Of a stretch of 64,000 bases of DNA, positions 1 to 64,000 are shown in pieces. The translations under genes were made by a program, and so were the position numbers. The stretch is from assembly GCA_030835025.1 (NCBI GenBank), contig JAUQWS010000023.1:150458-214457 (forward strand), written 5' to 3'. This stretch comes from Ignavibacteria bacterium (lineage in GTDB: Bacteria > Bacteroidota > Ignavibacteria > Tepidaquicellales > OLB5). The notes beneath the pieces are model-generated. The model did not search any database. It was not told the origin of the DNA and saw nothing but the letters and a program-made list of their open reading frames with translations. Position 1 is the stretch's first letter. Each line of letters opens with the position of its first letter.

Positions 1-933
1 TGAACCGTAGGCAATTCTTACGGTCGGGAAATTCTGCGGCCTGAGTCCGTAAAATGCCCAGTCATGTCTTGCGAGTCTCTCAGGATTCAACTCGCTTTTT
101 ACGGAGCCCCAAAATTCTTTTACCTTATCAATGTACTCATCTTTCATTCTTACGTCGAACAGCAATCCTGCAGTTCCAAAAAGAACTGACTGAAGCCTTA
201 TCACATCATCCCCGTCACCTTTTAGGATTGCCCTAAGTCTTTCCAGCGGCAGGAACTTTGTAAGCTTAAGCATTTGCTCCTTATTCTTGGAGTAACCAAG
301 TGCTTCGAAGAGAAATTCATATAAAGTCTGCTCCCACAATTTTCGTTTAACCGTTAAGCTTCCCGTATCTCCGCCGTATTGTGCAGTAAGTTCATCAAGC
401 CGGGTGTAAATCCTTTCGACCTTTAAGTCAAAGCGCTGCCTTGAAAGTCTTTCAAGCCACATCATTAATTGAGCTTTGCTTATATCGGGAGTTTTACCGC
501 TGCAGGGAAGCCGGAATTGCCCTGAGGGTTTGGAAATTACTGCCTGCCAGATTTCGTGAATAGATGACTTTAAATGGTTTGCAAGAATTACAGTTGGTAC
601 ATCTCTTTTTATCCGGAGTTTTGGAGGGGTTTTATCCTCTGAATCCCACATTACAACATGCAGAATTAAGGAATTATACTTCCGGTCCTTGTGGTGATCG
701 TGCTCAATCCAGTTCTTGTATTCCCGGTGAATTTCAACATCACCGGTTAGAGTTTTACCTCCTATTATAATCTTAGCGTTATTGTAATCAGGACCGGAAT
801 CATAGTTGCGCTTGCCATGATCTATAACTTCAACTTCTTCGCCGCTATCTGCAACAAGGTTTCCGTAAAAGCTCCTGCCGCCTTCCCATATCCTGCAGAT
901 AAATGACTCGTTGATATTTAATGTCGGTTTCAA
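1..933 (-). CDS. DUF2851 family protein. The 3' part of the gene runs off the left edge of the window.
   Basis: Not in the ORF track because there is no stop in the window. My reverse-strand translation from TTG (933-931) reads LKPTLNINESFICRIWEGG...GPDYNNAKIIIGGKTLTGDVEIHREYKNWIEHDHHKDRKYNSLILHVVMW and stays open to position 1. This matches the DUF2851 signature as I remember it. An alternative GTG start lies about 40 nt upstream. Confidence 0.7.
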   Translation of the reverse strand, partial: MKPTLNINESFICRIWEGGRSFYGNLVADSGEEVEVIDHGKRNYDSGPDYNNAKIIIGGKTLTGDVEIHREYKNWIEHDHHKDRKYNSLILHVVMWDSEDKTPPKLRIKRDVPTVILANHLKSSIHEIWQAVISKPSGQFRLPCSGKTPDISKAQLMMWLERLSRQRFDLKVERIYTRLDELTAQYGGDTGSLTVKRKLWEQTLYEFLFEALGYSKNKEQMLKLTKFLPLERLRAILKGDGDDVIRLQSVLFGTAGLLFDVRMKDEYIDKVKEFWGSVKSELNPERLARHDWAFYGLRPQNFPTVRIAYGS

Positions 934-1065
934 ATTGAAATAATTCGATCGATCAACGCTGAATTGATGCACGTCAGATTATTTAAAAAACAAATTGTAT
1001 TCAGCAGAATTTTTACATCAATGGGATAAGGGAATCCTTCAGAACGAAATTACTTTAAACCACAG

Positions 1066-1887
1066 CTACTTCTTTTTCGAATCAATTAACTTATTTATTT
1101 CGTCTCTTGCTTTCTGAGCAGCTTCTCCAACAATTGCCTTGAACTCAACAGCATTCTGAGCTTTCGGAGCTGAGTAGATTATAGAACGGCTCTGATTTAT
1201 AACAAAAAGGCTATGGTTCAGCGAGTTTATTGTCTTTTCCAGCGAACCTTTTTGTGCTCCGATACCGGGAATCAGAAGCGGAGTTTCAGGCAAATTCTTA
1301 GTTATCTTTTCAAGTTCTCTGGTGTGGTTTGCACCCATTACAAATCCGATCTTCTGGTCATTCCACGATACTGCTTTTTCAACAACAACTTCCCACAGCG
1401 GCTGTTTGCCTATTTTAAGGAACTGAAAATCATTGGCTCCGTAATTAGATGTGAGGGCAAGTATCCATACATACTTATTCTTTCTGCGCAAGAAAGGACG
1501 TGCTGAATCCTGCCCCATGTAAGGCTGTACAGTAATAGAGTCAAACCCGAATTCATCAAGGAAAGTCTGCGCATAAAGCTCGGTGGTGTTTTCAATATCA
1601 CCCCGCTTAGCATCGGCAATCGTTATCTGGTTTTGCGGAATTACGGCAAGTGTGGATTGAATAGCGGAGAGTCCGCGCTCAAGAGCCCTTTCATAGAAAG
1701 CGACATTAAGCTTGTACCCGCAGGTGAATTCCTTTGTAGCTTCAACAACAAGGCTGTTAAATTCAGCAATTGGATTAACCGCAGTTTGCAGGAACTGGGG
1801 AACTTTAGTAATATCGGTATCAAGTCCCACAACCAGATGCGAATTGGTCTCTCTTAATGCCTGTTTAAACTTTTTTAGAAAATGCAA
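1066..1887 (-). CDS. pyrF: orotidine 5'-phosphate decarboxylase (type 2)
   Basis: 273 aa. It carries the LVVGLDTD and ADAKRGDI motifs typical of PyrF. Confidence 0.85.
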   Translation of the reverse strand: MHFLKKFKQALRETNSHLVVGLDTDITKVPQFLQTAVNPIAEFNSLVVEATKEFTCGYKLNVAFYERALERGLSAIQSTLAVIPQNQITIADAKRGDIENTTELYAQTFLDEFGFDSITVQPYMGQDSARPFLRRKNKYVWILALTSNYGANDFQFLKIGKQPLWEVVVEKAVSWNDQKIGFVMGANHTRELEKITKNLPETPLLIPGIGAQKGSLEKTINSLNHSLFVINQSRSIIYSAPKAQNAVEFKAIVGEAAQKARDEINKLIDSKKK

Positions 1888-1941
1888 TATTCTTCAATTA
1901 AAAATTACGAATTATGAATTATGAATTTGAGGCTCCTTGTT

Positions 1942-3171
1942 TTAGACGTAATCCTTTCTGTTTCTGTAAGCATTCAATATTATGCCGAGCATAATGAGAT
2001 TTGAAAGTAAAAATGATACACCATAGCTCATAAAGGGCAAGGGAATCCCTATAACAGGCATAATCCCCATGATCATCCCCAGATTTATTAATATGTGAAA
2101 CGAGAAAATGGTTGCAAACCCAATACAGCAGATGCTCAGAAATTGGTTCTTGCAGATATATGCAATATGTATGGTTTGCCAGATCAGGATAAGAAAGAGC
2201 AGAACAACAGCTATAGAACCGATAAAACCAAACTCCTCTCCAACCATGCAGAAGATAAAATCTGTCCACTGTTCAGGAATATATTTCAATTGTGTCTGGG
2301 TTCCCTGTAAAAATCCTTTACCCGTCAATCCCCCGGAACCTATGGCTATCTTTGACTGAATAACATTGTACCCTGCACCAAGCGGGTCAGATTCAGGGTT
2401 GAACATAGACATAATTCTTTTCTGCTGGTACGGCTGCAGTTTACTGTAAACCATGTTGACAGAAAGTCCGGAAGCTATTGATATACAAACTATCACAACA
2501 GATATAAGGATATTCCGCTTGAACAATAACATCATAGCTATAATGAACAGTACTGCCGCAACAAAATACCAAGTTCCAAGAAATGCACAGACTGCCGTAA
2601 TTGCGGGTGCAATAATAAAGAACATTATGTAATTGGGCATACCTGCCCAGTACAAAACCGGCAGCAGGAGAAACAGAAATACAAGTGTGGTACCCATATC
2701 TGGCTGCAGCATTATAAGGACAACAGGGATAATGCAGATACCCACTGCAAAGAAGAAGTCCCGCGGTTTTGTCACGTCTGCATCCTGGTGCTTGTTCGAA
2801 AGGAAGAATGCCAGTGCCATTACCGTTGCAACTTTTGCGAACTCCGAAGGCTGAATTCCGAATCCTGCTATACTGAACCAGCTTGTTTGCCCTTTTATTT
2901 TCTTTCCGAGGAACAATACAGCGATCAGCAGAAGAATCACCAATCCGTAAAACAAATAGCTGGACATTGAAAGATACTTTGGGGGAGTGTACATTATGGC
3001 AAGCACAATCAGTATACCAATACATGCAGAAATAAGCTGCTTCGTGAAGTTACCCGAAACCAGTTCATTCCCGTAAGTAGCGCTGTAAATAGCCAGCAGC
3101 CCGAAAGTAATCAGGGCGAATGCCGAAATGAACACCACAAAATTGAATCTTTCGAATAACTTAGTTTGCAT
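1942..3171 (-). CDS. rodA: rod shape-determining protein RodA (FtsW/RodA/SpoVE family)
   Basis: 409-aa polytopic membrane protein. It lies immediately downstream of PBP2 in an mreBCD-mrdA-rodA arrangement. Confidence 0.85.
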   Translation of the reverse strand: MQTKLFERFNFVVFISAFALITFGLLAIYSATYGNELVSGNFTKQLISACIGILIVLAIMYTPPKYLSMSSYLFYGLVILLLIAVLFLGKKIKGQTSWFSIAGFGIQPSEFAKVATVMALAFFLSNKHQDADVTKPRDFFFAVGICIIPVVLIMLQPDMGTTLVFLFLLLPVLYWAGMPNYIMFFIIAPAITAVCAFLGTWYFVAAVLFIIAMMLLFKRNILISVVIVCISIASGLSVNMVYSKLQPYQQKRIMSMFNPESDPLGAGYNVIQSKIAIGSGGLTGKGFLQGTQTQLKYIPEQWTDFIFCMVGEEFGFIGSIAVVLLFLILIWQTIHIAYICKNQFLSICCIGFATIFSFHILINLGMIMGIMPVIGIPLPFMSYGVSFLLSNLIMLGIILNAYRNRKDYV

Positions 3172-3205
3172 TATCTGATAACGATCTTGAAATTATTTCA
3201 CTTAT

Positions 3206-4987
3206 TCAATTAGCTCCGAAAGTTTCCTTTACTTCCGATTCATCTGTAAGCCCGAGCAGATATTTCAGGATAATACGCTGGGCAATGGGCGCAGCAACGG
3301 TTGCCCCAAATCCGGCGTTTTCTACCATTACGCAAATTGCGATCTTCGGATCATCTGCAGGCGCATAGGCTATGAACCATGAATGGTCCTGGCCATGCGG
3401 ATTTTGCGCCGTGCCTGTCTTGCCGGCTATTTGTACTTCTGAACTGCGTATTGATCTTCCTGTACCGTTCCCGTTAACAACAAGATACATTCCTTTTTGA
3501 ATTATCTTGAAATACTCTTTCTTTATGGGTAATTCTCTCTTCTTATATGTGACCGGAACAAGTTCGCCGGTCTGCGGATTCTTAAGGAACTTCACAAGAT
3601 GCGGCTGATAATACGTTCCTGAGTTACTGAGCATTGCCGTATAGTTAGCCATCTGCACGGGTGATACACCAAGCTCACCCTGTCCTATTCCCAAACTTAC
3701 TACATACCCTTCAGTCCAACCTTTGGGCCCGTATCGCTTATTGTAATACTCAGTCGATGGCAAAAGTCCCTTGGTTTCTTCAGGAATATCAATTCCTGTT
3801 TTATCACCGAACCCGAGGATCCTTCCGTATTTGGACCAGTTATCAAGCCCAATCCTTAAAACAAGCTTGTAATAGAATACGTTGGACGAATGTTCGATTG
3901 AAGTCGGAATAGTGATCGAGCCGTACGCACCGTGATCGCCAAATACTTTGTCTCCGAATCGGAAGCTTCCTTCGCATGGAATGGTTGAATTGGGTTTCAT
4001 GATTCCCTCTTCAAGCGATGCAAGCGCAGATACCATCTTATACGTTGATCCGGGCGGGTACCTTGTCTGTGTTGCGCGGTTGAAAAGCGGTTTGTTCGGG
4101 TCAGTATTCAGCGCTGTCCAAACCTGAGGCGAAAGCTTCCCGCTGAAATAGTTCAGGTCATAATCAGGCTTGCTGACCAAACAAATAACTTCGCCGTTAT
4201 TCGGGTCAAGAGCCACAATTCCGCCTGTCCTTCCTTCAAGCAAAGTCTCGGCGTATTTCTGCACATCTGCATCAACGCTGAGGATAAGGTCATAGCCCGA
4301 AATGGACTTCACATCGTTCTTGCCGTCATTTAAGGGACCGACTTCCTTGCCTTTTGAATCCTGCAAAATGAACTCATAACCTTTTTCGCCCCTAAGATAA
4401 TTCTCATATCCTGCTTCAAGACCGGTCGTGCCTATCAGGTCACCCTGTTTGTAATAATCTCCCTGTTGTTTGTTAAGCATGTTTTGAGAGATCTCTTTTG
4501 TATATCCAATTAGGTGCGTTCCCCTGAAATCTGTGGGATAAAGCCTTATTGGATCAATACTGTAATCTACGCCTTTGAGTATTTCCCTGTTTTCTTCAAT
4601 AAACGAAATCACCCTGAAATCAACATCTCTCATGATCCTTGTCGGGATGAACCTGTTTGTACCTTCTATTTTCTTCAGCTCCTCTTTTAAAAAGGCAGGT
4701 TCAACATTTATAAGGCTGCACACAATTCCGATCGCATTAGTATCAAATTCCTTTTTTGTTATTGTTACACTATAAGAAGGTTTGTTATCGACCAAAAGCC
4801 TGCCGTTCCTGTCAAATATGAGACCTCTTGCAGGCGTAGTTATTATTGTTTTGACGGAATTCCTTTCGGCATCCTTATCAAACTTCTCGGGATTTATCAC
4901 CTGTAGCTGCACCAGCCTGCCGCCTATGACAAAACAGATGATAAATGAGAAAACATAATAGAAATTTTTTCTTTTGGTCAGATCCAT
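3206..4987 (-). CDS. mrdA: penicillin-binding protein 2 (elongasome transpeptidase)
   Basis: 593 aa with an N-terminal TM helix. It has the SxxK (STYK), SxN (SSN) and KTG (KTGT) motifs and sits between mreD and rodA. Confidence 0.9.
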   Translation of the reverse strand: MDLTKRKNFYYVFSFIICFVIGGRLVQLQVINPEKFDKDAERNSVKTIITTPARGLIFDRNGRLLVDNKPSYSVTITKKEFDTNAIGIVCSLINVEPAFLKEELKKIEGTNRFIPTRIMRDVDFRVISFIEENREILKGVDYSIDPIRLYPTDFRGTHLIGYTKEISQNMLNKQQGDYYKQGDLIGTTGLEAGYENYLRGEKGYEFILQDSKGKEVGPLNDGKNDVKSISGYDLILSVDADVQKYAETLLEGRTGGIVALDPNNGEVICLVSKPDYDLNYFSGKLSPQVWTALNTDPNKPLFNRATQTRYPPGSTYKMVSALASLEEGIMKPNSTIPCEGSFRFGDKVFGDHGAYGSITIPTSIEHSSNVFYYKLVLRIGLDNWSKYGRILGFGDKTGIDIPEETKGLLPSTEYYNKRYGPKGWTEGYVVSLGIGQGELGVSPVQMANYTAMLSNSGTYYQPHLVKFLKNPQTGELVPVTYKKRELPIKKEYFKIIQKGMYLVVNGNGTGRSIRSSEVQIAGKTGTAQNPHGQDHSWFIAYAPADDPKIAICVMVENAGFGATVAAPIAQRIILKYLLGLTDESEVKETFGAN

Positions 4988-4990
4988 CTA

Positions 4991-5485
4991 TTACCTTGAA
5001 AATCTCCTTTTCCTGGCGAAAAGCACAGGGAATACACTGAACAGTGCAGTATAAACTGTAGTTGGAACAACGTATCTCAATACCATATCACTCATTTCCA
5101 GGCTGGTTCCCTGAAAGTAAATATAATAATACAGAAAATTGTTGACCAGTGAACAGAAAGAAACAATTACAATAAAACGGTATGTATTAAGATACCGCTC
5201 CATCTTAAGCTCATTATGGAAGTACCCTGAAACAAAACCCGACACAGTTTTTGCAAGTGCCATCAGACCGATAAAAGAGAAACTGAAAATATCCAGCACA
5301 ATTCCGGAAAGAAATCCCGAAATGCCTCCGATGATCTTGCCTCTTTTGATACCAACATACACAAGCCCTATTATGACAATATCGGGTGTTATCCTGTATT
5401 CTGTCACATCAATAAAACCGATCAGCGTCTTCTGAATAATTACCAGGCCAAGCAGAATTCCCGCATATTTCAGGTAATCTATCAT
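4991..5485 (-). CDS. mreD: rod shape-determining protein MreD
   Basis: 164-aa multi-TM protein located between mreC and mrdA. The call rests mainly on synteny and size. Confidence 0.7.
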   Translation of the reverse strand: MIDYLKYAGILLGLVIIQKTLIGFIDVTEYRITPDIVIIGLVYVGIKRGKIIGGISGFLSGIVLDIFSFSFIGLMALAKTVSGFVSGYFHNELKMERYLNTYRFIVIVSFCSLVNNFLYYYIYFQGTSLEMSDMVLRYVVPTTVYTALFSVFPVLFARKRRFSR

Positions 5486-5491
5486 CGGGGA

Positions 5492-6325
5492 CTATTTAGC
5501 CTTCTCACTGAATCTCTTTTCAAGTTCTTTACGCTCTAAATCCGTTAGAAACTTAAGTACAAAGACCTCTTCGAGTGTTTCAAAATCAACAAAGCATTCT
5601 ATTTCAATATGTTTGAACAGATTATCTTTTGTACCATCCGTTGTTGCATACCCTATCGGGAGCCCCGGCGGGAAGACATTGCTGTATTCCGAAGTAATAA
5701 TGACATCTCCAACTTTGACATCGGCGCTTTTTGAAACGTTCTTCATAAGTACTTTGCCTTCACCGTCCCATGAGATTATCCCGTCTACCCTGCTGCGCTG
5801 GTCTTTAGCGCTCACTTTAAGATCCCTATTTAAGAGAATTTGGGCAATACTGTAATTCTTACTGGTGGCAACAACCTTTCCTACAAGCCCTTTATCGGTA
5901 ATTACGGGCATACCTATCTTAACTGAATCGAACTCGCCTATATCTATTGTTATATTATTCCTGGTCTGGATAAGGGTTTTGCCGATGACCTTTCCTGTTG
6001 CCACTCGGTAATTTGTCCGTTGTTTGAACTCGAGCATTCCGTTCAGTCTTAGATTCTCCAGCTTGGATTCTTTAAGTCTGCTTAGTTCACGCGAAAGTTC
6101 GAGATTTGATTCACGTAGTGACTTATTCTCTCTTTCAAGCTCAAAAATATTCGGGATGAAAGAAAATCCGCTCTGCATTACGCCTATGACATTAACAGCA
6201 ACAACTCTTAAGAATCTTATCTGTACATTATCGTTCTGGAAAATGAGTATAATGCTGATAAGGATGAGAGCAGAAAATATCAGGTATTCTTTTAGATTGC
6301 CAAGATATGAGAGAAGAGTCTTCAT
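5492..6325 (-). CDS. mreC: rod shape-determining protein MreC
   Basis: 277 aa with an N-terminal TM, a coiled-coil (LRESNLELSRELSRLKESKLENLRL) and a beta-rich C-terminal part. It is adjacent to mreB. Confidence 0.85.
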   Translation of the reverse strand: MKTLLSYLGNLKEYLIFSALILISIILIFQNDNVQIRFLRVVAVNVIGVMQSGFSFIPNIFELERENKSLRESNLELSRELSRLKESKLENLRLNGMLEFKQRTNYRVATGKVIGKTLIQTRNNITIDIGEFDSVKIGMPVITDKGLVGKVVATSKNYSIAQILLNRDLKVSAKDQRSRVDGIISWDGEGKVLMKNVSKSADVKVGDVIITSEYSNVFPPGLPIGYATTDGTKDNLFKHIEIECFVDFETLEEVFVLKFLTDLERKELEKRFSEKAK

Positions 6326-6408
6326 TAGCTGATTGGAATTGAAATGTAGCTGTGATAAATTAAAAAAAGAATCGGAAAGTAAGAGCAGTCAACTTCAAAA
6401 GGGAACTA

Positions 6409-7434
6409 TCAATACTTTTTGCTTCTGATCAAAACCTTATTATACTTTTGCAGGTCTTCAAGGACTTTTCCGGCGCCCCTGACAACTGCAGTAAGCGGGT
6501 CTTCAGCAACATGAACAGGAAGATTGGTTTCAAGCCTGATACGTTCATCAAGGCCTTTTATCAGTGCCCCGCCGCCGCTCAGCATAATTCCGCGGTCAAG
6601 TATATCGCTGGCAAGCTCCGGCTGAGTGCTTTCAAGTGCTACCTTAACAGCACGGATTATCTGGTTCACAGGCTCACTTAAGGCCTCACGTATCTCTATT
6701 GAGCTTACTTCGGTCATTTTCGGCAGTCCTGAGACCAAATCACGTCCTTTTACTTCAATAATAACCTCTTCTTTAAGCGGCATAACAGAGCCGACCTGGC
6801 ACTTTATCTCTTCAGCAGTCCTTTCACCTATCAGGATATTATAGTTTTTCCTGAAGTACTCAACAATTGCAACATTAAGCTCATCACCCGCAACACGGAT
6901 AGAGGCTCCGTTTGCAATTCCGGAAAGTGAGATGACGGCAATTTCAGTTGTTCCTCCGCCAATATCAATAATCATGTTACCGACCGGTGAAGAGACATCA
7001 AGTCCCACACCGATAGCTGCTGCCATAGGTTCAGCAAGCAGATAAACTTCTTTGGCCCCTGCATGTTCCGCTGAATCTCTCACAGCACGTTTTTCAACTT
7101 CGGTAATTCCGCTTGGAACACAAATGACAACTTTTGAACTGGGGAAAATACTTGAATGAACTTTTTTGATAAAAGCTCTAAGCATTCCTTCGGCAATTTC
7201 AAAATCTGCAATAACACCATCACCCATCGGGCGGATAGTCTTTATCCCCTTGTGGGTTTTTTCATGCATTTGTTTTGCTTCGTGACCAACAGCGATAATT
7301 TTCTTCGTTGTTTCATCAAAAGCAACGATGGAAGGCTCGTTAAGGATTATACCTTTACCTTTGATGTAAATAAGAGTGTTCGCAGTGCCCAGGTCTATTG
7401 CAATTTCAGCTGATAAAAATCCGAATAATGCCAT
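6409..7434 (-). CDS. mreB: actin-like rod shape-determining protein MreB
   Basis: 341 aa. It has IAIDLGTANTLIY and DIGGGTTEIAV actin/Hsp70-fold phosphate motifs. Confidence 0.95.
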   Translation of the reverse strand: MALFGFLSAEIAIDLGTANTLIYIKGKGIILNEPSIVAFDETTKKIIAVGHEAKQMHEKTHKGIKTIRPMGDGVIADFEIAEGMLRAFIKKVHSSIFPSSKVVICVPSGITEVEKRAVRDSAEHAGAKEVYLLAEPMAAAIGVGLDVSSPVGNMIIDIGGGTTEIAVISLSGIANGASIRVAGDELNVAIVEYFRKNYNILIGERTAEEIKCQVGSVMPLKEEVIIEVKGRDLVSGLPKMTEVSSIEIREALSEPVNQIIRAVKVALESTQPELASDILDRGIMLSGGGALIKGLDERIRLETNLPVHVAEDPLTAVVRGAGKVLEDLQKYNKVLIRSKKY

Positions 7435-7505
7435 TAATATTTAGATCCCTATTGTAGTATATTTAACGTTATCGTTTTTTCGAGAAATTATGAAAAACCA
7501 ATTTG

Positions 7506-7513
7506 CAAATATA
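7506..7513 (-). promoter_or_regulatory. candidate FCB-type -7 promoter box (TATATTTG) for the mreB operon
   Basis: The reverse strand reads ccTTATATTTGcaaa about 70 nt upstream of the mreB ATG. This matches the TAnnTTTG consensus known for Bacteroidota sigma-A promoters. Confidence 0.4.
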
Positions 7514-7597
7514 AGGTTTAATTTTATTATAATAAGTGAACATTTTGGTTCTTACCCTAGGTTTTTTTCACAAGTGAGAAGTTCAGGAACGAATCTC

Positions 7598-9115
7598 TTA
7601 ATGTCTAAAATGCCTAACACTTGTTAGGACCATCGCAAGTCCATATTCGTTTGCCGCTTTAATTACTTCTTCATCATTTACTGAACCGCCTGGATGGATA
7701 ACGGATCTTGATCCGGCTTTGGCAGCCTCTATAACACCATCAGGGAACGGGAAGAACGCGTCCGAAGCCACAGAGCACCCTTCAAGCCCTATGTTGAAGC
7801 GCTTTGCCTTATTCACAGCCAGCATACTGGAATCAACCCTTGAAGGCTGTCCGCCCCCTATTCCGCAAGTTCTGCCGTCTTTGGCGTAAATAACAGCATT
7901 TGACTTTGTATGCTTGCAGACTTTCATTGCAAAAAGCAGATCCTTCATTTCTTCATCACTTGGTTTGCGCTCGGTTACAACTTTAAGTTCGTTCTCATTC
8001 ACTACAATTGAATCTCTATCCTGAATAAGTATTCCTCCATTGACTGATTTCAGCTCCATTTGGTCGCCTAGATCGGGCCTGTTATATTTTATGATCCTTC
8101 TGTTTTTCTTTTTGAACAGAAAATCAAGCACACCCGTGCCAAAATCCGGAGCAATAATTATCTCAGTAAACACTTTATCTATTTCTGTAGCAGCGTCCAT
8201 TTCAAGTTTTCTGTTCACTATGACGATCCCGCCGAAAGGTGAAACAGTATCAGTTGAAAATGCCTTGGAATATGCGTCTTTTATATCGTTCCCAATAGCT
8301 GCGCCGCAGGGGTTTGTATGTTTTAGAATTGCACAGGCAGGTTCATCGAATTCGTTTATCAGATTATACGCAGCATCAATATCCAGAATGTTGATGTAAG
8401 ACAGTTCTTTTCCGTGGAGCTTTTCGAATATCTGTTCAAACCCCTTATCGCCGATATTATACAGTACAGCATTCTGGTGCGGGTTCTCACCATACCTTAA
8501 CTCTTCATAGTTAGTGAAATAAATATCAAAGATGCCGCTTTTCTGACCGGATATTTTTCTGTAATAATTCGCAATGTTTATATCATACGAAGCAATGTAC
8601 TCGAATGCATCTGCAGCCAGAAGCTGGTTAATATCTTTTTTCTCATCAAGCGATTCAAGGTAGAATTCATACTGCTGCGGGTCAACAATGATGCCAACAC
8701 TTTTGAAATTCTTTGCCGCTGCTCTAATAAGGGATACGCCGCCAATATCTATCTGCTCAATAGCCTCCTCAACAGTGCAGCCGGGCTTTCTGACCGTCTG
8801 TTTGAAAGGATAGAGGCTCACACAAACCATATCAAAAAGCTCAAATCCGTGCTGTTTTACTTCATTCTGGTGGTCGGGATTTGTTTTGTCAGCAAGGATT
8901 CCGGCAAATATCAAATGCTGCAGGGTCTTTACTCTCCCTCCCAACACTTCGGGAGCTTTGGTTATCTCCTCTATTGTCTTTATCTTTAATCCGCTTTCTT
9001 TAAGCAGTTTTGCAGTGCCGCTTGTTGAGACGATTTCAAATCCTCTTGAAGCAAGCTCCCTTGCAAAATCCGTGATACCTGATTTATCGTAAACGCTTAT
9101 TAATGCTCTTTTCAT
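7598..9115 (-). CDS. purH: bifunctional AICAR transformylase / IMP cyclohydrolase
   Basis: 505 aa. The N-terminus is MKRALISVYDKSGI...STSGTAKLL (MGS-like domain), followed by an AICARFT domain ending in VRHFRH. Confidence 0.95.
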   Translation of the reverse strand: MKRALISVYDKSGITDFARELASRGFEIVSTSGTAKLLKESGLKIKTIEEITKAPEVLGGRVKTLQHLIFAGILADKTNPDHQNEVKQHGFELFDMVCVSLYPFKQTVRKPGCTVEEAIEQIDIGGVSLIRAAAKNFKSVGIIVDPQQYEFYLESLDEKKDINQLLAADAFEYIASYDINIANYYRKISGQKSGIFDIYFTNYEELRYGENPHQNAVLYNIGDKGFEQIFEKLHGKELSYINILDIDAAYNLINEFDEPACAILKHTNPCGAAIGNDIKDAYSKAFSTDTVSPFGGIVIVNRKLEMDAATEIDKVFTEIIIAPDFGTGVLDFLFKKKNRRIIKYNRPDLGDQMELKSVNGGILIQDRDSIVVNENELKVVTERKPSDEEMKDLLFAMKVCKHTKSNAVIYAKDGRTCGIGGGQPSRVDSSMLAVNKAKRFNIGLEGCSVASDAFFPFPDGVIEAAKAGSRSVIHPGGSVNDEEVIKAANEYGLAMVLTSVRHFRH

Positions 9116-9795
9116 TTTGGTGTCCTGATGAAAACCTTATTATTTCTTAATGAAACTTTTTTTTCTTCAAACAGTCTTATGGCCTGTGGGTAAAGCCTGT
9201 GTTCAGTTCTTAAAACTCTTTTGCGGAGCTTCTCTGCATCATCACCCGGCTTAACCGGCACTTCTTTCTGAATTACAATTGCACCGTTATCATAAACCTC
9301 ATCAACAAAGTGGACAGTTGCTCCCGTAGTTTTCACTCCGGCTTTCAACACTGCTTCATGAACATTTATCCCGTACATCCCTTTTCCGCCGAATGCAGGC
9401 AGCAATGCTGGGTGAATATTGATTATCCTATTTCTGAATTTTCTGATAATTTGTGGACTGAGCATCTTCATATAACCGGCAAGCAAAATCATATCTACCT
9501 TGTGTTTTTTAAAAAGGGAAAGCAGCTTACTGGTGAATTCCTCCTCGGAATTGAACTGCTTCTGTGATAAGTGGAAAGAGGTAATTTTATTTTTTGAGGC
9601 AGTCTTCAGCGCTCCTGATTTAGAGTTATTGCTTATAACCAGGACGACTTTTGAACTTATTTTCCTTTGTTTTGCTGCGTTAAGGATGGCTTTTAAGTTC
9701 GTACCGCTTCCGGAGGCCAAAACGCATAAATTCAAAGCCAATTTGTACGGAAATTTATTGATTTTAAGCAAAAATAGCAAAAAATGTCTTAACAA
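9112..9795 (-). CDS. purN: phosphoribosylglycinamide formyltransferase
   Basis: It carries LASGSGTNLKAIL and NIHPALLPAFGG motifs and overlaps purH by 4 nt. The ORF-track start (TTG at 9795) gives an odd 18-aa extension. The TTG at 9741 (reading (M)ALNLCVLASGSG) is the more likely start. Confidence 0.9.
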   Translation of the reverse strand: MLRHFLLFLLKINKFPYKLALNLCVLASGSGTNLKAILNAAKQRKISSKVVLVISNNSKSGALKTASKNKITSFHLSQKQFNSEEEFTSKLLSLFKKHKVDMILLAGYMKMLSPQIIRKFRNRIINIHPALLPAFGGKGMYGINVHEAVLKAGVKTTGATVHFVDEVYDNGAIVIQKEVPVKPGDDAEKLRKRVLRTEHRLYPQAIRLFEEKKVSLRNNKVFIRTPK

Positions 9796-9830
9796 TCAAT
9801 TAATAAATTGCAAAATTTGAACAAAATTTA

Positions 9831-9838
9831 TATATTTG
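9831..9838 (+). promoter_or_regulatory. candidate -7 promoter box (TATATTTG) for the L31 gene
   Basis: TATATTTG lies 43 nt upstream of the rpmE start and matches the TAnnTTTG consensus. Confidence 0.4.
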
Positions 9839-9880
9839 TAGTCTTTAATATTATTTAAGCTAAAAAGGATACAAGTAAAA

Positions 9881-10219
9881 ATGAAAAAGGGCACACACCC
9901 GAAATACAGGCCGGTTGTTTTTAAGGATGTTTCATCTGATTTTACTCTTTTGACGAGATCATCGGCTGATTCAAAAGAAACCATAATGCACGAAGGCAAA
10001 GAATACCCGTTAATAAAGATCGATATTTCAAGCGCTTCGCATCCGTTTTTTACCGGTAAGAACATTCTGCTGGATAGCGCCGGACGCGTTGAGAAATTCA
10101 ACAGGAAGTATGCTAAAAGAAAGCCCAAAACAGAAGTTAAAGCAGAGGAAGTTAAGGCTGAAGAAGTAAAAACAGAAGAAGTTAAAACCGAAGAATCCAA
10201 TACCGAAGCTGTTTCATAG
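9881..10219 (+). CDS. rpmE: 50S ribosomal protein L31, type B (no CxxC zinc motif), with a repetitive acidic C-terminal tail
   Basis: The sequence reads MKKGTHPKYRPVVF...SSASHPFFTGK...GRVEKFNRKY. The last ~30 aa are EVKAEEVKAEEVKTEEVKTEE repeats. Confidence 0.9.
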   Translation: MKKGTHPKYRPVVFKDVSSDFTLLTRSSADSKETIMHEGKEYPLIKIDISSASHPFFTGKNILLDSAGRVEKFNRKYAKRKPKTEVKAEEVKAEEVKTEEVKTEESNTEAVS

Positions 10220-10290
10220 GCAATAATCAAAGCTTTCAGGCTTTTGAATAAAATAAAAATTTATCAGATCCTCAAATTACAGTTCCTGAA

Positions 10291-11517
10291 ATGAACATAT
10301 GTATATTTGAGGATTTTTTTATTACCCGCCTAGCCCCTGTTAACCTCTTAAGGCATACATCAAAGATCATTTGCGGTGAATCCACACTTTACGAAAAAAT
10401 AACAGAAAACATACCGGGTAAGCATAAAGTAATGCTTCACTCGCGTAATTACATTGCCGCATATTGCAGGGAAAAATTCCCGGGTACTGCAGTAAACGAG
10501 CTGTATGACGGCGCGTTCATATTCCTTAATGCAAGAGTCGTTTTCAATGACAGGAAACTGAAAGATATTTTCAAACATTTCAGGAAAAAAAATAACGACG
10601 CACTTGTTCAGGATAACACTATTATTGCATTCCACACCACGGAAGATAAAACAAAGCTATATAAAGAAGTAATTAACAATACTGACGGAAATCTTGTTTC
10701 ACTTGCTGATATTGACTGGCTGGGTTTAACAAGAACCGAAACTAGCAGTTATACTGTGATAAACTACCCCTCTGATCTGATACTCCATCATGAAAAAGAA
10801 CTGAAGCATGATCTGGAGCAAATGATGGGTAAGAAGAAGCTGCATGTTTCATCTAAATCCAAAGTGGGTAAGAATGTTGTGTTTGATACGAGCGAAGGAA
10901 GAATTTACGTTGGCAAAAACACGGTAATTGAGCCGTTTACATATATTAAAGGACCTGTTTACGTTGGAGAAAACTGCGCACTCCGCTCCGGTACGCAGTT
11001 GTACGGACCTGTCAGAATAGGCAATAAATGCAAGGTATCGGGTGAAATAACAAGCTCCATACTGCACTGGTACGTAAACAAGCAGCATTACGGATTCCTG
11101 GGGCATTCATATCTGTGTGAATGGGTTAACCTGGGAGCCGGGACGACAACCAGCAACCTGAAAAACAATTATTCCATGATCGAGCTGAATATAGAGGGCG
11201 AGAAAGTAAATACTGATTCGATGTTTCTCGGAAGTATTATTGGTGACCATACTAAGACAGGCATCTGCACTATGCTTAATACGGGTTCGCTTGTTGGAGT
11301 ATCTTCAAATCTGTACGGTTCCGGATATCACAACAAACAAGTCCCTTCATTCAGCTGGGCAGATTCATCAGCCGGCGAGAGCAAGGTGTATGATATCGAA
11401 AAAGCACTGAATACTGCGAAGGTCTCAATGAAAAGAAGAAATGTTGAAATGTCCGAAGCTTATGAAGCAATGTTCAGGGAAGCATTTGAACAGAAAGATG
11501 AATCGCCAAAACTATGA
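10291..11517 (+). CDS. putative sugar nucleotidyltransferase (GlmU-like N-domain plus a left-handed beta-helix of hexapeptide repeats)
   Basis: 408 aa. The N-terminus is MNICIFEDF..L.PVNLLR. The C-terminal half has an imperfect hexapeptide-repeat periodicity (VGKNVVFDTSEGRIYVGKNTVIEPFTYIKGPVYVGENCALRSGTQLYGPVRIGNKCKVSG). Confidence 0.65.
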   Translation: MNICIFEDFFITRLAPVNLLRHTSKIICGESTLYEKITENIPGKHKVMLHSRNYIAAYCREKFPGTAVNELYDGAFIFLNARVVFNDRKLKDIFKHFRKKNNDALVQDNTIIAFHTTEDKTKLYKEVINNTDGNLVSLADIDWLGLTRTETSSYTVINYPSDLILHHEKELKHDLEQMMGKKKLHVSSKSKVGKNVVFDTSEGRIYVGKNTVIEPFTYIKGPVYVGENCALRSGTQLYGPVRIGNKCKVSGEITSSILHWYVNKQHYGFLGHSYLCEWVNLGAGTTTSNLKNNYSMIELNIEGEKVNTDSMFLGSIIGDHTKTGICTMLNTGSLVGVSSNLYGSGYHNKQVPSFSWADSSAGESKVYDIEKALNTAKVSMKRRNVEMSEAYEAMFREAFEQKDESPKL

Positions 11518-11978
11518 AGATATCGGGCAAAACAAAAAGCATCATGAGCGACCTTAATGAATATTCAGGCGGCAAGATAAAGAACGAAAATGACCTGCTT
11601 GCATTAATTGAGCTTGCTGCAAGTTCAGATAAGGAAAAGTTATTTTATGATATACAATTTTCTGCCAAATATCTGAACGGACTGGGGAAAATACTGCAAA
11701 GCAACGTTTCACTTGCATCAAATAAGAAGCCGGGTTCAAACGGCGGACCCGCACCGAATGCCGAAGAAGCACGCGAAAAAGTGATGAAGGAATATAAGGA
11801 TAATATGATGAAGTTCACCAATTATCTGAAGGATTTGCTGCTTGATGCTGATGCTGAGACAAGATCGATTTTTGATGAAAAGTACCTTGCATTGAACCGT
11901 ACATCGCTTACAAACCTCACCACTCTTATATATGACCTAAGCTGGCTGAAGAGATATTATAACAGTAAAAGAGTGTAA
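11514..11978 (+). CDS. hypothetical protein, translationally coupled to the preceding gene
   Basis: 154-aa ORF whose start overlaps the upstream stop (ATGA). I recognise no family. Confidence 0.5.
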   Translation: MKISGKTKSIMSDLNEYSGGKIKNENDLLALIELAASSDKEKLFYDIQFSAKYLNGLGKILQSNVSLASNKKPGSNGGPAPNAEEAREKVMKEYKDNMMKFTNYLKDLLLDADAETRSIFDEKYLALNRTSLTNLTTLIYDLSWLKRYYNSKRV

Positions 11979-12113
11979 CTTTCTTAACCGTCAGATCCTC
12001 AGATCTTTCGACGGCCCAACTTCAAAACTTCATGGTTTGGATTCTTCTCTCACTTCGTTCGTTCAGAACGACATGTCACTCCGAATTGAATAGAAATCCC
12101 GTTTTTTAAGACG

Positions 12114-12121
12114 TATTTTTG
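12114..12121 (+). promoter_or_regulatory. candidate -7 promoter box (TATTTTTG)
   Basis: TAnnTTTG match 51 nt upstream of the 12172 start. Confidence 0.35.
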
Positions 12122-12171
12122 TATGTTATGACACCATTACACTTCATTTTAAGAACATATTTATCAATACT

Positions 12172-12657
12172 ATGAACGAATCCATATTAACGGGAATACA
12201 GGCTATTCAGGCTATTTTGGCACCCGCTTTGGGAATTTCTGCAACAGCGCTCTTACTTTTGAACATGCATAACCGCTATTCAAACACAATTAACAGAATA
12301 AGGCTCCTGAACGAAGAGAGAAGAAGGTACCACATAAAAGTCTCTAAGAACGAAGAGCCGAATACATACGAGCAGTTCCGCTATTCAAGCATCGAAAGTC
12401 AGATAAGCATGTTATCGGATAGATGCAAAGAGCTCAGGAATGCAATACTCTATATTATGAGCTCGATCCTTCTGTTCGTAATTACTTCGCTTCTTATCGG
12501 AGTGAATATTTTCTTCACATCAAAATTCCTTATCATTGCTCCGCTTGTAGTTTTTTCGATCGGGATGATCCTTGTACTTATTGGAATAGTATATTCTGCG
12601 AAGGATGTGGTTAATTCCTTTAAGGTTACACAGATCGAAGTGAAGGGCGAAATCTGA
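12172..12657 (+). CDS. DUF2721-like membrane protein
   Basis: 161 aa with an N-terminal TM (ILAPALGISATALLLLNMHNRYSNTINRIRLLNEE) and two C-terminal TM helices. The family call is from memory of the motif. Confidence 0.5.
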   Translation: MNESILTGIQAIQAILAPALGISATALLLLNMHNRYSNTINRIRLLNEERRRYHIKVSKNEEPNTYEQFRYSSIESQISMLSDRCKELRNAILYIMSSILLFVITSLLIGVNIFFTSKFLIIAPLVVFSIGMILVLIGIVYSAKDVVNSFKVTQIEVKGEI

Positions 12658-12680
12658 TCCGGCTACAGCTCACAATTAAG

Positions 12681-12711
12681 AAAAAAAAGGCTATCCGAAC
12701 GGATAGCCTTT
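12681..12711 (-). terminator. rho-independent terminator of the exbB-exbD-exbD unit
   Basis: The reverse strand reads AAGGCTATCC-GTTC-GGATAGCCTT followed by TTTTTTTT. Confidence 0.75.
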
Positions 12712-12770
12712 AACTCAATGAAACGATCTGTTTTTTTGCTGCTGTTAATATTACATAACAGCGTGAATAA

Positions 12771-13298
12771 TTAACCGCCTATGACTTCCAGAACCTTGTA
12801 ATCAGGTTCTTCCATCTTACTGAAACTGTATCGCTTTTCAATAGCCGCACGGTTTATCTCGTCCAGCACGCTTATCATCAGGTCATACTTGGCTTTGCGG
12901 TGGAACTTCAAGATCATTATCATATCCTTATTTGCAGTTCCCCAGCCTTCAAGGTACTGATTGAGCTGCTGAAGGTTTACCTTTATAGGCTGTTCTTCAG
13001 TGCCATCGGATTTACCTTTGGAAAGCCCTATGTTGCCTTTTTCTGATACACGTACAAAAACAACGTTACCCATATCAACTTTAACCTTTTCAGTCTCATC
13101 GCCTTTTGGCAGGTTTATCTGCATAACCTGCGGCTGGTTAAGAGTTGATGTCATGATGAAAAACGTCAGCAGAAGCATGATAACATCCACGTAGGGCGTC
13201 ATATCGATATGGAACCCTAAGCGCTTCCTCTGCTGCCATTTATTTTTTTTGCGGCCTCGTTTTTCGCTTCCGCTATCGGCTTGTTCAACACTTGCCAT
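12771..13298 (-). CDS. exbD: biopolymer transport protein ExbD/TolR
   Basis: 175 aa. It has the IDMTPYVDVIMLLLTFFIMTST signature TM. Confidence 0.85.
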   Translation of the reverse strand: MASVEQADSGSEKRGRKKNKWQQRKRLGFHIDMTPYVDVIMLLLTFFIMTSTLNQPQVMQINLPKGDETEKVKVDMGNVVFVRVSEKGNIGLSKGKSDGTEEQPIKVNLQQLNQYLEGWGTANKDMIMILKFHRKAKYDLMISVLDEINRAAIEKRYSFSKMEEPDYKVLEVIGG

Positions 13299-13375
13299 TA
13301 TGAATTTCTCCTAAGACTTATATTTTCAAGAACACAAACTGTAATGATCGCGGGCAATCCCGCAGTTAAAACAGT

Positions 13376-13966
13376 CTATTTGTTTTCCTTCTTTTCATCT
13401 GTTTCCAGGTCGGTAACAAATGCAAAGCGGGTATTTTTGGTTTCTTTCAGAATTTCCATCAGGTCCTGCACTGCACCAATTTCAGCTTCCTTATCACCCT
13501 TTACGACAATACGAAGGTCTTTGCCTACGTTGCTTTTGGAAGAGAGCCTGAAATCAATAAGCAACTTCTTGAACTTTTCCCTGTCGCTGAATGCAACTAT
13601 GGGGCGCTTAAGCTCGCCTTTATCATTCAGGTTTGCAGGATTATTCCACCCCGGCTGGGTTGTACTATCCGGATGGTAGGCTGCGAGTCCAATAGGATCG
13701 CCAAGAACGTCTTCTCTTACCTTTATGTTATCAACATCTGCAAATATATCGCCAAAGCGGTTGATAACTAGGGTCATTACATTCCTTTCAGGCAGTTTGG
13801 TAGTATCATTACCCGAGTTAGGCAGTTTTACCTGAATATCTTCGGTAAGCTGTGCCTTGAACTGCGCCGTTAAGATAAAGAATGTTAAGATCAGCATTAT
13901 CACGTCAACATACGGCGTCATATCTATGGCTTGTGCGGGTTTTCTGCGTTTTTTGACTGCTGGCAT
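13376..13966 (-). CDS. exbD: biopolymer transport protein ExbD/TolR (second copy)
   Basis: 196 aa. It has the IDMTPYVDVIMLILTFFILTAQF signature TM. Confidence 0.85.
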   Translation of the reverse strand: MPAVKKRRKPAQAIDMTPYVDVIMLILTFFILTAQFKAQLTEDIQVKLPNSGNDTTKLPERNVMTLVINRFGDIFADVDNIKVREDVLGDPIGLAAYHPDSTTQPGWNNPANLNDKGELKRPIVAFSDREKFKKLLIDFRLSSKSNVGKDLRIVVKGDKEAEIGAVQDLMEILKETKNTRFAFVTDLETDEKKENK

Positions 13967-14024
13967 ATCTTTTATTTCTTATACTGAATTTTCAATAAAT
14001 AGTTTCTTCTACAGGTAAAATGCC

Positions 14025-14801
14025 TTACTTGGATTTTACAGTCAAAATCTGCATTACGTTATATGTTGCTTCATCTATCATGTAAGTAAAGTTGCTTACT
14101 CTTGTAGAGAAGTAATTATATCCGATAATTGCAACAATTGCACCGAAGATACCGAAAGCAGTATTTATAAGCGCTTCGGAAATACCGGTTGAAAGCTCTG
14201 TTGCATTAGGAGTACCTGCAGTAGCAAGCGCCTGAAACGAACGTATCATACCAAGAACCGTTCCGAACAGTCCAACAAGCACCGATATTGATGCAATAGT
14301 TGAAAGTGCTACAAGATTTCTTTCAAGAAGAGGAACTTCAAGCATCATAGCTTCTTCTATAGCCCTCTGGACTTCGGCCATTTTCTTTTCGCCGTCAATC
14401 GGGTCACCCTTAACGACATTGTATCTTTCAAGTGCAAGCCTCAGCACATTGGCAAGCGAGCCCTTCTGCTTATTGCACTCTGCAATCGCTCCATCTATGT
14501 CATTATCCATAACAAGTGTTTGAACTTTCTTAACAAAAGGTTCAATTGCTCCGCGTCCCTTGGCTTTGCCAAGCGAAAGCTGGCGCTCGATAACGAATGT
14601 GATAACCATTATGCTGATTGTCATAAGCGCAACCACAACGGGCCCGCCTTTGTAGATCTGTCCAAAAACATTAACAGGTGTACCTGCATGAGTATCTCCG
14701 CCCTTGAAGTTATTGGGGCTGCCGAATACGAACATAAAGATCAATAACGATACGACAAACGCTATAACAAGGACTACAGTGATAAAAACAGATTGTTTCA
14801 T
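14025..14801 (-). CDS. exbB: MotA/TolQ/ExbB proton-channel protein
   Basis: 258 aa with three TM helices. It has the conserved LVGLFGTVLGMIRSF and ALINTAFGIFGAIVAI segments. Confidence 0.85.
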   Translation of the reverse strand: MKQSVFITVVLVIAFVVSLLIFMFVFGSPNNFKGGDTHAGTPVNVFGQIYKGGPVVVALMTISIMVITFVIERQLSLGKAKGRGAIEPFVKKVQTLVMDNDIDGAIAECNKQKGSLANVLRLALERYNVVKGDPIDGEKKMAEVQRAIEEAMMLEVPLLERNLVALSTIASISVLVGLFGTVLGMIRSFQALATAGTPNATELSTGISEALINTAFGIFGAIVAIIGYNYFSTRVSNFTYMIDEATYNVMQILTVKSK

Positions 14802-14851
14802 AGTTAAGTTATTCCTCCAATGAATTATTGAGTTTCTTTAGTATTAATATA

Positions 14852-15205
14852 TTAATCAGAAAAACTTGCTACAGCTTCAATTTCGGAAGGGTATGTATCA
14901 AAAATGAGACTGAGCTTTGTTATTACGAATAAGTTTTCAAGATTCTTGTTCAACTGGCAAAGTTTTACCTTGCCGCCCCTTTTTGTAAAATTTGCGTGCG
15001 CAGATATCAGCACACCAAGAGCCGAGCTGTTTAAGTAAGATACTTCTCCGAGATCGATAACCATTTTCAGGTTCCCGGCATCGGCAAGTTTCTTAATGGT
15101 ATTTTGAAGTTCATCTGTTTCATCGCCTCCAACAAAATTCCCCTTGCAATGCAAAACCGAGATCCTGCCATCCTGCAGTGATGTCTCTTTAACGTGTGAA
15201 CTCAT
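14852..15205 (-). CDS. STAS-domain protein (anti-sigma-factor antagonist-like)
   Basis: 117 aa with the SpoIIAA-like pattern MVIDLGEVSYLNSSALGVLISAH. Confidence 0.75.
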   Translation of the reverse strand: MSSHVKETSLQDGRISVLHCKGNFVGGDETDELQNTIKKLADAGNLKMVIDLGEVSYLNSSALGVLISAHANFTKRGGKVKLCQLNKNLENLFVITKLSLIFDTYPSEIEAVASFSD

Positions 15206-15384
15206 ATTAGATTATTATTGTAAATATTATAAAAATTGTGGAATGTGTATGGCAAAGATAAACCGTTTTTTCCTTATTTGCAATCAAATATTGCTGTTTA
15301 TTACGTAATTTTAAAGAGAATAATAGTCCCCTAAAAGAAAATTAATCTCAATTATACGCTTTAAATGCAATCAAAAACGGACTA

Positions 15385-15936
15385 TTATTTACCCAGAACT
15401 TCCAGTATTCTGGAGTTGATCTCATTTACAGTCCCGATACCGTAAATATCAAAAACAGCCGTATTCTGCTTATAATGCTCCCTCACGGGTGCAGTTTGCT
15501 CACAATAGACTTTGAGCCTGTTCTTGATCGTCTCTTCAGAATCATCTTTCCTTCCGCGGCCAAGCATTCTGCGAATAAGTTCGTTGTCATCAAGTGTGAT
15601 ATTGATCACTTTTAATCCGTCGTAACCAAGTGATTCCATTATCTTATCTAACTGCACAGCCTGCTGTAATGTTCTCGGGAATCCGTCAAGAATGAATCCT
15701 TTCCGTGCGTCTTCGGCAGATATCGCTTCTTTGATAATGCCTATCATTATATCATCGGAAACCAGATTGCCGGCGTCCATTACTTCCTTGGCTTTTAGAC
15801 CCAGCTCTGTGCCTTCAGTGACAGCCTTCCTTAAAATCTCTCCGGTTGAAAGATGTTTTAACCCAAGCTTTTCTGCAACAAGCACAGATTGCGTTCCTTT
15901 GCCCGCACCGGGAGGACCCAGAATTATCAAATACAT
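15385..15936 (-). CDS. adk: adenylate kinase
   Basis: It has the P-loop ILGPPGAGKGTQ. The ORF-track start (16020) adds 28 non-homologous residues. The ATG at 15936 (MYLIILGPPGAGKG) is the likely start. Confidence 0.9.
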   Translation of the reverse strand: MYLIILGPPGAGKGTQSVLVAEKLGLKHLSTGEILRKAVTEGTELGLKAKEVMDAGNLVSDDIMIGIIKEAISAEDARKGFILDGFPRTLQQAVQLDKIMESLGYDGLKVINITLDDNELIRRMLGRGRKDDSEETIKNRLKVYCEQTAPVREHYKQNTAVFDIYGIGTVNEINSRILEVLGK

Positions 15937-16190
15937 GGAATTATAATTTAGTAAATTGCTGTTAAGATTAAAGATAAATTTAATTAAAAAAAGATTAAAA
16001 GAAACTGTTGAAAATCCCAATATTCAATTAATGACTTTCAAAAATAGATTTTTTTGAATAGGACTTCATTTACCATCAGTTGAATACAAATTGATCTTTG
16101 AAAATTTTTAATTCAATACTATGCATTGAATATTATAATGCCGATAAGTAAATTGACAGACTTTTTAACTAAATTCTACGGGAATCATTC

Positions 16191-16784
16191 ATGAAAACCA
16201 AGCTCATAACCTTCATAGCCATCGCAGTATTCTGGGGCACGGCAGTGTTTTTGCCATCATGCGGCAAGAAAGACGACACTTCAACAATAACCCAGGACAC
16301 TTCAAAAACAACACAGCAAACAAATCAGCAGCAAACTCAGCAGCAAACCACGCAGACCACTGAAAAGAAGGACAGCGCAAAAGTTGACGATAAGAAAAAG
16401 GAAGAGGACAAAAAGAAAGAGGAAGATAAGAAAAAAGAAGAAGAGAAAAAGAAAGAAGAAGAAAAGAAGAAAAAGGAAGAAGAAAAGAAGAAAGAAGAAG
16501 AGACTAAAAAGACTGAATCTAACGGAGTTGATTTCTCGGCTATCTGGCCGAAGAAATGCGCCAAGTGCCACGGCAAAGACGGCAAGGGAAAGGTTGAGGG
16601 AGTCCCCAATCTGACCGTTCCACCGACAGTTGACAAAAGTTACGAGAAACTTGTTGAAACTATAACGAACGGCAAAAAAGGCAAGACAGATGATGACGAA
16701 GACATGCCAAGCTTCAAGGGCAAACTGACTGAAGAGGAGATAAGAGCAGCAGCAAAATACGTTCAGAAACTGGGCGGTTATTGA
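16191..16784 (+). CDS. lipoprotein with a C-terminal mono-heme class I cytochrome c domain and a Q-rich plus K/E-rich linker
   Basis: It has a signal peptide plus lipobox (FLPSCG) and a single CAKCH heme motif followed by ...DMPSF. A ~42-aa (D/E)KKKEE repeat linker separates them. Confidence 0.75.
   Translation: MKTKLITFIAIAVFWGTAVFLPSCGKKDDTSTITQDTSKTTQQTNQQQTQQQTTQTTEKKDSAKVDDKKKEEDKKKEEDKKKEEEKKKEEEKKKKEEEKKKEEETKKTESNGVDFSAIWPKKCAKCHGKDGKGKVEGVPNLTVPPTVDKSYEKLVETITNGKKGKTDDDEDMPSFKGKLTEEEIRAAAKYVQKLGGY
16386..16511 (+). repeat. polypurine tract / K-E coding low-complexity repeat
   Basis: About 125 nt are almost exclusively A/G on the + strand and encode DDKKKEEDKKKEEDKKKEEEKKKEEEKKKKEEEKKKEEETKK. 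Confidence 0.9.
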
Positions 16785-16890
16785 TGTGGTTTTTAAACAG
16801 ATATTAAGATAATTTATTCATATTAATGGTCCTGCATTTCTATCCCGGAATTGATACGGGGCAGATGGCCAAAAACCGGAGAAAAATATT

Positions 16891-17568
16891 ATGATGACAA
16901 AAGAGCAGCTTGTTAAAGAATTAGACAGAATCCTTGAAGAAAAAAGCATATTAAAGCACCCGTTCTACCAGAAATGGAATGAAGGGAAGCTTACTATTGG
17001 CGAATTACAGGATTACGCAAAGCAGTATTACCATTTTGTAAAACATTTCCCGATGTTCGTAAGCTCGGTTCACTCATACTGCACAGATCCTGATGTGCGC
17101 AGAATGCTTGTAGAGAATATTGCCGATGAAGACGGTTACAAAACAGGTATCAGCGACCACCCGACCTTGTGGATGAACTTCGCAAATTCACTTGGTGTAA
17201 GCACCGAAGATGCTGAAAGCGTTGAAGTGGCAGATAAAGTGAAAAGGTCAATTGAGGGATTCTATAAGCTTTGCCGCTCAAATGATTTCAAGACCGGGCT
17301 TGCCGCTTTATACGGATATGAGAAACAGATCCCTGAAGTATCACAGGTCAAAATTGACGGGCTGAAGAAGTTTTATAATATAGATTCCGAAAAAGCACTT
17401 GAATTTTTTGCTGTTCACCATGAGGCTGATATTTACCACAGCAAGTCAGAGCTTGACGCTCTGCTTGCCTCATGTAAAACCGAAGCCGAACAGAAGAATA
17501 TTCTGGCGACTGTCGAAAAATCCGCCGGCTTGTACTGGCAGATGCTTGACGCAGTTTATGTGAACTAA
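16891..17568 (+). CDS. CADD-family heme-oxygenase-like dimetal oxidase (PqqC/TenA fold)
   Basis: 225 aa. HPFYQKWNEGKLTIGELQDYAKQYYHFVKHFPMFVSSVHS...ENIADED...HHEADIYH closely parallels Chlamydia CADD (CT610) as I remember it. Confidence 0.75.
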   Translation: MMTKEQLVKELDRILEEKSILKHPFYQKWNEGKLTIGELQDYAKQYYHFVKHFPMFVSSVHSYCTDPDVRRMLVENIADEDGYKTGISDHPTLWMNFANSLGVSTEDAESVEVADKVKRSIEGFYKLCRSNDFKTGLAALYGYEKQIPEVSQVKIDGLKKFYNIDSEKALEFFAVHHEADIYHSKSELDALLASCKTEAEQKNILATVEKSAGLYWQMLDAVYVN

Positions 17569-17594
17569 GGGATAATTCTTAATGTATAGTTGAT

Positions 17595-17623
17595 AAAAGG
17601 CGGCCGCAAGGTCGCCTTTTTTT
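17595..17623 (+). terminator. rho-independent terminator
   Basis: AAAAGGCGGCC-GCAA-GGTCGCCTTTT hairpin with a T-run. Confidence 0.8.
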
Positions 17624-17687
17624 ATGGGATTCGGACTCATCCAAAAATTACTTTTAATTAAGTAAAATCTGGCTATATTTGTAGGTT

Positions 17688-19826
17688 TTGCAGAAAAAGC
17701 TTACATATATACTTGGATTCATTGCGGCAGTTATAGCTTTCAGTGTATACCTTATGACGCTTGCTCCGACAGTGTGGTTTATTGATAGCGGCGAGCTTTC
17801 AGCAGTCGCTTCCACATTGGGTATTGCCCACCCGACCGGCTATCCCCTGTTCACAATAATTGGACATGTATTCACACTTCTGCCGATTTCTTCCAGCGAG
17901 GTTTACAATCTTAACGTAATGAGTGCATTTTTCTGCTCTCTGGGAGTGATGATGTTCTTCATCTTTTTAAAATTCCTGCTTTCGAGGCATGAGAGTATTA
18001 CGGCAATTGAAAAGCAAAGGAAGCAGATCCCGCAGAAATCCCAGAAGAATTCAACCGTACAAAAGGATTTAACAACAAAAGAAAAGTCTGCCGCTCTGCC
18101 GGATTTGATTGCCTATGGTATAGCTGGATTTGCCGCACTTGTTCTTGCATTCTCCAAAACATACTGGAATTCCGCAAACTCAGTTGAAGTCTATCCCCTG
18201 CATGTTTTTTTCCTGATCTCGCTTATGTTTGTTTTCCTAAAGGCGACGATTGGGGCTAAACCAAATGCGGATGAAAGCAATTTTGTTTCGGCTAACAGGT
18301 ATTATTTAATTTTTGCATTTCTGCTCGGGCTTTCTTTCACTAATCACCTAACAACAATACTGCTTGCTCCTGCCTGCCTGACTTTGTTTTTTTATTCTAA
18401 TCTGTATAACAAAAAGCGGCTATACCGGCTCCTGGTTTATATGGCAGTTTGCTTTATGATAGGTTTTTCGGTTTATCTGTACTTGCCGATCAGAGCAAAT
18501 ATGGATCCGACATTCATATGGGGAAATCCGTATAATTTCGAAAGGTTCTTCTGGCACATTACCGGTAAACAATTTTCCGTCTGGATATTCAGCGCCAAGG
18601 GTTCGATACCCGCTTTTCTGATCCTGATGGGTACCACCGTGGGACTGAGTGTTTGGGGACTTGTTAAGCAAAGAACCATTAGCAAAAACCTTCATTTTAT
18701 TTTCTTCATATTAATTTGTGTATTAGGTTACCTGCTGATATCGGGCTCAAATCCGATCGTCCTTCAGCAGTTCAAAAAGTTCTCTGCCTCTTTGTTTACT
18801 GAGTTTGGCACTGCACTGGTTCTGCTTGCAATTCCCGGAGTGTTTTATTTATCCAAATTCAACCTCAGGCTATATTACTTCACACTGCTTGCTTTTTTCG
18901 GCTGCCTTTTTTACGCAATAAATTACGATATAAATGATATCTATTCATATTTCCTGTTATCATATATTATAATTGCCGTATGGATCAGCTTTGGAGGATT
19001 GTTTATATATGAGCAGTTAACTGAAATGTTGAAGAGTTCGTCTCAGAAAACAGCTTTTGCAATTATTATTATATTGATAAGCCTTGTAACTTTGAGTACC
19101 AATTATGAAGTGAATGATGAAAGCAAAAACCACTATGTTGAAGAGTTTACAATGAACATTTTCACAAATGCCGAACCAAACAGCATAATTATCTCATCAC
19201 AATGGGATTTCTGGGTATCAGCAAGCTGGTACTTCCATTTTGTCAAGAACATTAGGCCGGACATTGTTGTGATAGATAAAGAGCTTCTTCGCAGGAGCTG
19301 GTATTTCAAGTTCCTGGAGAACAATTACCCCGAAGTATACAATAATGCGAGGCCCGAAATTGAAAGGTTCCTCCCTGAGCTGTATAAGTTTGAGCACAAT
19401 ATACCTTACAATCAGCAGAGTATTATGAAGCTTTTTGAAGAAATGATGACTGCTTTTGTGAAAAATAATCCGAACAGAAGGTCATATACAACGTGGGAAA
19501 TTGAACAGAACAAGAACGAGCCTTTTGCTCAGGAATACACTCGCTTTCCTGATGGCTTATTGTTCAGGCTTGTACATAAGAGTGAAGTCTCAAATAATGT
19601 AATTACAGACCTGAAAACTTTTGATTTCAGGTTCACACCGGTAGGTCCAAAAGACTATTACCATGAAACTCTTATGCTTTCTTACAGTTTAATGCTTACA
19701 GCATCAGCAAATTACCTGCTTTCAATCGGCAAAAATGATGAAGCAAAGAAATATATCGAACTGGCACTGCTGGCAATGCCAAATTACCCGCAGGCTCTGG
19801 AACTGAAGCGAAAATATAACCTGTGA
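17688..19826 (+). CDS. DUF2723 (TMEM260-like, GT-C fold) polytopic membrane protein with a C-terminal TPR-like region
   Basis: 712 aa. The N-terminal motif is LMTLAPTVWFIDSGELSAVASTLGIAHPTGYPLF, followed by many TM helices. The start is TTG. Confidence 0.75.
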   Translation: MQKKLTYILGFIAAVIAFSVYLMTLAPTVWFIDSGELSAVASTLGIAHPTGYPLFTIIGHVFTLLPISSSEVYNLNVMSAFFCSLGVMMFFIFLKFLLSRHESITAIEKQRKQIPQKSQKNSTVQKDLTTKEKSAALPDLIAYGIAGFAALVLAFSKTYWNSANSVEVYPLHVFFLISLMFVFLKATIGAKPNADESNFVSANRYYLIFAFLLGLSFTNHLTTILLAPACLTLFFYSNLYNKKRLYRLLVYMAVCFMIGFSVYLYLPIRANMDPTFIWGNPYNFERFFWHITGKQFSVWIFSAKGSIPAFLILMGTTVGLSVWGLVKQRTISKNLHFIFFILICVLGYLLISGSNPIVLQQFKKFSASLFTEFGTALVLLAIPGVFYLSKFNLRLYYFTLLAFFGCLFYAINYDINDIYSYFLLSYIIIAVWISFGGLFIYEQLTEMLKSSSQKTAFAIIIILISLVTLSTNYEVNDESKNHYVEEFTMNIFTNAEPNSIIISSQWDFWVSASWYFHFVKNIRPDIVVIDKELLRRSWYFKFLENNYPEVYNNARPEIERFLPELYKFEHNIPYNQQSIMKLFEEMMTAFVKNNPNRRSYTTWEIEQNKNEPFAQEYTRFPDGLLFRLVHKSEVSNNVITDLKTFDFRFTPVGPKDYYHETLMLSYSLMLTASANYLLSIGKNDEAKKYIELALLAMPNYPQALELKRKYNL

Positions 19827-19839
19827 AAACACTCCCTAT

Positions 19840-21252
19840 TTGAAGTTAACCGTAAAAATATTGCTCCTGCTGTTTGCTCCTTTGATCCTGCACGCCCAAA
19901 ATGATTCACTTGAGAAAGTCATTAAGCAAAACGAGAAGGCAATTGATACCCTTAACCTCAAAGTGAATAACATAATTGTGACCGGCAATGATGTCACAAA
20001 ACAGGAAATTATTCTGCGGGAAATGAATCTCAAAAGAGGCAGCCGGTTCACTTTGAGAAAGTATTCAGAAGATGTAATGAACATCTATAACCTTGGACTG
20101 TTCACAAAAGTGGATATTTACCCGATTCCACAGGCTGAAAGAGAAATAACTCTTGACGTTGATGTGAAAGAACGCTGGTACATACTGCCGCTTCCGAATG
20201 CAGGAATTGAAGAAGGTGAATGGAGTAAAATATGGGCAAGCCTGAATCTGCGGTGGGATAACTTCAGAGGGAGGAATGAAAGCGTAAACCTTGTAACAAG
20301 AATATTCTACAATCCATCGGTGAGTGCAAGATATTATGTACCCTGGGTTGGAGAAAAACTGCATCTGTTTATGGGACTGGGCGGAGAGTGGAAAAGGAAC
20401 AGGAATCAGAGCCTTAAAGCGGTTGGAAGAGAAAGCGGAACAAACACAATTGATTTCCACGAGAAGAACTATGAGAACATCCAGTATAAGGGCGAGTTCA
20501 CCCTGGGCAGATATTTCGGGAAGCATTTTGCAGTATTTACTGATTACCGTTTCAATTATCTCAAAGTCTCAGAATTCGCACCGGGCAGAACATTATCTCC
20601 AACCGGAATAGACAGATATCTTACTCTTGGGGCCGGAATTTTTTATGATACCCGTGACATAATTGAATATGCAACCAAAGGAGTATATTTTAAAACTTCA
20701 TACAACAGGTACGGTTTTATTGATAAGGAAATAGATTTTGGCAGATACACAATAGAGAACCAAAGCTTTATCCCGCTGCACTTTACAAAGAATTACTACG
20801 TTACGTTTGCATCCAAATTCTTTACCAGCTTTGCAATCGGGGCTGTCATCCCGATTTATAATCATGAATACCTTGGCTACAGCGATGATTATATTCGGGG
20901 CTGGAAAGGCCAGGCATTTGAAGGCGATGATGTATTCACTTTATATAACGAGATCAGAATTCCGATCATATCACCAAGATACATAAAAGGCGCCCAGATG
21001 CCTGTGGTTCGGGATATTCCAATAGTAAAGAATCTTGATATCAGGCACGGGCTCTATCTGACCATAATATATGATATCGGGACAGTTTGGTATAAACATG
21101 AAAGTATTAACGATAAGAGATTCCTCTCCGGGGCAGGTATTGGAGTAAATGTAATTGCTCCTTTTGGCTACGTGCTTCGCGCTGACTGGGTTTTCAGGCT
21201 GGGTAAACCGACTGTCGGGCAGATCGGCTTCAGCCTGAGCGCAAAATTCTAA
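19840..21252 (+). CDS. Omp85/BamA-family outer-membrane protein (one POTRA plus a beta-barrel)
   Basis: 470 aa with a signal peptide (LILHAQ) and a POTRA-like VTGNDVTKQEIILREMNLKRGSRF segment. The barrel ends with ...FSLSAKF. Confidence 0.75.
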   Translation: MKLTVKILLLLFAPLILHAQNDSLEKVIKQNEKAIDTLNLKVNNIIVTGNDVTKQEIILREMNLKRGSRFTLRKYSEDVMNIYNLGLFTKVDIYPIPQAEREITLDVDVKERWYILPLPNAGIEEGEWSKIWASLNLRWDNFRGRNESVNLVTRIFYNPSVSARYYVPWVGEKLHLFMGLGGEWKRNRNQSLKAVGRESGTNTIDFHEKNYENIQYKGEFTLGRYFGKHFAVFTDYRFNYLKVSEFAPGRTLSPTGIDRYLTLGAGIFYDTRDIIEYATKGVYFKTSYNRYGFIDKEIDFGRYTIENQSFIPLHFTKNYYVTFASKFFTSFAIGAVIPIYNHEYLGYSDDYIRGWKGQAFEGDDVFTLYNEIRIPIISPRYIKGAQMPVVRDIPIVKNLDIRHGLYLTIIYDIGTVWYKHESINDKRFLSGAGIGVNVIAPFGYVLRADWVFRLGKPTVGQIGFSLSAKF

Positions 21253-21259
21253 TAAGGCA

Positions 21260-21967
21260 ATGGAATACTATTACACTCCAAAAGAATATATTTCAAGCTC
21301 TTCACTCACAATAATTGATGATGAAGCAAAGCATGTTGCACGGGTTTTAAGAAAACAGCCGGGTGCAGAGATATTTGTAACGGACGGCGAAGGTAATGTT
21401 TACAGAACTCTAATAACAAATATTTCAAAGGAGCTCATTAATTGTGATGTTCTCGAAAAACATTATATGCTTAATGAACCATCAAGGAAACTGAAACTCT
21501 ACCAGTCATTGATCAAAAATCCCGACCGTTTTGAGTTCGTGATCGAAAAATCCGCAGAGCTTGGTGTTTGTGAAATACAGCCTGTCATAACTCAGAATGT
21601 TGTTAACAAAACCACGGACAAGACTGAGCGCTGGCAAACTATCGCGCTTGCAGCAATGAAGCAGTCTCAGCGCTGCGTATTGCCAAAGGTCTTAGATCCA
21701 AAGGTATTTGAAGAATGCATTAATTCATCTGCTGGTGAACTGAAGCTGCTTGCTGATGAACGGAACAATACAAATTCCGTTGAACCAAAGGAACTTGGAG
21801 ATGTTGCAGAAACTGTGGATATCTTTATCGGTCCGGAAGGCGGGTTTACCCCGGACGAAGTAATGTATGCAGAGTCAAAAGGGTTTAGAATCCTGAACCT
21901 GGGTAAAAGGAAGTTCAGAAGTGAAACTGCTGCCATTCTTTGCACAGGGCTTTTGCTCGCAAGTTGA
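21260..21967 (+). CDS. rsmE: 16S rRNA (uracil1498-N3)-methyltransferase
   Basis: 235 aa with a PUA-like N-terminus (DEAKHVARVLRKQPGAEI) and the C-terminal GPEGGFTPDEV SPOUT motif. Confidence 0.85.
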   Translation: MEYYYTPKEYISSSSLTIIDDEAKHVARVLRKQPGAEIFVTDGEGNVYRTLITNISKELINCDVLEKHYMLNEPSRKLKLYQSLIKNPDRFEFVIEKSAELGVCEIQPVITQNVVNKTTDKTERWQTIALAAMKQSQRCVLPKVLDPKVFEECINSSAGELKLLADERNNTNSVEPKELGDVAETVDIFIGPEGGFTPDEVMYAESKGFRILNLGKRKFRSETAAILCTGLLLAS

Positions 21968-22015
21968 GAGATTTTCTTAATATCATTATATTCGCAAAAC
22001 TCAATTGATAAATCT

Positions 22016-22924
22016 TTGAAAGAACAGTTCAGGAAAATCGTTGAATCGAAGTGGTTCCAGAATTTCATAATTCTGGTTATACTTTCGGCCGGTGTAGTTG
22101 TAGGGCTTGAAACATACCCATCAGTTATGCAGGATTATGCAGGCGTGCTGCATATTCTGGATAAGCTGATACTTTCTATCTTCGTGGTAGAAATAATTCT
22201 CAAGATGGGAGCAAAAGGCTCAAAACCCTGGGAATATTTCTACGACGGCTGGAACGTTTTTGATTTCCTTATTGTAGCAGTATGTTTCCTCCCGATCGGC
22301 GGGGCTTATATTGCGGTATTACGATTGGCAAGGATACTCCGCGTATTCCGTCTGGTTACTGCAATGCCAAAGCTTCAGATACTGGTTGGTGCCCTGCTCA
22401 AAAGTATTCCATCAATGGGTTATGTAGGGCTGTTACTGTTTTTGCTGTTCTATATTTACGCCGTGCTGGGAACATTTATGTTCGGTCAGAATGATCCGAT
22501 ACATTTCGGCAGCCTGCAGGCTTCAATGATGACCCTGTTCAAGACAATAACTCTTGAAGGCTGGATAGATTTCATGAATATCCAGGTGTATGGCTCAAAT
22601 GTCATCGGATACGAGGAATTTCCTGATATGGCACGGACTCCCTCCGCCCATCCGATAGCAGCACCTATTTTTTTCCTCAGCTTTATTCTTCTTGGTACAA
22701 TGATAATGCTTAATCTGTTCATTGGCGTTATCATCAGCGGAATGGAAGAAACAAACCGGGAAGAGGAAATTAAAGAGCTTGCAAAGATAAGGGCTGAAGT
22801 TCACGGTTTGAGTCTGGAAGATGAAATAAACCTGGTCTCAGAAGATATCAATAAGATAAATGACAACCTGAAGCTTCTTAAGAGAAGACTCAATTTAGCA
22901 AGCGTAGAACGCAAACCGCAATAA
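22016..22924 (+). CDS. voltage-gated ion channel of the bacterial NaV (NaChBac) type
   Basis: 302 aa. S4 is LRLARILRVFRLV, the pore is FGSLQASMMTLFKTITLEGWIDFM, and there is a C-terminal coiled coil. The start is TTG. Confidence 0.8.
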   Translation: MKEQFRKIVESKWFQNFIILVILSAGVVVGLETYPSVMQDYAGVLHILDKLILSIFVVEIILKMGAKGSKPWEYFYDGWNVFDFLIVAVCFLPIGGAYIAVLRLARILRVFRLVTAMPKLQILVGALLKSIPSMGYVGLLLFLLFYIYAVLGTFMFGQNDPIHFGSLQASMMTLFKTITLEGWIDFMNIQVYGSNVIGYEEFPDMARTPSAHPIAAPIFFLSFILLGTMIMLNLFIGVIISGMEETNREEEIKELAKIRAEVHGLSLEDEINLVSEDINKINDNLKLLKRRLNLASVERKPQ

Positions 22925-22977
22925 ATCTATTGCAATAACAATACTGCAATAACATTGAAATTTTTGATGATAAACCA

Positions 22978-22985
22978 TATATTTG
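22978..22985 (+). promoter_or_regulatory. candidate -7 promoter box (TATATTTG)
   Basis: TAnnTTTG match 40 nt upstream of the 23025 start. Confidence 0.4.
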
Positions 22986-23024
22986 ATATTCATTCCATAT
23001 AACTACATAATTTTTTAGATAAAT

Positions 23025-24032
23025 ATGCCGGAAATCCTCTTAGAAGTCAAAAACCTTAAGAAATACTTCCCCATCAAAAAGGGACTCTTTTCGAGAACAG
23101 TTGGTAATGTAAAGGCTGTTGATGATGTCTCATTTCAGATAAGAAAAGGTGAAACACTCGGGCTGGTCGGTGAATCCGGATGCGGAAAAACCACAATCGG
23201 CAGGTCACTGCTCAGGCTTATCGAGCCAACCGGCGGAGAAGTGACATTTGAGGGACAGAATGTTATGACAATGGATTCGAAGGACCTAAAGAAGATCCGC
23301 AAGGATATGCAGATAATTTTTCAGGACCCGTACTCTTCTCTTAATCCCAGAATGACAGTCGGCGGGATGATAACAGAGATCCTGAAATTCCACGAGATCT
23401 CCGAGGGCGAAGCTGCAGAAAAGAGAGTTATGGAATTACTGGATACAGTCGGACTTTCAAAACTTCACGCAAGAAGATATCCTCACGAATTTTCCGGCGG
23501 TCAAAGGCAAAGAATAGGCATTGCAAGGGCACTTTCCGTAGAACCGAAGTTCATTGTTTGCGATGAGCCGGTTTCCGCACTGGATGTGTCTATCCAGTCA
23601 CAGATAATAAACCTGCTTCAGGATTTGCAGAATAATTTGGGATTAACTTACCTGTTCATCTCTCATGACCTTTCAGTTGTTGAGCATATTAGCGATAGAG
23701 TTGCTGTAATGTATCTTGGCCAAATCGTTGAAATAGCTGACTGCAAAGAGCTTTACGCTCATACAAAACATCCGTATTCTGAGGCACTGCTTTCTGCAGT
23801 TCCAGTGCCGGACCCGAAGAAGAAACGCAGCAGGATAATCTTAACAGGAGATGTTCCCTCTCCAGCAAATGTTCCGACCGGCTGCTACTTCCATCCGCGC
23901 TGTCCAAAGATCAAAAAGGGAGAGTGCGAACATATTCGCCCCGTACTGGCATCACTGAACCAGACTTCACACGAAGTGAAATGTATCTTATATCCTGAAA
24001 GTTATCCGGTGAAGGATGTGCAGGCAGCGTAA
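23025..24032 (+). CDS. oligopeptide/dipeptide-type ABC transporter ATP-binding protein (OppF/DppF-like)
   Basis: It has Walker [10 protein letters not shown], signature [15 protein letters not shown], Walker [13 protein letters not shown] and the C-terminal CYFHPRCP motif. No permease or substrate-binding gene is adjacent. Confidence 0.85.
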
Positions 24033-24079
24033 AAAAACAAAAGCGAGATTGAGGTGATCTAACAGATCACCGGATAAAG

Positions 24080-24107
24080 AGGACGCGAAAGCGTCCTTTT
24101 CTTTTTT
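24080..24107 (+). terminator. rho-independent terminator
   Basis: AGGACGC-GAAA-GCGTCCT followed by TTTTCTTTTTT. Confidence 0.8.
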
Positions 24108-24150
24108 CTTACTGCTTTTAGATTTGCCAATTTGAAACCAGTCATAGAAT

Positions 24151-24933
24151 TCAAAAACGCTCTTTGACTTCCCTGTAAGTACTTACAATATAGTGCTCTC
24201 CATCCGGCCAGAATGTTTCACCTTTTGTCAGCCATGAAACGGCAAAAGCTTCTACAGCAATGGCCTCAAAAATGTAGACTATAGGAATATCCGAAGCTGC
24301 GGTTCTGAAAGCTGGTATCAAAAAATACAAAGCCAGAATGGCAATACTGGACAACATTATCCAGCCGCAAACCCTGTAAACAATATTCCTCTTTTCTTTT
24401 TGAGACCTTTTTTCACCGGGCTTTCTTTTCTGCACATTGCCTGATCTGGTGAAATAGAAAAGTGAAATAATACTTAAAGAGATGAAAAATGTAATTGCAA
24501 ACACAAAGTGCCATTCAATTCCGAAGATCCGTGAAACTTCGAAATCCGCGGGATGAATGGTTTTTGAAGCTCTTTCATATTTTGCAGCTGTGGGAAAAAA
24601 CGCTACTCCTATACCGCAGACAGCGGCAATCGTTGTCCAGAACCTGTCTTTCAATCCGTAACCGTTATATGAAAACAAGAGTACCGCCAGTATGCTTAAG
24701 ATGACAACGAAGATATCTCCGTTGCTTGTGTAGTAGTAATCGCTGATAGATGGCTCTATATACTTGTCACCGTCTTCTTTGAAGGTAAACAAAACCAGGA
24801 TAACCGGCAATAACATCCCGCTGAAGCCGATTAGGTTCCTAAGGGTCTTGTACGAGAAAACAAGATCATTTCTGGATTCCTTTTGCCGGTCTATTACTGC
24901 GCCTTCTCCCGAATGCTTCGTGCTTTCCTTCAT
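24151..24933 (-). CDS. hypothetical polytopic membrane protein
   Basis: 260 aa with about 6 predicted TM segments. It contains an SISDYYYT motif after TM1. The family is uncertain. Confidence 0.55.
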   Translation of the reverse strand: MKESTKHSGEGAVIDRQKESRNDLVFSYKTLRNLIGFSGMLLPVILVLFTFKEDGDKYIEPSISDYYYTSNGDIFVVILSILAVLLFSYNGYGLKDRFWTTIAAVCGIGVAFFPTAAKYERASKTIHPADFEVSRIFGIEWHFVFAITFFISLSIISLFYFTRSGNVQKRKPGEKRSQKEKRNIVYRVCGWIMLSSIAILALYFLIPAFRTAASDIPIVYIFEAIAVEAFAVSWLTKGETFWPDGEHYIVSTYREVKERF

Positions 24934-25091
24934 TTGTGCTAAATATTGTTCCTTTCGGTTTAAAGATCTTCCGGAAATAGGTTTAGTGTCTTAAAGATGG
25001 TATATTACAGCCTGGCTCTAAAGACATTTAGCCCGAAAATAATGCTAAACGGGTTAAATTCTCAATAATAACATCAAAACACACCAAACAT

Positions 25092-25379
25092 ATGAAAATT
25101 GATTTTAAGAAGTTATCCCGAAATGTTGATTTGAACCCAAAGAAACATCATAATACAGTCAATTCTTCCGGAAATGATGCAATAATTAATTCCGAAACCG
25201 GGATCAAGAAACTAATTGAGGATAATGCGGGAATGCTGAATCATCAAGCCGGTTCAACAGATATTAAAATTACCGGCATAGGTAATAGGCTGAAGAAAGC
25301 TGCGGTTGAAAAACTTACTTCCAAAAAAACATTCTCCAGGGATAAATCACACAGGTCACATTATATAACAAAGAAATAA
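25092..25379 (+). CDS. hypothetical small basic protein (weak call)
   Basis: 95-aa ORF in an otherwise unoccupied gap. I recognise no motif. Confidence 0.3.
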   Translation: MKIDFKKLSRNVDLNPKKHHNTVNSSGNDAIINSETGIKKLIEDNAGMLNHQAGSTDIKITGIGNRLKKAAVEKLTSKKTFSRDKSHRSHYITKK

Positions 25380-25431
25380 GAGTTTCAGAATAGAGTAAAG
25401 CAATACTCTCTTACATTTAAGGCTTTTCGAT

Positions 25432-25845
25432 CTATTGTATCATCAATCCATCGACTTCCATCATCATCGGCACAGCTCTTCTTTTTGAAGCCTCAGTCTT
25501 TTCATTGTGAAACCACGCAAAATCAAGGCCGTTCTTATCTGAAACAGATTCAAGCCACTTTTCTTCCAGAGGATGAGCTTCATTATCTGAAAACGCTATA
25601 AACAGGCCGTCTTTGATGAACTTCACTGCCAGTTCCTTAGAGGAAAACTCCGGCAGTTCATCAATTATGTACTTATTTTCCATCAACTGATTGATCGTGT
25701 TGTCGCAAAACTCGCGCTCAAAGCCAAGTGATTTACCGATGCGTTTCATAAGCGCAATTTCGGAATCTGTGATCTTACGGTCACTTCTGATAAGCAGAAG
25801 CAATCCCTTAAAGTAATTGCTTCCGTCCAGTATTGATATCTTCAT
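25432..25845 (-). CDS. TerB-like domain protein
   Basis: The pattern NYFKGLLLLIRSDRKITDSEIALMKRIGKSLGF resembles the TerB fold. I prefer the ATG at 25845, which is preceded by GGAG, over the ORF-track start at 25869. Confidence 0.5.
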   Translation of the reverse strand: MKISILDGSNYFKGLLLLIRSDRKITDSEIALMKRIGKSLGFEREFCDNTINQLMENKYIIDELPEFSSKELAVKFIKDGLFIAFSDNEAHPLEEKWLESVSDKNGLDFAWFHNEKTEASKRRAVPMMMEVDGLMIQ

Positions 25846-25908
25846 AACTCTCCTCAAACATTTAAACAATCCAATTTGAATACTAATTTCACAATCTTCG
25901 TTTGAGAC

Positions 25909-26973
25909 TTACTGCATAGAGATAGTTTCTTTATTGATTTTTTCACCTTTGAAGACTGTCAACAGTCCGATAGCTATTGCAAGTATTATCGGTCCCATAA
26001 ATAGCCCGATTATTCCAAAAAGCTGTATCCCGCCCAGAACGCTGAAAAACACAAAAAGTTCATTCATTTTTGCACGCTGTTTTATCAGCTTGGGCAGCAG
26101 GAAGTTATCTATCATTCCGATCACAAGCGCAGCGTAAGCCGCAAGTACGATGGCCTTCCAGTAGTCACCATAAATAAGCAAAACAATTATTATGGGTACT
26201 GTCACAAAAGCTGTACCTCCGGTCGGGATGAGGGAAAATAGCATTGTAATAAGTCCAAGCAGAACATATGAAGGAATGCCGAGCATCCAGAAGATAATAC
26301 CTGCCAATGTCCCCTGCAAAACGGCAACAAACAATGAACCCCTGATAGTTGCACTTATGAGGTCAGATATTTCGCTGATCAGCTCCCGTGCCTCATTATT
26401 ATCCATTGGCAGAATGCTGGGCATATCCTTTACGATCTTCTCACCATCTCTGAAAAGATAATACATTGCGAAAACAGCAAACATAAAACCCGCTATTGTT
26501 CCGAAAACACCCTCTACAACATACCAGGAAGCAGAGAGCATTATTTCACTGATGCGTGAAGCAAGTGCCTTTATATCTTCAGGCTTTATTGCTTCTTCAA
26601 GATTAACAAATCCGCTTAAGTATTTATACAAATATCCCAGCTGGCTGTGTTCGGGATCAGCAATGAAGTTCTTGAACCAGTCGATTGCAGTACCTGCAAA
26701 TCCCGCAATTTCGTTCACTGCAGCTGCCGATATGAGCATAAGCGGGATAATGAATGTAAGAAATGATACAATAATGGTAATTACAGCGCTTATGCTGTGA
26801 ATTTTAATTTTTGAATGGATCTTCCTGTAGAGGGGGTGGAATATTATGACCAGAATTGCGGACCAGAGAATAACTGACATAAACGGAGCGAACATCAGCC
26901 AGCAAAGATAAAGCAGCAGCCCGGTAATGAACATCAATAGTATGAACTGTGCGATCTTTTTTCTATCGTTCAT
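25909..26973 (-). CDS. AI-2E family transporter (PerM/UPF0118)
   Basis: 354 aa with about 8 TM segments. It has the C-terminal FFSVLGGIQLFGIIGLFMGP motif typical of the family. Confidence 0.8.
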   Translation of the reverse strand: MNDRKKIAQFILLMFITGLLLYLCWLMFAPFMSVILWSAILVIIFHPLYRKIHSKIKIHSISAVITIIVSFLTFIIPLMLISAAAVNEIAGFAGTAIDWFKNFIADPEHSQLGYLYKYLSGFVNLEEAIKPEDIKALASRISEIMLSASWYVVEGVFGTIAGFMFAVFAMYYLFRDGEKIVKDMPSILPMDNNEARELISEISDLISATIRGSLFVAVLQGTLAGIIFWMLGIPSYVLLGLITMLFSLIPTGGTAFVTVPIIIVLLIYGDYWKAIVLAAYAALVIGMIDNFLLPKLIKQRAKMNELFVFFSVLGGIQLFGIIGLFMGPIILAIAIGLLTVFKGEKINKETISMQ

Positions 26974-27046
26974 ATTACGGCTTTTGAATAAATAATTACA
27001 TAATAATAAACAATTTAATTATATGAAAGGGTTCAGAAAAGTATGC

Positions 27047-27409
27047 TTAGTTATTCAGCGGGGATTTCCGGTTATACGCTTTTTCGTCTGATGGCTCAAG
27101 TTCATCAATATGCATTTCCTTTAACAGCCTAACCTCCCTGGCGAAGTCTGCCGATTCATCTTTTTGATCCAGCTCTCCGAGTATTTCGAAAACAAATTTC
27201 TCCTCACCAAATGATTTCCAGTCTTTCTGAAGTTCTGCATTTTGATGGTTACCGTAATTAAGCTGCATCCTGTGCCTGTTGAAGATCTTCTCAAGATCCA
27301 TACTGCTATCAATAAATACTTTGTTATTGATTGTATTCCGTATCTGGAATACACCAATTCTGAACTTCTTCTGTTTATATTCTTCTTTTAATACTTTATT
27401 GGTTTTCAT
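27047..27409 (-). CDS. small GIY-YIG-like domain protein
   Basis: 120 aa. GVFQIRN...NKVFIDSSMDLEKIFNRHRMQLNYGNHQNAELQKDW...FVFEILGE fits the GIY / YIG / Arg / Glu spacing of stand-alone GIY-YIG domains. Confidence 0.5.
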   Translation of the reverse strand: MKTNKVLKEEYKQKKFRIGVFQIRNTINNKVFIDSSMDLEKIFNRHRMQLNYGNHQNAELQKDWKSFGEEKFVFEILGELDQKDESADFAREVRLLKEMHIDELEPSDEKAYNRKSPLNN

Positions 27410-27446
27410 GATATTGAAAACAAGAACTTCAGTCTTTTCGGGACTT

Positions 27447-27905
27447 TCAATCTTCGGGCTTAAAAATAATTATTCCGTAATAATATGTGTTCATTTTGCG
27501 CTTGTTGAAGTTAAGGCACCATTTGGAAAGCTCTTTAGGGGTAAGGTATTTTCTGACTCTCTTCTGCTCGGGATCAATAACTGTAAGATATTTATTCTGA
27601 TACTCTACAACACTTATCCAATGGTCTTCGTGGTCCGTAAGCAGAATAAGCTTGTGACCCTTTTTCAGATTATAGACAACCCTTTGCTTGAACGCGGCTT
27701 CAGTTTTATTATGAAATGCCTTGAAGTCAAAGCCCAGGGCTCTAAGCGCCCTGAATATTTTCTTTTCACTTGTACCGTTCATTCTGTCGCTTCGGGCAAG
27801 CTCCCTTAATTTCCTTTCGGAATATATGAAGCCAAGCGCCAAGAGCGAATTCCTGAGCGAGGCAGGTCCGCACGTAAATTTCGTTTCCTGTTTAAAATAG
27901 GTCAA
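27447..27905 (-). CDS. stand-alone C39-like (papain-fold) cysteine peptidase domain protein
   Basis: 152 aa. It has Q6...C12 (QETKFTCGPASL) and a later DHWISVV...VIDP, the Gln/Cys/His/Asp layout of C39 peptidase domains. Confidence 0.55.
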   Translation of the reverse strand: MTYFKQETKFTCGPASLRNSLLALGFIYSERKLRELARSDRMNGTSEKKIFRALRALGFDFKAFHNKTEAAFKQRVVYNLKKGHKLILLTDHEDHWISVVEYQNKYLTVIDPEQKRVRKYLTPKELSKWCLNFNKRKMNTYYYGIIIFKPED

Positions 27906-28091
27906 TTTTCAGTCCTTATCCGAAAGAGTTTTTGAATCGGACACTCCAAAATAGATTGGGGAAAGTTCAAATAGTATATACTTCTTTTATCATTGAACAC
28001 ACACTGCCCCAAAATCATCTCAAAATGGGGCGTGAACCTGCTATAAAACCAGCATTTACAATATTTTACAGATATTTATTACAGGAATTCT

Positions 28092-28099
28092 TAATTTTG
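28092..28099 (+). promoter_or_regulatory. candidate -7 promoter box (TAATTTTG) for the TonB-dependent receptor
   Basis: TAnnTTTG match about 100 nt upstream of 28203. It overlaps the degenerate element copy on the other strand, so the two interpretations compete. Confidence 0.3.
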
Positions 28100-28130
28100 T
28101 GCAAAACCCTCTAAAAAGGAACTATTTGGT
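28093..28130 (-). promoter_or_regulatory. degenerate sixth copy of the conserved upstream element (see the 53958-61944 copies)
   Basis: The reverse strand reads accaaaTAGTTCCTTTTTagagggTTTTGcACAAaatt. It shares the 12-mer TAGTTCCTTTTT and TTTTG-yACAA with copy C but lacks the TG of TGTAGT and the CATCC block. It sits between divergent genes. Confidence 0.3.
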
Positions 28131-28202
28131 CTGCCGGGGGATTTTAATACCTATAAACCATAAACTGCCTTAAGCTAATCCTGGCTTCTGAAGTTGTCAT
28201 AA

Positions 28203-30752
28203 ATGAAAACACTCAAAAATGCTCTTGTTCTCGTCTTTCTCTTTTTGTACCCCGCGCTTATCTTAGCTCAAAACAATTCATTAGTTCAGGGCACAATTTC
28301 AAAACCGGATGGTATGAAGCTTGAGGGAGCAATAGTTATTCTCACTTCGCTTAACACAAAAAGTATTTTTGATACCGAATCTGATTCAGAAGGAAAGTTC
28401 AGGTTCCTGAATATTCCCTCCGGAAATTATGACCTGAAAGCTGAACTTGTTGGATATAAACCGTCCCAAAAAAAGAACATTTCTCTTGTAGGTAATGATA
28501 CTTTGAATGTTGATCTATTGATTGATGACGAAAGTTACACAACTGAAGAGATCGATGTAGTATCCGACCGTTTCCGCCAGGCGCAGAATGATATGAGAAC
28601 CAGCCTGCTGAATCTATCACCAAAGACCACAAGAGTGATCCCGGGTGTAGGTGAAGATGTACTTCGTTCACTTCAAACTCTGCCCGGAGTGACTGCACCA
28701 AGTGATTTCTCATCTCAGCTTATTGTGAGAGGAAGCGGGCCCGACCAAAACCTTATTGTGATGGATAATATCGAAATTTTCAACCCCTACAGGCTGTATG
28801 GTGTCTTCAGCATGTTCAATCCCGAAACATTGGAAGATATCAGCCTGATAACTGGAGGATTTCCGTCAAAGTACGGCGATAGACTTTCTGCAGTTCTGGA
28901 TGTATCCAACAGCGAAGGAAATAAAAAGAAACATTTTACCGGGCAGACAAATATTAATATTGCAAATGCAAACCTCGTTTTCAGCGGGAAGCTGCCATTT
29001 AATAACATTCCCGGTTCCTGGATCGTATCCAGCCGAAGGAGTTATTATGATCTTATTCTTGGTCCTTTTGCAAAGAATGCAGGATTAATAGATGAAAGCG
29101 CATCATTCCCCTCTTTTGAAGATATCCAGGGAAAGATCACTTTTGGCCCGTTTGACGGGCACAAGATCGTGCTTAACGGAATATATTCAAGGGACGGAGT
29201 GAATATTATCCCCGGGGATTCAAAAGAACTGGAAGACAGTGTATCTCTAAAAGATAAGTCATCGAACGACGTACTGGGACTTTCATGGCATTATGCCCCG
29301 AACTCCAGATTCCTGACCAAGACAACTCTATCGTGGTACAGGAATAAAGGAGATGCGCAATTTGGCGGTGAACTTTTGGACCCAGTGTTGAGCAGAGACA
29401 TTTATTCACCTGAGGTCAGAGACAGCCTTAGGGCACTTGGGTTGTTTCTCGGGATAGGGTTTCAATCACAATATACGTTTCGCAAATACTCACTGCAAAA
29501 CAGCACAATTTTCCTTTCAAAGAATCACAAAACAGAGATCGGCGGAGGTTTTGACGTAATGAAAACAGACCTTGCTTTCTCTCTGCAATTGGATGACAGG
29601 CTGAAAGCAATACTTCAATCCAATCCCAACTTCAGTGCAATTTCCAGCGGTACAATCGACGGCAAAGATTATTACAGGGCTGATATTTATGTTCAGGACA
29701 GGATGAAGCTTAGTGAAAAACTTTTCGTTCAGTTTGGAACAAGGTTAGATTACTTCGCTATCAACAAAAAGGCATACCTTTCGCCGAGGCTGAATTTGTC
29801 ATTTGCAGTTGATAAAGTCACAACAGTGAGGGGCGGGTCAGGTCTGTATTACCAGTCACCCGGTTATGAAAAACTGTTTGATGCTCAGGTCTTTTATGAC
29901 CTGAGCGAAGAAAAAGCAAAGAATCTTGAAGCTGAGCGTTCTGTTCATTACATACTTGGTGTTGAGAGATGGTTCACAAACGAAATATTCGGGAAGTTTG
30001 AGACGTACTACAAAAATTTCAGCAACCTGTTGGTCCAGGAAAGACTTACAGGGTACAGGTACGAATTTTTCCTGAATGATCCCGGTAATACGGACCCTGA
30101 ATACCTCAGGGATCCGGATAACTGGACCAGAAGCACCGGGAAAGTTGCATATGATTCTCTCACAAGTGTTCCTGTAAACGGCGCCAAAGGATACGCGTAC
30201 GGGTTTGAAGTATATCTTGAAAAAAAGGCAATGAATCCGAACTCTCGCTTTACGGGCTGGGCAAGTTACTCCCTTTCATTTGCCAAAAGAGACAGGAACG
30301 GTTATATAACACCATTCAGATATGACCAGCGGCACACGATAAACCTTGTTGCTAATTACAGGCTGCTTAGCTGGCTTGAGCTTGGTGCAAGATTTAATTA
30401 CTCATCAAACTTCCCTTTCACGCGGCCGCTTGGCATAAAACCTAGAGTAATTGGTGACTCTCTTGCTGTGCTGCCGGTTTTAAATATTGTGCAATTCGAT
30501 TTCGATTTTGGGGGAGAATCCAACCGTCTTTCCTCTTACAAACCGGCATATCACAGACTTGATCTGAGAGCAACTGCATATACCAGATTCTGGAATATCG
30601 ACTGGAGTTTTTATCTTGACGTAATAAATGTTTATAACAGGCAAAACGTAATTGGCTATGATTACTACATTGATGAGAATTTACAGGTGCGTCAGAATGC
30701 TATCGGTCAGTTTCCAATTCTGCCTACTATCGGATTGAATGCAAGATTCTAG
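28203..30752 (+). CDS. TonB-dependent receptor with an N-terminal carboxypeptidase-regulatory-like domain
   Basis: 849 aa with a signal peptide and a CarbopepD_reg-like N-domain (GTISKPDG..LEGAIVIL). Plug motifs are DVLRSLQTLPGV and IVRGSGPDQNLIVMDNIEIFNPY. The barrel ends in ...GLNARF. Confidence 0.85.
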   Translation: MKTLKNALVLVFLFLYPALILAQNNSLVQGTISKPDGMKLEGAIVILTSLNTKSIFDTESDSEGKFRFLNIPSGNYDLKAELVGYKPSQKKNISLVGNDTLNVDLLIDDESYTTEEIDVVSDRFRQAQNDMRTSLLNLSPKTTRVIPGVGEDVLRSLQTLPGVTAPSDFSSQLIVRGSGPDQNLIVMDNIEIFNPYRLYGVFSMFNPETLEDISLITGGFPSKYGDRLSAVLDVSNSEGNKKKHFTGQTNINIANANLVFSGKLPFNNIPGSWIVSSRRSYYDLILGPFAKNAGLIDESASFPSFEDIQGKITFGPFDGHKIVLNGIYSRDGVNIIPGDSKELEDSVSLKDKSSNDVLGLSWHYAPNSRFLTKTTLSWYRNKGDAQFGGELLDPVLSRDIYSPEVRDSLRALGLFLGIGFQSQYTFRKYSLQNSTIFLSKNHKTEIGGGFDVMKTDLAFSLQLDDRLKAILQSNPNFSAISSGTIDGKDYYRADIYVQDRMKLSEKLFVQFGTRLDYFAINKKAYLSPRLNLSFAVDKVTTVRGGSGLYYQSPGYEKLFDAQVFYDLSEEKAKNLEAERSVHYILGVERWFTNEIFGKFETYYKNFSNLLVQERLTGYRYEFFLNDPGNTDPEYLRDPDNWTRSTGKVAYDSLTSVPVNGAKGYAYGFEVYLEKKAMNPNSRFTGWASYSLSFAKRDRNGYITPFRYDQRHTINLVANYRLLSWLELGARFNYSSNFPFTRPLGIKPRVIGDSLAVLPVLNIVQFDFDFGGESNRLSSYKPAYHRLDLRATAYTRFWNIDWSFYLDVINVYNRQNVIGYDYYIDENLQVRQNAIGQFPILPTIGLNARF

Positions 30753-30843
30753 ATTAACGCAATCGTGGCACTTGTATACCTAAAATATGTTATATAAATT
30801 AAGGTAAATATTTGATAATATTAGTCAACAAAATACTGATCTT

Positions 30844-33800
30844 TTGATGGTAAAAAAGCATCTAACAAGCCCTGGTTCATTAGCATTGAAATTAATAGTA
30901 CTGGTTCTGGTATTTTCTGCCAGCGGAATTTTTGCTCAATTCGGGCAGAATAAGGTTCAGTACAAGGAGTTTGACTGGAAATACATCCAGTCTAAACACT
31001 TTGATATCTACTTTAGCCAGGGCGGTGAATATATTGCGAATTTTACGGCAGTTGCAGCAGAAAGTTCGCTTGTGAGCCTCGAAAATAATATCGGATACGG
31101 AATCAAGAACAGAATTCCGATACTTGTATTCAATTCACACAACGATTTTCAGCAGAACAATGCAGTTGATGAATATCTTTCGGAAGGTATAGGGGGTGTT
31201 ACAGAGCTATTTAAGAACAGGGTGATAGTTCCGTTCGAAGGCGATTATGAAAAGTTCAGGCATGTGATCCATCACGAGCTGCTTCATGCATATATGAACG
31301 ATATGTATTATGGCGGCTCGATCCAAAATATTATTTCTTCCAATATCCGCCTGCAATTCCCATTGTGGTTCACTGAAGGTATGGCAGAATACCAATCGCT
31401 GAACGGAATGGATAAAGCCAACGATATGTTCATAAGAGACGCGGTAATTTACGACTATATGCCGCCGCTTGATTACATTGGCGGATATCTTTCATACCGC
31501 GGGGGACAGAGTTTTTTTTCGTGGCTCGCAGATGAATATGGTAAAGAGAAGATCGGCGACCTTATGATCCAGATCAAAGCGCTTGGAGACGTTGATGAAG
31601 GTTTTTTGGATGTATATAATCTGAATACCGAAAAGCTGTCTGAAAAATGGCACAAATACCTGAAACAGACATATTGGCCCGATATAAATACCAGGCAGGA
31701 ATTGAATGACTTTGCTTTGAGATTGACAGATGCCCGTGAAGGTGACGGATTTTATAATACCGCTCCTGCTATCTCTCCCAAAGGTGACAAAGTAGTTTTC
31801 ATTTCCAACAGGAATGATTATTTCGACGTATTTATAGCAGATGTGAGAACAGGGAAAATATTAACTAAGTTAATAGACGGCAACCAGACCGCTGATTTTG
31901 AAGAGCTGCATTTGCTTACACCCGGATTGTGCTGGTCTCCAAACGGAAGAAAGATAGCGATATCCGTCAAGAGCGGCAATAAGGATGCAATATATATTTT
32001 CGATGTAAACTCGGGAGACGAAACTCAGCTTCCGGTAAAGTTTGACGGTATTTTTTCTATTGACTGGAATCCGGATAATTCATCTCTTGTCATGAGAGGT
32101 GATAACAACAAACAGTCTGATATTTTTGTTTTTGATCTCAAAACCAGGGAACTTACGCAAATAACAAACGACCTTTTTACAGATCTTGAACCGCGCTGGT
32201 CAAATGACGGAAAAAAGATCTATTTTTCATCGGATAGAGGTGACTATACTGATCTGAATTCAATCCCCGTAGATCTGGATATTATGGAACATGATTATAA
32301 TGATAAGGACTTGTACGTTTATGAAATGAATTCCGGCAGCCTGAAGAGGTTCACCAGTGATAAGCATTCAAATGAAGCGAGTGTTGTCAGCTCACCCGAT
32401 GGGAAGAAAGTGCTGTTCATTTCGAACAGGAACGGAATAGATAATATCTGGCTTCGAAATCTTGAAACCGGCGAAGAAAAGCCTATCACTAATTCTATTG
32501 ACCCCATCGGCCAGCTATCGCTTTCGGCAGATGGAAGAAGACTTGCTTTCACTTCACTGAACCGGGGCGGTTATGATATTTTTTATCTGGATAACCCGTT
32601 TGATATTGATATCAGTATGAAAGAGCTTCCGAACACAGTGTTTGTACAGAAGAGGATAGATGAAGAGCAAAGACTGGCAAATGAAAAGCTGAAGATGGAT
32701 TCACTGCTTGCAGCAGCTGATTCTCTTCTGGAAAATGATTCATTAGCAAATGTACTCTCATCAAAGTTTAAAGATTCTACCGGAGTCTACACTTCGGGCT
32801 CAGATTCACTCAGGGACAGTTCAATTTACGGTAATAATGTTTCGCTTGACCTGGATCCTGATAAGAAAGATACGGTTTCCCGTAAAGGCCCGAGGTTAAA
32901 ACTGAAAGAAAAGGAAAGAAGCAAGTTCCTTATTACCGATAATACCAATCCCGACGGCAGCTTTAAGGTTAACAAGTATAAGATCAAGTTTTCGCCGGAT
33001 CTCATCTATAGCAATGCAAATTACAGCAGTTTCTATGGAGTTCAGGGTATCATACAGATGGCATTCAGTGATGTAATGGGTAATCACAGGATATATGCCG
33101 CATTAAGCGCCGTGCTTGACCTGAAAAACAGTGATTACGCATTTGCATATTATTATTTGCCAAAGCGGGTTGATTTCGGAATATCAGGATACCATTCTGC
33201 GCGCTTTTTGCTTATTGGCGAAAATTATTCCACTTCACAATTATTCAGATACAGAACATACGGAGCTGATCTTTCTGTCTCGTACCCGATAAGCAAATTC
33301 AAAAGGCTGGATGGTGCAGTATCCTACAACAGACTTTCAAAAGAGAATCTGGATAACCCTGCCGAACCGACTGAATATCTCAACTTCGTGATGCCGATCG
33401 TTAGTTACGTGCATGATAATACCCTTTTTGGATATACTGCACCGATACAGGGCACGAGATATAACCTTACTCTTTTGGGAACACCCAAGATCGGAAATAA
33501 TGGTGTGAGTTTCTTCAGTGCAATCGCAGATTACAGAACTTACTTCAAGCTTGCAGAAGACTATAACTTTGTTTTGAGGCTCAATGGAGGCGCAAGTTTC
33601 GGTAAGAATCCGCAGCGCTTCTATCTTGGCGGAACAGAAAGCTGGATAAACTATGATATTCATAATGAATCCTTACCTATTGAAGAAATTCAGGATTTTG
33701 CTTTTTCAACCCCGATAATGCCGCTTAGAGGATATGACATCAATTACCGGTCAGGATCAAAATTCGCATTGATGAATGCAGAATTCCGCTTTCCCCTGTT

Positions 33801-34077
33801 AAGATATCTGGTCTTTGGCCTGCTTCCTTTCGGATTTCAGAATGTACAGGGTATTCTTTTTACAGATGTTGGCACTGTATGGAGTGATAACAAAAAACTA
33901 CAGTTATTCCATAATGTGAACGGAGGCGTTGCAACAAAGGACCTTCTGGTCAGTATGGGAATTGGAACCAGAATATTCTTCCTGTATTTCCCTCTGAAGT
34001 TTGATGTTGCATGGACTTACGATCTGCAAAATTTCTCCAAGCCTAAATATTTAATTTCCATCGGAGCAGATTTCTAA
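30844..34077 (+). CDS. large outer-membrane fusion protein: HExxH metallopeptidase-like domain, PD40/TolB-type beta-propeller repeats and an Omp85-like C-terminal barrel
   Basis: 1077 aa with a signal peptide ending SGIFAQFGQNKVQYKEFDW. It has the HExxH motif HHELLHAYM and repeated SPKGDKVVFISNRNDYFDVFI-type PD40 units. The C-terminal beta-rich region ends in ...ISIGADF. The ATG at 30847 is the probable start. Confidence 0.7.
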   Translation: MMVKKHLTSPGSLALKLIVLVLVFSASGIFAQFGQNKVQYKEFDWKYIQSKHFDIYFSQGGEYIANFTAVAAESSLVSLENNIGYGIKNRIPILVFNSHNDFQQNNAVDEYLSEGIGGVTELFKNRVIVPFEGDYEKFRHVIHHELLHAYMNDMYYGGSIQNIISSNIRLQFPLWFTEGMAEYQSLNGMDKANDMFIRDAVIYDYMPPLDYIGGYLSYRGGQSFFSWLADEYGKEKIGDLMIQIKALGDVDEGFLDVYNLNTEKLSEKWHKYLKQTYWPDINTRQELNDFALRLTDAREGDGFYNTAPAISPKGDKVVFISNRNDYFDVFIADVRTGKILTKLIDGNQTADFEELHLLTPGLCWSPNGRKIAISVKSGNKDAIYIFDVNSGDETQLPVKFDGIFSIDWNPDNSSLVMRGDNNKQSDIFVFDLKTRELTQITNDLFTDLEPRWSNDGKKIYFSSDRGDYTDLNSIPVDLDIMEHDYNDKDLYVYEMNSGSLKRFTSDKHSNEASVVSSPDGKKVLFISNRNGIDNIWLRNLETGEEKPITNSIDPIGQLSLSADGRRLAFTSLNRGGYDIFYLDNPFDIDISMKELPNTVFVQKRIDEEQRLANEKLKMDSLLAAADSLLENDSLANVLSSKFKDSTGVYTSGSDSLRDSSIYGNNVSLDLDPDKKDTVSRKGPRLKLKEKERSKFLITDNTNPDGSFKVNKYKIKFSPDLIYSNANYSSFYGVQGIIQMAFSDVMGNHRIYAALSAVLDLKNSDYAFAYYYLPKRVDFGISGYHSARFLLIGENYSTSQLFRYRTYGADLSVSYPISKFKRLDGAVSYNRLSKENLDNPAEPTEYLNFVMPIVSYVHDNTLFGYTAPIQGTRYNLTLLGTPKIGNNGVSFFSAIADYRTYFKLAEDYNFVLRLNGGASFGKNPQRFYLGGTESWINYDIHNESLPIEEIQDFAFSTPIMPLRGYDINYRSGSKFALMNAEFRFPLLRYLVFGLLPFGFQNVQGILFTDVGTVWSDNKKLQLFHNVNGGVATKDLLVSMGIGTRIFFLYFPLKFDVAWTYDLQNFSKPKYLISIGADF

Positions 34078-34108
34078 TTTAAGTCGTTTCAATCTAGTTT
34101 ATAAAAGA

Positions 34109-34132
34109 GGAGCAGATAAACTGCTCCTTTTT
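34109..34132 (+). terminator. rho-independent terminator
   Basis: GGAGCAG-ATAAA-CTGCTCC followed by TTTTT. Confidence 0.8.
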
Positions 34133-34162
34133 GTTTATGGAATACATCTAAATCCTAGATTT

Positions 34163-34179
34163 TGTGACAATTTTGACAG
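34163..34179 (+). promoter_or_regulatory. candidate enhancer (UAS) for a sigma-54 activator, site 1
   Basis: TGTGACAATTTTGACAG is centred about 69 nt upstream of the GG of the sigma-54-like promoter. It matches the site at 40849-40865 at 15 of 17 positions. Confidence 0.5.
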
Positions 34180-34238
34180 GAAAATCTAAATCAAGTTGAA
34201 GAATTCTCAATTTTCAGCTTGCTTCAAAGGCATCTATT

Positions 34239-34253
34239 TGGCACAGAAATTGT
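34239..34253 (+). promoter_or_regulatory. sigma-54-type (-24/-12) promoter upstream of the lmo0937-family gene
   Basis: TGGCACagaaaTTGT has correct GG-to-TG spacing (consensus TGGCACG-N4-TTGC). The -12 element reads GT rather than GC. It lies 48 nt upstream of the ATG at 34301. Confidence 0.55.
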
Positions 34254-34300
34254 AATTGAACTATACAAAACGTTTTGTAATTACATCAAAGGAGAGAATT

Positions 34301-34453
34301 ATGCTTTGGACAATAGCGATTATCTTAATAGTCCTATGGCTGCTTGGACTGGTGAGTTCATATACAATGGGAGGATTCATACATATACTTCTGATACTAG
34401 CAGTTATTGCAGTCCTCGTGAGACTGATACAGGGCAGAAATCCGGTTAGCTAA
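34301..34453 (+). CDS. lmo0937-family small membrane protein (50 aa)
   Basis: MLWTIAIILIVLWLLGLVSSYTMGGFIHILLILAVIAVLVRLIQGRNPVS. The ATG is preceded by AAGGAGAG. The ORF-track version (34256) carries a spurious 15-aa extension. Confidence 0.8.
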   Translation: MLWTIAIILIVLWLLGLVSSYTMGGFIHILLILAVIAVLVRLIQGRNPVS

Positions 34454-34522
34454 ACCGGGTTTCGCTTTTGCAAATAGGAGAAAGAGTTGTCTGTTTCCGG
34501 AAATCTATGCTTTTATGTTTTT

Positions 34523-35881
34523 CTAATTTATTCCGAGGCTCTTCAGTTTTCTGTAAAATGTTCTCTCATTCATATTCAGCAATTTGGCAGCTTTGGATTT
34601 ATTACCGTTAGAGTCTTCAATTGCCTTAAGTAAAACTTCTTTTTCCGCCTTCTTAGTTGCATTTTCAAAACTCATTTCCCGGGTACCGTCTTCAGTTTCA
34701 GAGGGAATTTTGTTTCTCCCAACTTCATCTGAAATGCTTATACTATCCATAATGCTTCCCCGTGTCAGCAAGACTGCTCTCCTGATCGCGTTTCTGAGTT
34801 CCCTTACGTTTCCGGGCCATTCATGGGAAACTATCTTTTTCATAACATCCTCAGAAATGCTCTCAACTGATTTGTTGAGCTCTTTATTGGCATCTTTGAG
34901 GAAATGTTCAACCAGTGCAGGGATATCGTCGCATCTGTCTCTTAGAGGCGGAAGGTCAAGGTGAAATTCATTAAGCCTGTAGTAAAGATCCGCTCTGAAC
35001 TTTCCGCTGTTAACTGCATCCGAGAGCTTTATGTTTGTCGCCGTCAGTATCCGCACATCAAGCGAAAGTGGTTTCTTGCCTCCGATTCGGGTTATTTTCC
35101 GGTCCTGAATTGCTCTTAAGAGCTTTATCTGATTTGCGTCCGAGAGGTTTGTTATTTCATCTAAGAAAATTGTTCCTCCGTTTGCCTGTTCAAACTTACC
35201 TTCTCTTTGAATTTTTGCATCAGTAAATGCACCTTTCTCGTGGCCAAAGAGTTCACTTTCAATAAGAGATTCAGGAATTGCGCCGCAATCAACAGCTATA
35301 AAAGGCTTAGCAGCTCTTTCACTGGAGCGGTGTATCATATTTGCAATTACCTCTTTTCCCGTTCCGCTTTCACCCTGTATCAATACAGTAAGGTTTGTTG
35401 GCGCAACAATTGCAACCTGTTCAAAAACTTCCTTCATTTGAGGACTTGAACCGATTATGCCAGTACCTCTATATGAATCGTCTGATCGCTTTCTGAGAAT
35501 TTCAAGCTCTTTGTTTAGATACTTTAATTCCAGCGCCTTTCGAATAGTCAGTATCATACCGTCGTTATCAAAGGGCTTGGTCAAATAATCGGTAGCACCG
35601 CTTTTCATTGCTTCTACTGCATTCTTAATATCACCAAAGGCTGTCAGGAAAATAAAAGGGATCTGGGGATCTATTCTCTTAACCTCATTCATTATCTGCA
35701 TGCCGTCCATCTTCGGAAGCTTCATATCGCAAATGACAAGATCATAAGATTTGGATCTCATTTCCTCAATTGCCTTCACTCCTTCTGCAACCGAAAAAGT
35801 TTTGTAACCTGCTTCATCAAGCACATTCTCAAGGGTGTACCTTAAGGATTCATTATCGTCTATTATTAGAATTTTTTCCAT
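34523..35881 (-). CDS. sigma-54-dependent response regulator (NtrC family: REC, AAA+ and Fis-type HTH domains)
   Basis: REC domain (ILIIDDN...VICDMKLPKMDG), Walker A GESGTGKE, sigma-54 contact motif GHEKGAFTDA, and a C-terminal HTH (KSKAAKLLNMNERTFYRKLK). I prefer the ATG at 35881 (MEKILIIDD) over 35920. Confidence 0.9.
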   Translation of the reverse strand: MEKILIIDDNESLRYTLENVLDEAGYKTFSVAEGVKAIEEMRSKSYDLVICDMKLPKMDGMQIMNEVKRIDPQIPFIFLTAFGDIKNAVEAMKSGATDYLTKPFDNDGMILTIRKALELKYLNKELEILRKRSDDSYRGTGIIGSSPQMKEVFEQVAIVAPTNLTVLIQGESGTGKEVIANMIHRSSERAAKPFIAVDCGAIPESLIESELFGHEKGAFTDAKIQREGKFEQANGGTIFLDEITNLSDANQIKLLRAIQDRKITRIGGKKPLSLDVRILTATNIKLSDAVNSGKFRADLYYRLNEFHLDLPPLRDRCDDIPALVEHFLKDANKELNKSVESISEDVMKKIVSHEWPGNVRELRNAIRRAVLLTRGSIMDSISISDEVGRNKIPSETEDGTREMSFENATKKAEKEVLLKAIEDSNGNKSKAAKLLNMNERTFYRKLKSLGIN

Positions 35882-38800
35882 TTTCGCTAATATTTCTAAC
35901 AGGCAGCTTAATTTCAACACGGGTGCCTTTTCCCGGTTCTGAATAAATATTCAGTATTCCATGATGTGACCTTATGGTCTGGTAAGCAAGCCCAAGTCCG
36001 AGACCCGTACCGGTCTCTTTAGTGGTAAAGAACGGTTCAAAGATCTTATCAAGGTTCTCTGGCGGGATACCCTGTCCGTTATCGATCACATCAATTATAA
36101 TTTCCTGGTGGACTTTGTCAAAGAATGATCTGATGCTGAGGTTTCCTCCTCCAGGCATTGCATCTATTGCATTGGATATGAAGTTCAGGAGCGCATTTTC
36201 CAGCTTTACTTTGTCTGCTCTGATCTCAGGGAGGTCCTTATTTATGTTTTTCGAAACAGCTATTTTACTCTCAACACACCTCGCCTCAACACTGTTTATC
36301 AGGCTCTCGATCATTCCCTTAATAGAAATATGGTCGTATACCATCTCTTCAGGAGAGGCAAAATTCAAAAGGTCCTTGATTATCTTGTTGGCAATATCAG
36401 TATTCACAAGGATATATTTAAGATGTTTTTTCATTTTCTCATCTTCGATCTTTGCTTTGGAAACCAGTTGCGCAAGTGCACTGATGTTGGCAAGCGGATT
36501 CCTGATCTCATGTGCAATACCTGAAGAAAACCTGCCAAGGGCAGCAAGTTTTTCATTGTGTATGAGTTCCTTTTGAGTTTCTATAAGTTTTGCATTCGTC
36601 TTGCGGAGTTCTTCTTCTACGAGTTTTATTTCCGTAATATCCTGTACGCTTCCGTACAATCTTACAGGTTTGCCATCAGAGTCGTTTTCGACCCTGATAT
36701 CAAGACTCAAGTACTTTAGCCTGCCTTTGTGTGTAATTATCCTGTAATCAAGATCTGCATTAGAGGGCATTTCCTGCATACGCTTTGTGAGCTCATCCAT
36801 GACGACCCTGTCATCCTGATGGATGAATTTCCTCATATTATCATAATCAAGTGATTCAACACCAGGTTCGATCTCATATATTCTGAAAAGCTCGTCTGAC
36901 CATGAAATAGTGCCCTGCTTAAGATCGATCTCCCAACTTCCGAGTTTTGCTATGCTTTGTGCTTCCTTAAGCTGCTTTTCGCTCTCACGTATTCTTTCTT
37001 CTGCTTCCTTAATACTTGTTACATCCATTACCGTTCCAACCATCCGCAGAATTCTTCCGCTGCCGTCTTTCTCTATCTCACCCTGTGAACTAAGTAATTT
37101 ATGCTTACCTGATGGAGTAATGAACTTTAGATAATAATTAAACGGTTTGCTATTTTTCAATGCTTCGTCAATTGCACGAGCTCTTTGTTTCTTTCCATCT
37201 TCGTCAAGAAGTGCCAGGTAGGAATCGTTTGAAATTATCGTTCCCTGCTCAACTTCAAAAATGTTATACATTTCTTCGGACCATATTACTATGTCATTAA
37301 CTGCATCCCATTCCCAGCTTCCAAGCTTTGCCATTCGCTGTGCTTCTTTAAGCTTCTTTTCGCTTTCTATGATCTTCTCTTCTGCCTGTCTCACCTGTGT
37401 CACATCAAGTCCGGTCCCCACAACTTTGAGAGTTTTTCCTTTTTCGTCTGTGATGACTTCACCCTGAGCTTTTAGAATTTTGATCTCTCCTTCCGGAAGA
37501 ATGATCCTGTGATAAAAATCAAAGTTTTCTTTTGATATGACAGCTTGACTTAATATATGCTTTACCTTTTGTGCATCCTCCGGGTGTACACAATCCATAA
37601 AACCTCTGAATGTTGGTGTAAAATCGCCTGCCTTTAGTCCATAGATGGTAAACATTTCATCTGACCAGATAACACTATCAGTAGATGGATCCCATTCCCA
37701 GCTTCCCAATTTAGCGATTTTTTGGGAATCCTCCAGCATTTTTTGTTTATCTATGAGCTCAGATTCAATTTGCTTTCTCAATGAAATATCTCTTATCATC
37801 CCTGTGAAATAGAACCTGTCGTCCATTTCCCATTTGGCAAGCGATAGTTCAAGCGGAAACTCACTTCCGTCTGATCTCCTGCCTGAAAGCTCAATTGTTC
37901 TGCCTATGATTTTTGATTCACCCGTACGAAGATTATTCCCGAATGATTCTTTATGCTTCTTCCGGTATTTTTCCGGCATTATGAATGTAAGATCCTTGCC
38001 GATAAGATCATCAGTCTTATAACCAAATATGTCTGTCACGCTGCTATTAACATAAATAATTTTCCCGTCGCTATCAGCTGTTACAATTGCATCATGAGCC
38101 GTATCGGCAATTGCCTTAAAATGTTTCTCTCTTTCAAGAATGAGCTCAAGGTAGTCATTCCGCTCGGCATAACTGCCAAGCTCAATTGAAATATTCCGAA
38201 GGCAGTCTATTATCTCCTTGTCAGGTTCTGTTTCTTTTTTGATAAAAAATTCAAGTATGCCGATAACATTGTTCATACTTATTACAGGGATCCATATACA
38301 TGCTTTCAGGGCAATTTTGTTCATAAGATCAGCCCTGTTATATGACTTCGGATCCATTTCAGAAACCTTCATCCAGCCGGGTTTACGTTCTTTCAGAGAC
38401 TCTTCGAAAATACTGTTTTTGGAATCCATTGCCAGTTCTTCAGAATACGCTTTAAAAACGTCAAATTCCGGAGCCATTTTGTCAAGCCAGATACCTGAGC
38501 TGCTTAACACGCCATCTTTATGAAAAAGGAAATGCCCGATATCCCAATGCGTATATTCGCAAATCTTGTTAATTGTTAAATGAAGGTAGTCTTTAACGCT
38601 TTCAGCCTTGTTTGAACCCATTGACACATCATTCAGCAGATTCAATAAGCTGTTCCTTTTTTCAAGCAGCGCCCTTGTATTCTTTTCCTCAGTTATATCC
38701 TGCACTATGCCTACAATTGAATCAACCCTGCCTTCTTCATCACGAATTACTGATGCAGAGAGATTTATATAGAACAAAGAGCCGTCGCTTCTGGAGTTAA

Positions 38801-40826
38801 CTAACTCTCCCTTCCATCCGGATTTGAGCGCGGCAGATATTATTTCTTTTCTCTTTTCATCTGTAATGCTGCCGGAATACAGTACCGGTATGTTCTGTCC
38901 AAGTATTTCACTTTCAAGATAGCCGTAAACAGATTCAAAGGAAGGGTTCACAAATATCGTTTTACTTTTAAGGTCAGTTATAAATACACATTCTTTGATT
39001 CCCCTTAAGGCATGTCCATACAGTTTCAGTCTGTTTTGGACTTTCTCCTTGATTGCCATTTCATCAAGAAGCCTGTTGAGAGTGTTTGCGAGCTCAACCG
39101 TCCTTTCGTTTACCCTGATTTCAAGTTCATCATAAGCCTTCTTCAGACTTTCTTCTGCTTCTTTCCTTTCCAGGAAATTTCCAACCTGTCTTCCGACTGA
39201 TTCAAGCACCTCAAGCAGATCTTCATTGGGCGAGTGGCTATCTTCATTGAAACACTCGATCACAGCAGTTACCACACCATTATCACTTATTGGAATGGCA
39301 AAAGCAGATCTTAATCCAAGATTTAGAAATTCCAGTTTCCTGGGAAAATTGTCGTCCTTTTCAATATCACTTACCCAATAAGATTTATTATCTTTCCAGA
39401 TCCTTCCCGGCAAACCCTCGCCTTTTTTGAAGCTGAAGGTTTTATCATAAACTCCGGCATAATCCCTTAAAACAGGATTCAAGTCACTCCACAGCGCTCT
39501 TTGTGCAAGCTTTTCTCCATCTGCAACCCACGCAATGCCGAATTTCCAGTTCACACCCGTGCAGATATCTTCGAGTACATTTTGAAGAGCTGACTCTGTA
39601 TTAACAGCCTCCGCAAGAGTTTTCGAGACGGAATACTGAATCTTCAGGTATCTTTCGTTGCGCTTTTTCAAATGAATATCCATACAAATACCAACAAACC
39701 CCTCAAATTCATTTGCTTTATACCTGGGTACACCCTTGTTTAGGAACCACTTATATTCACCTGCGCTTGACCTTAACCTGAATTCCACTTCAAAGCTAGT
39801 TCGGTCCTCAAAAGCAGCTGCATATACATCCAGGCAATTCTGAAGATCTTCATGGTGAACACCCTCTATCCATCCGTTTCCAAGCTCTTCATTCATGCTT
39901 CTGCCGGTGAAGTTTGTCCATCCTTTGCTGAGATAAGTGAATCCTTTATTCTTTCCCGAAGTCCAGATCAAAACCGGGGCAGAATCTGCCAATATCCTGA
40001 AACGCTCTTCACTTTCTCTGAGTGAATTTTCGATCTTAATTCTGTTCTCTATTTCTGTTTTAAAACTCTCATTGGTAAGTTTAAGCTCATTAGTGCGCTC
40101 TTCAACCCTGTCTTCAAGTTCATCATATGATTTCCTTAAGAGTGATTCTGCTTCATTCTTTTTTCTAATGAGCTTTCTGGAAATAAAGAGCGATAGTCCC
40201 AGGACAACAAATGCAAACAGACTTGTAAAAATGATGAATAACTGTGTGTCCATAAGGCTGTTTCTGGAAGCGGTTTGCCTTGCTTCAAGAAGTTTAAGCT
40301 CATCCTGTTTTATGCGCGATGTTACTTCGGCTGCTTTGTCTGTTAGATCCTGTGAGAGTATTGCAAGATTTGTCTGTTCCGGCAGAACTTTTTTCTCGGT
40401 TTCAAACAGCGAAAGTGAAGAATCGAGAAGTGATATGCATATCGAAGAAAGGGAATCCAGTTTGTTTACCTCTTGCCGGATCTCGTCTACTGCCGAACCG
40501 GATCGAAGCTTATCAAGCAATATACGAAGTGAGGTCTTCGAATTCCCGAATTCAACCAAATACCTTTTTTCGCCTTTTAATATGTACCCTCTTCTTTGAA
40601 GGTGCAGGTTGGATAAAAGAAGGTCAATTTGGTCTGCAGTTTTCAGAACTTCATTGGTATGGTCAACAGAACTAAGAGTACTTCTGTAAACTTCAATATT
40701 ATTATATGTTTTTATGCTGAGAACGACAAAACAAAGCAAAAAAATCAAAAATGCAGCCGGAATGAACTTCTCCAGCGGAAGTTTCTCAGTAAATCCTTGA
40801 GTTGACCTTTTCTTGTTTTCCTTCAA
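35853..40826 (-). CDS. giant sensor histidine kinase: CHASE3-like periplasmic domain, TM, about 6 PAS and 2 GAF domains, HisKA and HATPase_c
   Basis: 1657 aa. N-terminal TM followed by VDHTNEVL...[18 protein letters not shown] (CHASE3-like). Three tandem units of the KLGSWEWD...IWSDEMF type form PAS domains. The H-box is [15 protein letters not shown] and the G-boxes are DNGQGIP and GTGLGLGLA. The start is TTG. Confidence 0.85.
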
Positions 40827-40848
40827 TTTTTGCCTGATTTGCCTTAAT

Positions 40849-40865
40849 TGTGACAGTTTTGTCAG
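40849..40865 (+). promoter_or_regulatory. candidate enhancer (UAS) for a sigma-54 activator, site 2
   Basis: TGTGACAGTTTTGTCAG contains the perfect inverted repeat TGACA-GTTT-TGTCA. It is centred about 61 nt upstream of the GG of the promoter at 40917. Confidence 0.5.
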
Positions 40866-40916
40866 ACCTTATATGCCTAAATGACTATAATAACAACAAA
40901 AATATCAAAAAAGATT

Positions 40917-40931
40917 TGGCACGATTCTTGT
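40917..40931 (+). promoter_or_regulatory. sigma-54-type (-24/-12) promoter divergent from the kinase gene
   Basis: TGGCACGattcTTGT matches YTGGCACG-N4-TTG with correct spacing. The -12 element is GT rather than GC, as at 34239. Confidence 0.55.
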
Positions 40932-40992
40932 AACATTAAGTCAGTGAACAAAATAGTGATTTTGAAATTAACTTTAAATGAATGGAGGAAAA

Positions 40993-41163
40993 ATGCTTGA
41001 CCACAAAATCAAAAGAGAGGACATAGGTTATCTGAGGCTTCTAATCGATCTGGCACGGCTTGAATATGAAAAAGTAACTTCCAAGAAGAACGATTCTTCA
41101 GATGAACCATCATTAAGTGAAAACGTTAACAGGAGACTGGCTTTGATTAATTTTTATCTGTAA
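40993..41163 (+). CDS. hypothetical small protein (56 aa), first ORF after the sigma-54-type promoter
   Basis: MLDHKIKREDIGYLRLLIDLARLEYEK... The ATG at 40993 is preceded by GGAGGA. The ORF-track start is 40978. Confidence 0.4.
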   Translation: MLDHKIKREDIGYLRLLIDLARLEYEKVTSKKNDSSDEPSLSENVNRRLALINFYL

Positions 41164-41180
41164 GCGCCAAATAACTGAAT

Positions 41181-41603
41181 ATGCCAAATCTGAATATCCT
41201 AATATTGGTAATAGAAGATGACAAGTATATGAACGAGACACTTTGCGATGTACTGGAATCGGAAGGTTATAATGTAGAATCAGCATTAAATGCGCTGGAT
41301 GCAATTAACAAAATAAAGCACAGCGGGAACAAATATCATATCCTGGTTTTGGATTATAATCTTCAATTCCTAAGCGGAATTAACGGTCTTGATATATTTG
41401 AAATTGCCAGAAAGCAGGACCCTGAAGTAAAGGGAGTACTCATTACCGCATACGGAAGGGAAAGAGACCTGAGGGAAAAAGCATATTCAATGGGAATCAG
41501 TTCATTTATAAACAAGCCGTTTATGATTACTGACCTGGTTGAAACAATTGATGAAATAGCCAGGGACTCCGGAGTGAAACAATCCGACAAGATGAAAGTA
41601 TAA
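41181..41603 (+). CDS. single-domain response regulator (CheY-like REC)
   Basis: 140 aa. ILVIEDDKYMNE...HILVLDYNL...VLITAYG...KPF gives the canonical REC acidic pocket, the Thr and the Lys. Confidence 0.85.
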   Translation: MPNLNILILVIEDDKYMNETLCDVLESEGYNVESALNALDAINKIKHSGNKYHILVLDYNLQFLSGINGLDIFEIARKQDPEVKGVLITAYGRERDLREKAYSMGISSFINKPFMITDLVETIDEIARDSGVKQSDKMKV

Positions 41604-41660
41604 ATCAAAATTGATGATCAATTGAAAGAACCAAAAAATGAAAAGAAAGAAGGAGATAAT

Positions 41661-42287
41661 ATGAATACTCTGAAGAAATGCGTAATCTTAATGTTTTCAA
41701 CATTACTGCTGGTAACTGCGTCTTTTTCACAGCAGAATGTAAACACAAATCCGAAAAAAGAGAAAAGCGTAAAAAAGATATATCCGCACGTTTCAATTGC
41801 GCCTATAGGCGGTGCTATATTCCCTCTCACAAAATCATTGAGGGATGAATTCAAACCCGGAGGACTTGTAGGTTTGGATATAGGATACAGGCTGAACAAA
41901 GAGGTAGCTCTATATGGGAAATTCTCATATATCTTCATGTCCTCTAAAGTCACCGGCGCACCGGTTGGAAATTACCTTGAGTTCAGTGCGGGACCTAGAT
42001 ATTACTTCACACATCCAAAACTGAATTCTTCACTGTTCTTTGAAGCGGGTGTAGGTGCTTATAACTTCATGCAAAAAAGTTACGTAAATCCTGCTGATAC
42101 TACCGGCACTGTAATTCCGCAGATCAGTAATATCAAGGCAGGTATAAACGGAGGTATTGGTGTATCTCTGGCATTAAGTAATGCCGTTGATATACTAGCT
42201 AAGGCAAAATATCACAACATCTTCACTCAGAACGGAACACAGGGCTTCATGACAATTAACGGTGGCTTTGAATTCAGGTTCAGGTAA
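41661..42287 (+). CDS. small outer-membrane beta-barrel protein (OmpA-like 8-strand / OMP_b-brl type)
   Basis: The signal peptide is MNTLKKCVILMFSTLLLVTASFSQQ. Alternating beta pattern, ending in ...GGFEFRFR. The ATG at 41661 follows AAGGAGA. The ORF-track start is 41622. Confidence 0.7.
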   Translation: MNTLKKCVILMFSTLLLVTASFSQQNVNTNPKKEKSVKKIYPHVSIAPIGGAIFPLTKSLRDEFKPGGLVGLDIGYRLNKEVALYGKFSYIFMSSKVTGAPVGNYLEFSAGPRYYFTHPKLNSSLFFEAGVGAYNFMQKSYVNPADTTGTVIPQISNIKAGINGGIGVSLALSNAVDILAKAKYHNIFTQNGTQGFMTINGGFEFRFR

Positions 42288-42302
42288 ACTGATAAAGGCC
42301 AA

Positions 42303-42329
42303 TTAAGGCGGGGTAACACCCCGCCTTAA
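42303..42329 (+). terminator. GC-rich hairpin, possible terminator (no T-run)
   Basis: TTAAGGCGGGGT-AAC-ACCCCGCCTTAA is a perfect 8-12 bp stem, but the downstream sequence is AATTATAAGC. Confidence 0.4.
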
Positions 42330-42468
42330 TTATAAGCTTATATCAATGATAAGGAGAATTACAGAACAGCTTAGTGCTCAGTTTTGAAGTAGAGATCATA
42401 CGGAAGTCAACATAACAGATTCTGATCTAAATAAAGTAGACAAAGCATAACCAAACCGAATAATTAAA

Positions 42469-42840
42469 ATGGACGAAAGAACATCATCTAAAGGATTTTA
42501 TATCGGCCTGTTGGCGGGTGGAGCAATTGGAGGTTTGACAGTACTTTTGACTGCACCCAAAAGCGGCAAAGAATTAAGGAAAGATCTGAGGAAAAGAACC
42601 AGGAAAATTGCCGGGAACACAGAAGAGTACATTGATTCTACAAGAAAAAGAGCTACTGAGATAATTTCCGACGGGAAAGACAAGGCAGAAGAACTCGTAA
42701 ACGACGCTAAGAGCATGACCAGCTCAATTATTAACCGCGGCAAAGATTATTTTAGTGAAGAAGTCTCGAAAATGAAGGATGCCTTCAAAGCTGGTGCAGA
42801 TACATTCAATGAAGAAAGTAAGTCAAAGAAAACTCGGTGA
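42469..42840 (+). CDS. YtxH-domain protein (general-stress type, N-terminal Gly-rich TM)
   Basis: 123 aa. It has KGFYIGLLAGGAIGGLTVLLTAPKSGKELRKDL, the YtxH hallmark. Confidence 0.8.
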   Translation: MDERTSSKGFYIGLLAGGAIGGLTVLLTAPKSGKELRKDLRKRTRKIAGNTEEYIDSTRKRATEIISDGKDKAEELVNDAKSMTSSIINRGKDYFSEEVSKMKDAFKAGADTFNEESKSKKTR

Positions 42841-42944
42841 CCCGTTACTTACAGAATGGTCCTTGTTGAAAAAAAGTGATTGTTGGTGTCAAACTGCATA
42901 ATCAGTAAAATAAGGAATTTTCCAGCAAATTATCAGAAAAACAA

Positions 42945-43097
42945 ATGTCTAGGATAATCGATATTTCTAAACACAAAAGTGAGACTTATGAAGATGCGTC
43001 TTTTGATGAGGACATGGAATACGATGAAGAAAATGCGTATAAATTGCTCGGCATTGCAGTTTTTCTGATCTGGATGTTAACGTTTTTTTTGAATTAA
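42945..43097 (+). CDS. possible tail-anchored micro-protein (50 aa)
   Basis: My translation reads MSRIIDISKHKSETYEDASFDEDMEYDEENAYKLLGIAVFLIWMLTFFLN. It is below the ORF-track size cut-off. There is no clear RBS, so this is a weak call. Confidence 0.3.
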   Translation: MSRIIDISKHKSETYEDASFDEDMEYDEENAYKLLGIAVFLIWMLTFFLN

Positions 43098-43123
43098 TCT
43101 TAATTGTACACGGGGCACAATCA

Positions 43124-43270
43124 ATGCTTTGGACGATTTTCATCGCATTATTAATAATCTGGTTAGTTGGGATATTTACGCCGTTCAGCCAGGGGAGCTA
43201 TTTTATCATACTGTTCATTACTGCAGCAGCAATTGTGCTTGTCAGGATCATTGCAGGCAAAAATTCATAA
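43124..43270 (+). CDS. lmo0937-family small membrane protein (48 aa)
   Basis: My translation reads MLWTIFIALLIIWLVGIFTPFSQGSYFIILFITAAAIVLVRIIAGKNS. It is a paralog of 34301-34453 and is absent from the ORF track (<60 aa). Confidence 0.7.
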   Translation: MLWTIFIALLIIWLVGIFTPFSQGSYFIILFITAAAIVLVRIIAGKNS

Positions 43271-43302
43271 ATTGAATTTCTTTTAGAAGTAAGGAGTGAA
43301 TA

Positions 43303-43794
43303 ATGAATAAGGAAAGAATTTTCAAAGAAGAGGTTTACGTGCATTATGATTATTTCTTAAGAGTAGCAAAGAATATGACTCAGAATTTATTTGATGCTGA
43401 GGATCTGCTTCAGGATTCGTTTGCAAGGGCTTACAGGTTTCTGGATTCGTTCGAGCCCGGAACCAATTCAAAAGCCTGGGTGTACCGTATTATGAAGAAC
43501 CTGTTCATAAATTTCAACAGAAAGAAACAGGCTCATCCGAACTACAGCCTGGACAGCATGCAAAATGAGCCATTCATAAGGGAAGACCAAAACACATTAA
43601 GATATTTTGAAGTTATGAAACTTATCGAGAAGATAAAAGATGAATACAGGCAAGTGATCATTCTATATCATCTTGAAGAGCATTCGCTTGCTGAAATATC
43701 GAAAGCACTCAACTGGCCTTTAGGTACAGTCAAAAGCAGGCTACACAGGGCCAGAAAGGAATTCAGAAAGGTCATTTCTGAAACGAATATTTAG
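43303..43794 (+). CDS. ECF-type RNA polymerase sigma factor (sigma-70 regions 2 and 4), copy A
   Basis: 163 aa. Region 2 is DAEDLLQDSFARAYRF...KAWVYRIMKNLFIN. Region 4 is LAEISKALNWPLGTVKSRLHRARKEF. The RBS is AAGGAG. Confidence 0.85.
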   Translation: MNKERIFKEEVYVHYDYFLRVAKNMTQNLFDAEDLLQDSFARAYRFLDSFEPGTNSKAWVYRIMKNLFINFNRKKQAHPNYSLDSMQNEPFIREDQNTLRYFEVMKLIEKIKDEYRQVIILYHLEEHSLAEISKALNWPLGTVKSRLHRARKEFRKVISETNI

Positions 43795-43828
43795 AGACTT
43801 TTAATAAATAGTTGCAGAAGGAGGCGGT

Positions 43829-44149
43829 ATGTTCAACACACTGTATAACCAGCTTTTTATTGAAAGTGAAAACAACGAACTTTTCATATATATTCACCTG
43901 GATAAGCTTTGTGAAAAAAAAGCATCTCTGATACTTGACAAGTACGTTGAGAATTTCAAGAAATACGAATTTGAAAAGATAAATGTTTCATTTTGGAACG
44001 TGAACATACCGGGTGAGCATTTGAGCTCATTCAGGAAAAAGACAAATGCGGCAATCAACAGAATTCTAAAAGGTTTTAAAGTCATCAATTCATATTATGA
44101 TTTCAAGATAAACCTGAAAGTAATAGCCGAGCCGCAATTGATAAATTAA
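43829..44149 (+). CDS. hypothetical soluble protein downstream of ECF sigma A
   Basis: 106 aa with no TM and no zinc-binding anti-sigma motif. It sits where an anti-sigma gene would normally be. Confidence 0.5.
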   Translation: MFNTLYNQLFIESENNELFIYIHLDKLCEKKASLILDKYVENFKKYEFEKINVSFWNVNIPGEHLSSFRKKTNAAINRILKGFKVINSYYDFKINLKVIAEPQLIN

Positions 44150-44299
44150 ACTTACAATATCATTCCTGTTGCAGTATCAATTTGTACTAAATACGATTTG
44201 CCGGAGCTGAGATCATAAATCTGATTTTTAGCTCCGGCATTCTGAAGTGATCCCAAGTCGCGGGTTAAGTCAATAAACCCGGTTCATTTACGACCAAAC

Positions 44300-44968
44300 T
44301 TATCTGGTCGGGATGTAATAGGTAAGCTTAATTTGGGGTGAGAAAAATCCATGTGTAGTGCGATTATCAGAAGTACTTACATTTGATAGCTGGTCTTCGT
44401 GTTTAGGGAAATACACATTATAATCCAGGATCAGCCCGATAGTGAACTTCTTTGCTGCAAAATATTCGGCGCCAACCCCCACATTAAAACCAAAGGATTT
44501 TACGTCATGGTTGTTATTATTGGTTGTTATATCTGCGTTAATGAGTCCGTCTTCAAAATGTTCCCATTGATATGAACCTGCACCAATTCTTACAAATGGT
44601 GAAACAACCGGCTTGCGCAACAAATGACCGAAATTGTAAATTGCATTTATTGATGTTGATAAGTTAACCCACATAGGCTCTTTCCCGGCAGGTTTGTATT
44701 TGCTGCTGTAATGATTGTAACCGGCATAGATAGTTCCTTCAATGCCGAATCCTTTGGTAATGAAATAACTAACACCAACACCAAATTGTGAGCCGACATT
44801 TAAGAAATCAGTGGTTTTTACTGATGAAGAATAATTACCGTTAGTTGGTATATTACCGCCACCGTAAAGTGAAATGCCGATCTTCCCTCTTAAGTCAGTT
44901 TTTGACACTTGTGCATTCACAAGGTAAGGAGTTATTGTTATTATTAATGCTAAGATAAATTTAATCAT
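44300..44968 (-). CDS. small outer-membrane beta-barrel protein
   Basis: 222 aa with signal peptide MIKFILALIITITPYLVNAQ. Alternating aromatic/Gly beta strands, ending in ...KLTYYIPTR. Confidence 0.65.
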   Translation of the reverse strand: MIKFILALIITITPYLVNAQVSKTDLRGKIGISLYGGGNIPTNGNYSSSVKTTDFLNVGSQFGVGVSYFITKGFGIEGTIYAGYNHYSSKYKPAGKEPMWVNLSTSINAIYNFGHLLRKPVVSPFVRIGAGSYQWEHFEDGLINADITTNNNNHDVKSFGFNVGVGAEYFAAKKFTIGLILDYNVYFPKHEDQLSNVSTSDNRTTHGFFSPQIKLTYYIPTR

Positions 44969-45547
44969 TCTTATATCTATTAATTTTGAAATTTTGTTTA
45001 GTTTTGTGCTGCAATTTTTCAGCTTAAAGATTTTAATTCTATTGGGCTTTCTATTTAACTTTATATAGGATCCATATACTTAATCGATTTATGTTTCTGA
45101 ATGTCTTGTTTCTTTACAAATTTAGATTTTCGGCGATTGGATAAAAAATCGAAATTTTTCTAAAATTAAATTCTGAAGCCAAAACACTTTATGACCGAAA
45201 CTACAAAACTCTGCTATTTTTAAGCTTTATGTGCCTTTTTCGGAATATCTAACCGGAATAAATTAAACTGCGATGAAAATGGTCATTTTTGATTTTTAGT
45301 GCCATTTCAATCTCTGAAAATTGAAAAATGGCCTCTAATTGCGAAAATATGTAATTTTAATCATACGAACCACAATGCCCGAAAATCTGTTGTAATCTAT
45401 ATTAAAGACATTCTTGGAATTTGTCTATTATCTCATTCCGAAGGACGGATGAATCGGATCCATTTGCGATGTATTTTTGTTTCTACTATACGTATATTAC
45501 TATATCATGTTAAACTTTGATGAAGTCCAAAAACCAATAAACAAATT

Positions 45548-45853
45548 GTGACTAATATGAAGGAAAACGAGAATTCAAATACACGTGTAACTGTTGATTC
45601 AACAGGCAAAGTAGTCAATCTTACAAAACAGATGTACAAAGAGTCGTTTGCAAATAAAGAGATTATTTTTGCGTCAACGCTCACAGATGCTAGAGAAGAT
45701 TCAATCCTCAGCAGGCCTAAAACAGAAACTTATGAACTGAACGAGGGTAATAATATTGGAGTAACTCTAAGGGTCAGTAATTATACACATGCTAAAGCTG
45801 AGGAGAAAAGGGACATTGCAAACAGGAAAAATCGGGAAAAGATTACGGATTAG
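45548..45853 (+). CDS. hypothetical protein
   Basis: 101-aa ORF (GTG start; an ATG lies at 45557) inside an AT-rich, otherwise non-coding ~1.1 kb stretch. I recognise no motif. Confidence 0.35.
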   Translation: MTNMKENENSNTRVTVDSTGKVVNLTKQMYKESFANKEIIFASTLTDAREDSILSRPKTETYELNEGNNIGVTLRVSNYTHAKAEEKRDIANRKNREKITD

Positions 45854-46020
45854 CCCCTACCTCAGTAAGATGGTTTTTTATGATCTGTGCTGACATCTGA
45901 CATTTTGCAGAAAGCTTAAAATTAGACCCACTTCTTAACAAAAACCGCCTGCAAATTCCGCTTTAAATCAAGATCTCTGTAACCCTTTAAATCTGCGTGT
46001 TTAAAAGATACTTTAATGAT

Positions 46021-46028
46021 TATATTTG
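46021..46028 (+). promoter_or_regulatory. candidate -7 promoter box (TATATTTG) for the aminotransferase gene
   Basis: TAnnTTTG match 32 nt upstream of the ATG at 46060. Confidence 0.45.
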
Positions 46029-46059
46029 TACATCAGAAACTAACCTTATCTGGAGAAAT

Positions 46060-47331
46060 ATGATTACAGAATATAAATTATCTAAGACAGCTCAAAATCT
46101 GATCGGATCGGAGATCAGAAAGATATCAGGAGCAATCAACGAGAGAATTGAAAAAGGGGAAAAAATATACAACTTAACAATTGGTGATTTTTCGCCAAAG
46201 GTTTTCCCCATTCCTGCAGGATTAAAAGAAGAAATAAACAAAGCTTATTGTGAAGACCAGACAAACTACCCTCCTGCTAACGGAGTTAAAATTACGCGTG
46301 AGGCAATATCAGAATTTCTTAAAGAGCGCGGCGGAATAGATTACGAACCGGCCGAGATACTCATCGGAGCCGGCGCAAGACCACTCACATATGCTTTGTA
46401 TATGGCTGTTGTCGATCCGGGAGATACCATCATTTACCCAGCACCCTCCTGGAACAATAACTGTTATGTACAGCTTTCCGGCGGAAAAGGCGCCCCTATT
46501 AATACTTCACCTGAAACAAACTTTGTACCAACAGCTGATTCGATGAAACAGTATATCACTGAAGCAACTTTGATTGCCCTTAACTCTCCATTAAATCCCT
46601 CGGGAACAGCTTTTGCAGAGGATGAACTAAGGAAAATATGTCAAATGGTAGTTGAGGAAAATAAGCGGCGCGGCAAAGAAAGAAAGCCGGTTTACCTGTT
46701 CTTCGACCAGATCTACTGGATCCTTACTTATGGCAAAACAAAGCATTTCAACCCTGTTGAGCTTTGCCCGGAAATTAGGGATTATATCATTTTCATAGAC
46801 GGCATTTCGAAGTGTTTTGCAGCAACAGGTGTAAGAGTAGGCTGGGCTTTTGGTCCCAAACCGATAATTGACAAAATGAACTCGATGATGTCACATATCG
46901 GGGCATGGGCACCAAAACCAGAGCAAATTGGGCTCGCAAGATTCCTGCGAAAAAAAGATGAAGTTGATAAATTCTTCAGGCATTATAAAAACGAACTGAT
47001 GAAGAGGCTGAATATTTTTTATGATACTTTCACACAGCTCAAAGGTGAAGGCTATAAGGTGGATGCGATTCCTCCTCAGGGTGCAATTTACTTGACCGTG
47101 AAGTTAGATCTTAACGGGATGAAAACACCCGGAGGGAAAATACTTGAATCAACAGATGATGTTTTGAAGTACGTTCTTGATGATGCAAAGACGGCTTTGG
47201 TTCCCTTTTATGCTTTCGGTGCTTCCAGAGATTTGCCCTGGTACAGGCTATCAGTCGGAACCTGCAGTTTACAGGACGCCCATGACGCATCAGTTTCATT
47301 AAAAGAAGCTTTACATAAGTTGAAAAAGTAG
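46060..47331 (+). CDS. class I/II PLP-dependent aminotransferase (aspartate-aminotransferase-like)
   Basis: The PLP-lysine motif is DGISKCFAATGVRVGWAFG. I prefer the ATG at 46060 (MITEYKLSKTAQNL, RBS GGAG) over the ORF-track start at 45997. Confidence 0.85.
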   Translation: MITEYKLSKTAQNLIGSEIRKISGAINERIEKGEKIYNLTIGDFSPKVFPIPAGLKEEINKAYCEDQTNYPPANGVKITREAISEFLKERGGIDYEPAEILIGAGARPLTYALYMAVVDPGDTIIYPAPSWNNNCYVQLSGGKGAPINTSPETNFVPTADSMKQYITEATLIALNSPLNPSGTAFAEDELRKICQMVVEENKRRGKERKPVYLFFDQIYWILTYGKTKHFNPVELCPEIRDYIIFIDGISKCFAATGVRVGWAFGPKPIIDKMNSMMSHIGAWAPKPEQIGLARFLRKKDEVDKFFRHYKNELMKRLNIFYDTFTQLKGEGYKVDAIPPQGAIYLTVKLDLNGMKTPGGKILESTDDVLKYVLDDAKTALVPFYAFGASRDLPWYRLSVGTCSLQDAHDASVSLKEALHKLKK

Positions 47332-47360
47332 TGTCTTTTAAGACCGGATTATGCATTATT

Positions 47361-47389
47361 AAAGCCCGTTGATTCAATTAACGGGCTTT
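47361..47389. terminator. hairpin between convergent genes (possible bidirectional terminator)
   Basis: AAAGCCCGTT-N9-AACGGGCTTT. There are only short T/A runs on either side. Confidence 0.5.
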
Positions 47390-47447
47390 ATTATGAAATA
47401 GGGCTAAGCAATGTGTCACCTTGCCTGTTGAATCACAACTATACACC

Positions 47448-47858
47448 CTATGCAACAACAGTTTTATGCAGTTTGGCAGTAACTTCAATTTCGGGGGGAT
47501 CCAGCAAATGCTTTTTGACTGCACATAGGTTGGCAGCTTTTATGACTGCATCTTTGTACTTCTCCGGAAAATCCGGAGGAAGTTCAATATCAAGCTTTAT
47601 CTTTCCTATTAATCTCTTATCGAAATCATACTCCATTGACTGAATTATCCTTATTTCATCAGTCGGAATACCGCGCTGCATACAGAATGATTTCACATAA
47701 ATACCCGCGCATGTCCCGATAGATGCAAGAAAAAGATCAAAAGGTGCAGGTGCAGTATCATTACCGCCTGCTTCGACCGGTTGATCGGTCTTTAATAAAT
47801 GGCCGTTATATCTTGCATTAACTTTCCTGCCTTCTTCAAAGAATATTTCCATTTTCAT
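47448..47858 (-). CDS. OsmC/Ohr-family peroxiredoxin-like protein
   Basis: 136 aa. It has the two conserved Cys contexts (ASIGTCAGIY and ANLCAVKKH) of the OsmC fold. Confidence 0.8.
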   Translation of the reverse strand: MKMEIFFEEGRKVNARYNGHLLKTDQPVEAGGNDTAPAPFDLFLASIGTCAGIYVKSFCMQRGIPTDEIRIIQSMEYDFDKRLIGKIKLDIELPPDFPEKYKDAVIKAANLCAVKKHLLDPPEIEVTAKLHKTVVA

Positions 47859-47926
47859 TTCTATTGTGCTTCTTTCTTTTAATTCTGCTGATTGTATTAA
47901 TAACTATAACACAAATATACTAAAAA

Positions 47927-47945
47927 TAGTTGCTATTAACAACTA
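47927..47945. promoter_or_regulatory. palindromic operator TAGTTG-N7-CAACTA upstream of the OsmC-like gene
   Basis: It lies 69-87 nt upstream of the osmC-like start. The same half-sites and the same 7-nt spacer recur upstream of the MarR gene at 50257-50275. Confidence 0.55.
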
Positions 47946-48205
47946 AAGTCGTTATATTTGCACACGATTAACATGAGGAACTACCATTTTCATTATTGAC
48001 CTTATTCTGGAATAGAGATTCCGGTTTACAGAGTTTTTGGATCAATTTATTAGTTTCAGAGGGGTGCCGGCGTTTTCTTAGAGCCAAATGTCATATAAAA
48101 GTATGACCCGAATCATTTTCTTAGGCTTTTCGGACTGTTAATATTGTGCCGGGATTATTATTGGAGATAAATATCGTTTAAAAACCTAATCTGGAGAAAT
48201 TTATT

Positions 48206-49699
48206 ATGAGGTATTTGCTTTTTTTGTTCTTCTTTCTAGCTACTATCAGCAATGCTCAATTTATACAGTGGGTACAAAGCACAGGTGGTGTTTCGATTGC
48301 GGTTGACCAATCTGGCAATGTTTACACAGTTGATTATGAGTATAATCCCGCGGGAGATATTTATCTCACTAAGAGAGATGCAAACGGTAATCATGCCTGG
48401 ACAGAGAAGTTTGACCAGACCGATAATTCCAAATGGGAGAAAGCAACATGGGTAGAAACAGATAATCTCGGGAATGCTATTGTAACCGGTAATCTGATGT
48501 CAGGCTATTCTAATCCAGTATACGCTTCAAGCATAGTTATGAAATTCAGCCCTTCAGGAACCCTGCTATGGAGAAATGTGTACGAAACGACTTTCGACGG
48601 TTCGTACACCAAGAAGTGTTTAGTTGATGAATCAAATAACATCTATGTGCTCGGCATTGGAAATCCGGGAAGCGGGCAAGCAACGAAAGTGAAAAAATTT
48701 GCACCCGATGGTTCAACAATATGGACATATCACAATCCTAGTGGAATAGGCGCCCCGCTGAATTTCAAATTCACACCTGATAATGGGATAGTGATTTCAG
48801 CCAGAGGAATTACCGGAAGCATTAACGGTTTTGCAAAGCTCACAAAAAACGGAGTACATACCTGGAGTATAGCAGGGATTAACAGTACAACAATTGGTGA
48901 TGTTGCGGGCGATGCAAACGGAAATAGCTATTTAGTGAGCGGATTATACGGTTCTAATACAGAATCTATTGTCCGTAAAGTTGATGCCTCAGGAAGCACA
49001 TTATGGCAGAATAACTTTACAATTGCAGGCCTCAGAATTGAGGTAGGAAATGATGATTTTCCTGTTGTATCCGGATATCCTAATACCGGTTCATTTGGCT
49101 CATCATTTATTAAAGTGAATTCTAATGGCGGCTTAATTTGGTCAAATCTTGATGCAGACAGTTCATTTTCCCTGATGCTTCATGCTCAGATCAGGATGGA
49201 CCCGTTCAATAATGTTTATCTGGCAGCGGGCACAATGACGCAAATGGCAGTTTGCAAAATTAACAGCAACGGAAGCTCCGGTTGGACAATAACAATGCCC
49301 GGGGGTTACGCAAACGCCATTGACATAGGACAAGATAACAGCATTTACGTAGTGGGTGGCACTACAACAGGCGGCGCGACTGGAAGAATAATGCAGTCAG
49401 TTACCGGTACCTCCGGGAACACAGGTATCGTACCTCTCACTTCATGGCTTGGGAACAATTATCCGAACCCCTTTAATCCTTCAACTACAATCAAATTCGG
49501 TCTCGCTAAGAGCGGTAATATCAGACTTGCGGTTTACGATGTGTCCGGCAGTGAGCTTGGGGTAATTCTTGATGAATTCAGGAATGCCGGAGAATATGAG
49601 CAAAGTTTCGATGGATCACATCTTCCGAGTGGGATCTATTTCTATAATCTCTCAGGAGATTATGTATCAGAAACAAAAAAGATGATCCTTGTAAAATAA
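48206..49699 (+). CDS. SBBP beta-propeller-repeat protein with a T9SS C-terminal sorting domain
   Basis: 497 aa with a signal peptide. It has repeated D.SGN.Y..G........K....G...W units. The C-terminal domain reads NYPNPFNPSTTIKFGL...GIYFYNL...KKMILVK. Confidence 0.8.
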   Translation: MRYLLFLFFFLATISNAQFIQWVQSTGGVSIAVDQSGNVYTVDYEYNPAGDIYLTKRDANGNHAWTEKFDQTDNSKWEKATWVETDNLGNAIVTGNLMSGYSNPVYASSIVMKFSPSGTLLWRNVYETTFDGSYTKKCLVDESNNIYVLGIGNPGSGQATKVKKFAPDGSTIWTYHNPSGIGAPLNFKFTPDNGIVISARGITGSINGFAKLTKNGVHTWSIAGINSTTIGDVAGDANGNSYLVSGLYGSNTESIVRKVDASGSTLWQNNFTIAGLRIEVGNDDFPVVSGYPNTGSFGSSFIKVNSNGGLIWSNLDADSSFSLMLHAQIRMDPFNNVYLAAGTMTQMAVCKINSNGSSGWTITMPGGYANAIDIGQDNSIYVVGGTTTGGATGRIMQSVTGTSGNTGIVPLTSWLGNNYPNPFNPSTTIKFGLAKSGNIRLAVYDVSGSELGVILDEFRNAGEYEQSFDGSHLPSGIYFYNLSGDYVSETKKMILVK

Positions 49700-49720
49700 C
49701 TAAAGCGTTCTTTCTTAAAA

Positions 49721-49749
49721 AAGCCCGAAGCGTTTGCTTCGGGCTTTTC
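49721..49749 (+). terminator. rho-independent terminator
   Basis: AAGCCCGAAGC-GTTT-GCTTCGGGCTT followed by TTT. Confidence 0.8.
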
Positions 49750-49823
49750 TATTATAAAATGCTGTGAAGACTATAAACAAGAAATAGCATATGTAACAGG
49801 ACTTTGAAACAAAACGACAGGTA

Positions 49824-50240
49824 TTAAGGCCTTACTATTTCTGATATCTTACGCAGGGTTTGTGTGAAGGCTTTCAGCTCGTTTTTGGGTACATCTTTAA
49901 GTATGGCACTTTCACATTCCTTCATAACGAGGCTTATTTCTTTCAGAACCTTTTCTCCTGAACTTGTGAGTTTGACGTTAAATACTCTCTTATCAAATTC
50001 CTTCCTTGCTTCTTTCAAGTACCCATTCGTTATTAGTTTATCCACAACTCTGCTGCCTCTGGATTTTGAGAGCCCCATTGCATTTGAGAGTTTCATGCAT
50101 GATACTGCCTTCCCCGGCTGCAGGGATAGAATCCCCCTGTATTCAGCAGGAGAGAGTCCAAGTCTTTCCCTGATGCTCTCTTCTTTGGAAAGGCAAGCTA
50201 ATTTAAGCTCAAAAATCATCTCCACAACAGATTTATCCAT
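49824..50240 (-). CDS. MarR-family transcriptional regulator (OhrR-like by context)
   Basis: 138 aa with a winged-helix core (LSPAEYRGILSL...MKLSNAMGLSKSRGSRVVDKLITNGYL...R..D.R). Confidence 0.8.
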   Translation of the reverse strand: MDKSVVEMIFELKLACLSKEESIRERLGLSPAEYRGILSLQPGKAVSCMKLSNAMGLSKSRGSRVVDKLITNGYLKEARKEFDKRVFNVKLTSSGEKVLKEISLVMKECESAILKDVPKNELKAFTQTLRKISEIVRP

Positions 50241-50256
50241 TCTGATAATTGAAATA

Positions 50257-50275
50257 TAGTTGTTATACGCAACTT
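50257..50275. promoter_or_regulatory. palindromic operator TAGTTG-N7-CAACTT upstream of the MarR gene
   Basis: It starts 17 nt upstream of the MarR start codon and matches the 47927-47945 site in half-sites and spacing. Confidence 0.55.
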
Positions 50276-50483
50276 AATCATAATTCACCTTACTTTCAAT
50301 ATAATGCATATACTCCTCAAAAAGCAGACTGTAATCTTCAGGTTTATTCAATCAAGTGCTGGAGAAAATATATATGAACGTAATGCGATAGATTTAAGAT
50401 AATGGAATATACAAATGACAAATTCCTGAGTTGGGCAATATTTGATTTGCTTCTGGAAAGGTCACGCATCTTCAGATGCGTAA

Positions 50484-50533
50484 TGGTCGGGATGGCAGGA
50501 TTCGAAACTGCGACCTCCTTCTCCCAAAATAAG
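50484..50533 (-). pseudogene. tRNA-Pro(TGG)-like 3' fragment (anticodon arm to CCA), not a complete tRNA
   Basis: The reverse strand reads cttat-TTTGGGA-gaagg-aggtc-GCAGT-TTCGAAT-CCTGC-CATCCCG-A-CCA. The T-arm and acceptor 3' strand are recognisable. No matching 5' acceptor (CGGGATG) or D-arm lies upstream. The T-stem 53:61 pair is mismatched and the anticodon stem is imperfect. Confidence 0.5.
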
Positions 50534-50576
50534 CTATCGTGGACTAAATATAATAAAAGAATAGTTAGGAATTGAA

Positions 50577-51176
50577 TTAGTCAAGTTTTTTGGAAATATT
50601 TTCCAGTAAAGTAAACTGTTTTACCTGAGAATCCAAAATAGTTTTTATCTGTTCCTCAAGTATTAAATTCACTTTTTCATGCAAGCTGCGGATCATCATT
50701 TCTGTTTTTTGATTTATCAGGTAATCATTTTCATCCCTGTTCCTGTCCTTTTCGTCATGACGGTTCTGGCTCATAAGTATTACCGGAGCCTGCAAAGCAG
50801 CTATTAAAGAAAGAATCAGGTTCATTAAAACAAAGGGAAAAGGATCAAATGGCATGGTGAATAATGCAATTACATTAATGACTATCCACCCGGCAAAAAA
50901 TAACGCAAATATGAATATGAACTTCCAGCTTCCTCCAAATCGGGCAATTTTATCAGAAATGTTTTGACCATTGGTAAGTGTATCTTTCGGAGGGTGAAGC
51001 AGACTATCAATAATCAAATCTTCTTCGACTATTTTTTTCTTCTCAATTTGAATAAATTTGGCAAGGTGTTCATCCTGGTCATTTGATATTTTTTCTATAC
51101 CTTTGTCAGATATTGTCAATGTTATACTAATATTAAGTTTAATTAAAAATAAGTAATCCTGATAAAAAAAGGGCAA
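50577..51176 (-). CDS. DUF1003 membrane protein
   Basis: FGGSWKFIFIFALFFAGWIVINV...PFDPFPFVLMNLILSLIAALQAPVILMSQNR is the DUF1003 core. The start is uncertain (TTG at 51176 or TTG at 51119). Confidence 0.7.
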   Translation of the reverse strand: MPFFYQDYLFLIKLNISITLTISDKGIEKISNDQDEHLAKFIQIEKKKIVEEDLIIDSLLHPPKDTLTNGQNISDKIARFGGSWKFIFIFALFFAGWIVINVIALFTMPFDPFPFVLMNLILSLIAALQAPVILMSQNRHDEKDRNRDENDYLINQKTEMMIRSLHEKVNLILEEQIKTILDSQVKQFTLLENISKKLD

Positions 51177-51212
51177 TAACTTTTATTGCCCTTTATGAAG
51201 CGTCATTGTGGG

Positions 51213-51914
51213 TTAATCCGGAATACCGTTTTTATCGTTATCCTTAAAAGATTTGAAATTGTTCTTTATGTTATCTTTAATGTTGTTATCAATATCATTC
51301 GAATTTGCAGGATCGGTAGGATCCATATATGCAAAATCCCTGATGAACCATATATACGGACTTACAACAAGTGTAATATTCTGGAACACTGATCCAGAGA
51401 CCGGCAGATCAGCTGGAAAATGCAATATCTGATGAGCAGATTTAGTTGATTTGTAAATGAAATATTTATCGTAATACCAGCCCTTTACAATAACTGAATA
51501 TCTTCCGTTTGCATCAGCAAACTCAGGATCAGGTATTTCTTCGATATCCTGGAGCTTGTGAACTTCGAACTTGACTTTGTCATAAGTTCCAGGAGGAATT
51601 ATCGAAGTACCAATCAGGTTTAAACCTGAAGATAAATTTAGAAACAGTACGAACGGACCAACTTTGAAGTTCTTCAGATTCTCGCTGTTGCCGCTTACGT
51701 TTAGCTTGATATCTTTTATAAGTATCTTGACTGTATCAAGTACAAAGTAGTTCTGTGCATCACCGATTGAATCGTTGTTGCTCATTACACTAAAGCTCAG
51801 GTTTTCACCCTGACCCGGTGCAACGGAGTCACCGCAACCGTAGAAGCCGGCTGCTGAAACGAGCACTGCTATTAATAGTGCACTGAATTTGTATTTAAGA
51901 TTTTTGTTAAACAT
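51213..51914 (-). CDS. lipoprotein, DUF4382-like
   Basis: 233 aa with the lipobox AAGFYGCG. It has an IIPPGTYDKVKFEVHKL segment resembling DUF4382. The family call is tentative. Confidence 0.55.
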   Translation of the reverse strand: MFNKNLKYKFSALLIAVLVSAAGFYGCGDSVAPGQGENLSFSVMSNNDSIGDAQNYFVLDTVKILIKDIKLNVSGNSENLKNFKVGPFVLFLNLSSGLNLIGTSIIPPGTYDKVKFEVHKLQDIEEIPDPEFADANGRYSVIVKGWYYDKYFIYKSTKSAHQILHFPADLPVSGSVFQNITLVVSPYIWFIRDFAYMDPTDPANSNDIDNNIKDNIKNNFKSFKDNDKNGIPD

Positions 51915-51916
51915 TG

Positions 51917-53257
51917 TTATTTCTTTCCTTTATTATTTTCGTTGCCATTGTTTTTGCCGCCTTTGTTTCTGTCGCCATCTTTGTTGCCTTTATTCCTATC
52001 ACCATCCTTGTTGCCTTTTACATTGTCATTGTTCTTATTGCCGTTATCATTGTCTTTGTATTTTTTCCCTTTATCATTGTCTTCATACTTCTTACCGTTG
52101 TCATTGTTATTGTACTTCTTTCCGTTATCATTGCCATTGCCGTTATTTCCTTTTTTGTAATCCTTTTCATCTTTGCGTGAATCCTTATTCTCATTTTTGA
52201 ATTCTTTATCACCGGAATTATTAGATTTCCAGTCATTATATTTCTTATACTTTTTCGGCTCGTTTACAGTAAACTTGGCATGATCTTTGCTCTTGTATCT
52301 TTTGAACCCGGGTTTATACACAAAATACTCACCATTTGAATACCTTACGTCTTTATAATTGCCAACGTGTTTTATCTTTACCGTTTCAATATCCCTGCCA
52401 TAGATGTATTGGATTATGTTAGGGTCCGGTCCCCTGTTAATAACTGCATTGTTAACCAAGACGATACCTGGAATACCGGTAAATCCGCTGACAAGTATCC
52501 TGCTGCCATCAGAATAATAAACATTGTTGTATTTATAAACTTCCGGCTCAAGGAAATACTTTCTTTCAACAACAACATAATTATTGTTGTCAATAACCGG
52601 AGCGTTCATAATTCCGTTCACCAGGTAGACTGATGGCGGAAGCGGTGCCCATGATACGTAATCATCATTCTGCTTCCAGTCGACCCATGCTGGTGCCCAT
52701 ACTCTGCCCGGAACCCAAAGCCATCCTGCCGAAGGTGTATTAACCCACCTGCCATGATGCGACACTGTTTCTTCTACAGGTGTAGCGCCTTTAAAATACC
52801 AGCCTGCATCTGAATTGATCCACTGTCCGTTGGAATAAGGCACATAAACAGGTGTTGTGCCTGTTGTATTTACAACTGCAAGCTCAGGGGCAGGCTTCCA
52901 GACGTATATCATGTTAACACTGGTGTTTGCTGAGCTTAATGCGTCTTTACTGCCTGCAGAGCTTCCTGTAGCAGCAATTCTAGGCTCGAGCCCTATTTCT
53001 TCAGGTTGAACCTGCACCCATTCACCGTGCGGCGCAAGCTGATCATAAAACTCTTTATAATCTACTGCACTAAGGTCTTCATCGGTTTCAGCGAAGTCAT
53101 TATCTTCTACAGATGTTGCTTCAAGGTTTTTATCCAGCATTTGTTTCTGTTCTTCAGTCAGATTCCCGTCTGCATTTTTTGTGCAGGATGAGAACATGAA
53201 TATTGATACAGTAAATGCCAGCAATCCCATGGTCCTTAATATTCTTAAAACTTCCAT
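51917..53257 (-). CDS. lipoprotein with a Trp-rich central region and an N/K/D/G low-complexity tail
   Basis: 446 aa with lipobox FMFSSC. The centre reads GRWVNTPSAGWLWVPGRVWAPAWVDWKQNDDYVSWAP. The last ~95 aa are NDNGKKY / GNKDGDRNK repeats. Confidence 0.65.
   Translation of the reverse strand: MEVLRILRTMGLLAFTVSIFMFSSCTKNADGNLTEEQKQMLDKNLEATSVEDNDFAETDEDLSAVDYKEFYDQLAPHGEWVQVQPEEIGLEPRIAATGSSAGSKDALSSANTSVNMIYVWKPAPELAVVNTTGTTPVYVPYSNGQWINSDAGWYFKGATPVEETVSHHGRWVNTPSAGWLWVPGRVWAPAWVDWKQNDDYVSWAPLPPSVYLVNGIMNAPVIDNNNYVVVERKYFLEPEVYKYNNVYYSDGSRILVSGFTGIPGIVLVNNAVINRGPDPNIIQYIYGRDIETVKIKHVGNYKDVRYSNGEYFVYKPGFKRYKSKDHAKFTVNEPKKYKKYNDWKSNNSGDKEFKNENKDSRKDEKDYKKGNNGNGNDNGKKYNNNDNGKKYEDNDKGKKYKDNDNGNKNNDNVKGNKDGDRNKGNKDGDRNKGGKNNGNENNKGKK
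51920..52200 (-). repeat. coding low-complexity / imperfect tandem repeats (27-nt GNKDGDRNK unit x2 and NDNGKKY-type units)
   Basis: Visible in the DNA as ...cgccatctttgttgcctttattcctatcaccatccttgttgcc... It spawns several spurious overlapping ORFs in the track. Confidence 0.8.
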
Positions 53258-53293
53258 AATTGTACTGCTTTCTTTTAAATTAAAATCAAATTA

Positions 53294-53791
53294 TCAGAAC
53301 TTAAAATCTACACCAAGTTCTAAAGTGTTAAAATTGAAATTACCAAGCCCGAACCTGGCAACTCCGGCAACTGCGGGAGAGAAGAAATATCTCATTCCGC
53401 CCTGTCCCCATGCCCACAATCCGCTATTTTTGAGTGAATTGCCGTTTGGCGAGGATGAGAAGAAGCCGAGAACCACACCAAGAAACGGAACAAACTTTCC
53501 GCTTGCAATTTGGTTGAAATTATAATTAGCCTGTCCGCCCAAAAAGATATTTGAGAATCTTTCAAGCCTGTCATCCGGATAGCTTGAATACCTGAGAAGT
53601 GCGCCCAAGCCTATGGACCCGATTCCTGCCTGAGTGACCTGGTTTTCGTAATTGAATCCGAATGTGGGTGTGTTGTTGCGTGCCCAGAATCCGAGTGTAC
53701 CACCCATTAAATTATCACGCTCTTTAAGCTGTGAGAACGATGCTGTTGCAAGCAGCATCAAAAATAGTACTGAGTAAATTGCTGTTTTCAT
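53294..53791 (-). CDS. small outer-membrane beta-barrel protein
   Basis: 165 aa with signal peptide MKTAIYSVLFLMLLATASFSQ. Gly/aromatic beta pattern, ending in ...ELGVDFKF. Confidence 0.65.
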   Translation of the reverse strand: MKTAIYSVLFLMLLATASFSQLKERDNLMGGTLGFWARNNTPTFGFNYENQVTQAGIGSIGLGALLRYSSYPDDRLERFSNIFLGGQANYNFNQIASGKFVPFLGVVLGFFSSSPNGNSLKNSGLWAWGQGGMRYFFSPAVAGVARFGLGNFNFNTLELGVDFKF

Positions 53792-53957
53792 GATTGTTCT
53801 TTCTTTATTTTTTTTGAAAATCGTATCTATAATTAGAAACTTTGATTACACTAAGTTGAAAAAATTCGGTATTTTAGCGATGTATACATTGCATATCGAA
53901 AATCCGAATGAATAGTTAATTATCATGATGTAAGCTACTCAGATATAACAGTTAAGT

Positions 53958-53999
53958 CAATTGAGCAAAGGGATGATAAAAGGACTACACCTCACGGAT
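53958..53999 (-). promoter_or_regulatory. conserved upstream element, copy A
   Basis: The reverse strand reads ATCCgtgaggTGTAGTCCTTTTATCATCCCTTTGCTCAATTG, 167 nt upstream of the 53791 start. Confidence 0.55.
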
Positions 54000-54038
54000 G
54001 ATAGTCAAGAGTTTTCATCCGCAATCAAACAATTACAT

Positions 54039-54063
54039 AAAAAAGGGAGCCTTTGGGGCTCCC
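54039..54063 (-). terminator. rho-independent terminator of the 54093-54875 gene
   Basis: The reverse strand reads GGGAGCC-CCAAA-GGCTCCC followed by TTTTTT. Confidence 0.8.
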
Positions 54064-54092
54064 CGTGATAGTGAACACAATAGGAGAAAATA

Positions 54093-54875
54093 CTATTTTT
54101 TCTTAATTACTCTCTTTGGCTGACCGAAGTAAAAGCTCATGCCTGCGTAGAACTGCAGATAAGCCATTTTCCTCGATTTCTGGGTAGTGGTTTCTTTGTC
54201 ATTTAAACCATAAGTAGTGCTTGTGCTGGTTGTAGAATCCTTGCCAAACAGGTTTGCAAAAGCATACCTTCCGCCGATTACTACGCCGACATTTTTGCTA
54301 AGCTTAACATCTACACCTGCAGCAAAAGTGGCACCAAATCTTATAGCTGATTCCATATTGGCTTCATAGCTAGGTACAGAACCGCCGCTTTGTTCAAATG
54401 TGGTTTTTCCACCGATGATATTGGTTGTAAATTGAACATTCACGAACGGATTTGCGGGTCTCTTCGGTGCAAAATCGTACTCAGCACCAACACCGATAGT
54501 AAACAAGTTCATATCTGTTCTCCATGTGCCAGAACCGATACCAAATATATTGTTTGAATCAAGATTGGAAACGCCGATATCTCCGCTACTAAGCATTGTA
54601 TATGTTAGCGCCAACATGATCCCGAAAGTACTTTTTTTATCAACATAGTATTTCACGTCTGCCCCAAAGTTGAATCCGTTATTTACAAAATACGGCGTGG
54701 GGTTTTTGCCGGATTCCAGATCGGCAGGAAAAGTCCCTTTAAGATCAGGAAGTGTAGTTGTATATCCGCCAATAACGTGAATATTCCATTTTGGTACTGC
54801 GTAAGTCTGTGACTTTATGCTGTTTATAGCAAAAATCAATGCTAAAACAACTAATAATGTATTAAATTTTTTCAA
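54093..54875 (-). CDS. outer-membrane beta-barrel (porin-like) protein
   Basis: 260 aa with signal peptide MKKFNTLLVVLALIFAINSIKSQ (TTG start). Alternating beta strands, with FYAGMSFYF near the C-terminus. Confidence 0.65.
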   Translation of the reverse strand: MKKFNTLLVVLALIFAINSIKSQTYAVPKWNIHVIGGYTTTLPDLKGTFPADLESGKNPTPYFVNNGFNFGADVKYYVDKKSTFGIMLALTYTMLSSGDIGVSNLDSNNIFGIGSGTWRTDMNLFTIGVGAEYDFAPKRPANPFVNVQFTTNIIGGKTTFEQSGGSVPSYEANMESAIRFGATFAAGVDVKLSKNVGVVIGGRYAFANLFGKDSTTSTSTTYGLNDKETTTQKSRKMAYLQFYAGMSFYFGQPKRVIKKK

Positions 54876-54948
54876 GTTTTATATCTCCTTTATTATTTAT
54901 GAATCGTTTTTTTTCTCTAACAAAGCTACATGTTTATTGATGTTATAA

Positions 54949-54989
54949 CAATCAATCATTAGTATGAAATTGGAACTACATCTTTGGAT
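54949..54989 (-). promoter_or_regulatory. conserved upstream element, copy B
   Basis: The reverse strand reads ATCCaaagaTGTAGTTCCAATTTCATACTAATGATTGATTG, 74 nt upstream of the 54875 start. Confidence 0.55.
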
Positions 54990-55067
54990 CTAGATCCTTA
55001 GATTGAGGTGCTGTATAACCGATTTTCGTGACCAACAACCTCAATCCAGGGATTAGATGTAAATTTA

Positions 55068-55736
55068 CTACTCTACCTGCAGGATCTGTTTTCTGAAGTC
55101 ATTTTCCCCATTTGTATTGATCCTGACTCGAAATGACATTCTGAAACCGTATACGTTTAGCGGATCTCTATCTGTTGCTTCTCTGGGCTGAATTATGCCA
55201 TAAACACTGTTCGTAGTTATGCCGGCTTCTCTTTTGCCTTTAAGCCAGAAGCAATAAACCGGATAAGATGCCAGAGGGGAATTGAAGTAACCCCAGCTCT
55301 CAGTTCCGCTTTGAGTAAAGTCATTAGGCGTAAACACGGTATAATTTGGAACCTTTGATAATGTATCAAAAGTATTTACAGACATATCTTCGCTAACCCT
55401 GAAGAATCTTGTCTCATAACCGGGAGGTAATAAGCTGTTAAGCAGCTCACCGTTTTGCAGATAAAAATCAACCCCGCTATTGTTCCTGTCGTTTAAACTG
55501 ACATCACGAAGCCTGGCAGTATCAACAGTGTTCAAACCGTTAAGCAGGTTGATGCCCGTTCGCGAAATAAACGCTGCTGAATCCTCATCAACACCGATGC
55601 TGTCGTAAGATTCCACATTGGGATTATCAATATAAGTAGTTGTCGGTTCTGTTGAGGAATCGTCACATCCGGCAGCCAAAAAGACTAAAGTGATGCTTAC
55701 TGCAAAAAATATTAAAAATTTCGAAATTGATTTCAT
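55068..55736 (-). CDS. hypothetical lipoprotein
   Basis: 222 aa with lipobox FLAAGC. I recognise no family. Confidence 0.6.
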   Translation of the reverse strand: MKSISKFLIFFAVSITLVFLAAGCDDSSTEPTTTYIDNPNVESYDSIGVDEDSAAFISRTGINLLNGLNTVDTARLRDVSLNDRNNSGVDFYLQNGELLNSLLPPGYETRFFRVSEDMSVNTFDTLSKVPNYTVFTPNDFTQSGTESWGYFNSPLASYPVYCFWLKGKREAGITTNSVYGIIQPREATDRDPLNVYGFRMSFRVRINTNGENDFRKQILQVE

Positions 55737-55780
55737 TTTGTTTGTTTGATTATGAATTAGTTTATGGATCTTGTTAAAAA

Positions 55781-56179
55781 TTACTTACCGGGAATTGGCA
55801 GCTCCGCTATATTCTCCTCTTTAAATGGAAATGCACTACTTTTAATGGCATCGGCCTTCATTTCCAATGGAAACGGGCTTAAAACTTTCGGATCTTCAGA
55901 GGGCAATAATTCATCTGAAAGAGATGTTAATTCGGAAAATTGCAGATTATCTGTATACTCAAAGTTGAGCTCAGATCCAGCCCGGATCAATTCTATGCTC
56001 TGATCACCATTAACATCAGTATACATCTGAAACCGGCCACTTTCGGCGGAACGACCGTTTTCACCTGTACTTTCTTCTTCATTCTCATTTGTTTCGTCCA
56101 TTTCTCTGTAGAATACAACCATAGTAATAAGAACAAGTACTACCAAAAAGAAGGAAAAATATTCTACTATTAAGGCCAT
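55781..56179 (-). CDS. hypothetical N-terminally anchored, acidic protein
   Basis: 132 aa with an N-terminal TM (FSFFLVVLVLITMVVF) followed by an acidic region. Confidence 0.45.
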   Translation of the reverse strand: MALIVEYFSFFLVVLVLITMVVFYREMDETNENEEESTGENGRSAESGRFQMYTDVNGDQSIELIRAGSELNFEYTDNLQFSELTSLSDELLPSEDPKVLSPFPLEMKADAIKSSAFPFKEENIAELPIPGK

Positions 56180-56412
56180 CTGGTTTGCCCGGGCAACTTA
56201 AAATTTTTTTCTGATTCTATCTTGCGCAAACTGTTATACTCCTTAGATTTTTCAAATTCTCTTTCAATATCTGGGTATGTCCTGAACTGTGCACCCTGAT
56301 TGACAGCAATTCTTTCCTGAATTAATCCTGAGTTATTTTTGACTAAGATTAAGATCATTAAAAAAAGAATTTTAAGTAGAAGTTCATCATATTGTTTTTC
56401 GTCCTGTAACAA
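56170..56412 (-). CDS. hypothetical small membrane protein (weak call)
   Basis: 80-aa ORF with a TTG start and one TM (LLLKILFLMILILV). It overlaps the 3' end of the lmo0937-family gene by 26 nt, so the true start is uncertain. Confidence 0.3.
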   Translation of the reverse strand: MLQDEKQYDELLLKILFLMILILVKNNSGLIQERIAVNQGAQFRTYPDIEREFEKSKEYNSLRKIESEKNFKLPGQTRWP

Positions 56413-56536
56413 GATTATATATGAGTATTATCACTGCAACAACTAATAGTATATGAATGAAACCACCTAAAGAATAAGAACTTACAAGTCCCACCAGCCA
56501 AAGTACTAAAAGTATTACAAATATTGTCCACAGCAT
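56387..56536 (-). CDS. lmo0937-family small membrane protein (49 aa)
   Basis: My translation reads MLWTIFVILLVLWLVGLVSSYSLGGFIHILLVVAVIILIYNLVTGRKTI. The ATG is preceded by AAGGAGA. It is absent from the ORF track. Confidence 0.75.
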   Translation of the reverse strand: MLWTIFVILLVLWLVGLVSSYSLGGFIHILLVVAVIILIYNLVTGRKTI

Positions 56537-56576
56537 GATTTATCTCCTTATTGGATTAAATTATTGAAAAAACTCT

Positions 56577-56726
56577 TTAAACGGTTCTTTTACCGGGTAA
56601 GAACCTGAAAATAAGTACTACTACTGCAAAGATCAGCAAAAGATGGACCAACCCGCCCATTGTGTATGAAGTAAATACTCCGAGCAACCAAAGAGCAATA
56701 AGGATCACAAAAATTGTCGCAAGCAT
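56577..56726 (-). CDS. lmo0937-family small membrane protein (49 aa)
   Basis: My translation reads MLATIFVILIALWLLGVFTSYTMGGLVHLLLIFAVVVLIFRFLPGKRTV. It is in tandem with 56387-56536 and absent from the ORF track. Confidence 0.7.
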   Translation of the reverse strand: MLATIFVILIALWLLGVFTSYTMGGLVHLLLIFAVVVLIFRFLPGKRTV

Positions 56727-56985
56727 GATTTGTTCTTTCTAAAATATTAAGTTAAAACATTTGCAGTTAAATTAGAATTGCAGAGATAAATTTGTATGTA
56801 TCTGGGCATCTTCATATGTGAAACAAAATCTTACCTCTGCAATTACTAATGTGACGTCTAATGCTGACGTTGAAGCAGCATTATGGAGGAGAAAAACCAA
56901 AACTTTTGCTCTATAAATCTCGATTATTCATACGATAACACTTTTTAGATCTTAGTTTGAAGTGCCCATTCCTTTATTGCCGGGT

Positions 56986-57522
56986 CTAATTAATCCCGTA
57001 ATTCATTTGCTTTCCTTCTGCATATTCTGAAATCAGATTTTTCAGAGTTCGACGTGCCCTGAATAGTCTGCTTTTGACAGTACCAACCGGGCAGTTCAGG
57101 AACTTGGAAATATCTTCAATACTGTAATCTTCAAGATGGAAAAGTATGATCACCATCCGGTATTCATCTTTGATAGAGTTTATAGCCACTAAGAATTCAT
57201 CGCTCATAAGAGTATCCTTATCTGAAGAAGTGAACCAGGATAGTGTATCCGGCTTTTCGTAATTTGAAAGCAGCTGCGGCGCTTTTTGTTTCTTTGCCGC
57301 ATAATTTATAAAAAGGTTCTTCAGTATCCGGTACATCCAGGCTTTGGGGTTTGTATTTTTTTCATACGTATGGTAGAATCGGTACGCCCTGATGTACGCT
57401 TCCTGCACCAAATCTTTTGCATCATCTTCATCCCTGGTAAGATTAGCTGCAACTTTCACGAAGTATTTATAATGCGGGATCATTTCTCTTTCAAAATCCC
57501 CTGTGCGGTTATAATCTTCCAT
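56986..57522 (-). CDS. ECF-type RNA polymerase sigma factor, copy B (paralog of 43303-43794)
   Basis: 178 aa. Region 2 is DAKDLVQEAYIRAYRF...KAWMYRILKNLFINY. Region 4 is IEDISKFLNCPVGTVKSRLFRARRTL. Confidence 0.85.
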   Translation of the reverse strand: MEDYNRTGDFEREMIPHYKYFVKVAANLTRDEDDAKDLVQEAYIRAYRFYHTYEKNTNPKAWMYRILKNLFINYAAKKQKAPQLLSNYEKPDTLSWFTSSDKDTLMSDEFLVAINSIKDEYRMVIILFHLEDYSIEDISKFLNCPVGTVKSRLFRARRTLKNLISEYAEGKQMNYGIN

Positions 57523-57565
57523 ATTTCAGTTCAGTATTTTTAGTAATTTTTTGTTTCTGTTCATT

Positions 57566-57949
57566 TTAAGTGATCTTGTTTTGAACATTCTCCGTATTTT
57601 CTGACTCCGGACTTCTTTTGTCCAAGTCTGATCTTCTTTCGCTGTATGCCCTGAAACCGGATTTAAGAGCGGCTTTTACATTATCTGCTTTGCGGGTTAT
57701 CTTATCCATACCCGTATTCAAAAATTCATTGGCGCTATCCAGAGTACTTTCAGCAGCATCTTTAGCTCCATTCCATGATTCAGAAGTCAGTTTCTTACCT
57801 TCTTCGATCAGTTCACCTGTTTTCCTTCCAATATCTTTTCTGAGATTCTTTCCTGCCTTAGGTGCATATAATAAGGCCAATGCACCTCCAATAACTCCGC
57901 CGAGCAGAAAACTTAAGAATATTCCTTTTTTACTTTTCTCGCGTATCAT
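57566..57949 (-). CDS. YtxH-domain protein, copy B
   Basis: 127 aa. It has KGIFLSFLLGGVIGGALALLYAPKAGKNLRKDI. Confidence 0.8.
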   Translation of the reverse strand: MIREKSKKGIFLSFLLGGVIGGALALLYAPKAGKNLRKDIGRKTGELIEEGKKLTSESWNGAKDAAESTLDSANEFLNTGMDKITRKADNVKAALKSGFRAYSERRSDLDKRSPESENTENVQNKIT

Positions 57950-58004
57950 ATCATTATTATCCTTAATATTTTGATGTTAATAAAAATTGTTAATTTCCTG
58001 CTTC

Positions 58005-59723
58005 TTATTTAACCAGAATCATCTTCTTGTTAGAAACAAATGATCCGGATTCCATTCTATAAAAATATGCGCCGCTTGGATATGCCTCTGCATTCCAGGT
58101 TACTTCATAATTTCCTGCACTCTGGTACTGGTTAATCAAAACACTTACATTCTGTCCAAGTGCGTCATATATGCCAATCTTTACATTACCTGCAGAAGGA
58201 AGCTGGTAATTAATTACAGTTACTGGGTTAAACGGATTAGGATAGTTCTGGGAAAGTGTGAATTCAAATGGACTATTAGTTCCGTTACTGCCGATTGCTA
58301 TTACGCCAGTTGTATTGAACCCTACCTCGTAAATATCAAAATTATTACCGCTGCGATAATCCTGCCATACAACTATCGCTCCTAGATTACCGTTACTGAC
58401 GATTGATGGCCTAATCTGGTCATTGGCAACGGAACATATAACGTAACCCGTAGCCGCCCAGTTTATTGCCGCATTTGATGCGATTCTCTGCGCATAAACA
58501 TCAGAATTCCCTGAATTACGATGGTCCTCCCATGTAATATATGCTCCGCTGTTTCCATCACTGACAAGCTGGGAACTTATCTGGTCACCTGAAGCTGTGC
58601 AAATGATAACACCAGTTGCTGTCCACTGAACTGCTCCCGTTGAGTTTACACGCTGTGCATATATATCGGCAGTTGTGCCTGTTCTATAATCTGTCCATGA
58701 AAGGATTGCTCCGCCCATTCCATCACTAACTATCTTTGGATCTGTTTGTGCATATGCAACATTATTATTCATCACAACTCCATCAACAGCCCAAACTATT
58801 GCGCCGCTGGGACCCTGTCTTTGGGCATAAATGTTAAAATCTGTTGAGCTTCTATAATCACTCCACGCAATGATCACTCCGCCTGCTCCGTCACTTGAGA
58901 TATCAGGTTTTAGCTGGTCTGTTCCCATGGTACAAGTTGCTACTCCGTTTGTTGTCCATTGTACGGCTCCTGCTCCACCTACTCTTTGAGTGTAAATATC
59001 ATAGCTGCCTGAGCGGTTATCGTACCAGGTTATAAATGCTCCTCCGCTGCCATCGCTTACAAGTCTGGGGCCTCTTTGTGATGCAGCCTGGTTGCATATA
59101 TTTACCCCGTTTGCGGTCCACAACATTGCTCCTGAAGGATTTATACGCTGTGCGTAAATATCCGGTAACCCGCTGTTGCTGCGGTAATCCTGCCACGTAA
59201 GAATTGCACCGCCAAGCCCGTCACTGATCATAGTTATTGTGTCCTGTTCAAAGACAACAACACATACTGGAACGCCATTCAGTGTCCACTGCACATTGCC
59301 GCTTGAATTAACCCGCTGGGCAAAGATATCTGCCGTAGCGCTTCCTCGGTATGACTGCCATGAGATTATTGCACCACCACTGCCATCACTGACAATCATG
59401 GGAGTGTAATTGCTATCCTGTGTGCAGATGGGTATTCCATCTGTACTCCATACAGCGTTTCCGTCTGAGTTCATTCTTTGTGCATATATCTCGAATTTAC
59501 CGCTTCGCTTATCCTGCCATGAAATAATTACACCGCCGCTGCCGTCTGTAGCAGCCACAGAATTAATCTGGTTATTAACTGCAGTACTGACAGGATTTCC
59601 TGTCGACTGTGAATTAGTTGCAACCGGCATTATTAAGACAAATGCAAATACCAATGCAAATGAACGAAACAGGCGCCATAATAAAGCTGCTGGGTCTGTA
59701 AAAATTGATTTCATAATTCTCAC
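58005..59723 (-). CDS. T9SS-sorted secreted protein built from eight ~53-aa tandem repeats (probable beta-propeller)
   Basis: 572 aa with a signal peptide. It has 8 units of SDGSGGAIISWQDYRSG..DIYAQRVNSSGAVQWT.NGV.IC. The C-terminal domain reads NYPNPFNPVTVINYQL...GAYFYRM...KKMILVK. Confidence 0.75.
   Translation of the reverse strand: MRIMKSIFTDPAALLWRLFRSFALVFAFVLIMPVATNSQSTGNPVSTAVNNQINSVAATDGSGGVIISWQDKRSGKFEIYAQRMNSDGNAVWSTDGIPICTQDSNYTPMIVSDGSGGAIISWQSYRGSATADIFAQRVNSSGNVQWTLNGVPVCVVVFEQDTITMISDGLGGAILTWQDYRSNSGLPDIYAQRINPSGAMLWTANGVNICNQAASQRGPRLVSDGSGGAFITWYDNRSGSYDIYTQRVGGAGAVQWTTNGVATCTMGTDQLKPDISSDGAGGVIIAWSDYRSSTDFNIYAQRQGPSGAIVWAVDGVVMNNNVAYAQTDPKIVSDGMGGAILSWTDYRTGTTADIYAQRVNSTGAVQWTATGVIICTASGDQISSQLVSDGNSGAYITWEDHRNSGNSDVYAQRIASNAAINWAATGYVICSVANDQIRPSIVSNGNLGAIVVWQDYRSGNNFDIYEVGFNTTGVIAIGSNGTNSPFEFTLSQNYPNPFNPVTVINYQLPSAGNVKIGIYDALGQNVSVLINQYQSAGNYEVTWNAEAYPSGAYFYRMESGSFVSNKKMILVK
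58314..59555 (-). repeat. eight in-frame ~159-nt coding repeats
   Basis: The repeat boundaries are read from the protein. Each unit starts with S(D/N)G.(G/S)GA and contains W.D.R and (I/V)Y(A/T)QR. Confidence 0.75.
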
Positions 59724-59782
59724 CTTTTAGTATAAATTTTTTGTTTTTATTAACTCAAACTACGTATTGATCCGTTATTTTT

Positions 59783-59824
59783 CAATTGTACAAAAGGATG
59801 AAAAAGGAACTACATCTTTTGGAT
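59783..59824 (-). promoter_or_regulatory. conserved upstream element, copy C (heads the unit that contains ECF sigma B)
   Basis: The reverse strand reads ATCCaaaagaTGTAGTTCCTTTTTCATCCTTTTGTACAATTG, 60 nt upstream of the 59723 start. Confidence 0.55.
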
Positions 59825-59857
59825 TAGTGAAAAATTGTATTTTATCATACAGCTATT

Positions 59858-59888
59858 TAAAGAGTTATCCCGTTTTTGGCGGGATAAC
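59858..59888 (-). terminator. hairpin terminator of the 59925-60734 gene
   Basis: The reverse strand reads GTTATCCCG-CCAAAAA-CGGGATAAC followed by TCTTTAAA (weak T-run). Confidence 0.5.
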
Positions 59889-59924
59889 ACGAATTGAGTA
59901 CAGAAACTCTTGATTCTACTATCT

Positions 59925-60734
59925 TTAATCTACATTAATTACAACATTGGTTGAAGGCTGGCCAAAGAACGTACCATCTTTAACTAACTGGCACTGCAGG
60001 TTATATACACCTGACTTTTTCGGTGCGGTAACCTTAAAGCTGAAATTGACTTCAGAACCTGAGTAAACATCATCCGATAATTCAACATTAGCTACTTCCC
60101 ATGCATTATATGTATTATCAGCACCTTTTGTTGATACTTTGAGTTTATATTCTCCCGGCTTCCATGTTGTAGATCCGGTGTTTCTCATTGTGACATTGAC
60201 ATCATAAGTTAAGCCGGTCTCCATTTCAGAGGTTACTTTTTGCGTTACGAAAAACGCATTGTTTTCAATAAAATTCGGGACTTCTATAACAGGCTCCGTT
60301 CCTGAGACTCTGACCGGTACATTCATTGTAGGTTCACCAAAGAAAGCATTGCCGCTTGCCATCTGCCACTGTATGTTGTAGCTTCCGTCAACCGGTGCTA
60401 CGATCGTAAAGTTAAATACAACTTCGCTGCCAGGACTAACAGTTGAGTTCACATCTACACTGCCGATTGACCATGTTTTGTAAACTAATTCCGATGGATT
60501 TATCAGCTTGAGGCTGTAGGTACCCTGTTTCCAAACACTGCGTCCCGTATTCTTCATTGTAACCGATACTCCGTAACTTTGCCCGGGGAGCATGAATCCG
60601 GGTGTTGATTGTGATAAGTATGCTGCATTATCATAGTAGTCAGTTATCCCGACACCTTTTGATTGTGCGGTAAGACTGCCTACTATCAAAACACTTAATG
60701 TAAGTGCGATTGCTATCGACTTAATTTTTTTCAT
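59925..60734 (-). CDS. secreted protein with two NBR1-type Ig-like (FW) domains
   Basis: 269 aa with a signal peptide. Two units have the pattern V(T/N)M(K/R)NTG...W(K).G.Y.LK........W....V.....V.(P/S)GSEV.F.F...AP...G.YN.Q.Q......FG.P. Confidence 0.5.
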   Translation of the reverse strand: MKKIKSIAIALTLSVLIVGSLTAQSKGVGITDYYDNAAYLSQSTPGFMLPGQSYGVSVTMKNTGRSVWKQGTYSLKLINPSELVYKTWSIGSVDVNSTVSPGSEVVFNFTIVAPVDGSYNIQWQMASGNAFFGEPTMNVPVRVSGTEPVIEVPNFIENNAFFVTQKVTSEMETGLTYDVNVTMRNTGSTTWKPGEYKLKVSTKGADNTYNAWEVANVELSDDVYSGSEVNFSFKVTAPKKSGVYNLQCQLVKDGTFFGQPSTNVVINVD

Positions 60735-60793
60735 TTTAAACTTTCTTTAAATTATTGTTAACAGACTAAACTACACAGAGATTGTGTACCATG

Positions 60794-60835
60794 CAATCGC
60801 ACTACAGGATGAAATAAGAACTACACCCAACGGCT
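60794..60835 (-). promoter_or_regulatory. conserved upstream element, copy D
   Basis: The reverse strand reads AGCCGttgggTGTAGTTCTTATTTCATCCTGTAGTGCGATTG, 60 nt upstream of the 60734 start. Extra TGTAGT-like words flank it. Confidence 0.55.
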
Positions 60836-60851
60836 ACAATGCAGAGTTAAT

Positions 60852-60926
60852 TCAAGAGCCTGCGATCAGAATGAGCGCGGCAAAAATGTAAATAATGGTC
60901 AGACCAAATACTATAAAGTTCTTCAT
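60852..60926 (-). CDS. possible 24-aa hydrophobic micro-peptide
   Basis: My translation reads MKNFIVFGLTIIYIFAALILIAGS. There is no convincing RBS, so this is very tentative. Confidence 0.2.
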   Translation of the reverse strand: MKNFIVFGLTIIYIFAALILIAGS

Positions 60927-61030
60927 AACAACTTCTATATATAATTCGTTTACTTAACAGCCTTATATCTACAGCAATTACTTACTGTTTATTCATTGAG
61001 CTGATTTTAAATTCTATGACGGAAAATAGT

Positions 61031-61213
61031 TCAAACCATCATGTTTGACATGTAAGTCCACAACCCAAATATCTTGAACAGCCAGACCAGAACAAAAATG
61101 ACGACAATTGCGTTCACAATTTTCTTGATCGTGGGCTGCATAGGGATGTAATTGATCAGCCATAAAACAAAACCAACAACTACTAAGGTGATTACTATTG
61201 TTAATACAGACAC
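61031..61213 (-). CDS. small two-TM membrane protein (Thivi_2564-like)
   Basis: 60 aa: (M)SVLTIVITLVVVGFVLWLINYIPMQPTIKKIVNAIVVIFVLVWLFKIFGLW. GTG start preceded by GGAG. The family name is from memory. Confidence 0.5.
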   Translation of the reverse strand: MSVLTIVITLVVVGFVLWLINYIPMQPTIKKIVNAIVVIFVLVWLFKIFGLWTYMSNMMV

Positions 61214-61304
61214 GTTGACTCCTGTTTTCTATTATAATACTTCAAATCATTTATACACTATTAAAGCTCAGGTGATTCTTTCCCGCCTGCGTTCTTCAAT
61301 CCTG

Positions 61305-61850
61305 TTATAAGATCGCCAGAACCAGTACTATTATGAGAAGTACAAGAACTATTGTAATAAGTACACCCGTATCAAGCCCGAGTACATTTTCAGCGTACAG
61401 CACATTATATTCATTCTTCTGCTGCTTCGTGTCAAATAATTTGTCATTAATTACAAACATATCCGGAGAGCTGTCGCCGTTCTTATCGGCAAAGAAAACA
61501 GGATAAGGCAGAGCTATTTCGATAAGTGATGTGGAATTGTACTTGTCGTATTTCATATTCTCGGCAGTAAAATATGGCTTTTCAAGTGTACCTGTATTTT
61601 TGTAATATTCTACATTACCATTATTGAATATCAGGATATCAAAATCGCCGTCTTTATCAACATCAACAATAGCCGGATTTTTAAGCCCGAGATTGTTTTC
61701 AACATAGGCGTCTGCAAGCTTTTTGATTTCTTCATTCGTAAAAACTTTATGTGATGTTACGGGATCCTCGTTGGATAACAATCTGTAACCCGGTGCCAGC
61801 AAAAACAAAAACATAGTGAAAATGAATATTGAAGTTTTCATGTTTTTCAT
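61305..61850 (-). CDS. FG-GAP/VCBS-repeat protein with a signal peptide and a C-terminal TM anchor
   Basis: 181 aa. It has VDVDKDGDFDILIFNNGNVEYYKNTG and FFADKNGDSSPDMFVIN Ca-binding-type FG-GAP motifs. The C-terminus is GVLITIVLVLLIIVLVLAIL. Confidence 0.6.
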   Translation of the reverse strand: MKNMKTSIFIFTMFLFLLAPGYRLLSNEDPVTSHKVFTNEEIKKLADAYVENNLGLKNPAIVDVDKDGDFDILIFNNGNVEYYKNTGTLEKPYFTAENMKYDKYNSTSLIEIALPYPVFFADKNGDSSPDMFVINDKLFDTKQQKNEYNVLYAENVLGLDTGVLITIVLVLLIIVLVLAIL

Positions 61851-61900
61851 TATTTGATTAAGAATTAATGAACAAAGTTACGTCTGATGCTGCAACATTA

Positions 61901-61944
61901 CAATTAAACAAAGGATTGAAAAAGGGACTAATTCTCTTTTCAAT
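61901..61944 (-). promoter_or_regulatory. conserved upstream element, copy E (variant ATTAGT, CAATCC)
   Basis: The reverse strand reads ATTGaaaagagaATTAGTCCCTTTTTCAATCCTTTGTTTAATTG, 51 nt upstream of the 61850 start. It lies between divergent genes. Confidence 0.5.
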
Positions 61945-61991
61945 CCAACGGACTATACTGTTTTAATCAATACTTCCCGAATTTTGTACAT

Positions 61992-62588
61992 ATGAAAAAA
62001 CCAAATCAAATGAAAAAGAAAATATATGTACCGGCATTTCTTGCAGTATTATTTGCTGCAATGGTTTTTACGGGAAGTATCGGGTTCACTGAAAAACCTG
62101 AGAGTCCCTATTTTAAATATGTAGGAATAAAAAGCTGCGCTGCAACATGTCATAAAGGTGATACAAAGGGAAACCAGCTTGAAATATGGCAGGACTCCAA
62201 ACACTCAAAGGCATTTATAACCTTGCAGACACCGGAAGCTGACAAAATTGCCAAAGATAAAGGGTTTGATACTCCGGCATCAGAGACACCACTGTGCATA
62301 AAATGCCACGTTTTGGGCAAGGATATCGATCCTGAAGAGCTTGAAGATACGTTCGATAAGACACAGGGAGTGCAGTGCGAAACTTGTCACGGCCCCGGCT
62401 CGGAATATAAAAGGATCACTATTATGAAAGATAAACAGCAGGCAATTGCAAACGGTTTGATTGTTCATGAAGATGGTGCCGTTTTCTGCAAGACCTGTCA
62501 TAACTCTGATAGCCCAACATTTAAAAGCTTTGATTATGACGAGTACTGGGCAAAGATAAAACATTCAGATCCAAGTGTTTCAAAATAG
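61992..62588 (+). CDS. tetraheme c-type cytochrome (cytochrome c554-like multiheme family)
   Basis: 198 aa with an N-terminal signal/anchor. It has four CxxCH motifs: CAATCH, CIKCH, CETCHGPGSEY and CKTCH. Confidence 0.8.
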   Translation: MKKPNQMKKKIYVPAFLAVLFAAMVFTGSIGFTEKPESPYFKYVGIKSCAATCHKGDTKGNQLEIWQDSKHSKAFITLQTPEADKIAKDKGFDTPASETPLCIKCHVLGKDIDPEELEDTFDKTQGVQCETCHGPGSEYKRITIMKDKQQAIANGLIVHEDGAVFCKTCHNSDSPTFKSFDYDEYWAKIKHSDPSVSK

Positions 62589-62635
62589 AAATAAACAAAA
62601 ATTAATAACTAAGTTTTTAAGTAAGGAATAATATC

Positions 62636-63541
62636 ATGACTGAAGAATCCGGAAGCAAACAAGAAATTCTGAATAGCAATTCCACAGAGGATCGGCAAGG
62701 CAGAAAATCAAATAAGAATAGTTTAATTGCCGTAGTAGGAGTATTTCTGCTGCTGATCACTCTAACAGTTATAGTAATAGGGTATTTGTATTTGGGAAAA
62801 TCGGATTACGAAAAAGGAACTGCTTTCTATAAAGATAAGAAGTTCACAGAAGCACTATTTCAATTTCAGAAAGTAGGACCGGATGATGTAAATTTCAGTA
62901 ATGCCCAATCCCGGATTAATTACATAAACGGGCTTAATTCCTTTAATGACGGCAAAAAGCCAGAAGCAATTGTTTATCTTTCAAAGGTCACAAAAGACGA
63001 TGAATATTACAGTGATGCTCAGCTTATGCTGGGGAAGCTGAGTGAAGCCAGCATAGGAAATGACCTGCAATCACAAATAGACGCTTTAAGAGAGAGCAAA
63101 GATACAGTTATAATAAAAAAAGAATTCACCGGGACTCCCGTTAAGATTGTAGAGCCGGCAGATCCGACAAAACAGGCCGATATTGAATTGGGAAGAAAAT
63201 TTATTTCGGAAGCAGAAAATTCTATTTCGAGATTTGAAAGCATGTACCAAACGGCAAGAACAGCTCCTTTGAGCACAAAAGGTGATTATGGAAAGGGACT
63301 TGAGTCTGTTCATAAAGAATTCAACAGCCTGAAATATTCTGCACAGAACAAGGATGCGGGTGTTGTTGAATTAAAAAGACTGGTTTCTGACTGGATGAGT
63401 AAACGAAATTCGTTTATCAGACAACTGATCTCAGAAAAATCTGTAAGCGAAACAAGCTCATCAATTGCCTTGAAGGAAGAAGGAGACAGACTCTACTCTC
63501 AGGTAATAAGCCAGTTGAAAAAAGTCAAGAAAAGCCTGTAA
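62636..63541 (+). CDS. hypothetical single-pass membrane protein with a TPR-like helical ectodomain
   Basis: 301 aa with a TM (LIAVVGVFLLLITLTVIVIGYLYL) and helical repeats (YEKGTAFYKDKKFTEALFQFQKV). Confidence 0.5.
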   Translation: MTEESGSKQEILNSNSTEDRQGRKSNKNSLIAVVGVFLLLITLTVIVIGYLYLGKSDYEKGTAFYKDKKFTEALFQFQKVGPDDVNFSNAQSRINYINGLNSFNDGKKPEAIVYLSKVTKDDEYYSDAQLMLGKLSEASIGNDLQSQIDALRESKDTVIIKKEFTGTPVKIVEPADPTKQADIELGRKFISEAENSISRFESMYQTARTAPLSTKGDYGKGLESVHKEFNSLKYSAQNKDAGVVELKRLVSDWMSKRNSFIRQLISEKSVSETSSSIALKEEGDRLYSQVISQLKKVKKSL

Positions 63542-63547
63542 GAATAG

Positions 63548-64000
63548 TTATTTAATTATGCGGCTGTTCGTTTGTAAAACTGTCCTGTAATGGTGCCCGT
63601 AAATTGATTGAGTAATAGCTTCGGAAATCAATTTTGGCTTATGAAGCATAGTCCAGAATATCATTTTCCAGAAGTAGAAATTACCGCTGTCAATCACACC
63701 CATTTGCCAGAACGATCTTGTAATTGCCAATATCATGAGTTTCACAGAGAACTTTGAGCCTTTGGCAAGTCCCTCATATTCCCCAAGGTAAGTTATAATC
63801 CTTTTATAATAGAATTTTGGATGATAAATTGTATCAAGTATCTTCCTGTAACCCTCCAGCAGGATATCTTTGTTAATTACAGGAATAAAATTGAGTGTGG
63901 AATCAGTATTGTTTCCGGTAGCGGCGCTCAAAATCCTTCCGTCTTTCTTAAGTTTCTTGTATAGTTTTGTCTTTGGCAGGGCATGAAGCAGGCCAACCAT
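63548..64000 (-). CDS. C-terminal (DUF4070) part of a B12-binding radical SAM protein. The 5' part lies beyond the right edge of the window.
   Basis: GLLHALPKTKLYKKLKKDGRIL....GNNTDSTLNFIP....ILLEGYRKILDTIYHPKFYYKRI matches the DUF4070 tail. The apparent ATG at 64000 is an artefact of the window edge. Confidence 0.65.
   Translation of the reverse strand: MVGLLHALPKTKLYKKLKKDGRILSAATGNNTDSTLNFIPVINKDILLEGYRKILDTIYHPKFYYKRIITYLGEYEGLAKGSKFSVKLMILAITRSFWQMGVIDSGNFYFWKMIFWTMLHKPKLISEAITQSIYGHHYRTVLQTNSRIIK

Follow-up and report, generated by a model that had tools for sequence, protein, structure and literature searches.

This locus of an uncultured Ignavibacteria bacterium raises the question of whether two short intergenic elements, located on either side of a minus-strand two-component operon, are sigma-54 promoters, and whether the NtrC-family regulator encoded between them is their activator. 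The window, i.e. the whole 64-kb stretch of DNA that was analysed, was compared with related loci from Ignavibacteria and other phyla. From these sequence comparisons, we consider it likely that both elements, P1 and P2, are sigma-54 (RpoN)-dependent promoters activated by the adjacent regulator through TGACA-type sites. The initial annotation had proposed sigma-54 promoters with NtrC-type activator sites, and this central reading gained support from footprinting, synteny, dyad enrichment, helical phasing and the co-occurrence of a particular recognition helix.

Two -24/-12 elements flanking a kinase-regulator operon

The elements and the operon between them are as follows.
34239-34253, plus strand: P1, sigma-54-type -24/-12 element TGGCACagaaaTTGT, predicted start ~34265
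34523..35881, minus strand: NtrC-family response regulator/enhancer-binding protein of 452 aa (Pfam, translation)
35853..40826, minus strand: sensor histidine kinase of 1657 aa with CHASE3, GAF, multiple PAS, HisKA and HATPase_c domains (Pfam)
40896..40916, plus strand: A-rich block acaaaaatatcaaaaaagatt immediately before the -24 element of P2, with A-tracts ~10 bp apart
40917-40931, plus strand: P2, sigma-54-type -24/-12 element TGGCACgattcTTGT, predicted start ~40943

The two TGGCAC-N5-TTGT elements had been described previously with these coordinates, strand and spacing, all of which were confirmed. Both exhibit a GG at -24 and a G at -13, with exactly ten bases between. The TGGCAC-N5-TTG pattern was found three times in the window, compared with 0.47 expected occurrences; the third occurrence (12218) is located inside an ORF and was dismissed. 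P1 and P2 are the sole intergenic sigma-54-like sites within the 64 kb, and each is oriented into a gene at a plausible start distance, with predicted 5' UTRs of 36 nt (P1) and 50 nt (P2) that each contain a GGAG-type ribosome-binding site.

With regard to P2, more than ten orthologous Ignavibacteria loci were found to keep the promoter at 40917, its upstream dyad and the downstream unit despite diverged flanks. In an alignment of 12 of these genomes, no variation was found in the dyad half-sites, in TTTGGC or in the -12 TTG, although the mean column identity is just 53%. Orthologs at 60-64% identity still exhibit the dyad and a TGGCAC-N5-ATGA promoter before an OMP-YtxH-DUF5670 arrangement. 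The columns AAAAAAGATT upstream of TGGCAC are also nearly invariant, and the A-rich block to which they belong may represent an intrinsic bend or an overlap with the divergent kinase promoter. An Rfam scan of positions 33000-45000 gave no match. As an unanchored MAFFT alignment of the P1 and P2 regions missed the motif register, the motifs of these two regions were compared by hand.

The base at position -12 and the presence of rpoN

In E. coli, the base at position -12 matters for the tightness of the closed complex, and both P1 and P2 carry a T there instead of the C of the GC doublet. The initial annotation regarded this GT as unusual; our survey shows instead that it is the norm in Ignavibacteria. 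Among 68 Ignavibacteria sites, chosen solely by TGGCAY, a non-coding position and a downstream ribosome-binding site, T (35 sites) or A (21 sites) occupies -12 in 56 and C in only 10, and the G at -13 is present in 62. Sites from other phyla, in contrast, carry the C in 22 of 31 cases. C was the majority base in none of the eight multi-member downstream gene families. Judging from this survey, the T at -12 is a lineage variant of the sigma-54 consensus rather than a defect. As the C is usually replaced by T or A, the canonical consensus would under-call Ignavibacteria promoters, which matters for genome-wide regulon prediction by position weight matrices. A co-variation between the -12 T and the GAFTDA loop of the regulator was considered and rejected, given that relatives with a GAFTGA loop (L020, L025-27) also adjoin TTGT or TTGA promoters.

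It is extremely improbable that these elements resemble sigma-54 promoters by mere chance, within AT-rich intergenic DNA and with a GT at -12 that is non-functional for sigma-54. The absence of the -12 C would be consistent with this, as would the ~40% G+C content of the window, at which TTG and TGACA-like words are common. Nevertheless, the observed counts are far above those expected, T or A at -12 is what this lineage normally carries, with the -13 G kept, and the elements are invariant over 12 genomes in which neighbouring bases vary. The conservation data thus already contradict a chance origin.

Inspection of the window's large ORFs gave no rpoN, nor was an RpoN box found in the fetched Ignavibacteria loci; the only fetched locus with such a box is from Omnitrophota. 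However, rpoN genes with all three domains are listed for Ignavibacterium album (IALB_2998) and Melioribacter roseus (MROS_1125) (PMC12316311 supplement). A literature search combining Ignavibacteria with sigma-54 or rpoN gave no report of rpoN in the class beyond this supplementary table.

TGACA-type sites and the adjacent regulator

Each promoter is preceded by a predicted activator site.
34163-34179, plus strand: predicted activator site 1, TGTGACAATTTTGACAG, TGACA-N4-TGACA, centred at ~-94 from the predicted start
40849-40865, plus strand: predicted activator site 2, TGTGACAGTTTTGTCAG, which includes a perfect TGACA-N4-TGTCA dyad, centred at ~-86 from the predicted start

These 17-mers had been reported to match at 15 of 17 positions, with a perfect TGACA-N4-TGTCA dyad in the second, and this proved correct, coordinates included. 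Site 1 repeats TGACA in the same orientation and differs by one base from the dyad; it is not a dyad itself. The spacing of ~60-70 nt given by the initial annotation holds approximately: from 17-mer to TGGCAC, the start-to-start distances are 76 and 68 nt and the gaps 59 and 51 nt for P1 and P2, respectively. In site 2, GACA and TGTCA are invariant in the 12 genomes. Only 0.07 matches to the degenerate 17-mer are expected in the window at up to two mismatches; a third match (62239, minus strand) appears to be coding, has no downstream -24/-12 element and was dismissed. Throughout the 64 kb, the more general TG(A/T)CA-N4-TG(A/T)CA has just two occurrences, one upstream of P1 and the other upstream of P2.

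The same association was observed in related loci. In loci encoding a regulator with the recognition helix N(M/I)NERTFYRK, a dyad is located at most 170 nt upstream of 41 of 53 sigma-54-like promoters, compared with 5 of 55 in control loci; as orthologous loci are related, these counts and the corresponding p-values overstate independence. Measured from the -24 element, the dyad centres lie at ~58, 68, 78 and 89 nt, in clusters of 56-60, 66-70, 77-80 and 87-92 nt, with a Rayleigh R of 0.80 at a 10.5 bp period. This helical phasing is a further argument against chance resemblance. Sites 2 and 1, whose centres lie 59 and 67 nt from TGGCA, fall into the 56-60 nt and 66-70 nt classes, respectively. 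In relatives, some sigma-54-like promoters that immediately follow the regulator gene lack a dyad over a distance of 170 nt. Overall, sites 1 and 2 lie within the ~80-150 nt upstream of the start that are expected of an activator sequence, and such sites co-occur with this class of promoter and with one type of DNA-binding domain, the recognition helix of which is invariant.

The regulator is organized as an NtrC-type response regulator, with REC, Sigma54_activat, AAA_lid and HTH_8 domains in Pfam (E-values of 1e-30 for REC, 7e-70 for the sigma-54 interaction domain and 2e-12 for the Fis-type HTH). Its translation shows the phospho-acceptor Asp of the REC domain within DLVICDMKLP and, in the AAA+ domain, a Walker A motif (GESGTGKE), a Walker B motif (DEIT, within FLDEIT) and a GAFTDA loop, and its Fis-type HTH carries the helix NMNERTFYRK. 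GAFTDA replaces GAFTGA throughout the ortholog clade and is listed among the loop variants expected to maintain activation (PMC4641369). The best solved relatives are 4l4u, an NtrC-family regulator, and 1ny5. Compared with NCBIfam equivalog cutoffs, the scores remain too low for AtoC (452 bits, cutoff 714), NtrC (432, cutoff 559), ZraR (412, cutoff 760) and GlrR (383, cutoff 763), which places the protein, by sequence, in an unnamed subfamily.

The dyads could also be bound by an enhancer-binding protein encoded elsewhere, especially at P1, with the sigma-54 promoters themselves being real; we regard this as unlikely. Regulators at 58-60% identity with a GAFTGA loop (L020, L022-27, L049) exhibit the same helix and the same dyads near promoters, so the pairing of helix and dyad is not unique to the GAFTDA clade. 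In addition, the P1 cassette changes its place with respect to the regulator: it was found at the position of P1 in no relative, and in L047 its copy, a DUF5670 gene of 86% identity behind a core identical to that of P1, is 8 kb distant from the regulator and on the opposite strand. The link between P1 and the adjacent regulator hence rests on motif similarity. On the other hand, a locus scan that included NMNERTFY among its peptide patterns gave one regulator with the NERTFYRK helix per genome, the exception being the syntenic L004/L008 copies (83-85% identical) binned in one MAG. Moreover, the divergent adjacency of P2 and the kinase-regulator pair is conserved from 81% to ~60% identity. These observations favour the adjacent regulator as the protein that binds the dyads.

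The position of site 2 suggests another possible role. The kinase and regulator genes share 29 nt. The kinase gene model was reproduced by an independent gene caller, and its TTG start (40826), in a region conserved in the 12-genome alignment, is located 23 bp from the dyad. The kinase promoter and its 5' UTR must therefore overlap the region of the dyad and P2. The dyad at 40849 could thus be mainly an operator of the divergent kinase-regulator operon, autoregulated from a housekeeping-type promoter, its proximity to a -24/-12 element being secondary. The A-rich block before TGGCAC, whose conservation exceeds what sigma-54 binding by itself would require, points in the same direction. We nevertheless consider this very unlikely as the main function, given that phased dyads precede many sigma-54-like promoters without a divergent gene, P1 included, and that no conserved housekeeping-type promoter was identified on the minus strand upstream of the kinase. 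A single match to the Bacteroidota-type TAnnTTTG promoter was found there in the window; it is not conserved, and no promoter was called. An operator role is compatible with activation of P2 by the regulator and is not an alternative to it; autoregulation of the operon is possible, if speculative.

Predicted targets, proposed mechanism and known systems

The predicted transcription units downstream of P1 and P2 and the hairpins that border them are as follows.
34104..34132, plus strand: terminator-like hairpin (inverted repeat I5), -17.9 kcal/mol, z -4.85, with a T run behind it
34301..34453, plus strand: gene for a DUF5670/lmo0937-family membrane micro-protein of 50 aa, the predicted target of P1
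34437..34463, no strand assigned: hairpin (inverted repeat I10), -19.3 kcal/mol, z -3.9
40993..41163, plus strand: conserved 56-aa ORF (MLDHKIKREDIGYLRLLIDL...), first gene of the P2 unit, independently called
41181..41603, plus strand: single-domain receiver (CheY-like), second gene of the P2 unit (Pfam Response_reg, E 2.4e-18)
41622..42287, plus strand: small outer-membrane beta-barrel protein, last gene of the P2 unit (Pfam OMP_b-brl)
42301..42331, plus strand: GC-rich hairpin ttaaGGCGGGGtaacaCCCCGCCttaa after the OMP gene, -28.7 kcal/mol, z -6.6

The targets proposed initially, the DUF5670/lmo0937 micro-protein for P1 and the 56-aa ORF, receiver and OMP for P2, are supported by the computational evidence. 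P1 would drive a self-contained cassette. The first hairpin ends the upstream 1077-aa peptidase-MA/Omp85-like gene and insulates the cassette, and the hairpin that separates the DUF5670 gene from the convergent regulator gene is likely a bidirectional terminator. The DUF5670 gene is preceded by the ribosome-binding site aaaggagag (34289-34297), was also found by an independent gene caller and matches both Pfam PF18919 (E 2e-16) and NCBIfam lmo0937_fam_TM (66 bits, cutoff 30). In L023 and L025-27, stand-alone DUF5670 genes likewise lie behind a dyad and a sigma-54 promoter.

P2 would drive three genes. The 56-aa ORF has no Pfam match and belongs to no known family, and its N-terminus is conserved in at least nine genomes. 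The receiver gene is syntenic in close orthologs (64-75% identity). The OMP gene, for which an independent model gives a start at 41661 and 208 aa, is syntenic as well and, in distant orthologs, opens the unit that follows the equivalent promoter. The hairpin that follows is found at the same place, with a different sequence, in eight orthologous loci and is likely the terminator of the unit. Given this conserved position, the read-through into YtxH and a sigma factor gene that the initial annotation had envisaged is unlikely; the sigma factor (43303-43794), described there as sigma A, is of the ECF type. The window contains another YtxH-ECF-DUF5670 module, which lacks a sigma-54 motif, and a homolog of the hydrophilic proteins described below (45558-45853) has no sigma-54 promoter.

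The mechanism that we propose follows the standard design of enhancer-binding proteins, of which this locus is a well-supported but ordinary example. Sigma-54 RNA polymerase would form a closed complex on TGGCAC-N5-TTGT. The CHASE3/GAF/multi-PAS kinase would phosphorylate the NtrC-family regulator encoded alongside it, and the Fis-type HTH of the regulator would bind the TGACA-N4-TGTCA-type site on one face of the helix. ATP hydrolysis, together with the GAFTDA loop, would then allow the regulator to open the complex, with transcription from P2 predicted to stop at the hairpin after the OMP gene.

In relatives, the same combination of promoter and dyad precedes genes for hydrophilic proteins and further DUF5670 copies, and DUF892 (YciF-like) genes are located just downstream of such units. 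These targets and neighbours suggest that the system is a regulon for envelope stress or for stress in general. A broader and tentative possibility is that Ignavibacteria, and perhaps Bacteroidota more widely, use a shifted sigma-54 grammar, comprising TGGCAY-N5-TTG(T/A) promoters, GAFTDA activators and phased close-in TGACA-N4-TGTCA enhancers, as a general or envelope stress response. If so, lmo0937/DUF5670, hydrophilin-like proteins and small OMPs would be its targets, with YtxH and DUF892 clustered nearby, and a CHASE3/GAF/multi-PAS kinase would be in charge of a functional analogue of the SigB or RpoS regulons. For an uncultured lineage, the analysis of this locus yields a concrete set of predictions, from the sensor kinase and its activator to the DNA site and the genes controlled, and it assigns a regulatory context to families of unknown function, namely DUF5670/lmo0937, the 56-aa ORF and the hydrophilic proteins.

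Among the most similar known systems, ZraS/ZraR-zraP of E. coli is a sigma-54-dependent envelope stress system in which a kinase and an NtrC-family regulator are divergent from a small stress-protein gene, with inverted-repeat sites between them, upstream of the -24/-12 element. The present two-component pair is likewise divergent from the P2 unit, with the predicted regulator site in the shared intergenic region, and ZraR ranks with the top matches of the regulator in both NCBIfam and PDB. Nevertheless, at 412 bits against a cutoff of 760, the regulator is not an ortholog of ZraR. Where ZraS has its periplasmic domain, the present kinase carries CHASE3, GAF and many PAS domains, the predicted targets are a 56-aa ORF, a receiver, an OMP and DUF5670, and no sigma-54 promoter was seen for the kinase-regulator operon.

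The REC-AAA+-HTH order with a Fis-type HTH is shared with NtrB/NtrC at glnAp2 and with Aquifex NtrC1/NtrC4, the prototypes of such enhancer-binding proteins. A dyad upstream site at ~-85 to -115 is likewise shared, and a dependence on the face of the helix is expected for close sites. The regulator differs from NtrC in its score (432 bits, cutoff 559), its GAFTDA instead of GAFTGA loop, its TGACA half-site and its predicted targets, which are unrelated to nitrogen assimilation.

The sigma-54 regulon of Flavobacterium psychrophilum, with mapped -24/-12 promoters, includes genes for protein quality control and envelope stress as well as for exported proteins without a known function, and is in part induced under high osmotic pressure (PMC9723704). 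This species is also a member of the Bacteroidota, but it belongs to a different class and has different target genes, and in that study the activator site was undefined and no specific kinase-regulator pair was tied to the targets (PMC9723704). In Desulfovibrio vulgaris, natural GAFTDA, GAYTDA and GAFSGA regulators have been assigned to sigma-54 promoters, and one such variant-loop regulator is annotated for general stress response (PMC4641369). Those regulators, in contrast, come from an unrelated phylum, recognize unrelated binding motifs and act with a canonical promoter consensus.

Putative promoters, upstream sites and genes of the window

This analysis revealed that the two sigma-54-type -24/-12 elements (P1 and P2) and the two upstream 17-mers claimed by the initial annotation are all present at both flanks of the minus-strand kinase/regulator operon. 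An identical sequence was found in the Logan assembly of run SRR25397372, and an independent gene caller produced the same gene models.

Features of the P1-P2 region and adjoining genes (window positions)
34163-34179, upstream of P1: predicted activator site 1, TGTGACAATTTTGACAG
34239-34253 (+): P1, -24/-12 element, TGGCACagaaaTTGT
34301-34453: DUF5670/lmo0937-family membrane protein, 50 aa, into which P1 is directed
34523-35881 (-): NtrC-type response regulator, 452 aa (REC, sigma-54 interaction AAA+, AAA lid, Fis-type HTH)
35853-40826 (-): sensor kinase, 1657 aa (CHASE3, GAF, many PAS, HisKA, HATPase_c)
40849-40865, upstream of P2: predicted activator site 2, TGTGACAGTTTTGTCAG
40917-40931 (+): P2, -24/-12 element, TGGCACgattcTTGT
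start 40993: 56-aa ORF, into which P2 is directed
start 41181: single-domain receiver protein, P2 unit
start 41622: small outer-membrane barrel (OMP), P2 unit
43303-43794: ECF-type sigma factor

The 17-mers are identical at 15 of 17 positions and site 2 contains a perfect TGACA-N4-TGTCA dyad, exactly as first described; site 1 is a TGACA-N4-TGACA direct repeat, one base short of the dyad. TG(A/T)CA-N4-TG(A/T)CA occurs only at these two sites in the window, and the 64 kb contain three copies of TGGCAC-N5-TTG where 0.47 are expected, the one besides P1 and P2 lying within an ORF. A chance origin of the promoter elements and upstream sites is unlikely. A further 17-mer match at 62239, with two mismatches, appears to lie in a coding region and has no promoter after it. 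Inside the 56-aa ORF, GATCTGGCACG (41047-41057) repeats GATTTGGCACG of P2; it was rejected as a promoter because it lacks a -12 element and its conservation is that of coding sequence (LIDLARLEY). No Rfam family matched within 33000-45000.

The P1 cassette is self-contained, comprising in order a terminator-like hairpin ending the upstream gene, the activator site, the promoter, the ribosome-binding site, the ORF and a closing hairpin common to the DUF5670 gene and the convergent regulator gene. Three more DUF5670/lmo0937 genes were found beside that at 34301: 43124-43270 (+), 56726-56580 (-) and 56536-56390 (-). The copy at 43124 was missed by the independent gene caller; it lies, as it does in orthologs, between the ECF sigma gene and a membrane ORF of 50 aa. 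T9SS sorting domains are encoded elsewhere in the window and, along with the loci that match best, assign the organism to the Ignavibacteria.

Conservation and helical phasing among relatives

Scanning with the regulator protein, one genome per species, yielded 78 loci (numbered L001 onwards), of which about 35 are from Ignavibacteria. All close orthologs (77-81% identity) share the gene order of the divergent cluster: 56-aa ORF, REC, OMP, YtxH, small membrane ORF, DUF5670, ECF sigma and 106-aa ORF. Mean column identity is only 53% in a 12-genome alignment of the region between the kinase and the 56-aa ORF, in which the dyad GACA and TGTCA, the -24 TTTGGC and the -12 TTG are invariant. The A-rich block at 40896-40916, ending AAAAAAGATT directly before TGGCAC, is nearly invariant in the same genomes. 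Its conservation exceeds the known needs of sigma-54 recognition; an intrinsic bend or an overlapping divergent kinase promoter may account for it. Orthologs at 60-64% identity have neither the 56-aa ORF nor the REC gene; a GACAnTAAtTGTCAAtcnTGTCA site and a TGGCACC-N4-ATGA promoter lie directly before OMP-YtxH-DUF5670. In L046, at about 5400-6100 of that locus, the kinase/OMP intergenic region contains long tandem 8-nt arrays, (taacattt)n and (aactatta)n, between the kinase start and the dyad/promoter.

The P1 cassette was found at the equivalent position in no relative. Stand-alone DUF5670 genes elsewhere exhibit the same design: in L047 the core TGGCACAGAAATTGT is identical and is preceded by TGTCA/TGACA sites, in L025-27 TGACA-N4-TGTCA goes with TGGCATATCGTTTGA, and in L023 TGTCA repeats go with TGGTATAATTTATGA. 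In L002, L003, L005, L006, L009, L010, L024 and L047, a sigma-54-like TGGCAT-N5-TTTGT promoter about 30-90 nt past the regulator stop drives a DUF3347 lipoprotein gene, with no dyad within 170 nt; behind it comes, in close relatives, a second promoter for a hydrophilic protein (190-226 aa) and a protein of the DUF892 family. This arrangement is absent from the window, where the convergent DUF5670 cassette takes its place.

With regard to the activator site, loci whose regulator has the helix N(M/I)NERTFYRK contain 53 sigma-54-like promoters, and 41 of these have a G(A/T)CA-N4-5-TG(A/T)C site no more than 170 nt upstream; the count is 5 of 55 in loci with other regulator helices. The spacing between the site centre and the T of TGGCA takes values in four classes, 56-60, 66-70, 77-80 and 87-92 nt, with none in between; P2, at 59 nt, belongs to the first and P1, at 67 nt, to the second. 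The Rayleigh R reaches its maximum of 0.80 at a period of 10.5 bp; the p-values overstate independence, because the loci are related and tandem half-sites lie 10 bp apart. The pattern is clear even so. With NMNERTFY among its peptide patterns, the scan recovered a single regulator of this kind from each genome, except for two syntenic copies, 83-85% identical, binned in one MAG; this favours the adjacent regulator as the protein that would bind the predicted sites.

The putative activator and the base at -12

The regulator exhibits Walker A, Walker B and the receiver Asp region. Its sigma-54-contacting loop (residues ELFGHEKGAFTDAK) is GAFTDA, not GAFTGA. GAFTDA is kept in every ortholog adjoining the CHASE3 kinase; GAFTGA is the loop of more distant relatives, whose HTH is the same. 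The D. vulgaris regulome paper (PMC4641369) lists GAFTDA as one of the variant motifs expected to preserve activation. The -12 base does not vary with the loop, as GAFTGA relatives are also found near TTGT and TTGA promoters. The regulator scores under the curated cutoffs for AtoC, NtrC, ZraR and GlrR and therefore falls in an unnamed subfamily; its best solved relatives are Aquifex NtrC-family proteins. No rpoN is encoded in the window or in any of the Ignavibacteria loci fetched. RpoN with all three domains is listed for Ignavibacterium album (IALB_2998) and Melioribacter roseus (MROS_1125) (PMC12316311 supplement), from which we infer that the source genome has rpoN.

Both promoters carry GT at -12, as initially noted, but its description as unusual does not hold. 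The survey covered Ignavibacteria loci L001-L030, L046, L047, L049 and L071 and the window, and admitted only non-coding TGGCAY sites with a ribosome-binding site downstream. Among the 68 sites, G is found at -13 in 62, and the -12 base is T in 35, A in 21, C in 10 and G in 2; none of the 8 multi-member downstream protein families has C as the majority. In loci of other phyla, treated identically, 22 of 31 sites have C. Given the Ignavibacteria counts and the downstream families, T or A at -12 is the lineage norm and GT is no weakness of P1 or P2. A canonical sigma-54 position weight matrix would under-call promoters of this lineage.

Extent of the P2 unit, predicted target genes and proposed mechanism

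Read-through from P2 into YtxH and the sigma gene, which had been suggested, is not supported: a hairpin follows the OMP stop codon (-28.7 kcal/mol, z -6.6), and GC hairpins of different sequence occupy the same position in 8 orthologous loci. Nevertheless, in more distant orthologs OMP, YtxH and DUF5670 stand directly behind the promoter. Orthologs (L001-L010, L047) encode an extra lipoprotein of about 210 aa between this hairpin and YtxH; as only 181 bp (42288-42468) lie there in the window, the gene has apparently been deleted. The sigma gene itself, at first called sigma A, is of the ECF type. A second, paralogous YtxH-ECF-DUF5670-DUF5670 cluster (57949-56390, -; ECF sigma 50% identical) has no sigma-54-like motif upstream, which suggests that the YtxH-ECF-DUF5670 module, of which the window contains two copies, is autonomous.

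In relatives, sigma-54 promoters that have a dyad and lie near the regulator drive DUF5670 micro-proteins, small OMPs, a number of small acidic proteins and very hydrophilic proteins of 190-226 aa. The gene for the hydrophilic protein is closely followed by genes for DUF892 (YciF-like) proteins. This target set resembles a general or envelope stress set. A 98-aa ORF in the window (45558-45853, +) matches the C-terminal part of the hydrophilic family (54% identity over 52 aa); upstream of it there is no canonical -24/-12, only TGGCCT-N4-TTGC, with wrong spacing, near 45330.

In the proposed mechanism, the kinase would sense a signal and phosphorylate the regulator, which would bind the phased dyad and, through a short loop, reach the sigma-54 closed complex. 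Bending of this loop may be aided by the A-tracts upstream of P2, and ATP hydrolysis would lead to promoter opening. The receiver-only protein of the P2 unit could compete for kinase phosphate, providing feedback. As 23 bp separate the P2 dyad from the start codon of the kinase gene, the kinase-regulator promoter would have to overlap the dyad region and may be autoregulated.

The sigma-54 control mapped in Flavobacterium psychrophilum (PMC9723704) extends to envelope stress and protein quality control, so the stress theme already has a precedent in the wider group. Strong comparative evidence supports the core of the initial annotation, namely sigma-54 promoters with upstream sites for an NtrC-type activator. 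An enhancer-binding protein that would act in this way represents an already known type of system, to which the lineage-wide T/A at -12 and the strict helical phasing add modestly interesting features.

Follow-up and report, generated by a model that had tools for sequence, protein, structure and literature searches.

We identified a conserved box of ~45 bp directly upstream of five envelope-protein genes or operons of an Ignavibacteria bacterium, all within 8 kb of a 64,000-nt stretch of its genome (the whole stretch that was analysed, hereafter the window). Its recurrence across the class, most often beside two sister response regulator genes, makes a docking site for a two-component system its most likely role. 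We give a probability of roughly 65% to the reading that it is the activator site of an Ignavibacteria two-component system whose candidate readers, assigned by genomic association, are the paralogous regulators RRa and RRb. The transcription start sites, the protein that binds and the sign of its effect (activation, not repression) are inferences. The box module appears to be undescribed, though of a known kind (an activator site).

Five copies of the box in the window

The five copies (A-E) occupy intergenic positions, and all are in minus-strand orientation. TGTAGT starts at 53989 (A), 54980 (B), 59814 (C) and 60825 (D) (coordinates of its first T), and copy E has ATTAGT at 61932 in its place. 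Exactly 21 nt separate this motif from rATTG in all five copies. The box ends ~167 (A), 74 (B), 60 (C), 60 (D) and 51 nt (E) before the start codon. Both the fixed spacing and these distances agree with an earlier, sequence-only reading of the same DNA. With up to three mismatches (≤3), the pattern TGTAGTYCNNNTNTCANNCNNNNGNNNRATTG matched copies A-E only, versus 0.05 matches expected from shuffles, although this test is partly circular because the pattern was built from the window copies themselves. A profile built from other genomes only scored the five copies at 18-51 bits (Table 1) and the next-best hit in the window at 4.3, which confirms that the five blocks share one element. Copy C is the closest of the five to the class-wide consensus, and the variant seen in copy E is also present at the orthologous FG-GAP gene in loci L204 and L206. 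A degenerate sixth copy had been proposed at 28093-28130. It does not hold up: only 12 bases (TAGTTCCTTTTT) match, and its score of 0.7 bits (E = 19) is within noise. Elsewhere in the window (54 kb), the profile search found no box at housekeeping genes. Two more boxes of the source genome, its sixth and seventh, are directly past the window's right end.

A terminator-like hairpin just upstream of copy A indicates that a separate transcription unit begins at this copy. Pfam supported the proposed annotations of the products in the window (OMP beta-barrel, the Por_Secre_tail of the type IX secretion system (T9SS) protein, YtxH, ECF sigma, NBR1-Ig and FG-GAP), with the exception of the 165-aa target of copy A, which had no Pfam match.

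Table 1 Box copies, predicted promoter elements and neighbouring genes in the window. Coordinates on locus L121 equal the window coordinate minus 61610.
Feature	Coordinates	Strand	Details
Copy A	53932..54002	-	Box 54002-53958: upstream TCATCC, then TGTAGTCC..TCATCC..G..AATTG; profile 41 bits
Copy A core		-	-35-like TTGACT 53960-53955; -10-like TAGCTT 53937-53932; predicted start ~53926
Copy B	54923..54993	-	Box 54993-54949; -10/-7 box TAGCTTTG from 54928; predicted start ~54917; 33 bits
Copy C	59757..59827	-	Box 59827-59783; -35-like TTGAAA; -10-like TAGTTT 59762-59757; predicted start ~59751; 51 bits
Copy D	60768..60838	-	Box 60838-60794; -10-like TAGTTT 60773-60768; predicted start ~60762; 32 bits
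Copy E	61875..61946	-	'Type II' flavour GGATTG..ATTAGTCCC..CAATCC..AATTG; -7 box TAACTTTG from 61880; predicted start ~61869; 18 bits
Terminator-like GC hairpin and T-run	54044..54064	-	Between the stop codon of the 260-aa OMP gene and copy A
165-aa secreted/outer-membrane protein	53294..53791	-	Target of copy A; orthologues behind the box in L115 and L022
260-aa OMP beta-barrel	54093..54875	-	Target of copy B; Pfam
Operon behind copy C	56986..59723	-	T9SS 8-repeat protein 58005-59723; YtxH 57566-57949; ECF sigma 56986-57522
NBR1-Ig-like protein	59925..60734	-	Target of copy D; Pfam
FG-GAP repeat protein	61305..61850	-	Target of copy E; Pfam
B12-binding radical-SAM/DUF4070 gene, 3' part	63548..64000	-	Own box (copy F) past the right end, on L121; RR1 adjacent

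The box is in fixed phase with a housekeeping-type core promoter

In all five window copies, rATTG is followed after exactly 20 nt by TAnnTT (as GTAnnTT), and copies B and E match TAnnTTTG exactly. The statement of the sequence-only reading that these regions lack the TAnnTTTG box was therefore wrong. The same sharp -10 signal was found in 149 copies from other genomes (T53 in 109, A54 in 125 and T58 in 146), which had been retrieved by a pattern that leaves out the -10 region, so that the signal there was unconstrained. Full TTG-N19-21-TAnnTTTG sites number 9 in the window versus 4.5 expected, and all are intergenic. Judged by its sequence, the core (TTG-N17/20-TAnnnT) is a housekeeping-type promoter, with a -35 TTG, a -10 TAnnnT or -7 TAnnTTTG at canonical spacing and a predicted start 5-9 nt downstream. 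The box would then span ~-76 to -32.

The housekeeping promoter of Bacteroidota consists of a -33 TTTG and a -7 TAnnTTTG. The core behind the box, (A)TTG-N20-TAnnTT(TG), resembles it but differs in that only TAnn(t)T is kept across genomes, without the trailing TG. This suggests a sub-optimal core, as expected for an activator-dependent promoter. A simple sigma-70 scan did not call the core promoters of the box copies, since only T1, A2 and T6 of their -10 hexamers match. An independent line on where transcription begins comes from nine RRa genes of different genomes, whose ATG is 5-7 nt past the TAnnTT box, which implies leaderless mRNAs starting at about position 64.

An earlier proposal took the element for a promoter or activator site of an alternative sigma factor and, as the simplest case, for an autoregulated ECF regulon. 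On this view, the sigma factor would recognise the box, or part of it, as its -35/-10 elements, and the sigma gene in the window might be autoregulated. There is an ECF sigma gene inside the copy-C operon and an unrelated one directly behind a box in L207. The dispersal of a motif upstream of envelope genes, with a sigma gene among the targets, is also reminiscent of autoregulated ECF promoters (GGAAC-N16/17-CGTC). However, the architecture differs. The sense strand of the 149-copy consensus has no GGAAC-like -35 and CGTC-like -10 elements 16-17 nt apart; GGAAC occurs on the opposite strand only, as had been noted before for the window copies, and is followed there by GGAT at N10-11. The window's sigma gene is present in just 2 of 120 element-bearing loci, both syntenic close relatives, and is thus not kept with the motif as an autoregulated sigma gene would be. 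The 25 most frequent families listed for the 117 first downstream genes do not include Sigma70_r2. The fixed-distance TTG-N17-TAnnnT and the leaderless placement of the ATG instead fit a housekeeping-type core. Promoter-associated, activator-type DNA is thus what stands of the proposal, and we regard recognition by an alternative sigma factor as quite unlikely.

The box is retained across the Ignavibacteria as a DNA site

We found 149 copies of the box by strict search and ~350 by profile in 200 fetched loci, and the module is kept across the Ignavibacteria. The consensus is CTCAcCCAAAAGA-TGTAGTTCC-TTTTTCATCC-yTTTG-nn-CGATTG, with the invariant core TTTTCATCC..G..ATT and nearly invariant G/C positions at G-1, C8, C15, C18, C19 and G24. 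The search for a positional and orientation bias in related genomes that the sequence-only reading had recommended did reveal one: of 151 copies, 150 are intergenic and 131 have the same orientation as the next long ORF. The predicted start precedes the start codon by a median of 64 nt.

This distribution bears on whether the box is a MITE-like dispersed mobile repeat. Although there are many clustered copies per genome, their orientation and distance to gene starts are fixed, they are retained at orthologous genes across genomes, flanking sequence is not kept, and the box has no terminal inverted repeats. The likelihood of a mobile repeat is negligible.

The box could also be part of a strong, factor-independent promoter, in which phased, intrinsically curved A/T tracts like those of an UP element would contact the alpha C-terminal domains and provide high constitutive expression of envelope genes. 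The rRNA UP element, an alpha C-terminal domain site at -40 to -60, is comparable in position and in its A/T tracts: the box covers this interval and has AAAA, TTTTT and TTT tracts ~10-15 bp apart, and abundant outer-membrane proteins are among the targets. The box nevertheless differs from an UP element in its invariant G/C positions, its restriction to a regulon (the housekeeping genes noted above lack it) and its reach to -76, and it is tightly linked to regulator genes. We consider this explanation rather improbable.

Within the box, we detected an imperfect dyad (CAAAAGATG-N12-CATCCyTTTG) with 78.7% complementarity versus 28-48% in slid controls, beside the direct repeats TCAYCC / TAGTYCC / TCATCC. 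The sequence-only reading had raised the alternative of a cis-acting RNA with a GRTG/CATC hairpin, which would be a GAUG/CAUC hairpin in a 5' leader. A weak hairpin can be drawn, and the fold of copy E reaches -11.5 kcal/mol (z = -3.2). Against this, the folds of copies A-D are weak (z 0 to -1.5) and different in each, and the box has no Rfam match. The alignment of the box shows no covariation (score 0.126 versus a shuffled mean of 0.121, reached by 86 of 500 shuffles); each of the four GAUG/CAUC pairs has 7-26 broken cells and no double change. In addition, the predicted start lies downstream of the box, and RRa transcripts are expected to lack a leader. A structured RNA is therefore very improbable.

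Target genes

The genes behind the box encode OMP barrels (OMP_b-brl is found in 9 of 117 first genes), OmpA-TSP3, T9SS cargo, MlaE, an M48 protease and an AI-2E transporter, as well as YtxH, CsbD, Dps, B12 radical-SAM enzymes and KaiBC, with ECF sigma genes in some lineages. The regulon most likely comprises envelope and general-stress functions, as far as the annotations of these genes suggest. The general stress regulon of Bacillus sigma-B includes CsbD, YtxH and Dps, and likewise YtxH, CsbD and Dps/ferritin are among the box-associated genes. Here, by contrast, a two-component regulator acting at a housekeeping-type promoter appears to exert control in place of an alternative sigma factor.

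Two paralogous response regulators are linked to the box

The commonest first gene behind the box (20 of 117) encodes RRa, an orthologous cluster of NarL/FixJ-type Response_reg+GerE proteins with 62-100% identity. The NarL/FixJ family that includes RRa is present in 41 of 120 element-bearing loci of 8 kb, versus 2 of 120 for the window's sigma factor. The association was also found in the reverse direction, in an independent, protein-anchored metagenome sample. Of 41 RRa loci, 25 have a box ≤400 nt upstream, and in several of the remaining loci it is 500-650 nt off, behind a small gene. For RRb, 29 of 36 loci have the box 17-215 nt past the stop codon, and each regulator shows the reverse arrangement in about one locus. 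In 10-12 of 60 loci, the gene preceding RRb encodes a PAS-HisKA-HATPase kinase. The closest solved structures to the family are VraR and NarL, and the recognition helix TVKSH(I/V)HN..EK is unchanged in all members. Since the proteins reach no NCBIfam equivalog cut-off, RRa and RRb are not orthologues of any named regulator.

In the source genome, two regulator genes (RR1 and RR2) and kaiC-kaiB are directly past the window's right end, on L121. RR1 and RR2 have no recognisable upstream box, and no RRa orthologue was found in 73 kb of this genome.

A different transcription factor might bind the box, or a second factor might be needed, the NarL-type genes being merely prominent targets or neighbours. 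A GerE-type dimer would be expected to read a shorter and more symmetric site, and the regulators were assigned by association. We nonetheless think this unlikely, given that Pfam tallies of the box neighbours show no other enriched DNA-binding family, that RRa and RRb each stand in a strict, position-specific relation to the box, and that the recognition helix does not vary.

Proposed mechanism and comparison with known systems

Our preferred reading, activation by a two-component regulator, would work as follows. Each copy would be a composite promoter, in which a housekeeping-sigma core, read as TTG(Axx)-N17-TAnnnT or equivalently as a Bacteroidota-style TTG-N20-TAnnTT(TG), is preceded directly and at invariant spacing by the ~45 bp box. 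The candidate binders are the Ignavibacteria-specific pair RRa and RRb, each with a receiver and a GerE helix-turn-helix domain. RRb, often encoded behind a PAS histidine kinase, would have the box after its gene and none upstream; the box directly upstream of the RRa gene implies positive autoregulation of RRa. The phosphorylated regulator would bind, on one face of the DNA, a series of CAYCC-type sites that extends into the -35, and would recruit or activate RNA polymerase at an otherwise weak core promoter. This mode would correspond to class I/II-type activation, similar to that at BvgA, DosR and LiaR/VraR promoters. ECF sigma genes behind boxes would be targets of the system and not the reader of the box. 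The nearly invariant, largely asymmetric site of ~45 bp exceeds a typical NarL-family dimer operator in length and may involve alpha-subunit contacts or a second factor too.

NarL/FixJ activators that autoregulate and occupy multiple sites reaching the -35 include BvgA at fha/bvg, DosR/DevR at its boxes, and LiaR/VraR in envelope-stress regulons. The system described here shares with them the receiver and GerE helix-turn-helix domains (with VraR and NarL as nearest solved structures), a site that abuts or overlaps the -35, a regulator gene behind its own site, and envelope and stress targets. Unlike their sites, the box is ~45 bp long, nearly invariant class-wide and mostly without a simple 7-2-7 or 20-bp palindrome, and here two paralogous regulators have reciprocal positions relative to it.

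The box-associated kaiBC genes allow a further comparison, and their KaiC passes the NCBIfam KaiC cut-off. In cyanobacteria, SasA-RpaA is an output module of the Kai clock. A NarL-type receiver protein adjoins kaiBC in 5 of 7 KaiC-anchored loci, a resemblance to Kai accessory modules in gene neighbourhood alone. KaiA3, which carries a receiver domain of NarL type, is encoded in synteny with kaiB3C3 (PMC11372060). Unlike KaiA3, the kaiBC neighbour here has a genuine GerE DNA-binding domain and no KaiA-like C-terminus, and, unlike in Kai output or accessory modules, kaiBC itself is behind a box in 5 of the 7 KaiC-anchored loci.

Boxes in the window and their core promoters

We re-read the window at the five blocks (copies A to E of the box) that the sequence-only reading had placed ahead of envelope-protein genes. 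All five are present on the minus strand where they had been described, and 21 nt separate TGTAGT (ATTAGT in copy E) from rATTG in every copy. The genes behind them were also described correctly: among their products are an OMP beta-barrel protein, an NBR1-Ig-like protein, an FG-GAP protein and a repeat protein with a T9SS tail, whose gene is followed by those for YtxH and an ECF sigma factor. Pfam returned no match for the 165-aa protein, which had been taken for a further OMP. A strict IUPAC pattern, with at most three mismatches allowed, matched the 64 kb at these five sites and nowhere else, where 0.05 matches were expected. With a profile built only from the copies of other genomes, the window copies scored 51, 41, 33, 32 and 18 bits, and the next best match in the window scored 4.3. 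Two of the original statements have to be withdrawn. The supposed degenerate sixth copy at 28093-28130 has only TAGTTCCTTTTT in common with the box and scores 0.7 bits (E = 19), which is noise level, and it is not a copy. The claim that these regions have no TAnnTTTG box is wrong: in all five copies rATTG is followed, after exactly 20 nt, by GTAnnTT, and in copies B and E the match covers the whole of TAnnTTTG. A terminator-like hairpin lies between copy A and the gene of the 260-aa OMP behind copy B, which makes copy A the head of a separate transcription unit.

We numbered positions from the first T of TGTAGT. The conserved box spans about -12 to 32, with TTG(Axx) at 30-35 and TAnnnT at 53-58; read as sigma-70 elements these have a 17-nt spacer, and read in the Bacteroidota manner they form TTG-N20-TAnnTT. 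Among the matches listed, the consensus of 149 copies is CTCAcCCAAAAGA followed, from position 1, by TGTAGTTCCTTTTTCATCCyTTTGnnCGATTGAa. In these 149 copies, positions left free by the search pattern are near-invariant (G-1 in 146, T17 in 147, C18 in 138 and A-4 in 133). Within positions 53-58, which lie outside the pattern, T53 is present in 109 copies, A54 in 125 and T58 in 146; conservation does not reach the final TG of TAnnTTTG. Two flavours of the box occur, type I (TGTAGTYCC) and type II (ATTA(A/G)nnCC), a distinction noted at window 61875-61946 (copy E, type II), in copies F and G on L121 (the contig that overlaps the right end of the window) and in the KaiC-anchored loci L202, L203, L205 and L207. 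L204 and L206 retain the inverted pair GGATTG...CAATCC of copy E at their orthologues of the FG-GAP gene.

The window has 9 full TTG-N19-21-TAnnTTTG sites where 4.5 were expected. Every one is intergenic, and several are placed 23-54 nt ahead of a start codon. Four are listed in the table; a start codon follows at 39-54 nt in three of them and at 245 nt in the fourth. This is probably the housekeeping promoter form of the source organism. A simple sigma-70 consensus scan gave no useful signal (30 sites, 27.9 expected), and it misses the box-linked hexamers because they match at T1, A2 and T6 only.

Coordinates of features in the window, on contig L121 and in loci of other genomes
Feature	Sequence	Coordinates	Strand	Remark
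Full TTG-N19-21-TAnnTTTG promoter	Window	22955-22985	+	Intergenic
Full TTG-N19-21-TAnnTTTG promoter	Window	15253-15283	-	Intergenic
Full TTG-N19-21-TAnnTTTG promoter	Window	47912-47942	-	Intergenic
Full TTG-N19-21-TAnnTTTG promoter	Window	47930-47960	+	Intergenic
Terminator-like hairpin	Window	54064-54044		Between 260-aa OMP gene and copy A
Two small membrane protein genes	Window	56430-56730	-	Tandem, ~50 aa each
Cytochrome c554-like gene and 301-aa protein gene	Window	61992-63541	+
Radical-SAM/DUF4070 gene	Window	63548-64000		Cut at window end
Box F	L121	3583-3614	-	Before radical-SAM gene
kaiC-kaiB flanked by RR1 and RR2	L121	3668-7512		Window-equivalent 65278-69122
Box G	L121	7772-7803	+
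Box	L207	10113	+	Upstream of ECF sigma gene 10282-10839
Box	L207	10900	+	Upstream of sigma-region-4-only protein gene 11036-11470
RRa subgroup-2 genes	L023, L005, L041, L073, L095, L111, L157, L158, L164			Start 5-7 nt past TAnnTT

Distribution across Ignavibacteria

We scanned one genome per species with the pattern limited to positions 1-32 and obtained at least 120 loci. Nearly all are labelled Ignavibacteria, Ignavibacteriales, Ignavibacteriaceae or Melioribacteraceae, and a few carry the loose labels Bacteroidetes or Chlorobiaceae. A PWM from the pattern-constrained copies over-penalised variant copies, and an nhmmer profile was used in its place. It found 275 copies in these loci and the window, so clustering of the box is general. 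The sequence-only reading had named a lack of positional or orientation bias as a point against a regulatory element, and no such lack was seen: among the matches listed, 150 of 151 copies are intergenic and 131 of 151 have the next long ORF downstream on the same strand. This orientation bias, together with the retention of copies at orthologous genes, argues against the box being a mobile repeat. In the same 151 listed copies, the start codon follows predicted position 65 at a median distance of 64 nt.

Nine genes for RRa (one of two paralogous NarL/FixJ-type response regulators, RRa and RRb), taken from different genomes, have well-aligned N-termini (MKKIRLLLIEDN) whose ATG falls at positions 64-66. 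The mRNAs of this RRa subgroup 2 are therefore predicted to be leaderless, beginning at the predicted start site, and the placement of the ATG is evidence for the core promoter that does not depend on matches to a consensus. In RRa subgroup 1 (L045, L086, L140, L107, L126 and others) the promoters have a second (T)ACATCC in the -35/-10 spacer (GATTGATTTTACATCCnnAATTAGTTGCATCTT), and the spacer is 1 nt longer; this second copy may give the regulator an additional site through which it represses its own gene.

Alternative readings of the box

We considered whether the box acts as a structured RNA, which the sequence-only reading had offered as a cis-RNA alternative on the strength of a possible GRTG/CATC hairpin. 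Covariation, folds and Rfam did not bear this out. The GAUG/CAUC hairpin has a covariation score of 0.126 against a shuffled mean of 0.121, a value reached by 86 of 500 shuffles, and variation in its left arm is never compensated in the right arm. Single-sequence folds are weak and differ between copies. Rfam returned nothing relevant in a gathering-threshold scan of the whole window or in a permissive scan of 53.8-62.1 kb. Only at the DNA level, as a dyad, is the complementarity genuine (78.7% versus 28-48% in slid controls).

The proposal that the box is a promoter read by the ECF sigma factor encoded behind copy C was rejected on architecture and co-occurrence. Among the matches listed, the window's sigma factor is found in 2 of 120 loci, both of them syntenic relatives. 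ECF sigma genes do occur downstream of the box more than once, as a member of the copy-C operon in the window and immediately behind a box in L207, which makes a regulator-to-sigma cascade plausible and suggests that sigma genes are recurrent targets of the box system. The case illustrates that a motif beside a sigma gene may be misread as the promoter of that sigma. A role as an UP element alone is argued against by the invariant G/C positions and by the confinement of the box to the regulon. The box is, in kind, best described as a predicted transcription-factor site with a regulon, unusual in its length and its class-wide near invariance.

Response regulators associated with the box

The 20 response regulators behind the box form one orthologous cluster with 62-100% identity. 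Among the matches listed, tblastn found this family in 41 of 120 element-anchored 8-kb loci. In these loci RRa has a box directly upstream; RRb has none there, and a box lies instead just past its stop codon. This box would drive the next gene; of 61 such genes, 16 encode RRa, 7 are B12 radical-SAM genes and 4 are kaiC. The gene upstream of RRb encodes a PAS-HisKA-HATPase kinase of ~428 aa in 10-12 of 60 cases. We tested the arrangement independently on 80 protein-anchored loci from metagenome contigs. The box lies at most 400 nt upstream of RRa in 25 of 41 and 17-215 nt past the RRb stop codon in 29 of 36, with about one case of each reverse arrangement. By sequence the regulators are NarL/VraR-like, and they reach none of the NCBIfam equivalog cut-offs. 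Their recognition helix, TVKSH(I/V)HN..EK, is invariant in RRa, RRb and the kaiBC-linked members, in parallel with the invariant box core TTTTCATCC..G..ATT.

Genes behind the box

We tallied 117 first genes after the box, among the matches listed, by Pfam family and also examined unnamed clusters. Response_reg + GerE proteins lead (20), followed by AI-2E transporters (10), Por_Secre_tail and OMP_b-brl proteins (9 each), Ferritin/Dps, OmpA(-TSP3) and B12 radical SAM proteins (4 each), and MlaE, M48 peptidase, YtxH and NBR1-Ig (3 each). CsbD, an ice-binding-like T9SS cargo protein and kaiC are present in other loci. This content looks like an envelope-remodelling and general-stress regulon. The two small membrane proteins encoded in the window (MLATIFVILIALWLLGV... 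and MLWTIFVILLVLWLVGL...) have no detected box upstream of the pair. Regulon genes in L202 and L205 adjoin a small gene that resembles them, which Pfam assigns to DUF5670 in L205.

Sediments, groundwater and wastewater reactors harbour abundant Ignavibacteria, and to our knowledge essentially nothing is known of their transcriptional regulation. A literature search for the box sequence, Ignavibacteria promoter motifs and KaiC with Ignavibacteria found no earlier description, and the element appears undescribed. The box provides a sequence-searchable handle on the apparent main envelope and general-stress regulon of the class, names its likely regulators (a PAS kinase and two paralogous NarL-type response regulators) and carries with it the prediction of leaderless regulator mRNAs.

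Source genome beyond the window and a possible Kai link

Past the right end of the window the source genome continues on the 9-kb contig L121 (L121 coordinate = window coordinate - 61610). There the gene cut at the window end proves to be a radical-SAM/DUF4070 gene with its own box (F). This gene is preceded by RR1, a member of the regulator family, and then come kaiC-kaiB, a second member (RR2) and a seventh box (G) on the other strand. With boxes F and G, the five window copies belong to an island of at least seven boxes beside two family regulators. RR1 and RR2 are both NarL-type response regulators and are 74% identical. Within the L121 region no box was found upstream of RR1, RR2 or kaiC, and the kaiC promoter is a plain TTGACA type. 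The KaiC scores above the NCBIfam KaiC cut-off (730 versus 408 bits).

KaiC occurs in 8 of 120 element-anchored loci, among the matches listed. In five of seven KaiC-anchored loci a regulator of the RRa/RRb family lies within ~2 kb of kaiBC, and in five of seven a sense-oriented box-like sequence lies upstream of kaiC, with an ORF of 44-61 aa in between in three. KaiA3 has a NarL-type receiver domain and is syntenic with kaiB3C3 (PMC11372060); the kai neighbours of Ignavibacteria, by contrast, carry a true GerE DNA-binding domain. We treat the Kai link as a lead and not as a conclusion. It is a long shot that a KaiBC-coupled cascade, running from PAS kinase to RRb to RRa, uses the box as its output operator. 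Such a cascade would time or gate a regulon for general stress and envelope remodelling across the non-phototrophic Ignavibacteria, with kaiBC under feedback control through the same box. If true, this would be the first Kai-protein output regulon with a defined cis-element outside cyanobacteria. The physical linkage of the regulon to kaiBC makes Kai protein function in a non-phototroph directly testable.

The window's cytochrome c554-like gene encodes a multihaem protein, and the 301-aa protein beside it is of unassigned family. The pair, which carries no box, is syntenic in L003, L204 and L206 and always separates the box cluster from kaiC or from the radical-SAM gene, on the opposite strand.

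Follow-up and report, generated by a model that had tools for sequence, protein, structure and literature searches.

ECF sigma factors can be placed under transcriptional control and work without an anti-sigma factor, as with HrpL, which has a sigma-54 promoter and enhancer-binding proteins, and Streptomyces SigE with CseBC. In the alphaproteobacteria, EcfG, NepR and PhyR form the general stress system. Non-canonical ECFs have been reviewed (PMC8999054). In Firmicutes, ytxG, ytxH and ytxJ are members of the SigB regulon of B. subtilis (PMC7824861), and in Listeria a sigB mutant shows lmo0937 lowered by about 3 log2 units (PMC7690807).

Here we compare these systems with module B, a locus in a 64-kb stretch of Ignavibacteria DNA (the window, which is the whole stretch that was analysed). 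Our preferred reading, which we put slightly below an even chance, is that module B is a conserved envelope/stress island that has lost its anti-sigma factor, in which sigma would be set by synthesis, YtxH and lmo0937 would be effectors and an RNA element would condition lmo0937.

Gene content of module B

Module B reads along the minus strand from a T9SS beta-propeller protein through YtxH, the ECF sigma, a 259-nt spacer, two lmo0937/DUF5670 peptides and two small ORFs to a lipoprotein:

59756..59816, minus: promoter architecture, 60 nt, preceding the T9SS-YtxH-sigma unit
58005..59723, minus: T9SS repeat protein, 572 aa, secreted, beta-propeller-like, with a T9SS C-terminal sorting domain
57566..57949, minus: YtxH-family protein, 127 aa, an N-terminal hydrophobic helix followed by amphipathic helices
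56986..57522, minus: ECF sigma factor, 178 aa, sigma-2 and sigma-4 domains only
56762..56896, minus: conserved RNA element, 135 nt, inside the 259-nt spacer between sigma and lmo0937 peptide 1
56577..56726, minus: lmo0937/DUF5670 peptide 1, 49 aa, two hydrophobic segments (Pfam and NCBIfam)
56387..56536, minus: lmo0937/DUF5670 peptide 2, 49 aa (Pfam and NCBIfam)
56170..56412, minus: 80-aa ORF without a family match
55781..56179, minus: 132-aa ORF with an N-terminal hydrophobic helix, without a family match
55068..55736, minus: lipoprotein, 222 aa, without a family match

An ORF check recovered every module B ORF named in the original prediction on this strand at unchanged coordinates, and the families assigned to them were correct, with profile scores above the curated Pfam and NCBIfam cut-offs. 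These are Por_Secre_tail in the T9SS protein (39.2 bits against a cut-off of 27, residues 494-569), PF12732 in YtxH (59.6 against 37.5), Sigma70_r2 (56 against 24) and Sigma70_r4_2 (54.9 against 25.7) in sigma and, for the tandem peptides, DUF5670 (53.9 and 59 against 23.5) and lmo0937_fam_TM (56.2 and 61.7 against 30). The lipoprotein has the lipobox LAAGC, with orthologues in related loci of the module B type (B-type) and paralogues of 30-34% identity in two loci of the module A type (A-type; L103 and L105), module A being the second such module in the window.

The 259-nt spacer had been described as the only long gap. However, the same prediction lists no gene for the 650 nt from 56386 down to 55737, a stretch that is occupied by the unlisted 80-aa and 132-aa ORFs. 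Both are kept in the closest relative (L090), where the counterpart of the 80-aa ORF is a 75-aa called gene and a 121-aa called gene is ~70% identical to the first ~80 residues of the 132-aa ORF. The inter-gene gaps of module B are 55, 43, 259 and 40 nt. From gaps and motifs we infer its operon structure, co-transcription and start sites, in which sigma would share a transcript with the T9SS protein and YtxH.

Conservation of the sigma-YtxH-lmo0937 trio

The pairing of sigma with YtxH and lmo0937 had been noted as conserved between the two modules, and the neighbourhoods of related loci extend this beyond this genome: synteny is kept, with shuffled order, in more than 12 of them. YtxH is upstream of sigma in every examined related locus that bears a sigma of this clade, directly so in all sigma-bearing B-type loci (gaps of 31-61 nt) and with one or two small genes intervening in all A-type loci. 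The lmo0937 gene adjoins sigma in most clade loci, on either side. These comparisons support the trio as a conserved unit rather than an accident of this genome.

It is very improbable, in our estimation, that the adjacency is just gene order inherited within a narrow clade and functionally meaningless. All loci with the arrangement do come from close relatives (the sigma clade comprises sequences 63-85% identical, more distant relatives being at most 44% identical), and the flanking cytochrome, FG-GAP and DUF6600 genes are syntenic in relatives too. However, two old paralogous modules both contain the trio, lmo0937 has switched sides (in L092, L093 and L100 versus the window, L081 and L094) while remaining adjacent to sigma, and there are three different insertion points of sigma within one and the same string of YtxH, RNA element and lmo0937.

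The missing anti-sigma factor

As had been noted, no recognisable anti-sigma factor stands beside sigma, and we found none anywhere in the 64 kb. The window ORFs gave zero Pfam or NCBIfam matches to anti-sigma families and showed no homology to 63 partner proteins of related sigmas, and the sole HxxxCxxC match in the window falls in an antisense ORF inside another gene. For both window sigmas the best-scoring named family in NCBIfam is TIGR02947 (SigH-like), which the module B sigma matches with 116.7 bits, below the cut-off of 251.55.

More distant sigma relatives have a close co-oriented downstream ORF in 63 of 79 loci; CxxC or single-pass features are present in 41 of these 63 ORFs, and some of the partners match zf-HC2. 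Neither YtxH nor DUF5670 was found within 6 kb of sigma in any of the 79 loci, and in the nearest outgroup (P0024) the downstream partner is 79 aa long and YtxH is absent. Because distant relatives usually have a zinc-finger or single-pass partner downstream and the clade does not, gene neighbourhoods indicate that the linked canonical anti-sigma factor was lost in this clade. The module B sigma would descend from a SigH/SigR-like branch whose other members carry such an anti-sigma factor directly downstream.

Module A and its 106-aa orphan

Module A, for which YtxH, lmo0937 and sigma had been reported, is present on the plus strand, and a histidine kinase and an NtrC-type activator lie near it:

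34301-34453, plus: third lmo0937 copy, standing alone next to the NtrC-type activator
34523-35920, minus: NtrC-type sigma-54 activator, between the two sigma-54 promoters
35853-40826, minus: histidine kinase, between the two sigma-54 promoters
40849..40931, plus: sigma-54-type promoter and upstream site, preceding a small ORF, a receiver protein and OMP genes of module A
42469..44149, plus: module A core (YtxH, 50-aa ORF, lmo0937, ECF sigma, 106-aa orphan)
42469-42840, plus: YtxH, 34.5% identical to that of module B
43124-43270, plus: lmo0937
43303-43794, plus: ECF sigma, 50% identical to that of module B
43829-44149, plus: 106-aa orphan ORF directly after sigma, the anti-sigma position

The module A promoter consists of TGGCACGATTCTTGT at 40917-40931 with the upstream site TGTGACAGTTTTGTCAG at 40849-40865, and is conserved in L087, L103 and L105. 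This upstream site recurs at 34163-34179, and a sigma-54-type promoter stands at 34239-34253, both on the plus strand and preceding the third lmo0937 copy. A hairpin and a 181-nt gap lie between the sigma-54-driven genes and the module A YtxH and sigma in the window. YtxH had been named as the only neighbour of sigma common to both modules; this does not hold in relatives, in which both module types share an OMP beta-barrel, a lipoprotein, a 165-184-aa protein and DUF6600. A DUF948 gene is present in two A-type loci (L087 and L105), in L087 in place of lmo0937 beside sigma.

The conserved 106-aa ORF, which the original prediction did not consider, lies 12-35 nt 3' of sigma in five of five A-type loci. 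It is clade-restricted, with 9 representatives among 1.84 billion proteins. An inhibitor unlinked to module B, either an orphan anti-sigma factor elsewhere in the genome or the 106-aa protein acting on both sigmas, could restrain the module B sigma, which we judge unlikely. The constant position of the ORF, the match between its nine representatives and the narrow range of the sigma clade, and the 50% identity of the two window sigmas are consistent with such an inhibitor. However, the protein matches no Pfam or NCBIfam family and no solved structure, its model, an unreliable one (pLDDT 49), points to an alpha/beta fold rather than a helical anti-sigma domain, one weak relative (P0218) has a lipoprotein-type signal sequence, and none of the ORFs of the 64 kb is similar to the partners of related sigmas.

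Promoter architecture of module B

The module B promoter region has a 21-nt upstream block, GATGTAGTTCCTTTTTCATCC, followed by ATTG, 19 nt and GTAGTTTG. The block recurs before three neighbouring units:

60807..60827, minus: copy 2, preceding a 269-aa Ig-like/CARDB-like protein (59925-60734)
54962..54982, minus: copy 3, preceding an OMP beta-barrel gene (54093-54875)
53971..53991, minus: copy 4, preceding a 165-aa gene (53294-53791) and a DUF6600 gene (51917-53257)

With four copies in the window, the motif has 37 distinct sites overall, nearly all in related loci, where chance would give none. Its core spacing is that of TTG-N19-TAnnTTTG sites elsewhere in the window (Bacteroidetes-like promoters). 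Promoters of this kind and the T9SS cargo point to an uncultured lineage that probably belongs to the FCB group. With the T9SS gene deleted, as in L099, YtxH, the RNA element and sigma come straight after the motif. A-type islands have sigma-54 promoters instead. The promoter would comprise the ~20-nt upstream block beside a TTG-N19-TAnnTTTG-type core, and the three neighbouring envelope-protein units would be under the same architecture. Control of the module B sigma is probably transcriptional, and its activity would be set mainly by the amount of sigma made, as in the HrpL and SigE-CseBC types of ECF sigma, which are known to lack anti-sigmas. We found no activator for the upstream block.

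The 60-nt motif could instead be the recognition site of the module B or module A ECF sigma, which would make the island an autoregulated envelope regulon, possibly below the module A sigma-54 cascade; we regard this as a real but minor possibility. It would explain why the motif precedes sigma's own operon and only nearby envelope genes, the usual ECF regulon pattern, and why A-type islands use a different promoter class, and a cascade from sigma-54 to an ECF sigma has a precedent in HrpL. However, ECF elements of the AAC/CGT type are absent from the motif. The only block pair at a known promoter spacing, ATTG-N19-GTAGnTT, fits the primary-sigma type found elsewhere in the window, and the strongly conserved ~20-nt block would fall in the spacer. 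In addition, the motif is intact in three loci without a sigma (L096, L097 and L098), and the regions upstream of related sigma genes showed no dyad in common. Were the motif the ECF sigma's own promoter, the operon would be autoregulated and hence in need of a brake.

Role of YtxH and lmo0937

The evidence leans against the suggestion that YtxH or the micro-proteins control sigma, as they persist without sigma and are stress-regulon outputs. In such a scheme YtxH, alone or with lmo0937, would be a new membrane-anchored anti-sigma factor replacing the lost zinc-finger partner, and its amphipathic helical domain would keep sigma membrane-bound until envelope stress frees it; we consider both the replacement and this mode of action quite unlikely. 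The invariably upstream YtxH in sigma-bearing B-type and A-type loci, the presence of the trio in both modules even though the copies are diverged subfamilies, and the lack of any other candidate in module B by Pfam, NCBIfam and partner-protein comparison are what such a role would predict. However, L096 keeps YtxH, the RNA element and lmo0937 without a sigma in the locus, there is no YtxH near the 79 more distant sigma relatives, and the family is broad and a known stress-regulon output (PMC7824861). Moreover, an upstream gene position is unusual for anti-sigmas, and the canonical position in module A is taken by a separate conserved ORF.

We infer that YtxH and lmo0937 are co-expressed membrane stress effectors, not inhibitors, because both families belong to Firmicutes sigma-B stress regulons, because they persist at the locus in relatives without a sigma there, and because the third lmo0937 copy stands behind its own sigma-54 promoter. 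In addition to L096, there are three loci (L097, L098 and L101) in which the RNA element and lmo0937 remain but YtxH and sigma are both missing; the loci without sigma are metagenome contigs, so that a sigma may lie elsewhere in those genomes. A controlling role is also disfavoured because in module A the anti-sigma position already holds a separate candidate, and because the specialised promoters of both modules could replace post-translational control. As a counterpoint, an upstream YtxH in both paralogous modules and all sigma-bearing loci is also expected of a dedicated partner.

An RNA element in the intergenic spacer

The 259-nt spacer had been called structured. Taken whole, it only slightly beats shuffled sequences (z = -1.68), and what stands is the conserved two-hairpin element of 135 nt. 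Its components are a CCUCC tail, a hairpin of 8 bp, GACGUC in invariant form, and a long hairpin that varies at its tip and carries a U-rich tail. Across 13 distinct aligned copies, 96.8% of cells in its 25 pairs are paired and 6 pairs have compensatory changes; none of 500 shuffles reached its score. Rfam gave no match, and neither an alternative antiterminator pairing nor a leader peptide nor a promoter of its own was found for the element. About half the copies, that of the window among them, have a weak U-tract following the second hairpin, which makes terminator function uncertain. The lmo0937 genes would stand behind a hairpin or terminator-like element that travels with them and that probably limits or conditions read-through or translation.

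Comparison with known systems

The SigR-RsrA and SigH-RshA pairs (TIGR02947), with their zinc-binding anti-sigma factors, represent the named family closest in score to both window sigmas, and homologues of 32-44% identity usually have a small CxxC or single-pass partner directly downstream, several matching zf-HC2. However, the score is far below the cut-off, and a zinc-finger or other partner is absent after the module B sigma and its orthologues. EcfG-NepR-PhyR resembles the window in combining an ECF sigma with small membrane stress proteins, and a single-domain receiver and a kinase lie near module A, but a NepR-like or PhyR-like gene is absent; PhyR_sigma2 matches are weak and lie within sigma itself.

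The RNA element shares with intrinsic terminators, attenuators and 3'UTR-derived small RNAs a stable hairpin with a U-rich tail, an upstream hairpin, a single-stranded C/U-rich 5' tail and an intercistronic position. It differs from them in its strongly conserved primary sequence (CCUCCAUAAUG, GACGUC), and in having no Rfam family and none of the regulatory features sought above.

With the Firmicute sigma-B regulon (ytxGHJ of B. subtilis, lmo0937 of L. monocytogenes) the window and its relatives share the YtxH and lmo0937 families and, in A-type L087 and L105, DUF948, and these families are there associated with an alternative sigma factor (PMC7690807, PMC7824861). The Firmicute sigma, however, belongs to group 3, is controlled by partner switching and is encoded away from these genes, whereas the window has an embedded ECF sigma.

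HrpL and SigE-CseBC differ from the window in that module B has no sigma-54 promoter, the sigma-54-driven genes of the window are set apart from YtxH and the module A sigma by the hairpin and gap, and its outputs are envelope proteins, not a secretion system. The likeness is one of control logic: module B, too, has no linked anti-sigma factor and has a dedicated promoter architecture, and module A has a histidine kinase and an NtrC-type activator as neighbours, along with sigma-54 promoters that have upstream sites in common.

Gene content of the two sigma modules

We combined an ORF listing with profile searches to define the genes of module B, the minus-strand island at 55068-59824, and of its plus-strand paralogue, module A (core 42469-44149).

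Genes of the two modules and the additional lmo0937 copy
58005-59723, minus: 572-aa repeat protein, T9SS cargo (ORF listing, profile searches)
57566-57949, minus: YtxH, 127 aa (ORF listing, profile searches)
56986-57522, minus: ECF sigma factor of module B (sigma-B), 178 aa (ORF listing, profile searches)
between the sigma-B gene and the first 49-aa peptide, minus: 259-nt gap (ORF listing)
56577-56726, minus: lmo0937/DUF5670 peptide 1, 49 aa (profile searches)
56387-56536, minus: lmo0937/DUF5670 peptide 2, 49 aa (profile searches)
56170-56412, minus: 80-aa ORF (ORF listing)
55781-56179, minus: 132-aa ORF with a hydrophobic helix at its N-terminus (ORF listing)
55068-55736, minus: lipoprotein, 222 aa (ORF listing)
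42469-42840, plus: module A YtxH, followed by a 50-aa ORF (homology, profile search)
43124-43270, plus: module A lmo0937
43303-43794, plus: ECF sigma factor of module A (sigma-A), 50% identical to sigma-B
43829-44149, plus: module A 106-aa ORF
34301-34453, plus: fourth lmo0937 copy of the window, outside both modules

The family names given in the original prediction (Por_Secre_tail, YtxH, Sigma70_r2 with Sigma70_r4_2, and DUF5670/lmo0937) all score above curated cut-offs. Sigma-B matches Sigma70_r2 at residues 17-80 (56 bits), Sigma70_r4_2 at residues 108-160 (54.9 bits) and TIGR02937 sigma70-ECF (76.7 bits, cut-off 42.9), and thus has the composition of an ECF (group 4) factor, with sigma-2 and sigma-4 only and without region 3 or region 1. 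The YtxH proteins of modules B and A match PF12732 with 59.6 and 67.6 bits (cut-off 37.5) and consist of helical repeats after a hydrophobic N-terminal helix. For the module B lmo0937 peptides the scores are 56.2 and 61.7 bits (NF033488 / PF18919 DUF5670; cut-off 30), and both have the family's length of about 45-50 aa and two hydrophobic segments. The 572-aa protein is identified as T9SS cargo by PF18962 Por_Secre_tail (residues 494-569; 39.2 against 27) and by TIGR04183 (39.7 against 23). Profile searches returned no match for the 80-aa, 132-aa and 222-aa proteins of module B.

Module B had been described as a run of genes separated by short gaps. As listed, it contained a 650-nt hole, which is filled by the previously unlisted 80-aa and 132-aa ORFs. 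Both have called counterparts in L090, which is the closest related locus and the one place where they are conserved, and they are therefore probably real.

The OMP beta-barrel, 165-184-aa and DUF6600 genes are common to both types of island, and two A-type islands, that is, loci resembling module A, encode paralogues of the module B lipoprotein with 30-34% identity (L103 2836-3534 and L105 2643-3269). These correspondences indicate that the duplicated unit was a whole island of roughly eight genes and not the sigma gene alone.

A neighbourhood conserved within one sigma clade

We compared the DNA around eight sigma orthologues, around three homologues of the 106-aa protein, and in seven more loci recovered with the DNA pattern of the spacer element. 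The sigma orthologues form a tight group of 63-85% identity, beyond which the next relatives fall to 43%. YtxH lies upstream in every locus examined that has a sigma factor of this clade, and lmo0937/DUF5670 adjoins the sigma gene in most, the exception being the A-type locus L087, where DUF948 takes its place. In both L087 and L105, another A-type locus, YtxH is paired with DUF948, which we take to be the YtxG family.

Gene orders in the window and in related loci (L handles)
YtxH, sigma, RNA element, lmo0937: window, L081, L085, L090, L094
YtxH, RNA element, lmo0937, sigma: L092, L093, L100
YtxH, RNA element, sigma, lmo0937: L099
YtxH, DUF948 and/or small ORFs (lmo0937 among them in most), sigma, 106-aa ORF: A-type loci

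HMMs trained on the YtxH and lmo0937 proteins of these loci found no match within 6 kb of 79 distant sigma relatives, and the nearest outgroup sigma (P0024) lacks YtxH and is followed by a 79-aa ORF. On this distribution the association of YtxH and lmo0937 with the sigma factor is real and clade-specific, and it arose together with the loss of the usual anti-sigma partner. The sigma/YtxH/lmo0937 adjacency noted in the original prediction is thus kept in related loci beyond this genome, and that observation was largely right.

The number of lmo0937 copies among relatives varies from 1 to 3. A decayed copy (47 aa, with a divergent C-terminus) lies between the sigma gene and the RNA element at L085 3285-3428 (and L084 6578-6721).

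Loss of the zinc-finger partner

The comparison set for downstream partners comprised 79 loci from genomes of other species, with sigma relatives 32-44% identical, from which the co-oriented, directly downstream ORF was extracted. Such an ORF lies close by in 63 of the 79. Partner features, defined as CxxC in the first 100 residues or a single transmembrane helix at residue 70-130 in a protein of 200-320 aa, are present in 41 of these 63, including 21 with a strict HxxxCxxC, and several of the downstream partners match zf-HC2.

None of the 63 partner proteins, used as phmmer queries, has a homologue among the window ORFs. Models for the anti-sigma domain, RskA, zf-HC2 and RseA_N gave no match for YtxH, lmo0937, the 132-aa ORF, the lipoprotein or the 106-aa ORF, and no anti-sigma domain was matched by the 80-aa ORF. 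The sole HxxxCxxC match in the window falls within an antisense ORF inside another gene. With neither a model match nor a partner homologue, the earlier statement that no anti-sigma factor is recognisable therefore holds for module B. It extends to the orthologous loci, where no ZAS-like partner follows the sigma gene and, as in the 64-kb window, no genuine ZAS-like ORF was found. Sigma-B and sigma-A score 116.7 and 106.2 bits against TIGR02947 (SigH/SigR-type), below its cut-off of 251.55. SigH/SigR-type pairs carry an HxxxCxxC anti-sigma factor directly downstream, whereas the module B sigma gene has lmo0937 peptides there instead. The term YtxH was not found in the main text of the ECF classification paper.

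Module A has a conserved ORF of its own in the canonical anti-sigma position. The 106-aa ORF lies directly downstream of the A-type sigma gene in all five loci, and its product is restricted to this clade (one search gave 12 clusters, and another, of 1.84 billion proteins, gave 9 representatives). Searches with it gave no family match, no PDB sequence match and no informative remote homologue, and its structure model (pLDDT 49) is too poor for a fold search.

YtxH and lmo0937 as candidate sigma regulators

To our knowledge, no function is known for the YtxH and lmo0937/DUF5670 families, both of them widespread membrane proteins induced by stress, and a literature search found no papers on DUF5670. 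The original prediction raised the possibility that YtxH or the micro-proteins control sigma activity, so that a sigma clade without its zinc-finger anti-sigma factor would be held in check by membrane-anchored YtxH, possibly with lmo0937 peptides. If true, this would be the first molecular role, as sigma regulators, for two very widespread general-stress families. The adjacency would fit such a brake, but several related loci retain the proposed inhibitors without the sigma factor. L096, known from a contig and not a genome, contains the T9SS gene, YtxH, RNA element, lmo0937 and lipoprotein but no sigma gene, and L097, L098 and L101, likewise contigs and not genomes, contain the T9SS gene, RNA element and lmo0937 but neither YtxH nor sigma. 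A dedicated inhibitor is not expected to outlive its target. In addition, module A has the 106-aa ORF in the partner position, and the extra lmo0937 copy of the window stands alone behind a sigma-54-type promoter. Both families are also outputs of the sigma-B stress regulon in Firmicutes (PMC7690807, PMC7824861): lmo0937 is about 3 log2 units lower in a sigB mutant (PMC7690807), and the SigB regulon list includes ytxG, ytxH and ytxJ (PMC7824861). The proposal that YtxH or lmo0937 restrains the sigma factor is thus unsupported, and we consider it improbable. Even so, two old paralogous modules of a single lineage both tie these families to an ECF sigma, and this offers a defined genetic setting for tests of their function.

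L097 and L098 (contigs Ga0187866_1016198 and Ga0187878_1004300) also encode a 75-aa membrane protein and a NarL/LuxR-type response regulator, and the module B promoter motif is still in place in both.

Predicted sigma-54 wiring around module A

Sigma-54-type promoters and the regulatory genes between them
34163-34253, plus: sigma-54-type promoter TGGCAC-N5-TTGT with site TGTGACAnTTTTGnCAG 68-76 nt upstream
34523-35920, minus: NtrC-type sigma-54 activator
35853-40826, minus: large histidine kinase
40849-40931, plus: second promoter and upstream site of the same form

The first promoter, TGGCACAGAAATTGT at 34239, precedes the lone lmo0937 copy and has the site TGTGACAATTTTGACAG 76 nt upstream. 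Elsewhere in the window, perfect matches to both motifs occur only before module A, at 40849 (site) and 40917 (promoter). One predicted sigma-54 promoter would drive the lone lmo0937 and the other module A. Given the matching promoters and upstream sites, with the kinase/activator pair between them, the lone lmo0937 is a predicted direct output of this two-component system. A-type islands have sigma-54 promoters before receiver/OMP genes and before DUF6600 units, and lack the 60-nt motif of module B.

The first gene after the module A sigma-54 promoter, just before a single-domain receiver protein, is a small ORF of 43-61 aa in which the motif GYLRLLIDL is conserved (window 40978-41163, plus; L087 3797-3928; L103 1282-1458; L105 1224-1385).

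A conserved RNA element in the module B spacer

The whole 259-nt spacer folds only marginally better than shuffled sequences (z = -1.68); the signal sits in a conserved 135-nt part, a two-hairpin RNA element at 56762-56896 (minus). The element opens with a C/U-rich tail (UCCUCC) and an 8-bp hairpin (AUAAUGYUG ... CARCAUU); an invariant GACGUC then leads into a 17-bp hairpin, the tip of which ranges from 3 nt to about 55 nt among copies, and the element closes with a U-rich tail. We identified 13 distinct copies, among them L081 6522-6650, L085 3494-3594, L092 5590-5727, L096 5492-5586 and L099 3361-3458. In their alignment 96.8% of cells pair and six pairs have changes on both sides; none of 500 shuffles reached the observed covariation, and slid controls drop to 32-50% pairing. 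Its G-U pairs imply an RNA in the orientation of the genes. In a covariance-model search the window had a single copy, and A-type loci had none. Searches of the window, the module and the spacer alone against Rfam 15 gave nothing at gathering scores (best chance-level score 19.9 bits, against gathering scores of 50-100).

The element always starts at or soon after the stop codon of a YtxH, sigma or T9SS gene, and the gene that follows is lmo0937 for 12 of the 13 copies and sigma for the remaining one. The U-tract after the conserved 17-pair stem has 5-7 U in L081, L085, L092 and L094 and only 1-3 U in the window, L090, L096 and L101; about half of the copies have a weak U-tract. At most, this can be called a putative intercistronic, hairpin/terminator-like element that travels with lmo0937, and it probably limits or conditions lmo0937 expression. 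Alternatively, the element may give rise to a processed small RNA that uses CCUCC as its seed. RNAalifold on 7 sequences suggested that CCUCC could pair with the ribosome-binding site of lmo0937, but this pairing spans only 4 bp and is missing for the first copy of the window, and we rejected it.

Other candidate explanations were rejected. Truncated folds and duplex searches revealed no conserved antiterminator of the kind expected for riboswitch-like switching. Against a leader peptide or coding ORF across the element, loop and linker lengths in the aligned sequences differ by numbers that are not multiples of three, and no ribosome-binding site is present. A promoter of its own is not apparent, as the upstream sequences are unrelated gene ends. 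As a candidate without an Rfam family, the hairpin/GACGUC/hairpin element could represent a new regulatory RNA class controlling lmo0937-family genes.

Promoter architecture of module B and proposed control of the sigma factor

The T9SS gene is preceded, at a distance of about 75-95 nt, by a 60-nt architecture composed of GATGTAGTTCCTTTTTCATCC, 9 nt, ATTG, 19 nt and GTAGTTTG. Four copies in the window, common to envelope-gene units around the sigma gene, have an upstream block GaTGTAGTTCCttTTTCATCC followed by ATTG, 19 nt and GTAGnTT.

Copies of the promoter motif in the window
59796-59816, minus: before the T9SS-YtxH-sigma unit
60807-60827, minus: before a 269-aa Ig-like protein
54962-54982, minus: before the OMP beta-barrel gene
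53971-53991, minus: before the 165-aa/DUF6600 unit

All four are on the gene strand, and none is expected by chance. A motif scan yielded 37 distinct sites, nearly all in related loci and always before the same kinds of envelope genes. In L099, where the T9SS gene is deleted, the motif lies directly before YtxH, the RNA element and sigma. The spacing of ATTG-N19-GTAGnTT is that of TTG-N19-TAnnTTTG sites before other operons of the window, a form that we take to be the Bacteroidetes-type primary promoter. Because of this spacing we read the 20-nt block as a candidate activator site next to a primary-type promoter core. With this motif in module B islands and sigma-54 promoters in A-type islands, the paralogous islands thus seem wired to two different promoter classes.

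As an ECF promoter, the 60-nt motif fits no spacing on either strand. An RNA hairpin within it (GATG...CATC) was also rejected, as there is no compensation where CATCC changes to CAACC and no RNA-level covariation. A search for a common dyad motif upstream of 43 related sigma genes gave nothing above a shuffled control.

Transcriptional control of sigma abundance is a known alternative to anti-sigma factors, exemplified by HrpL and SigE-CseBC. Non-canonical ECF control has been reviewed (PMC8999054). We infer that the module sigma factor may likewise be controlled through its abundance, by transcription. The best-supported reading, which we hold with somewhat less than even confidence, is a transcriptionally controlled ECF sigma factor in its own envelope/stress island, from a branch that lost its zinc-finger partner. 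If this ordinary reading holds, the locus is a tidy example of such a factor inside its own stress island. The locus also illustrates the loss of a zinc-finger anti-sigma factor by an ECF branch in which such a partner is the norm, and the rewiring that can follow: sigma-54 promoters precede one island, and a dedicated 60-nt architecture precedes the other. Further work would best start from the conserved RNA, the regulon defined by the promoter motif and the link of the paralogous island to sigma-54. Under HrpL-like logic, the sigma gene would be transcribed from a sigma-54 or activator-dependent promoter in a genome without an anti-sigma factor; of these features, the window contains predicted promoter motifs and an adjacent activator.
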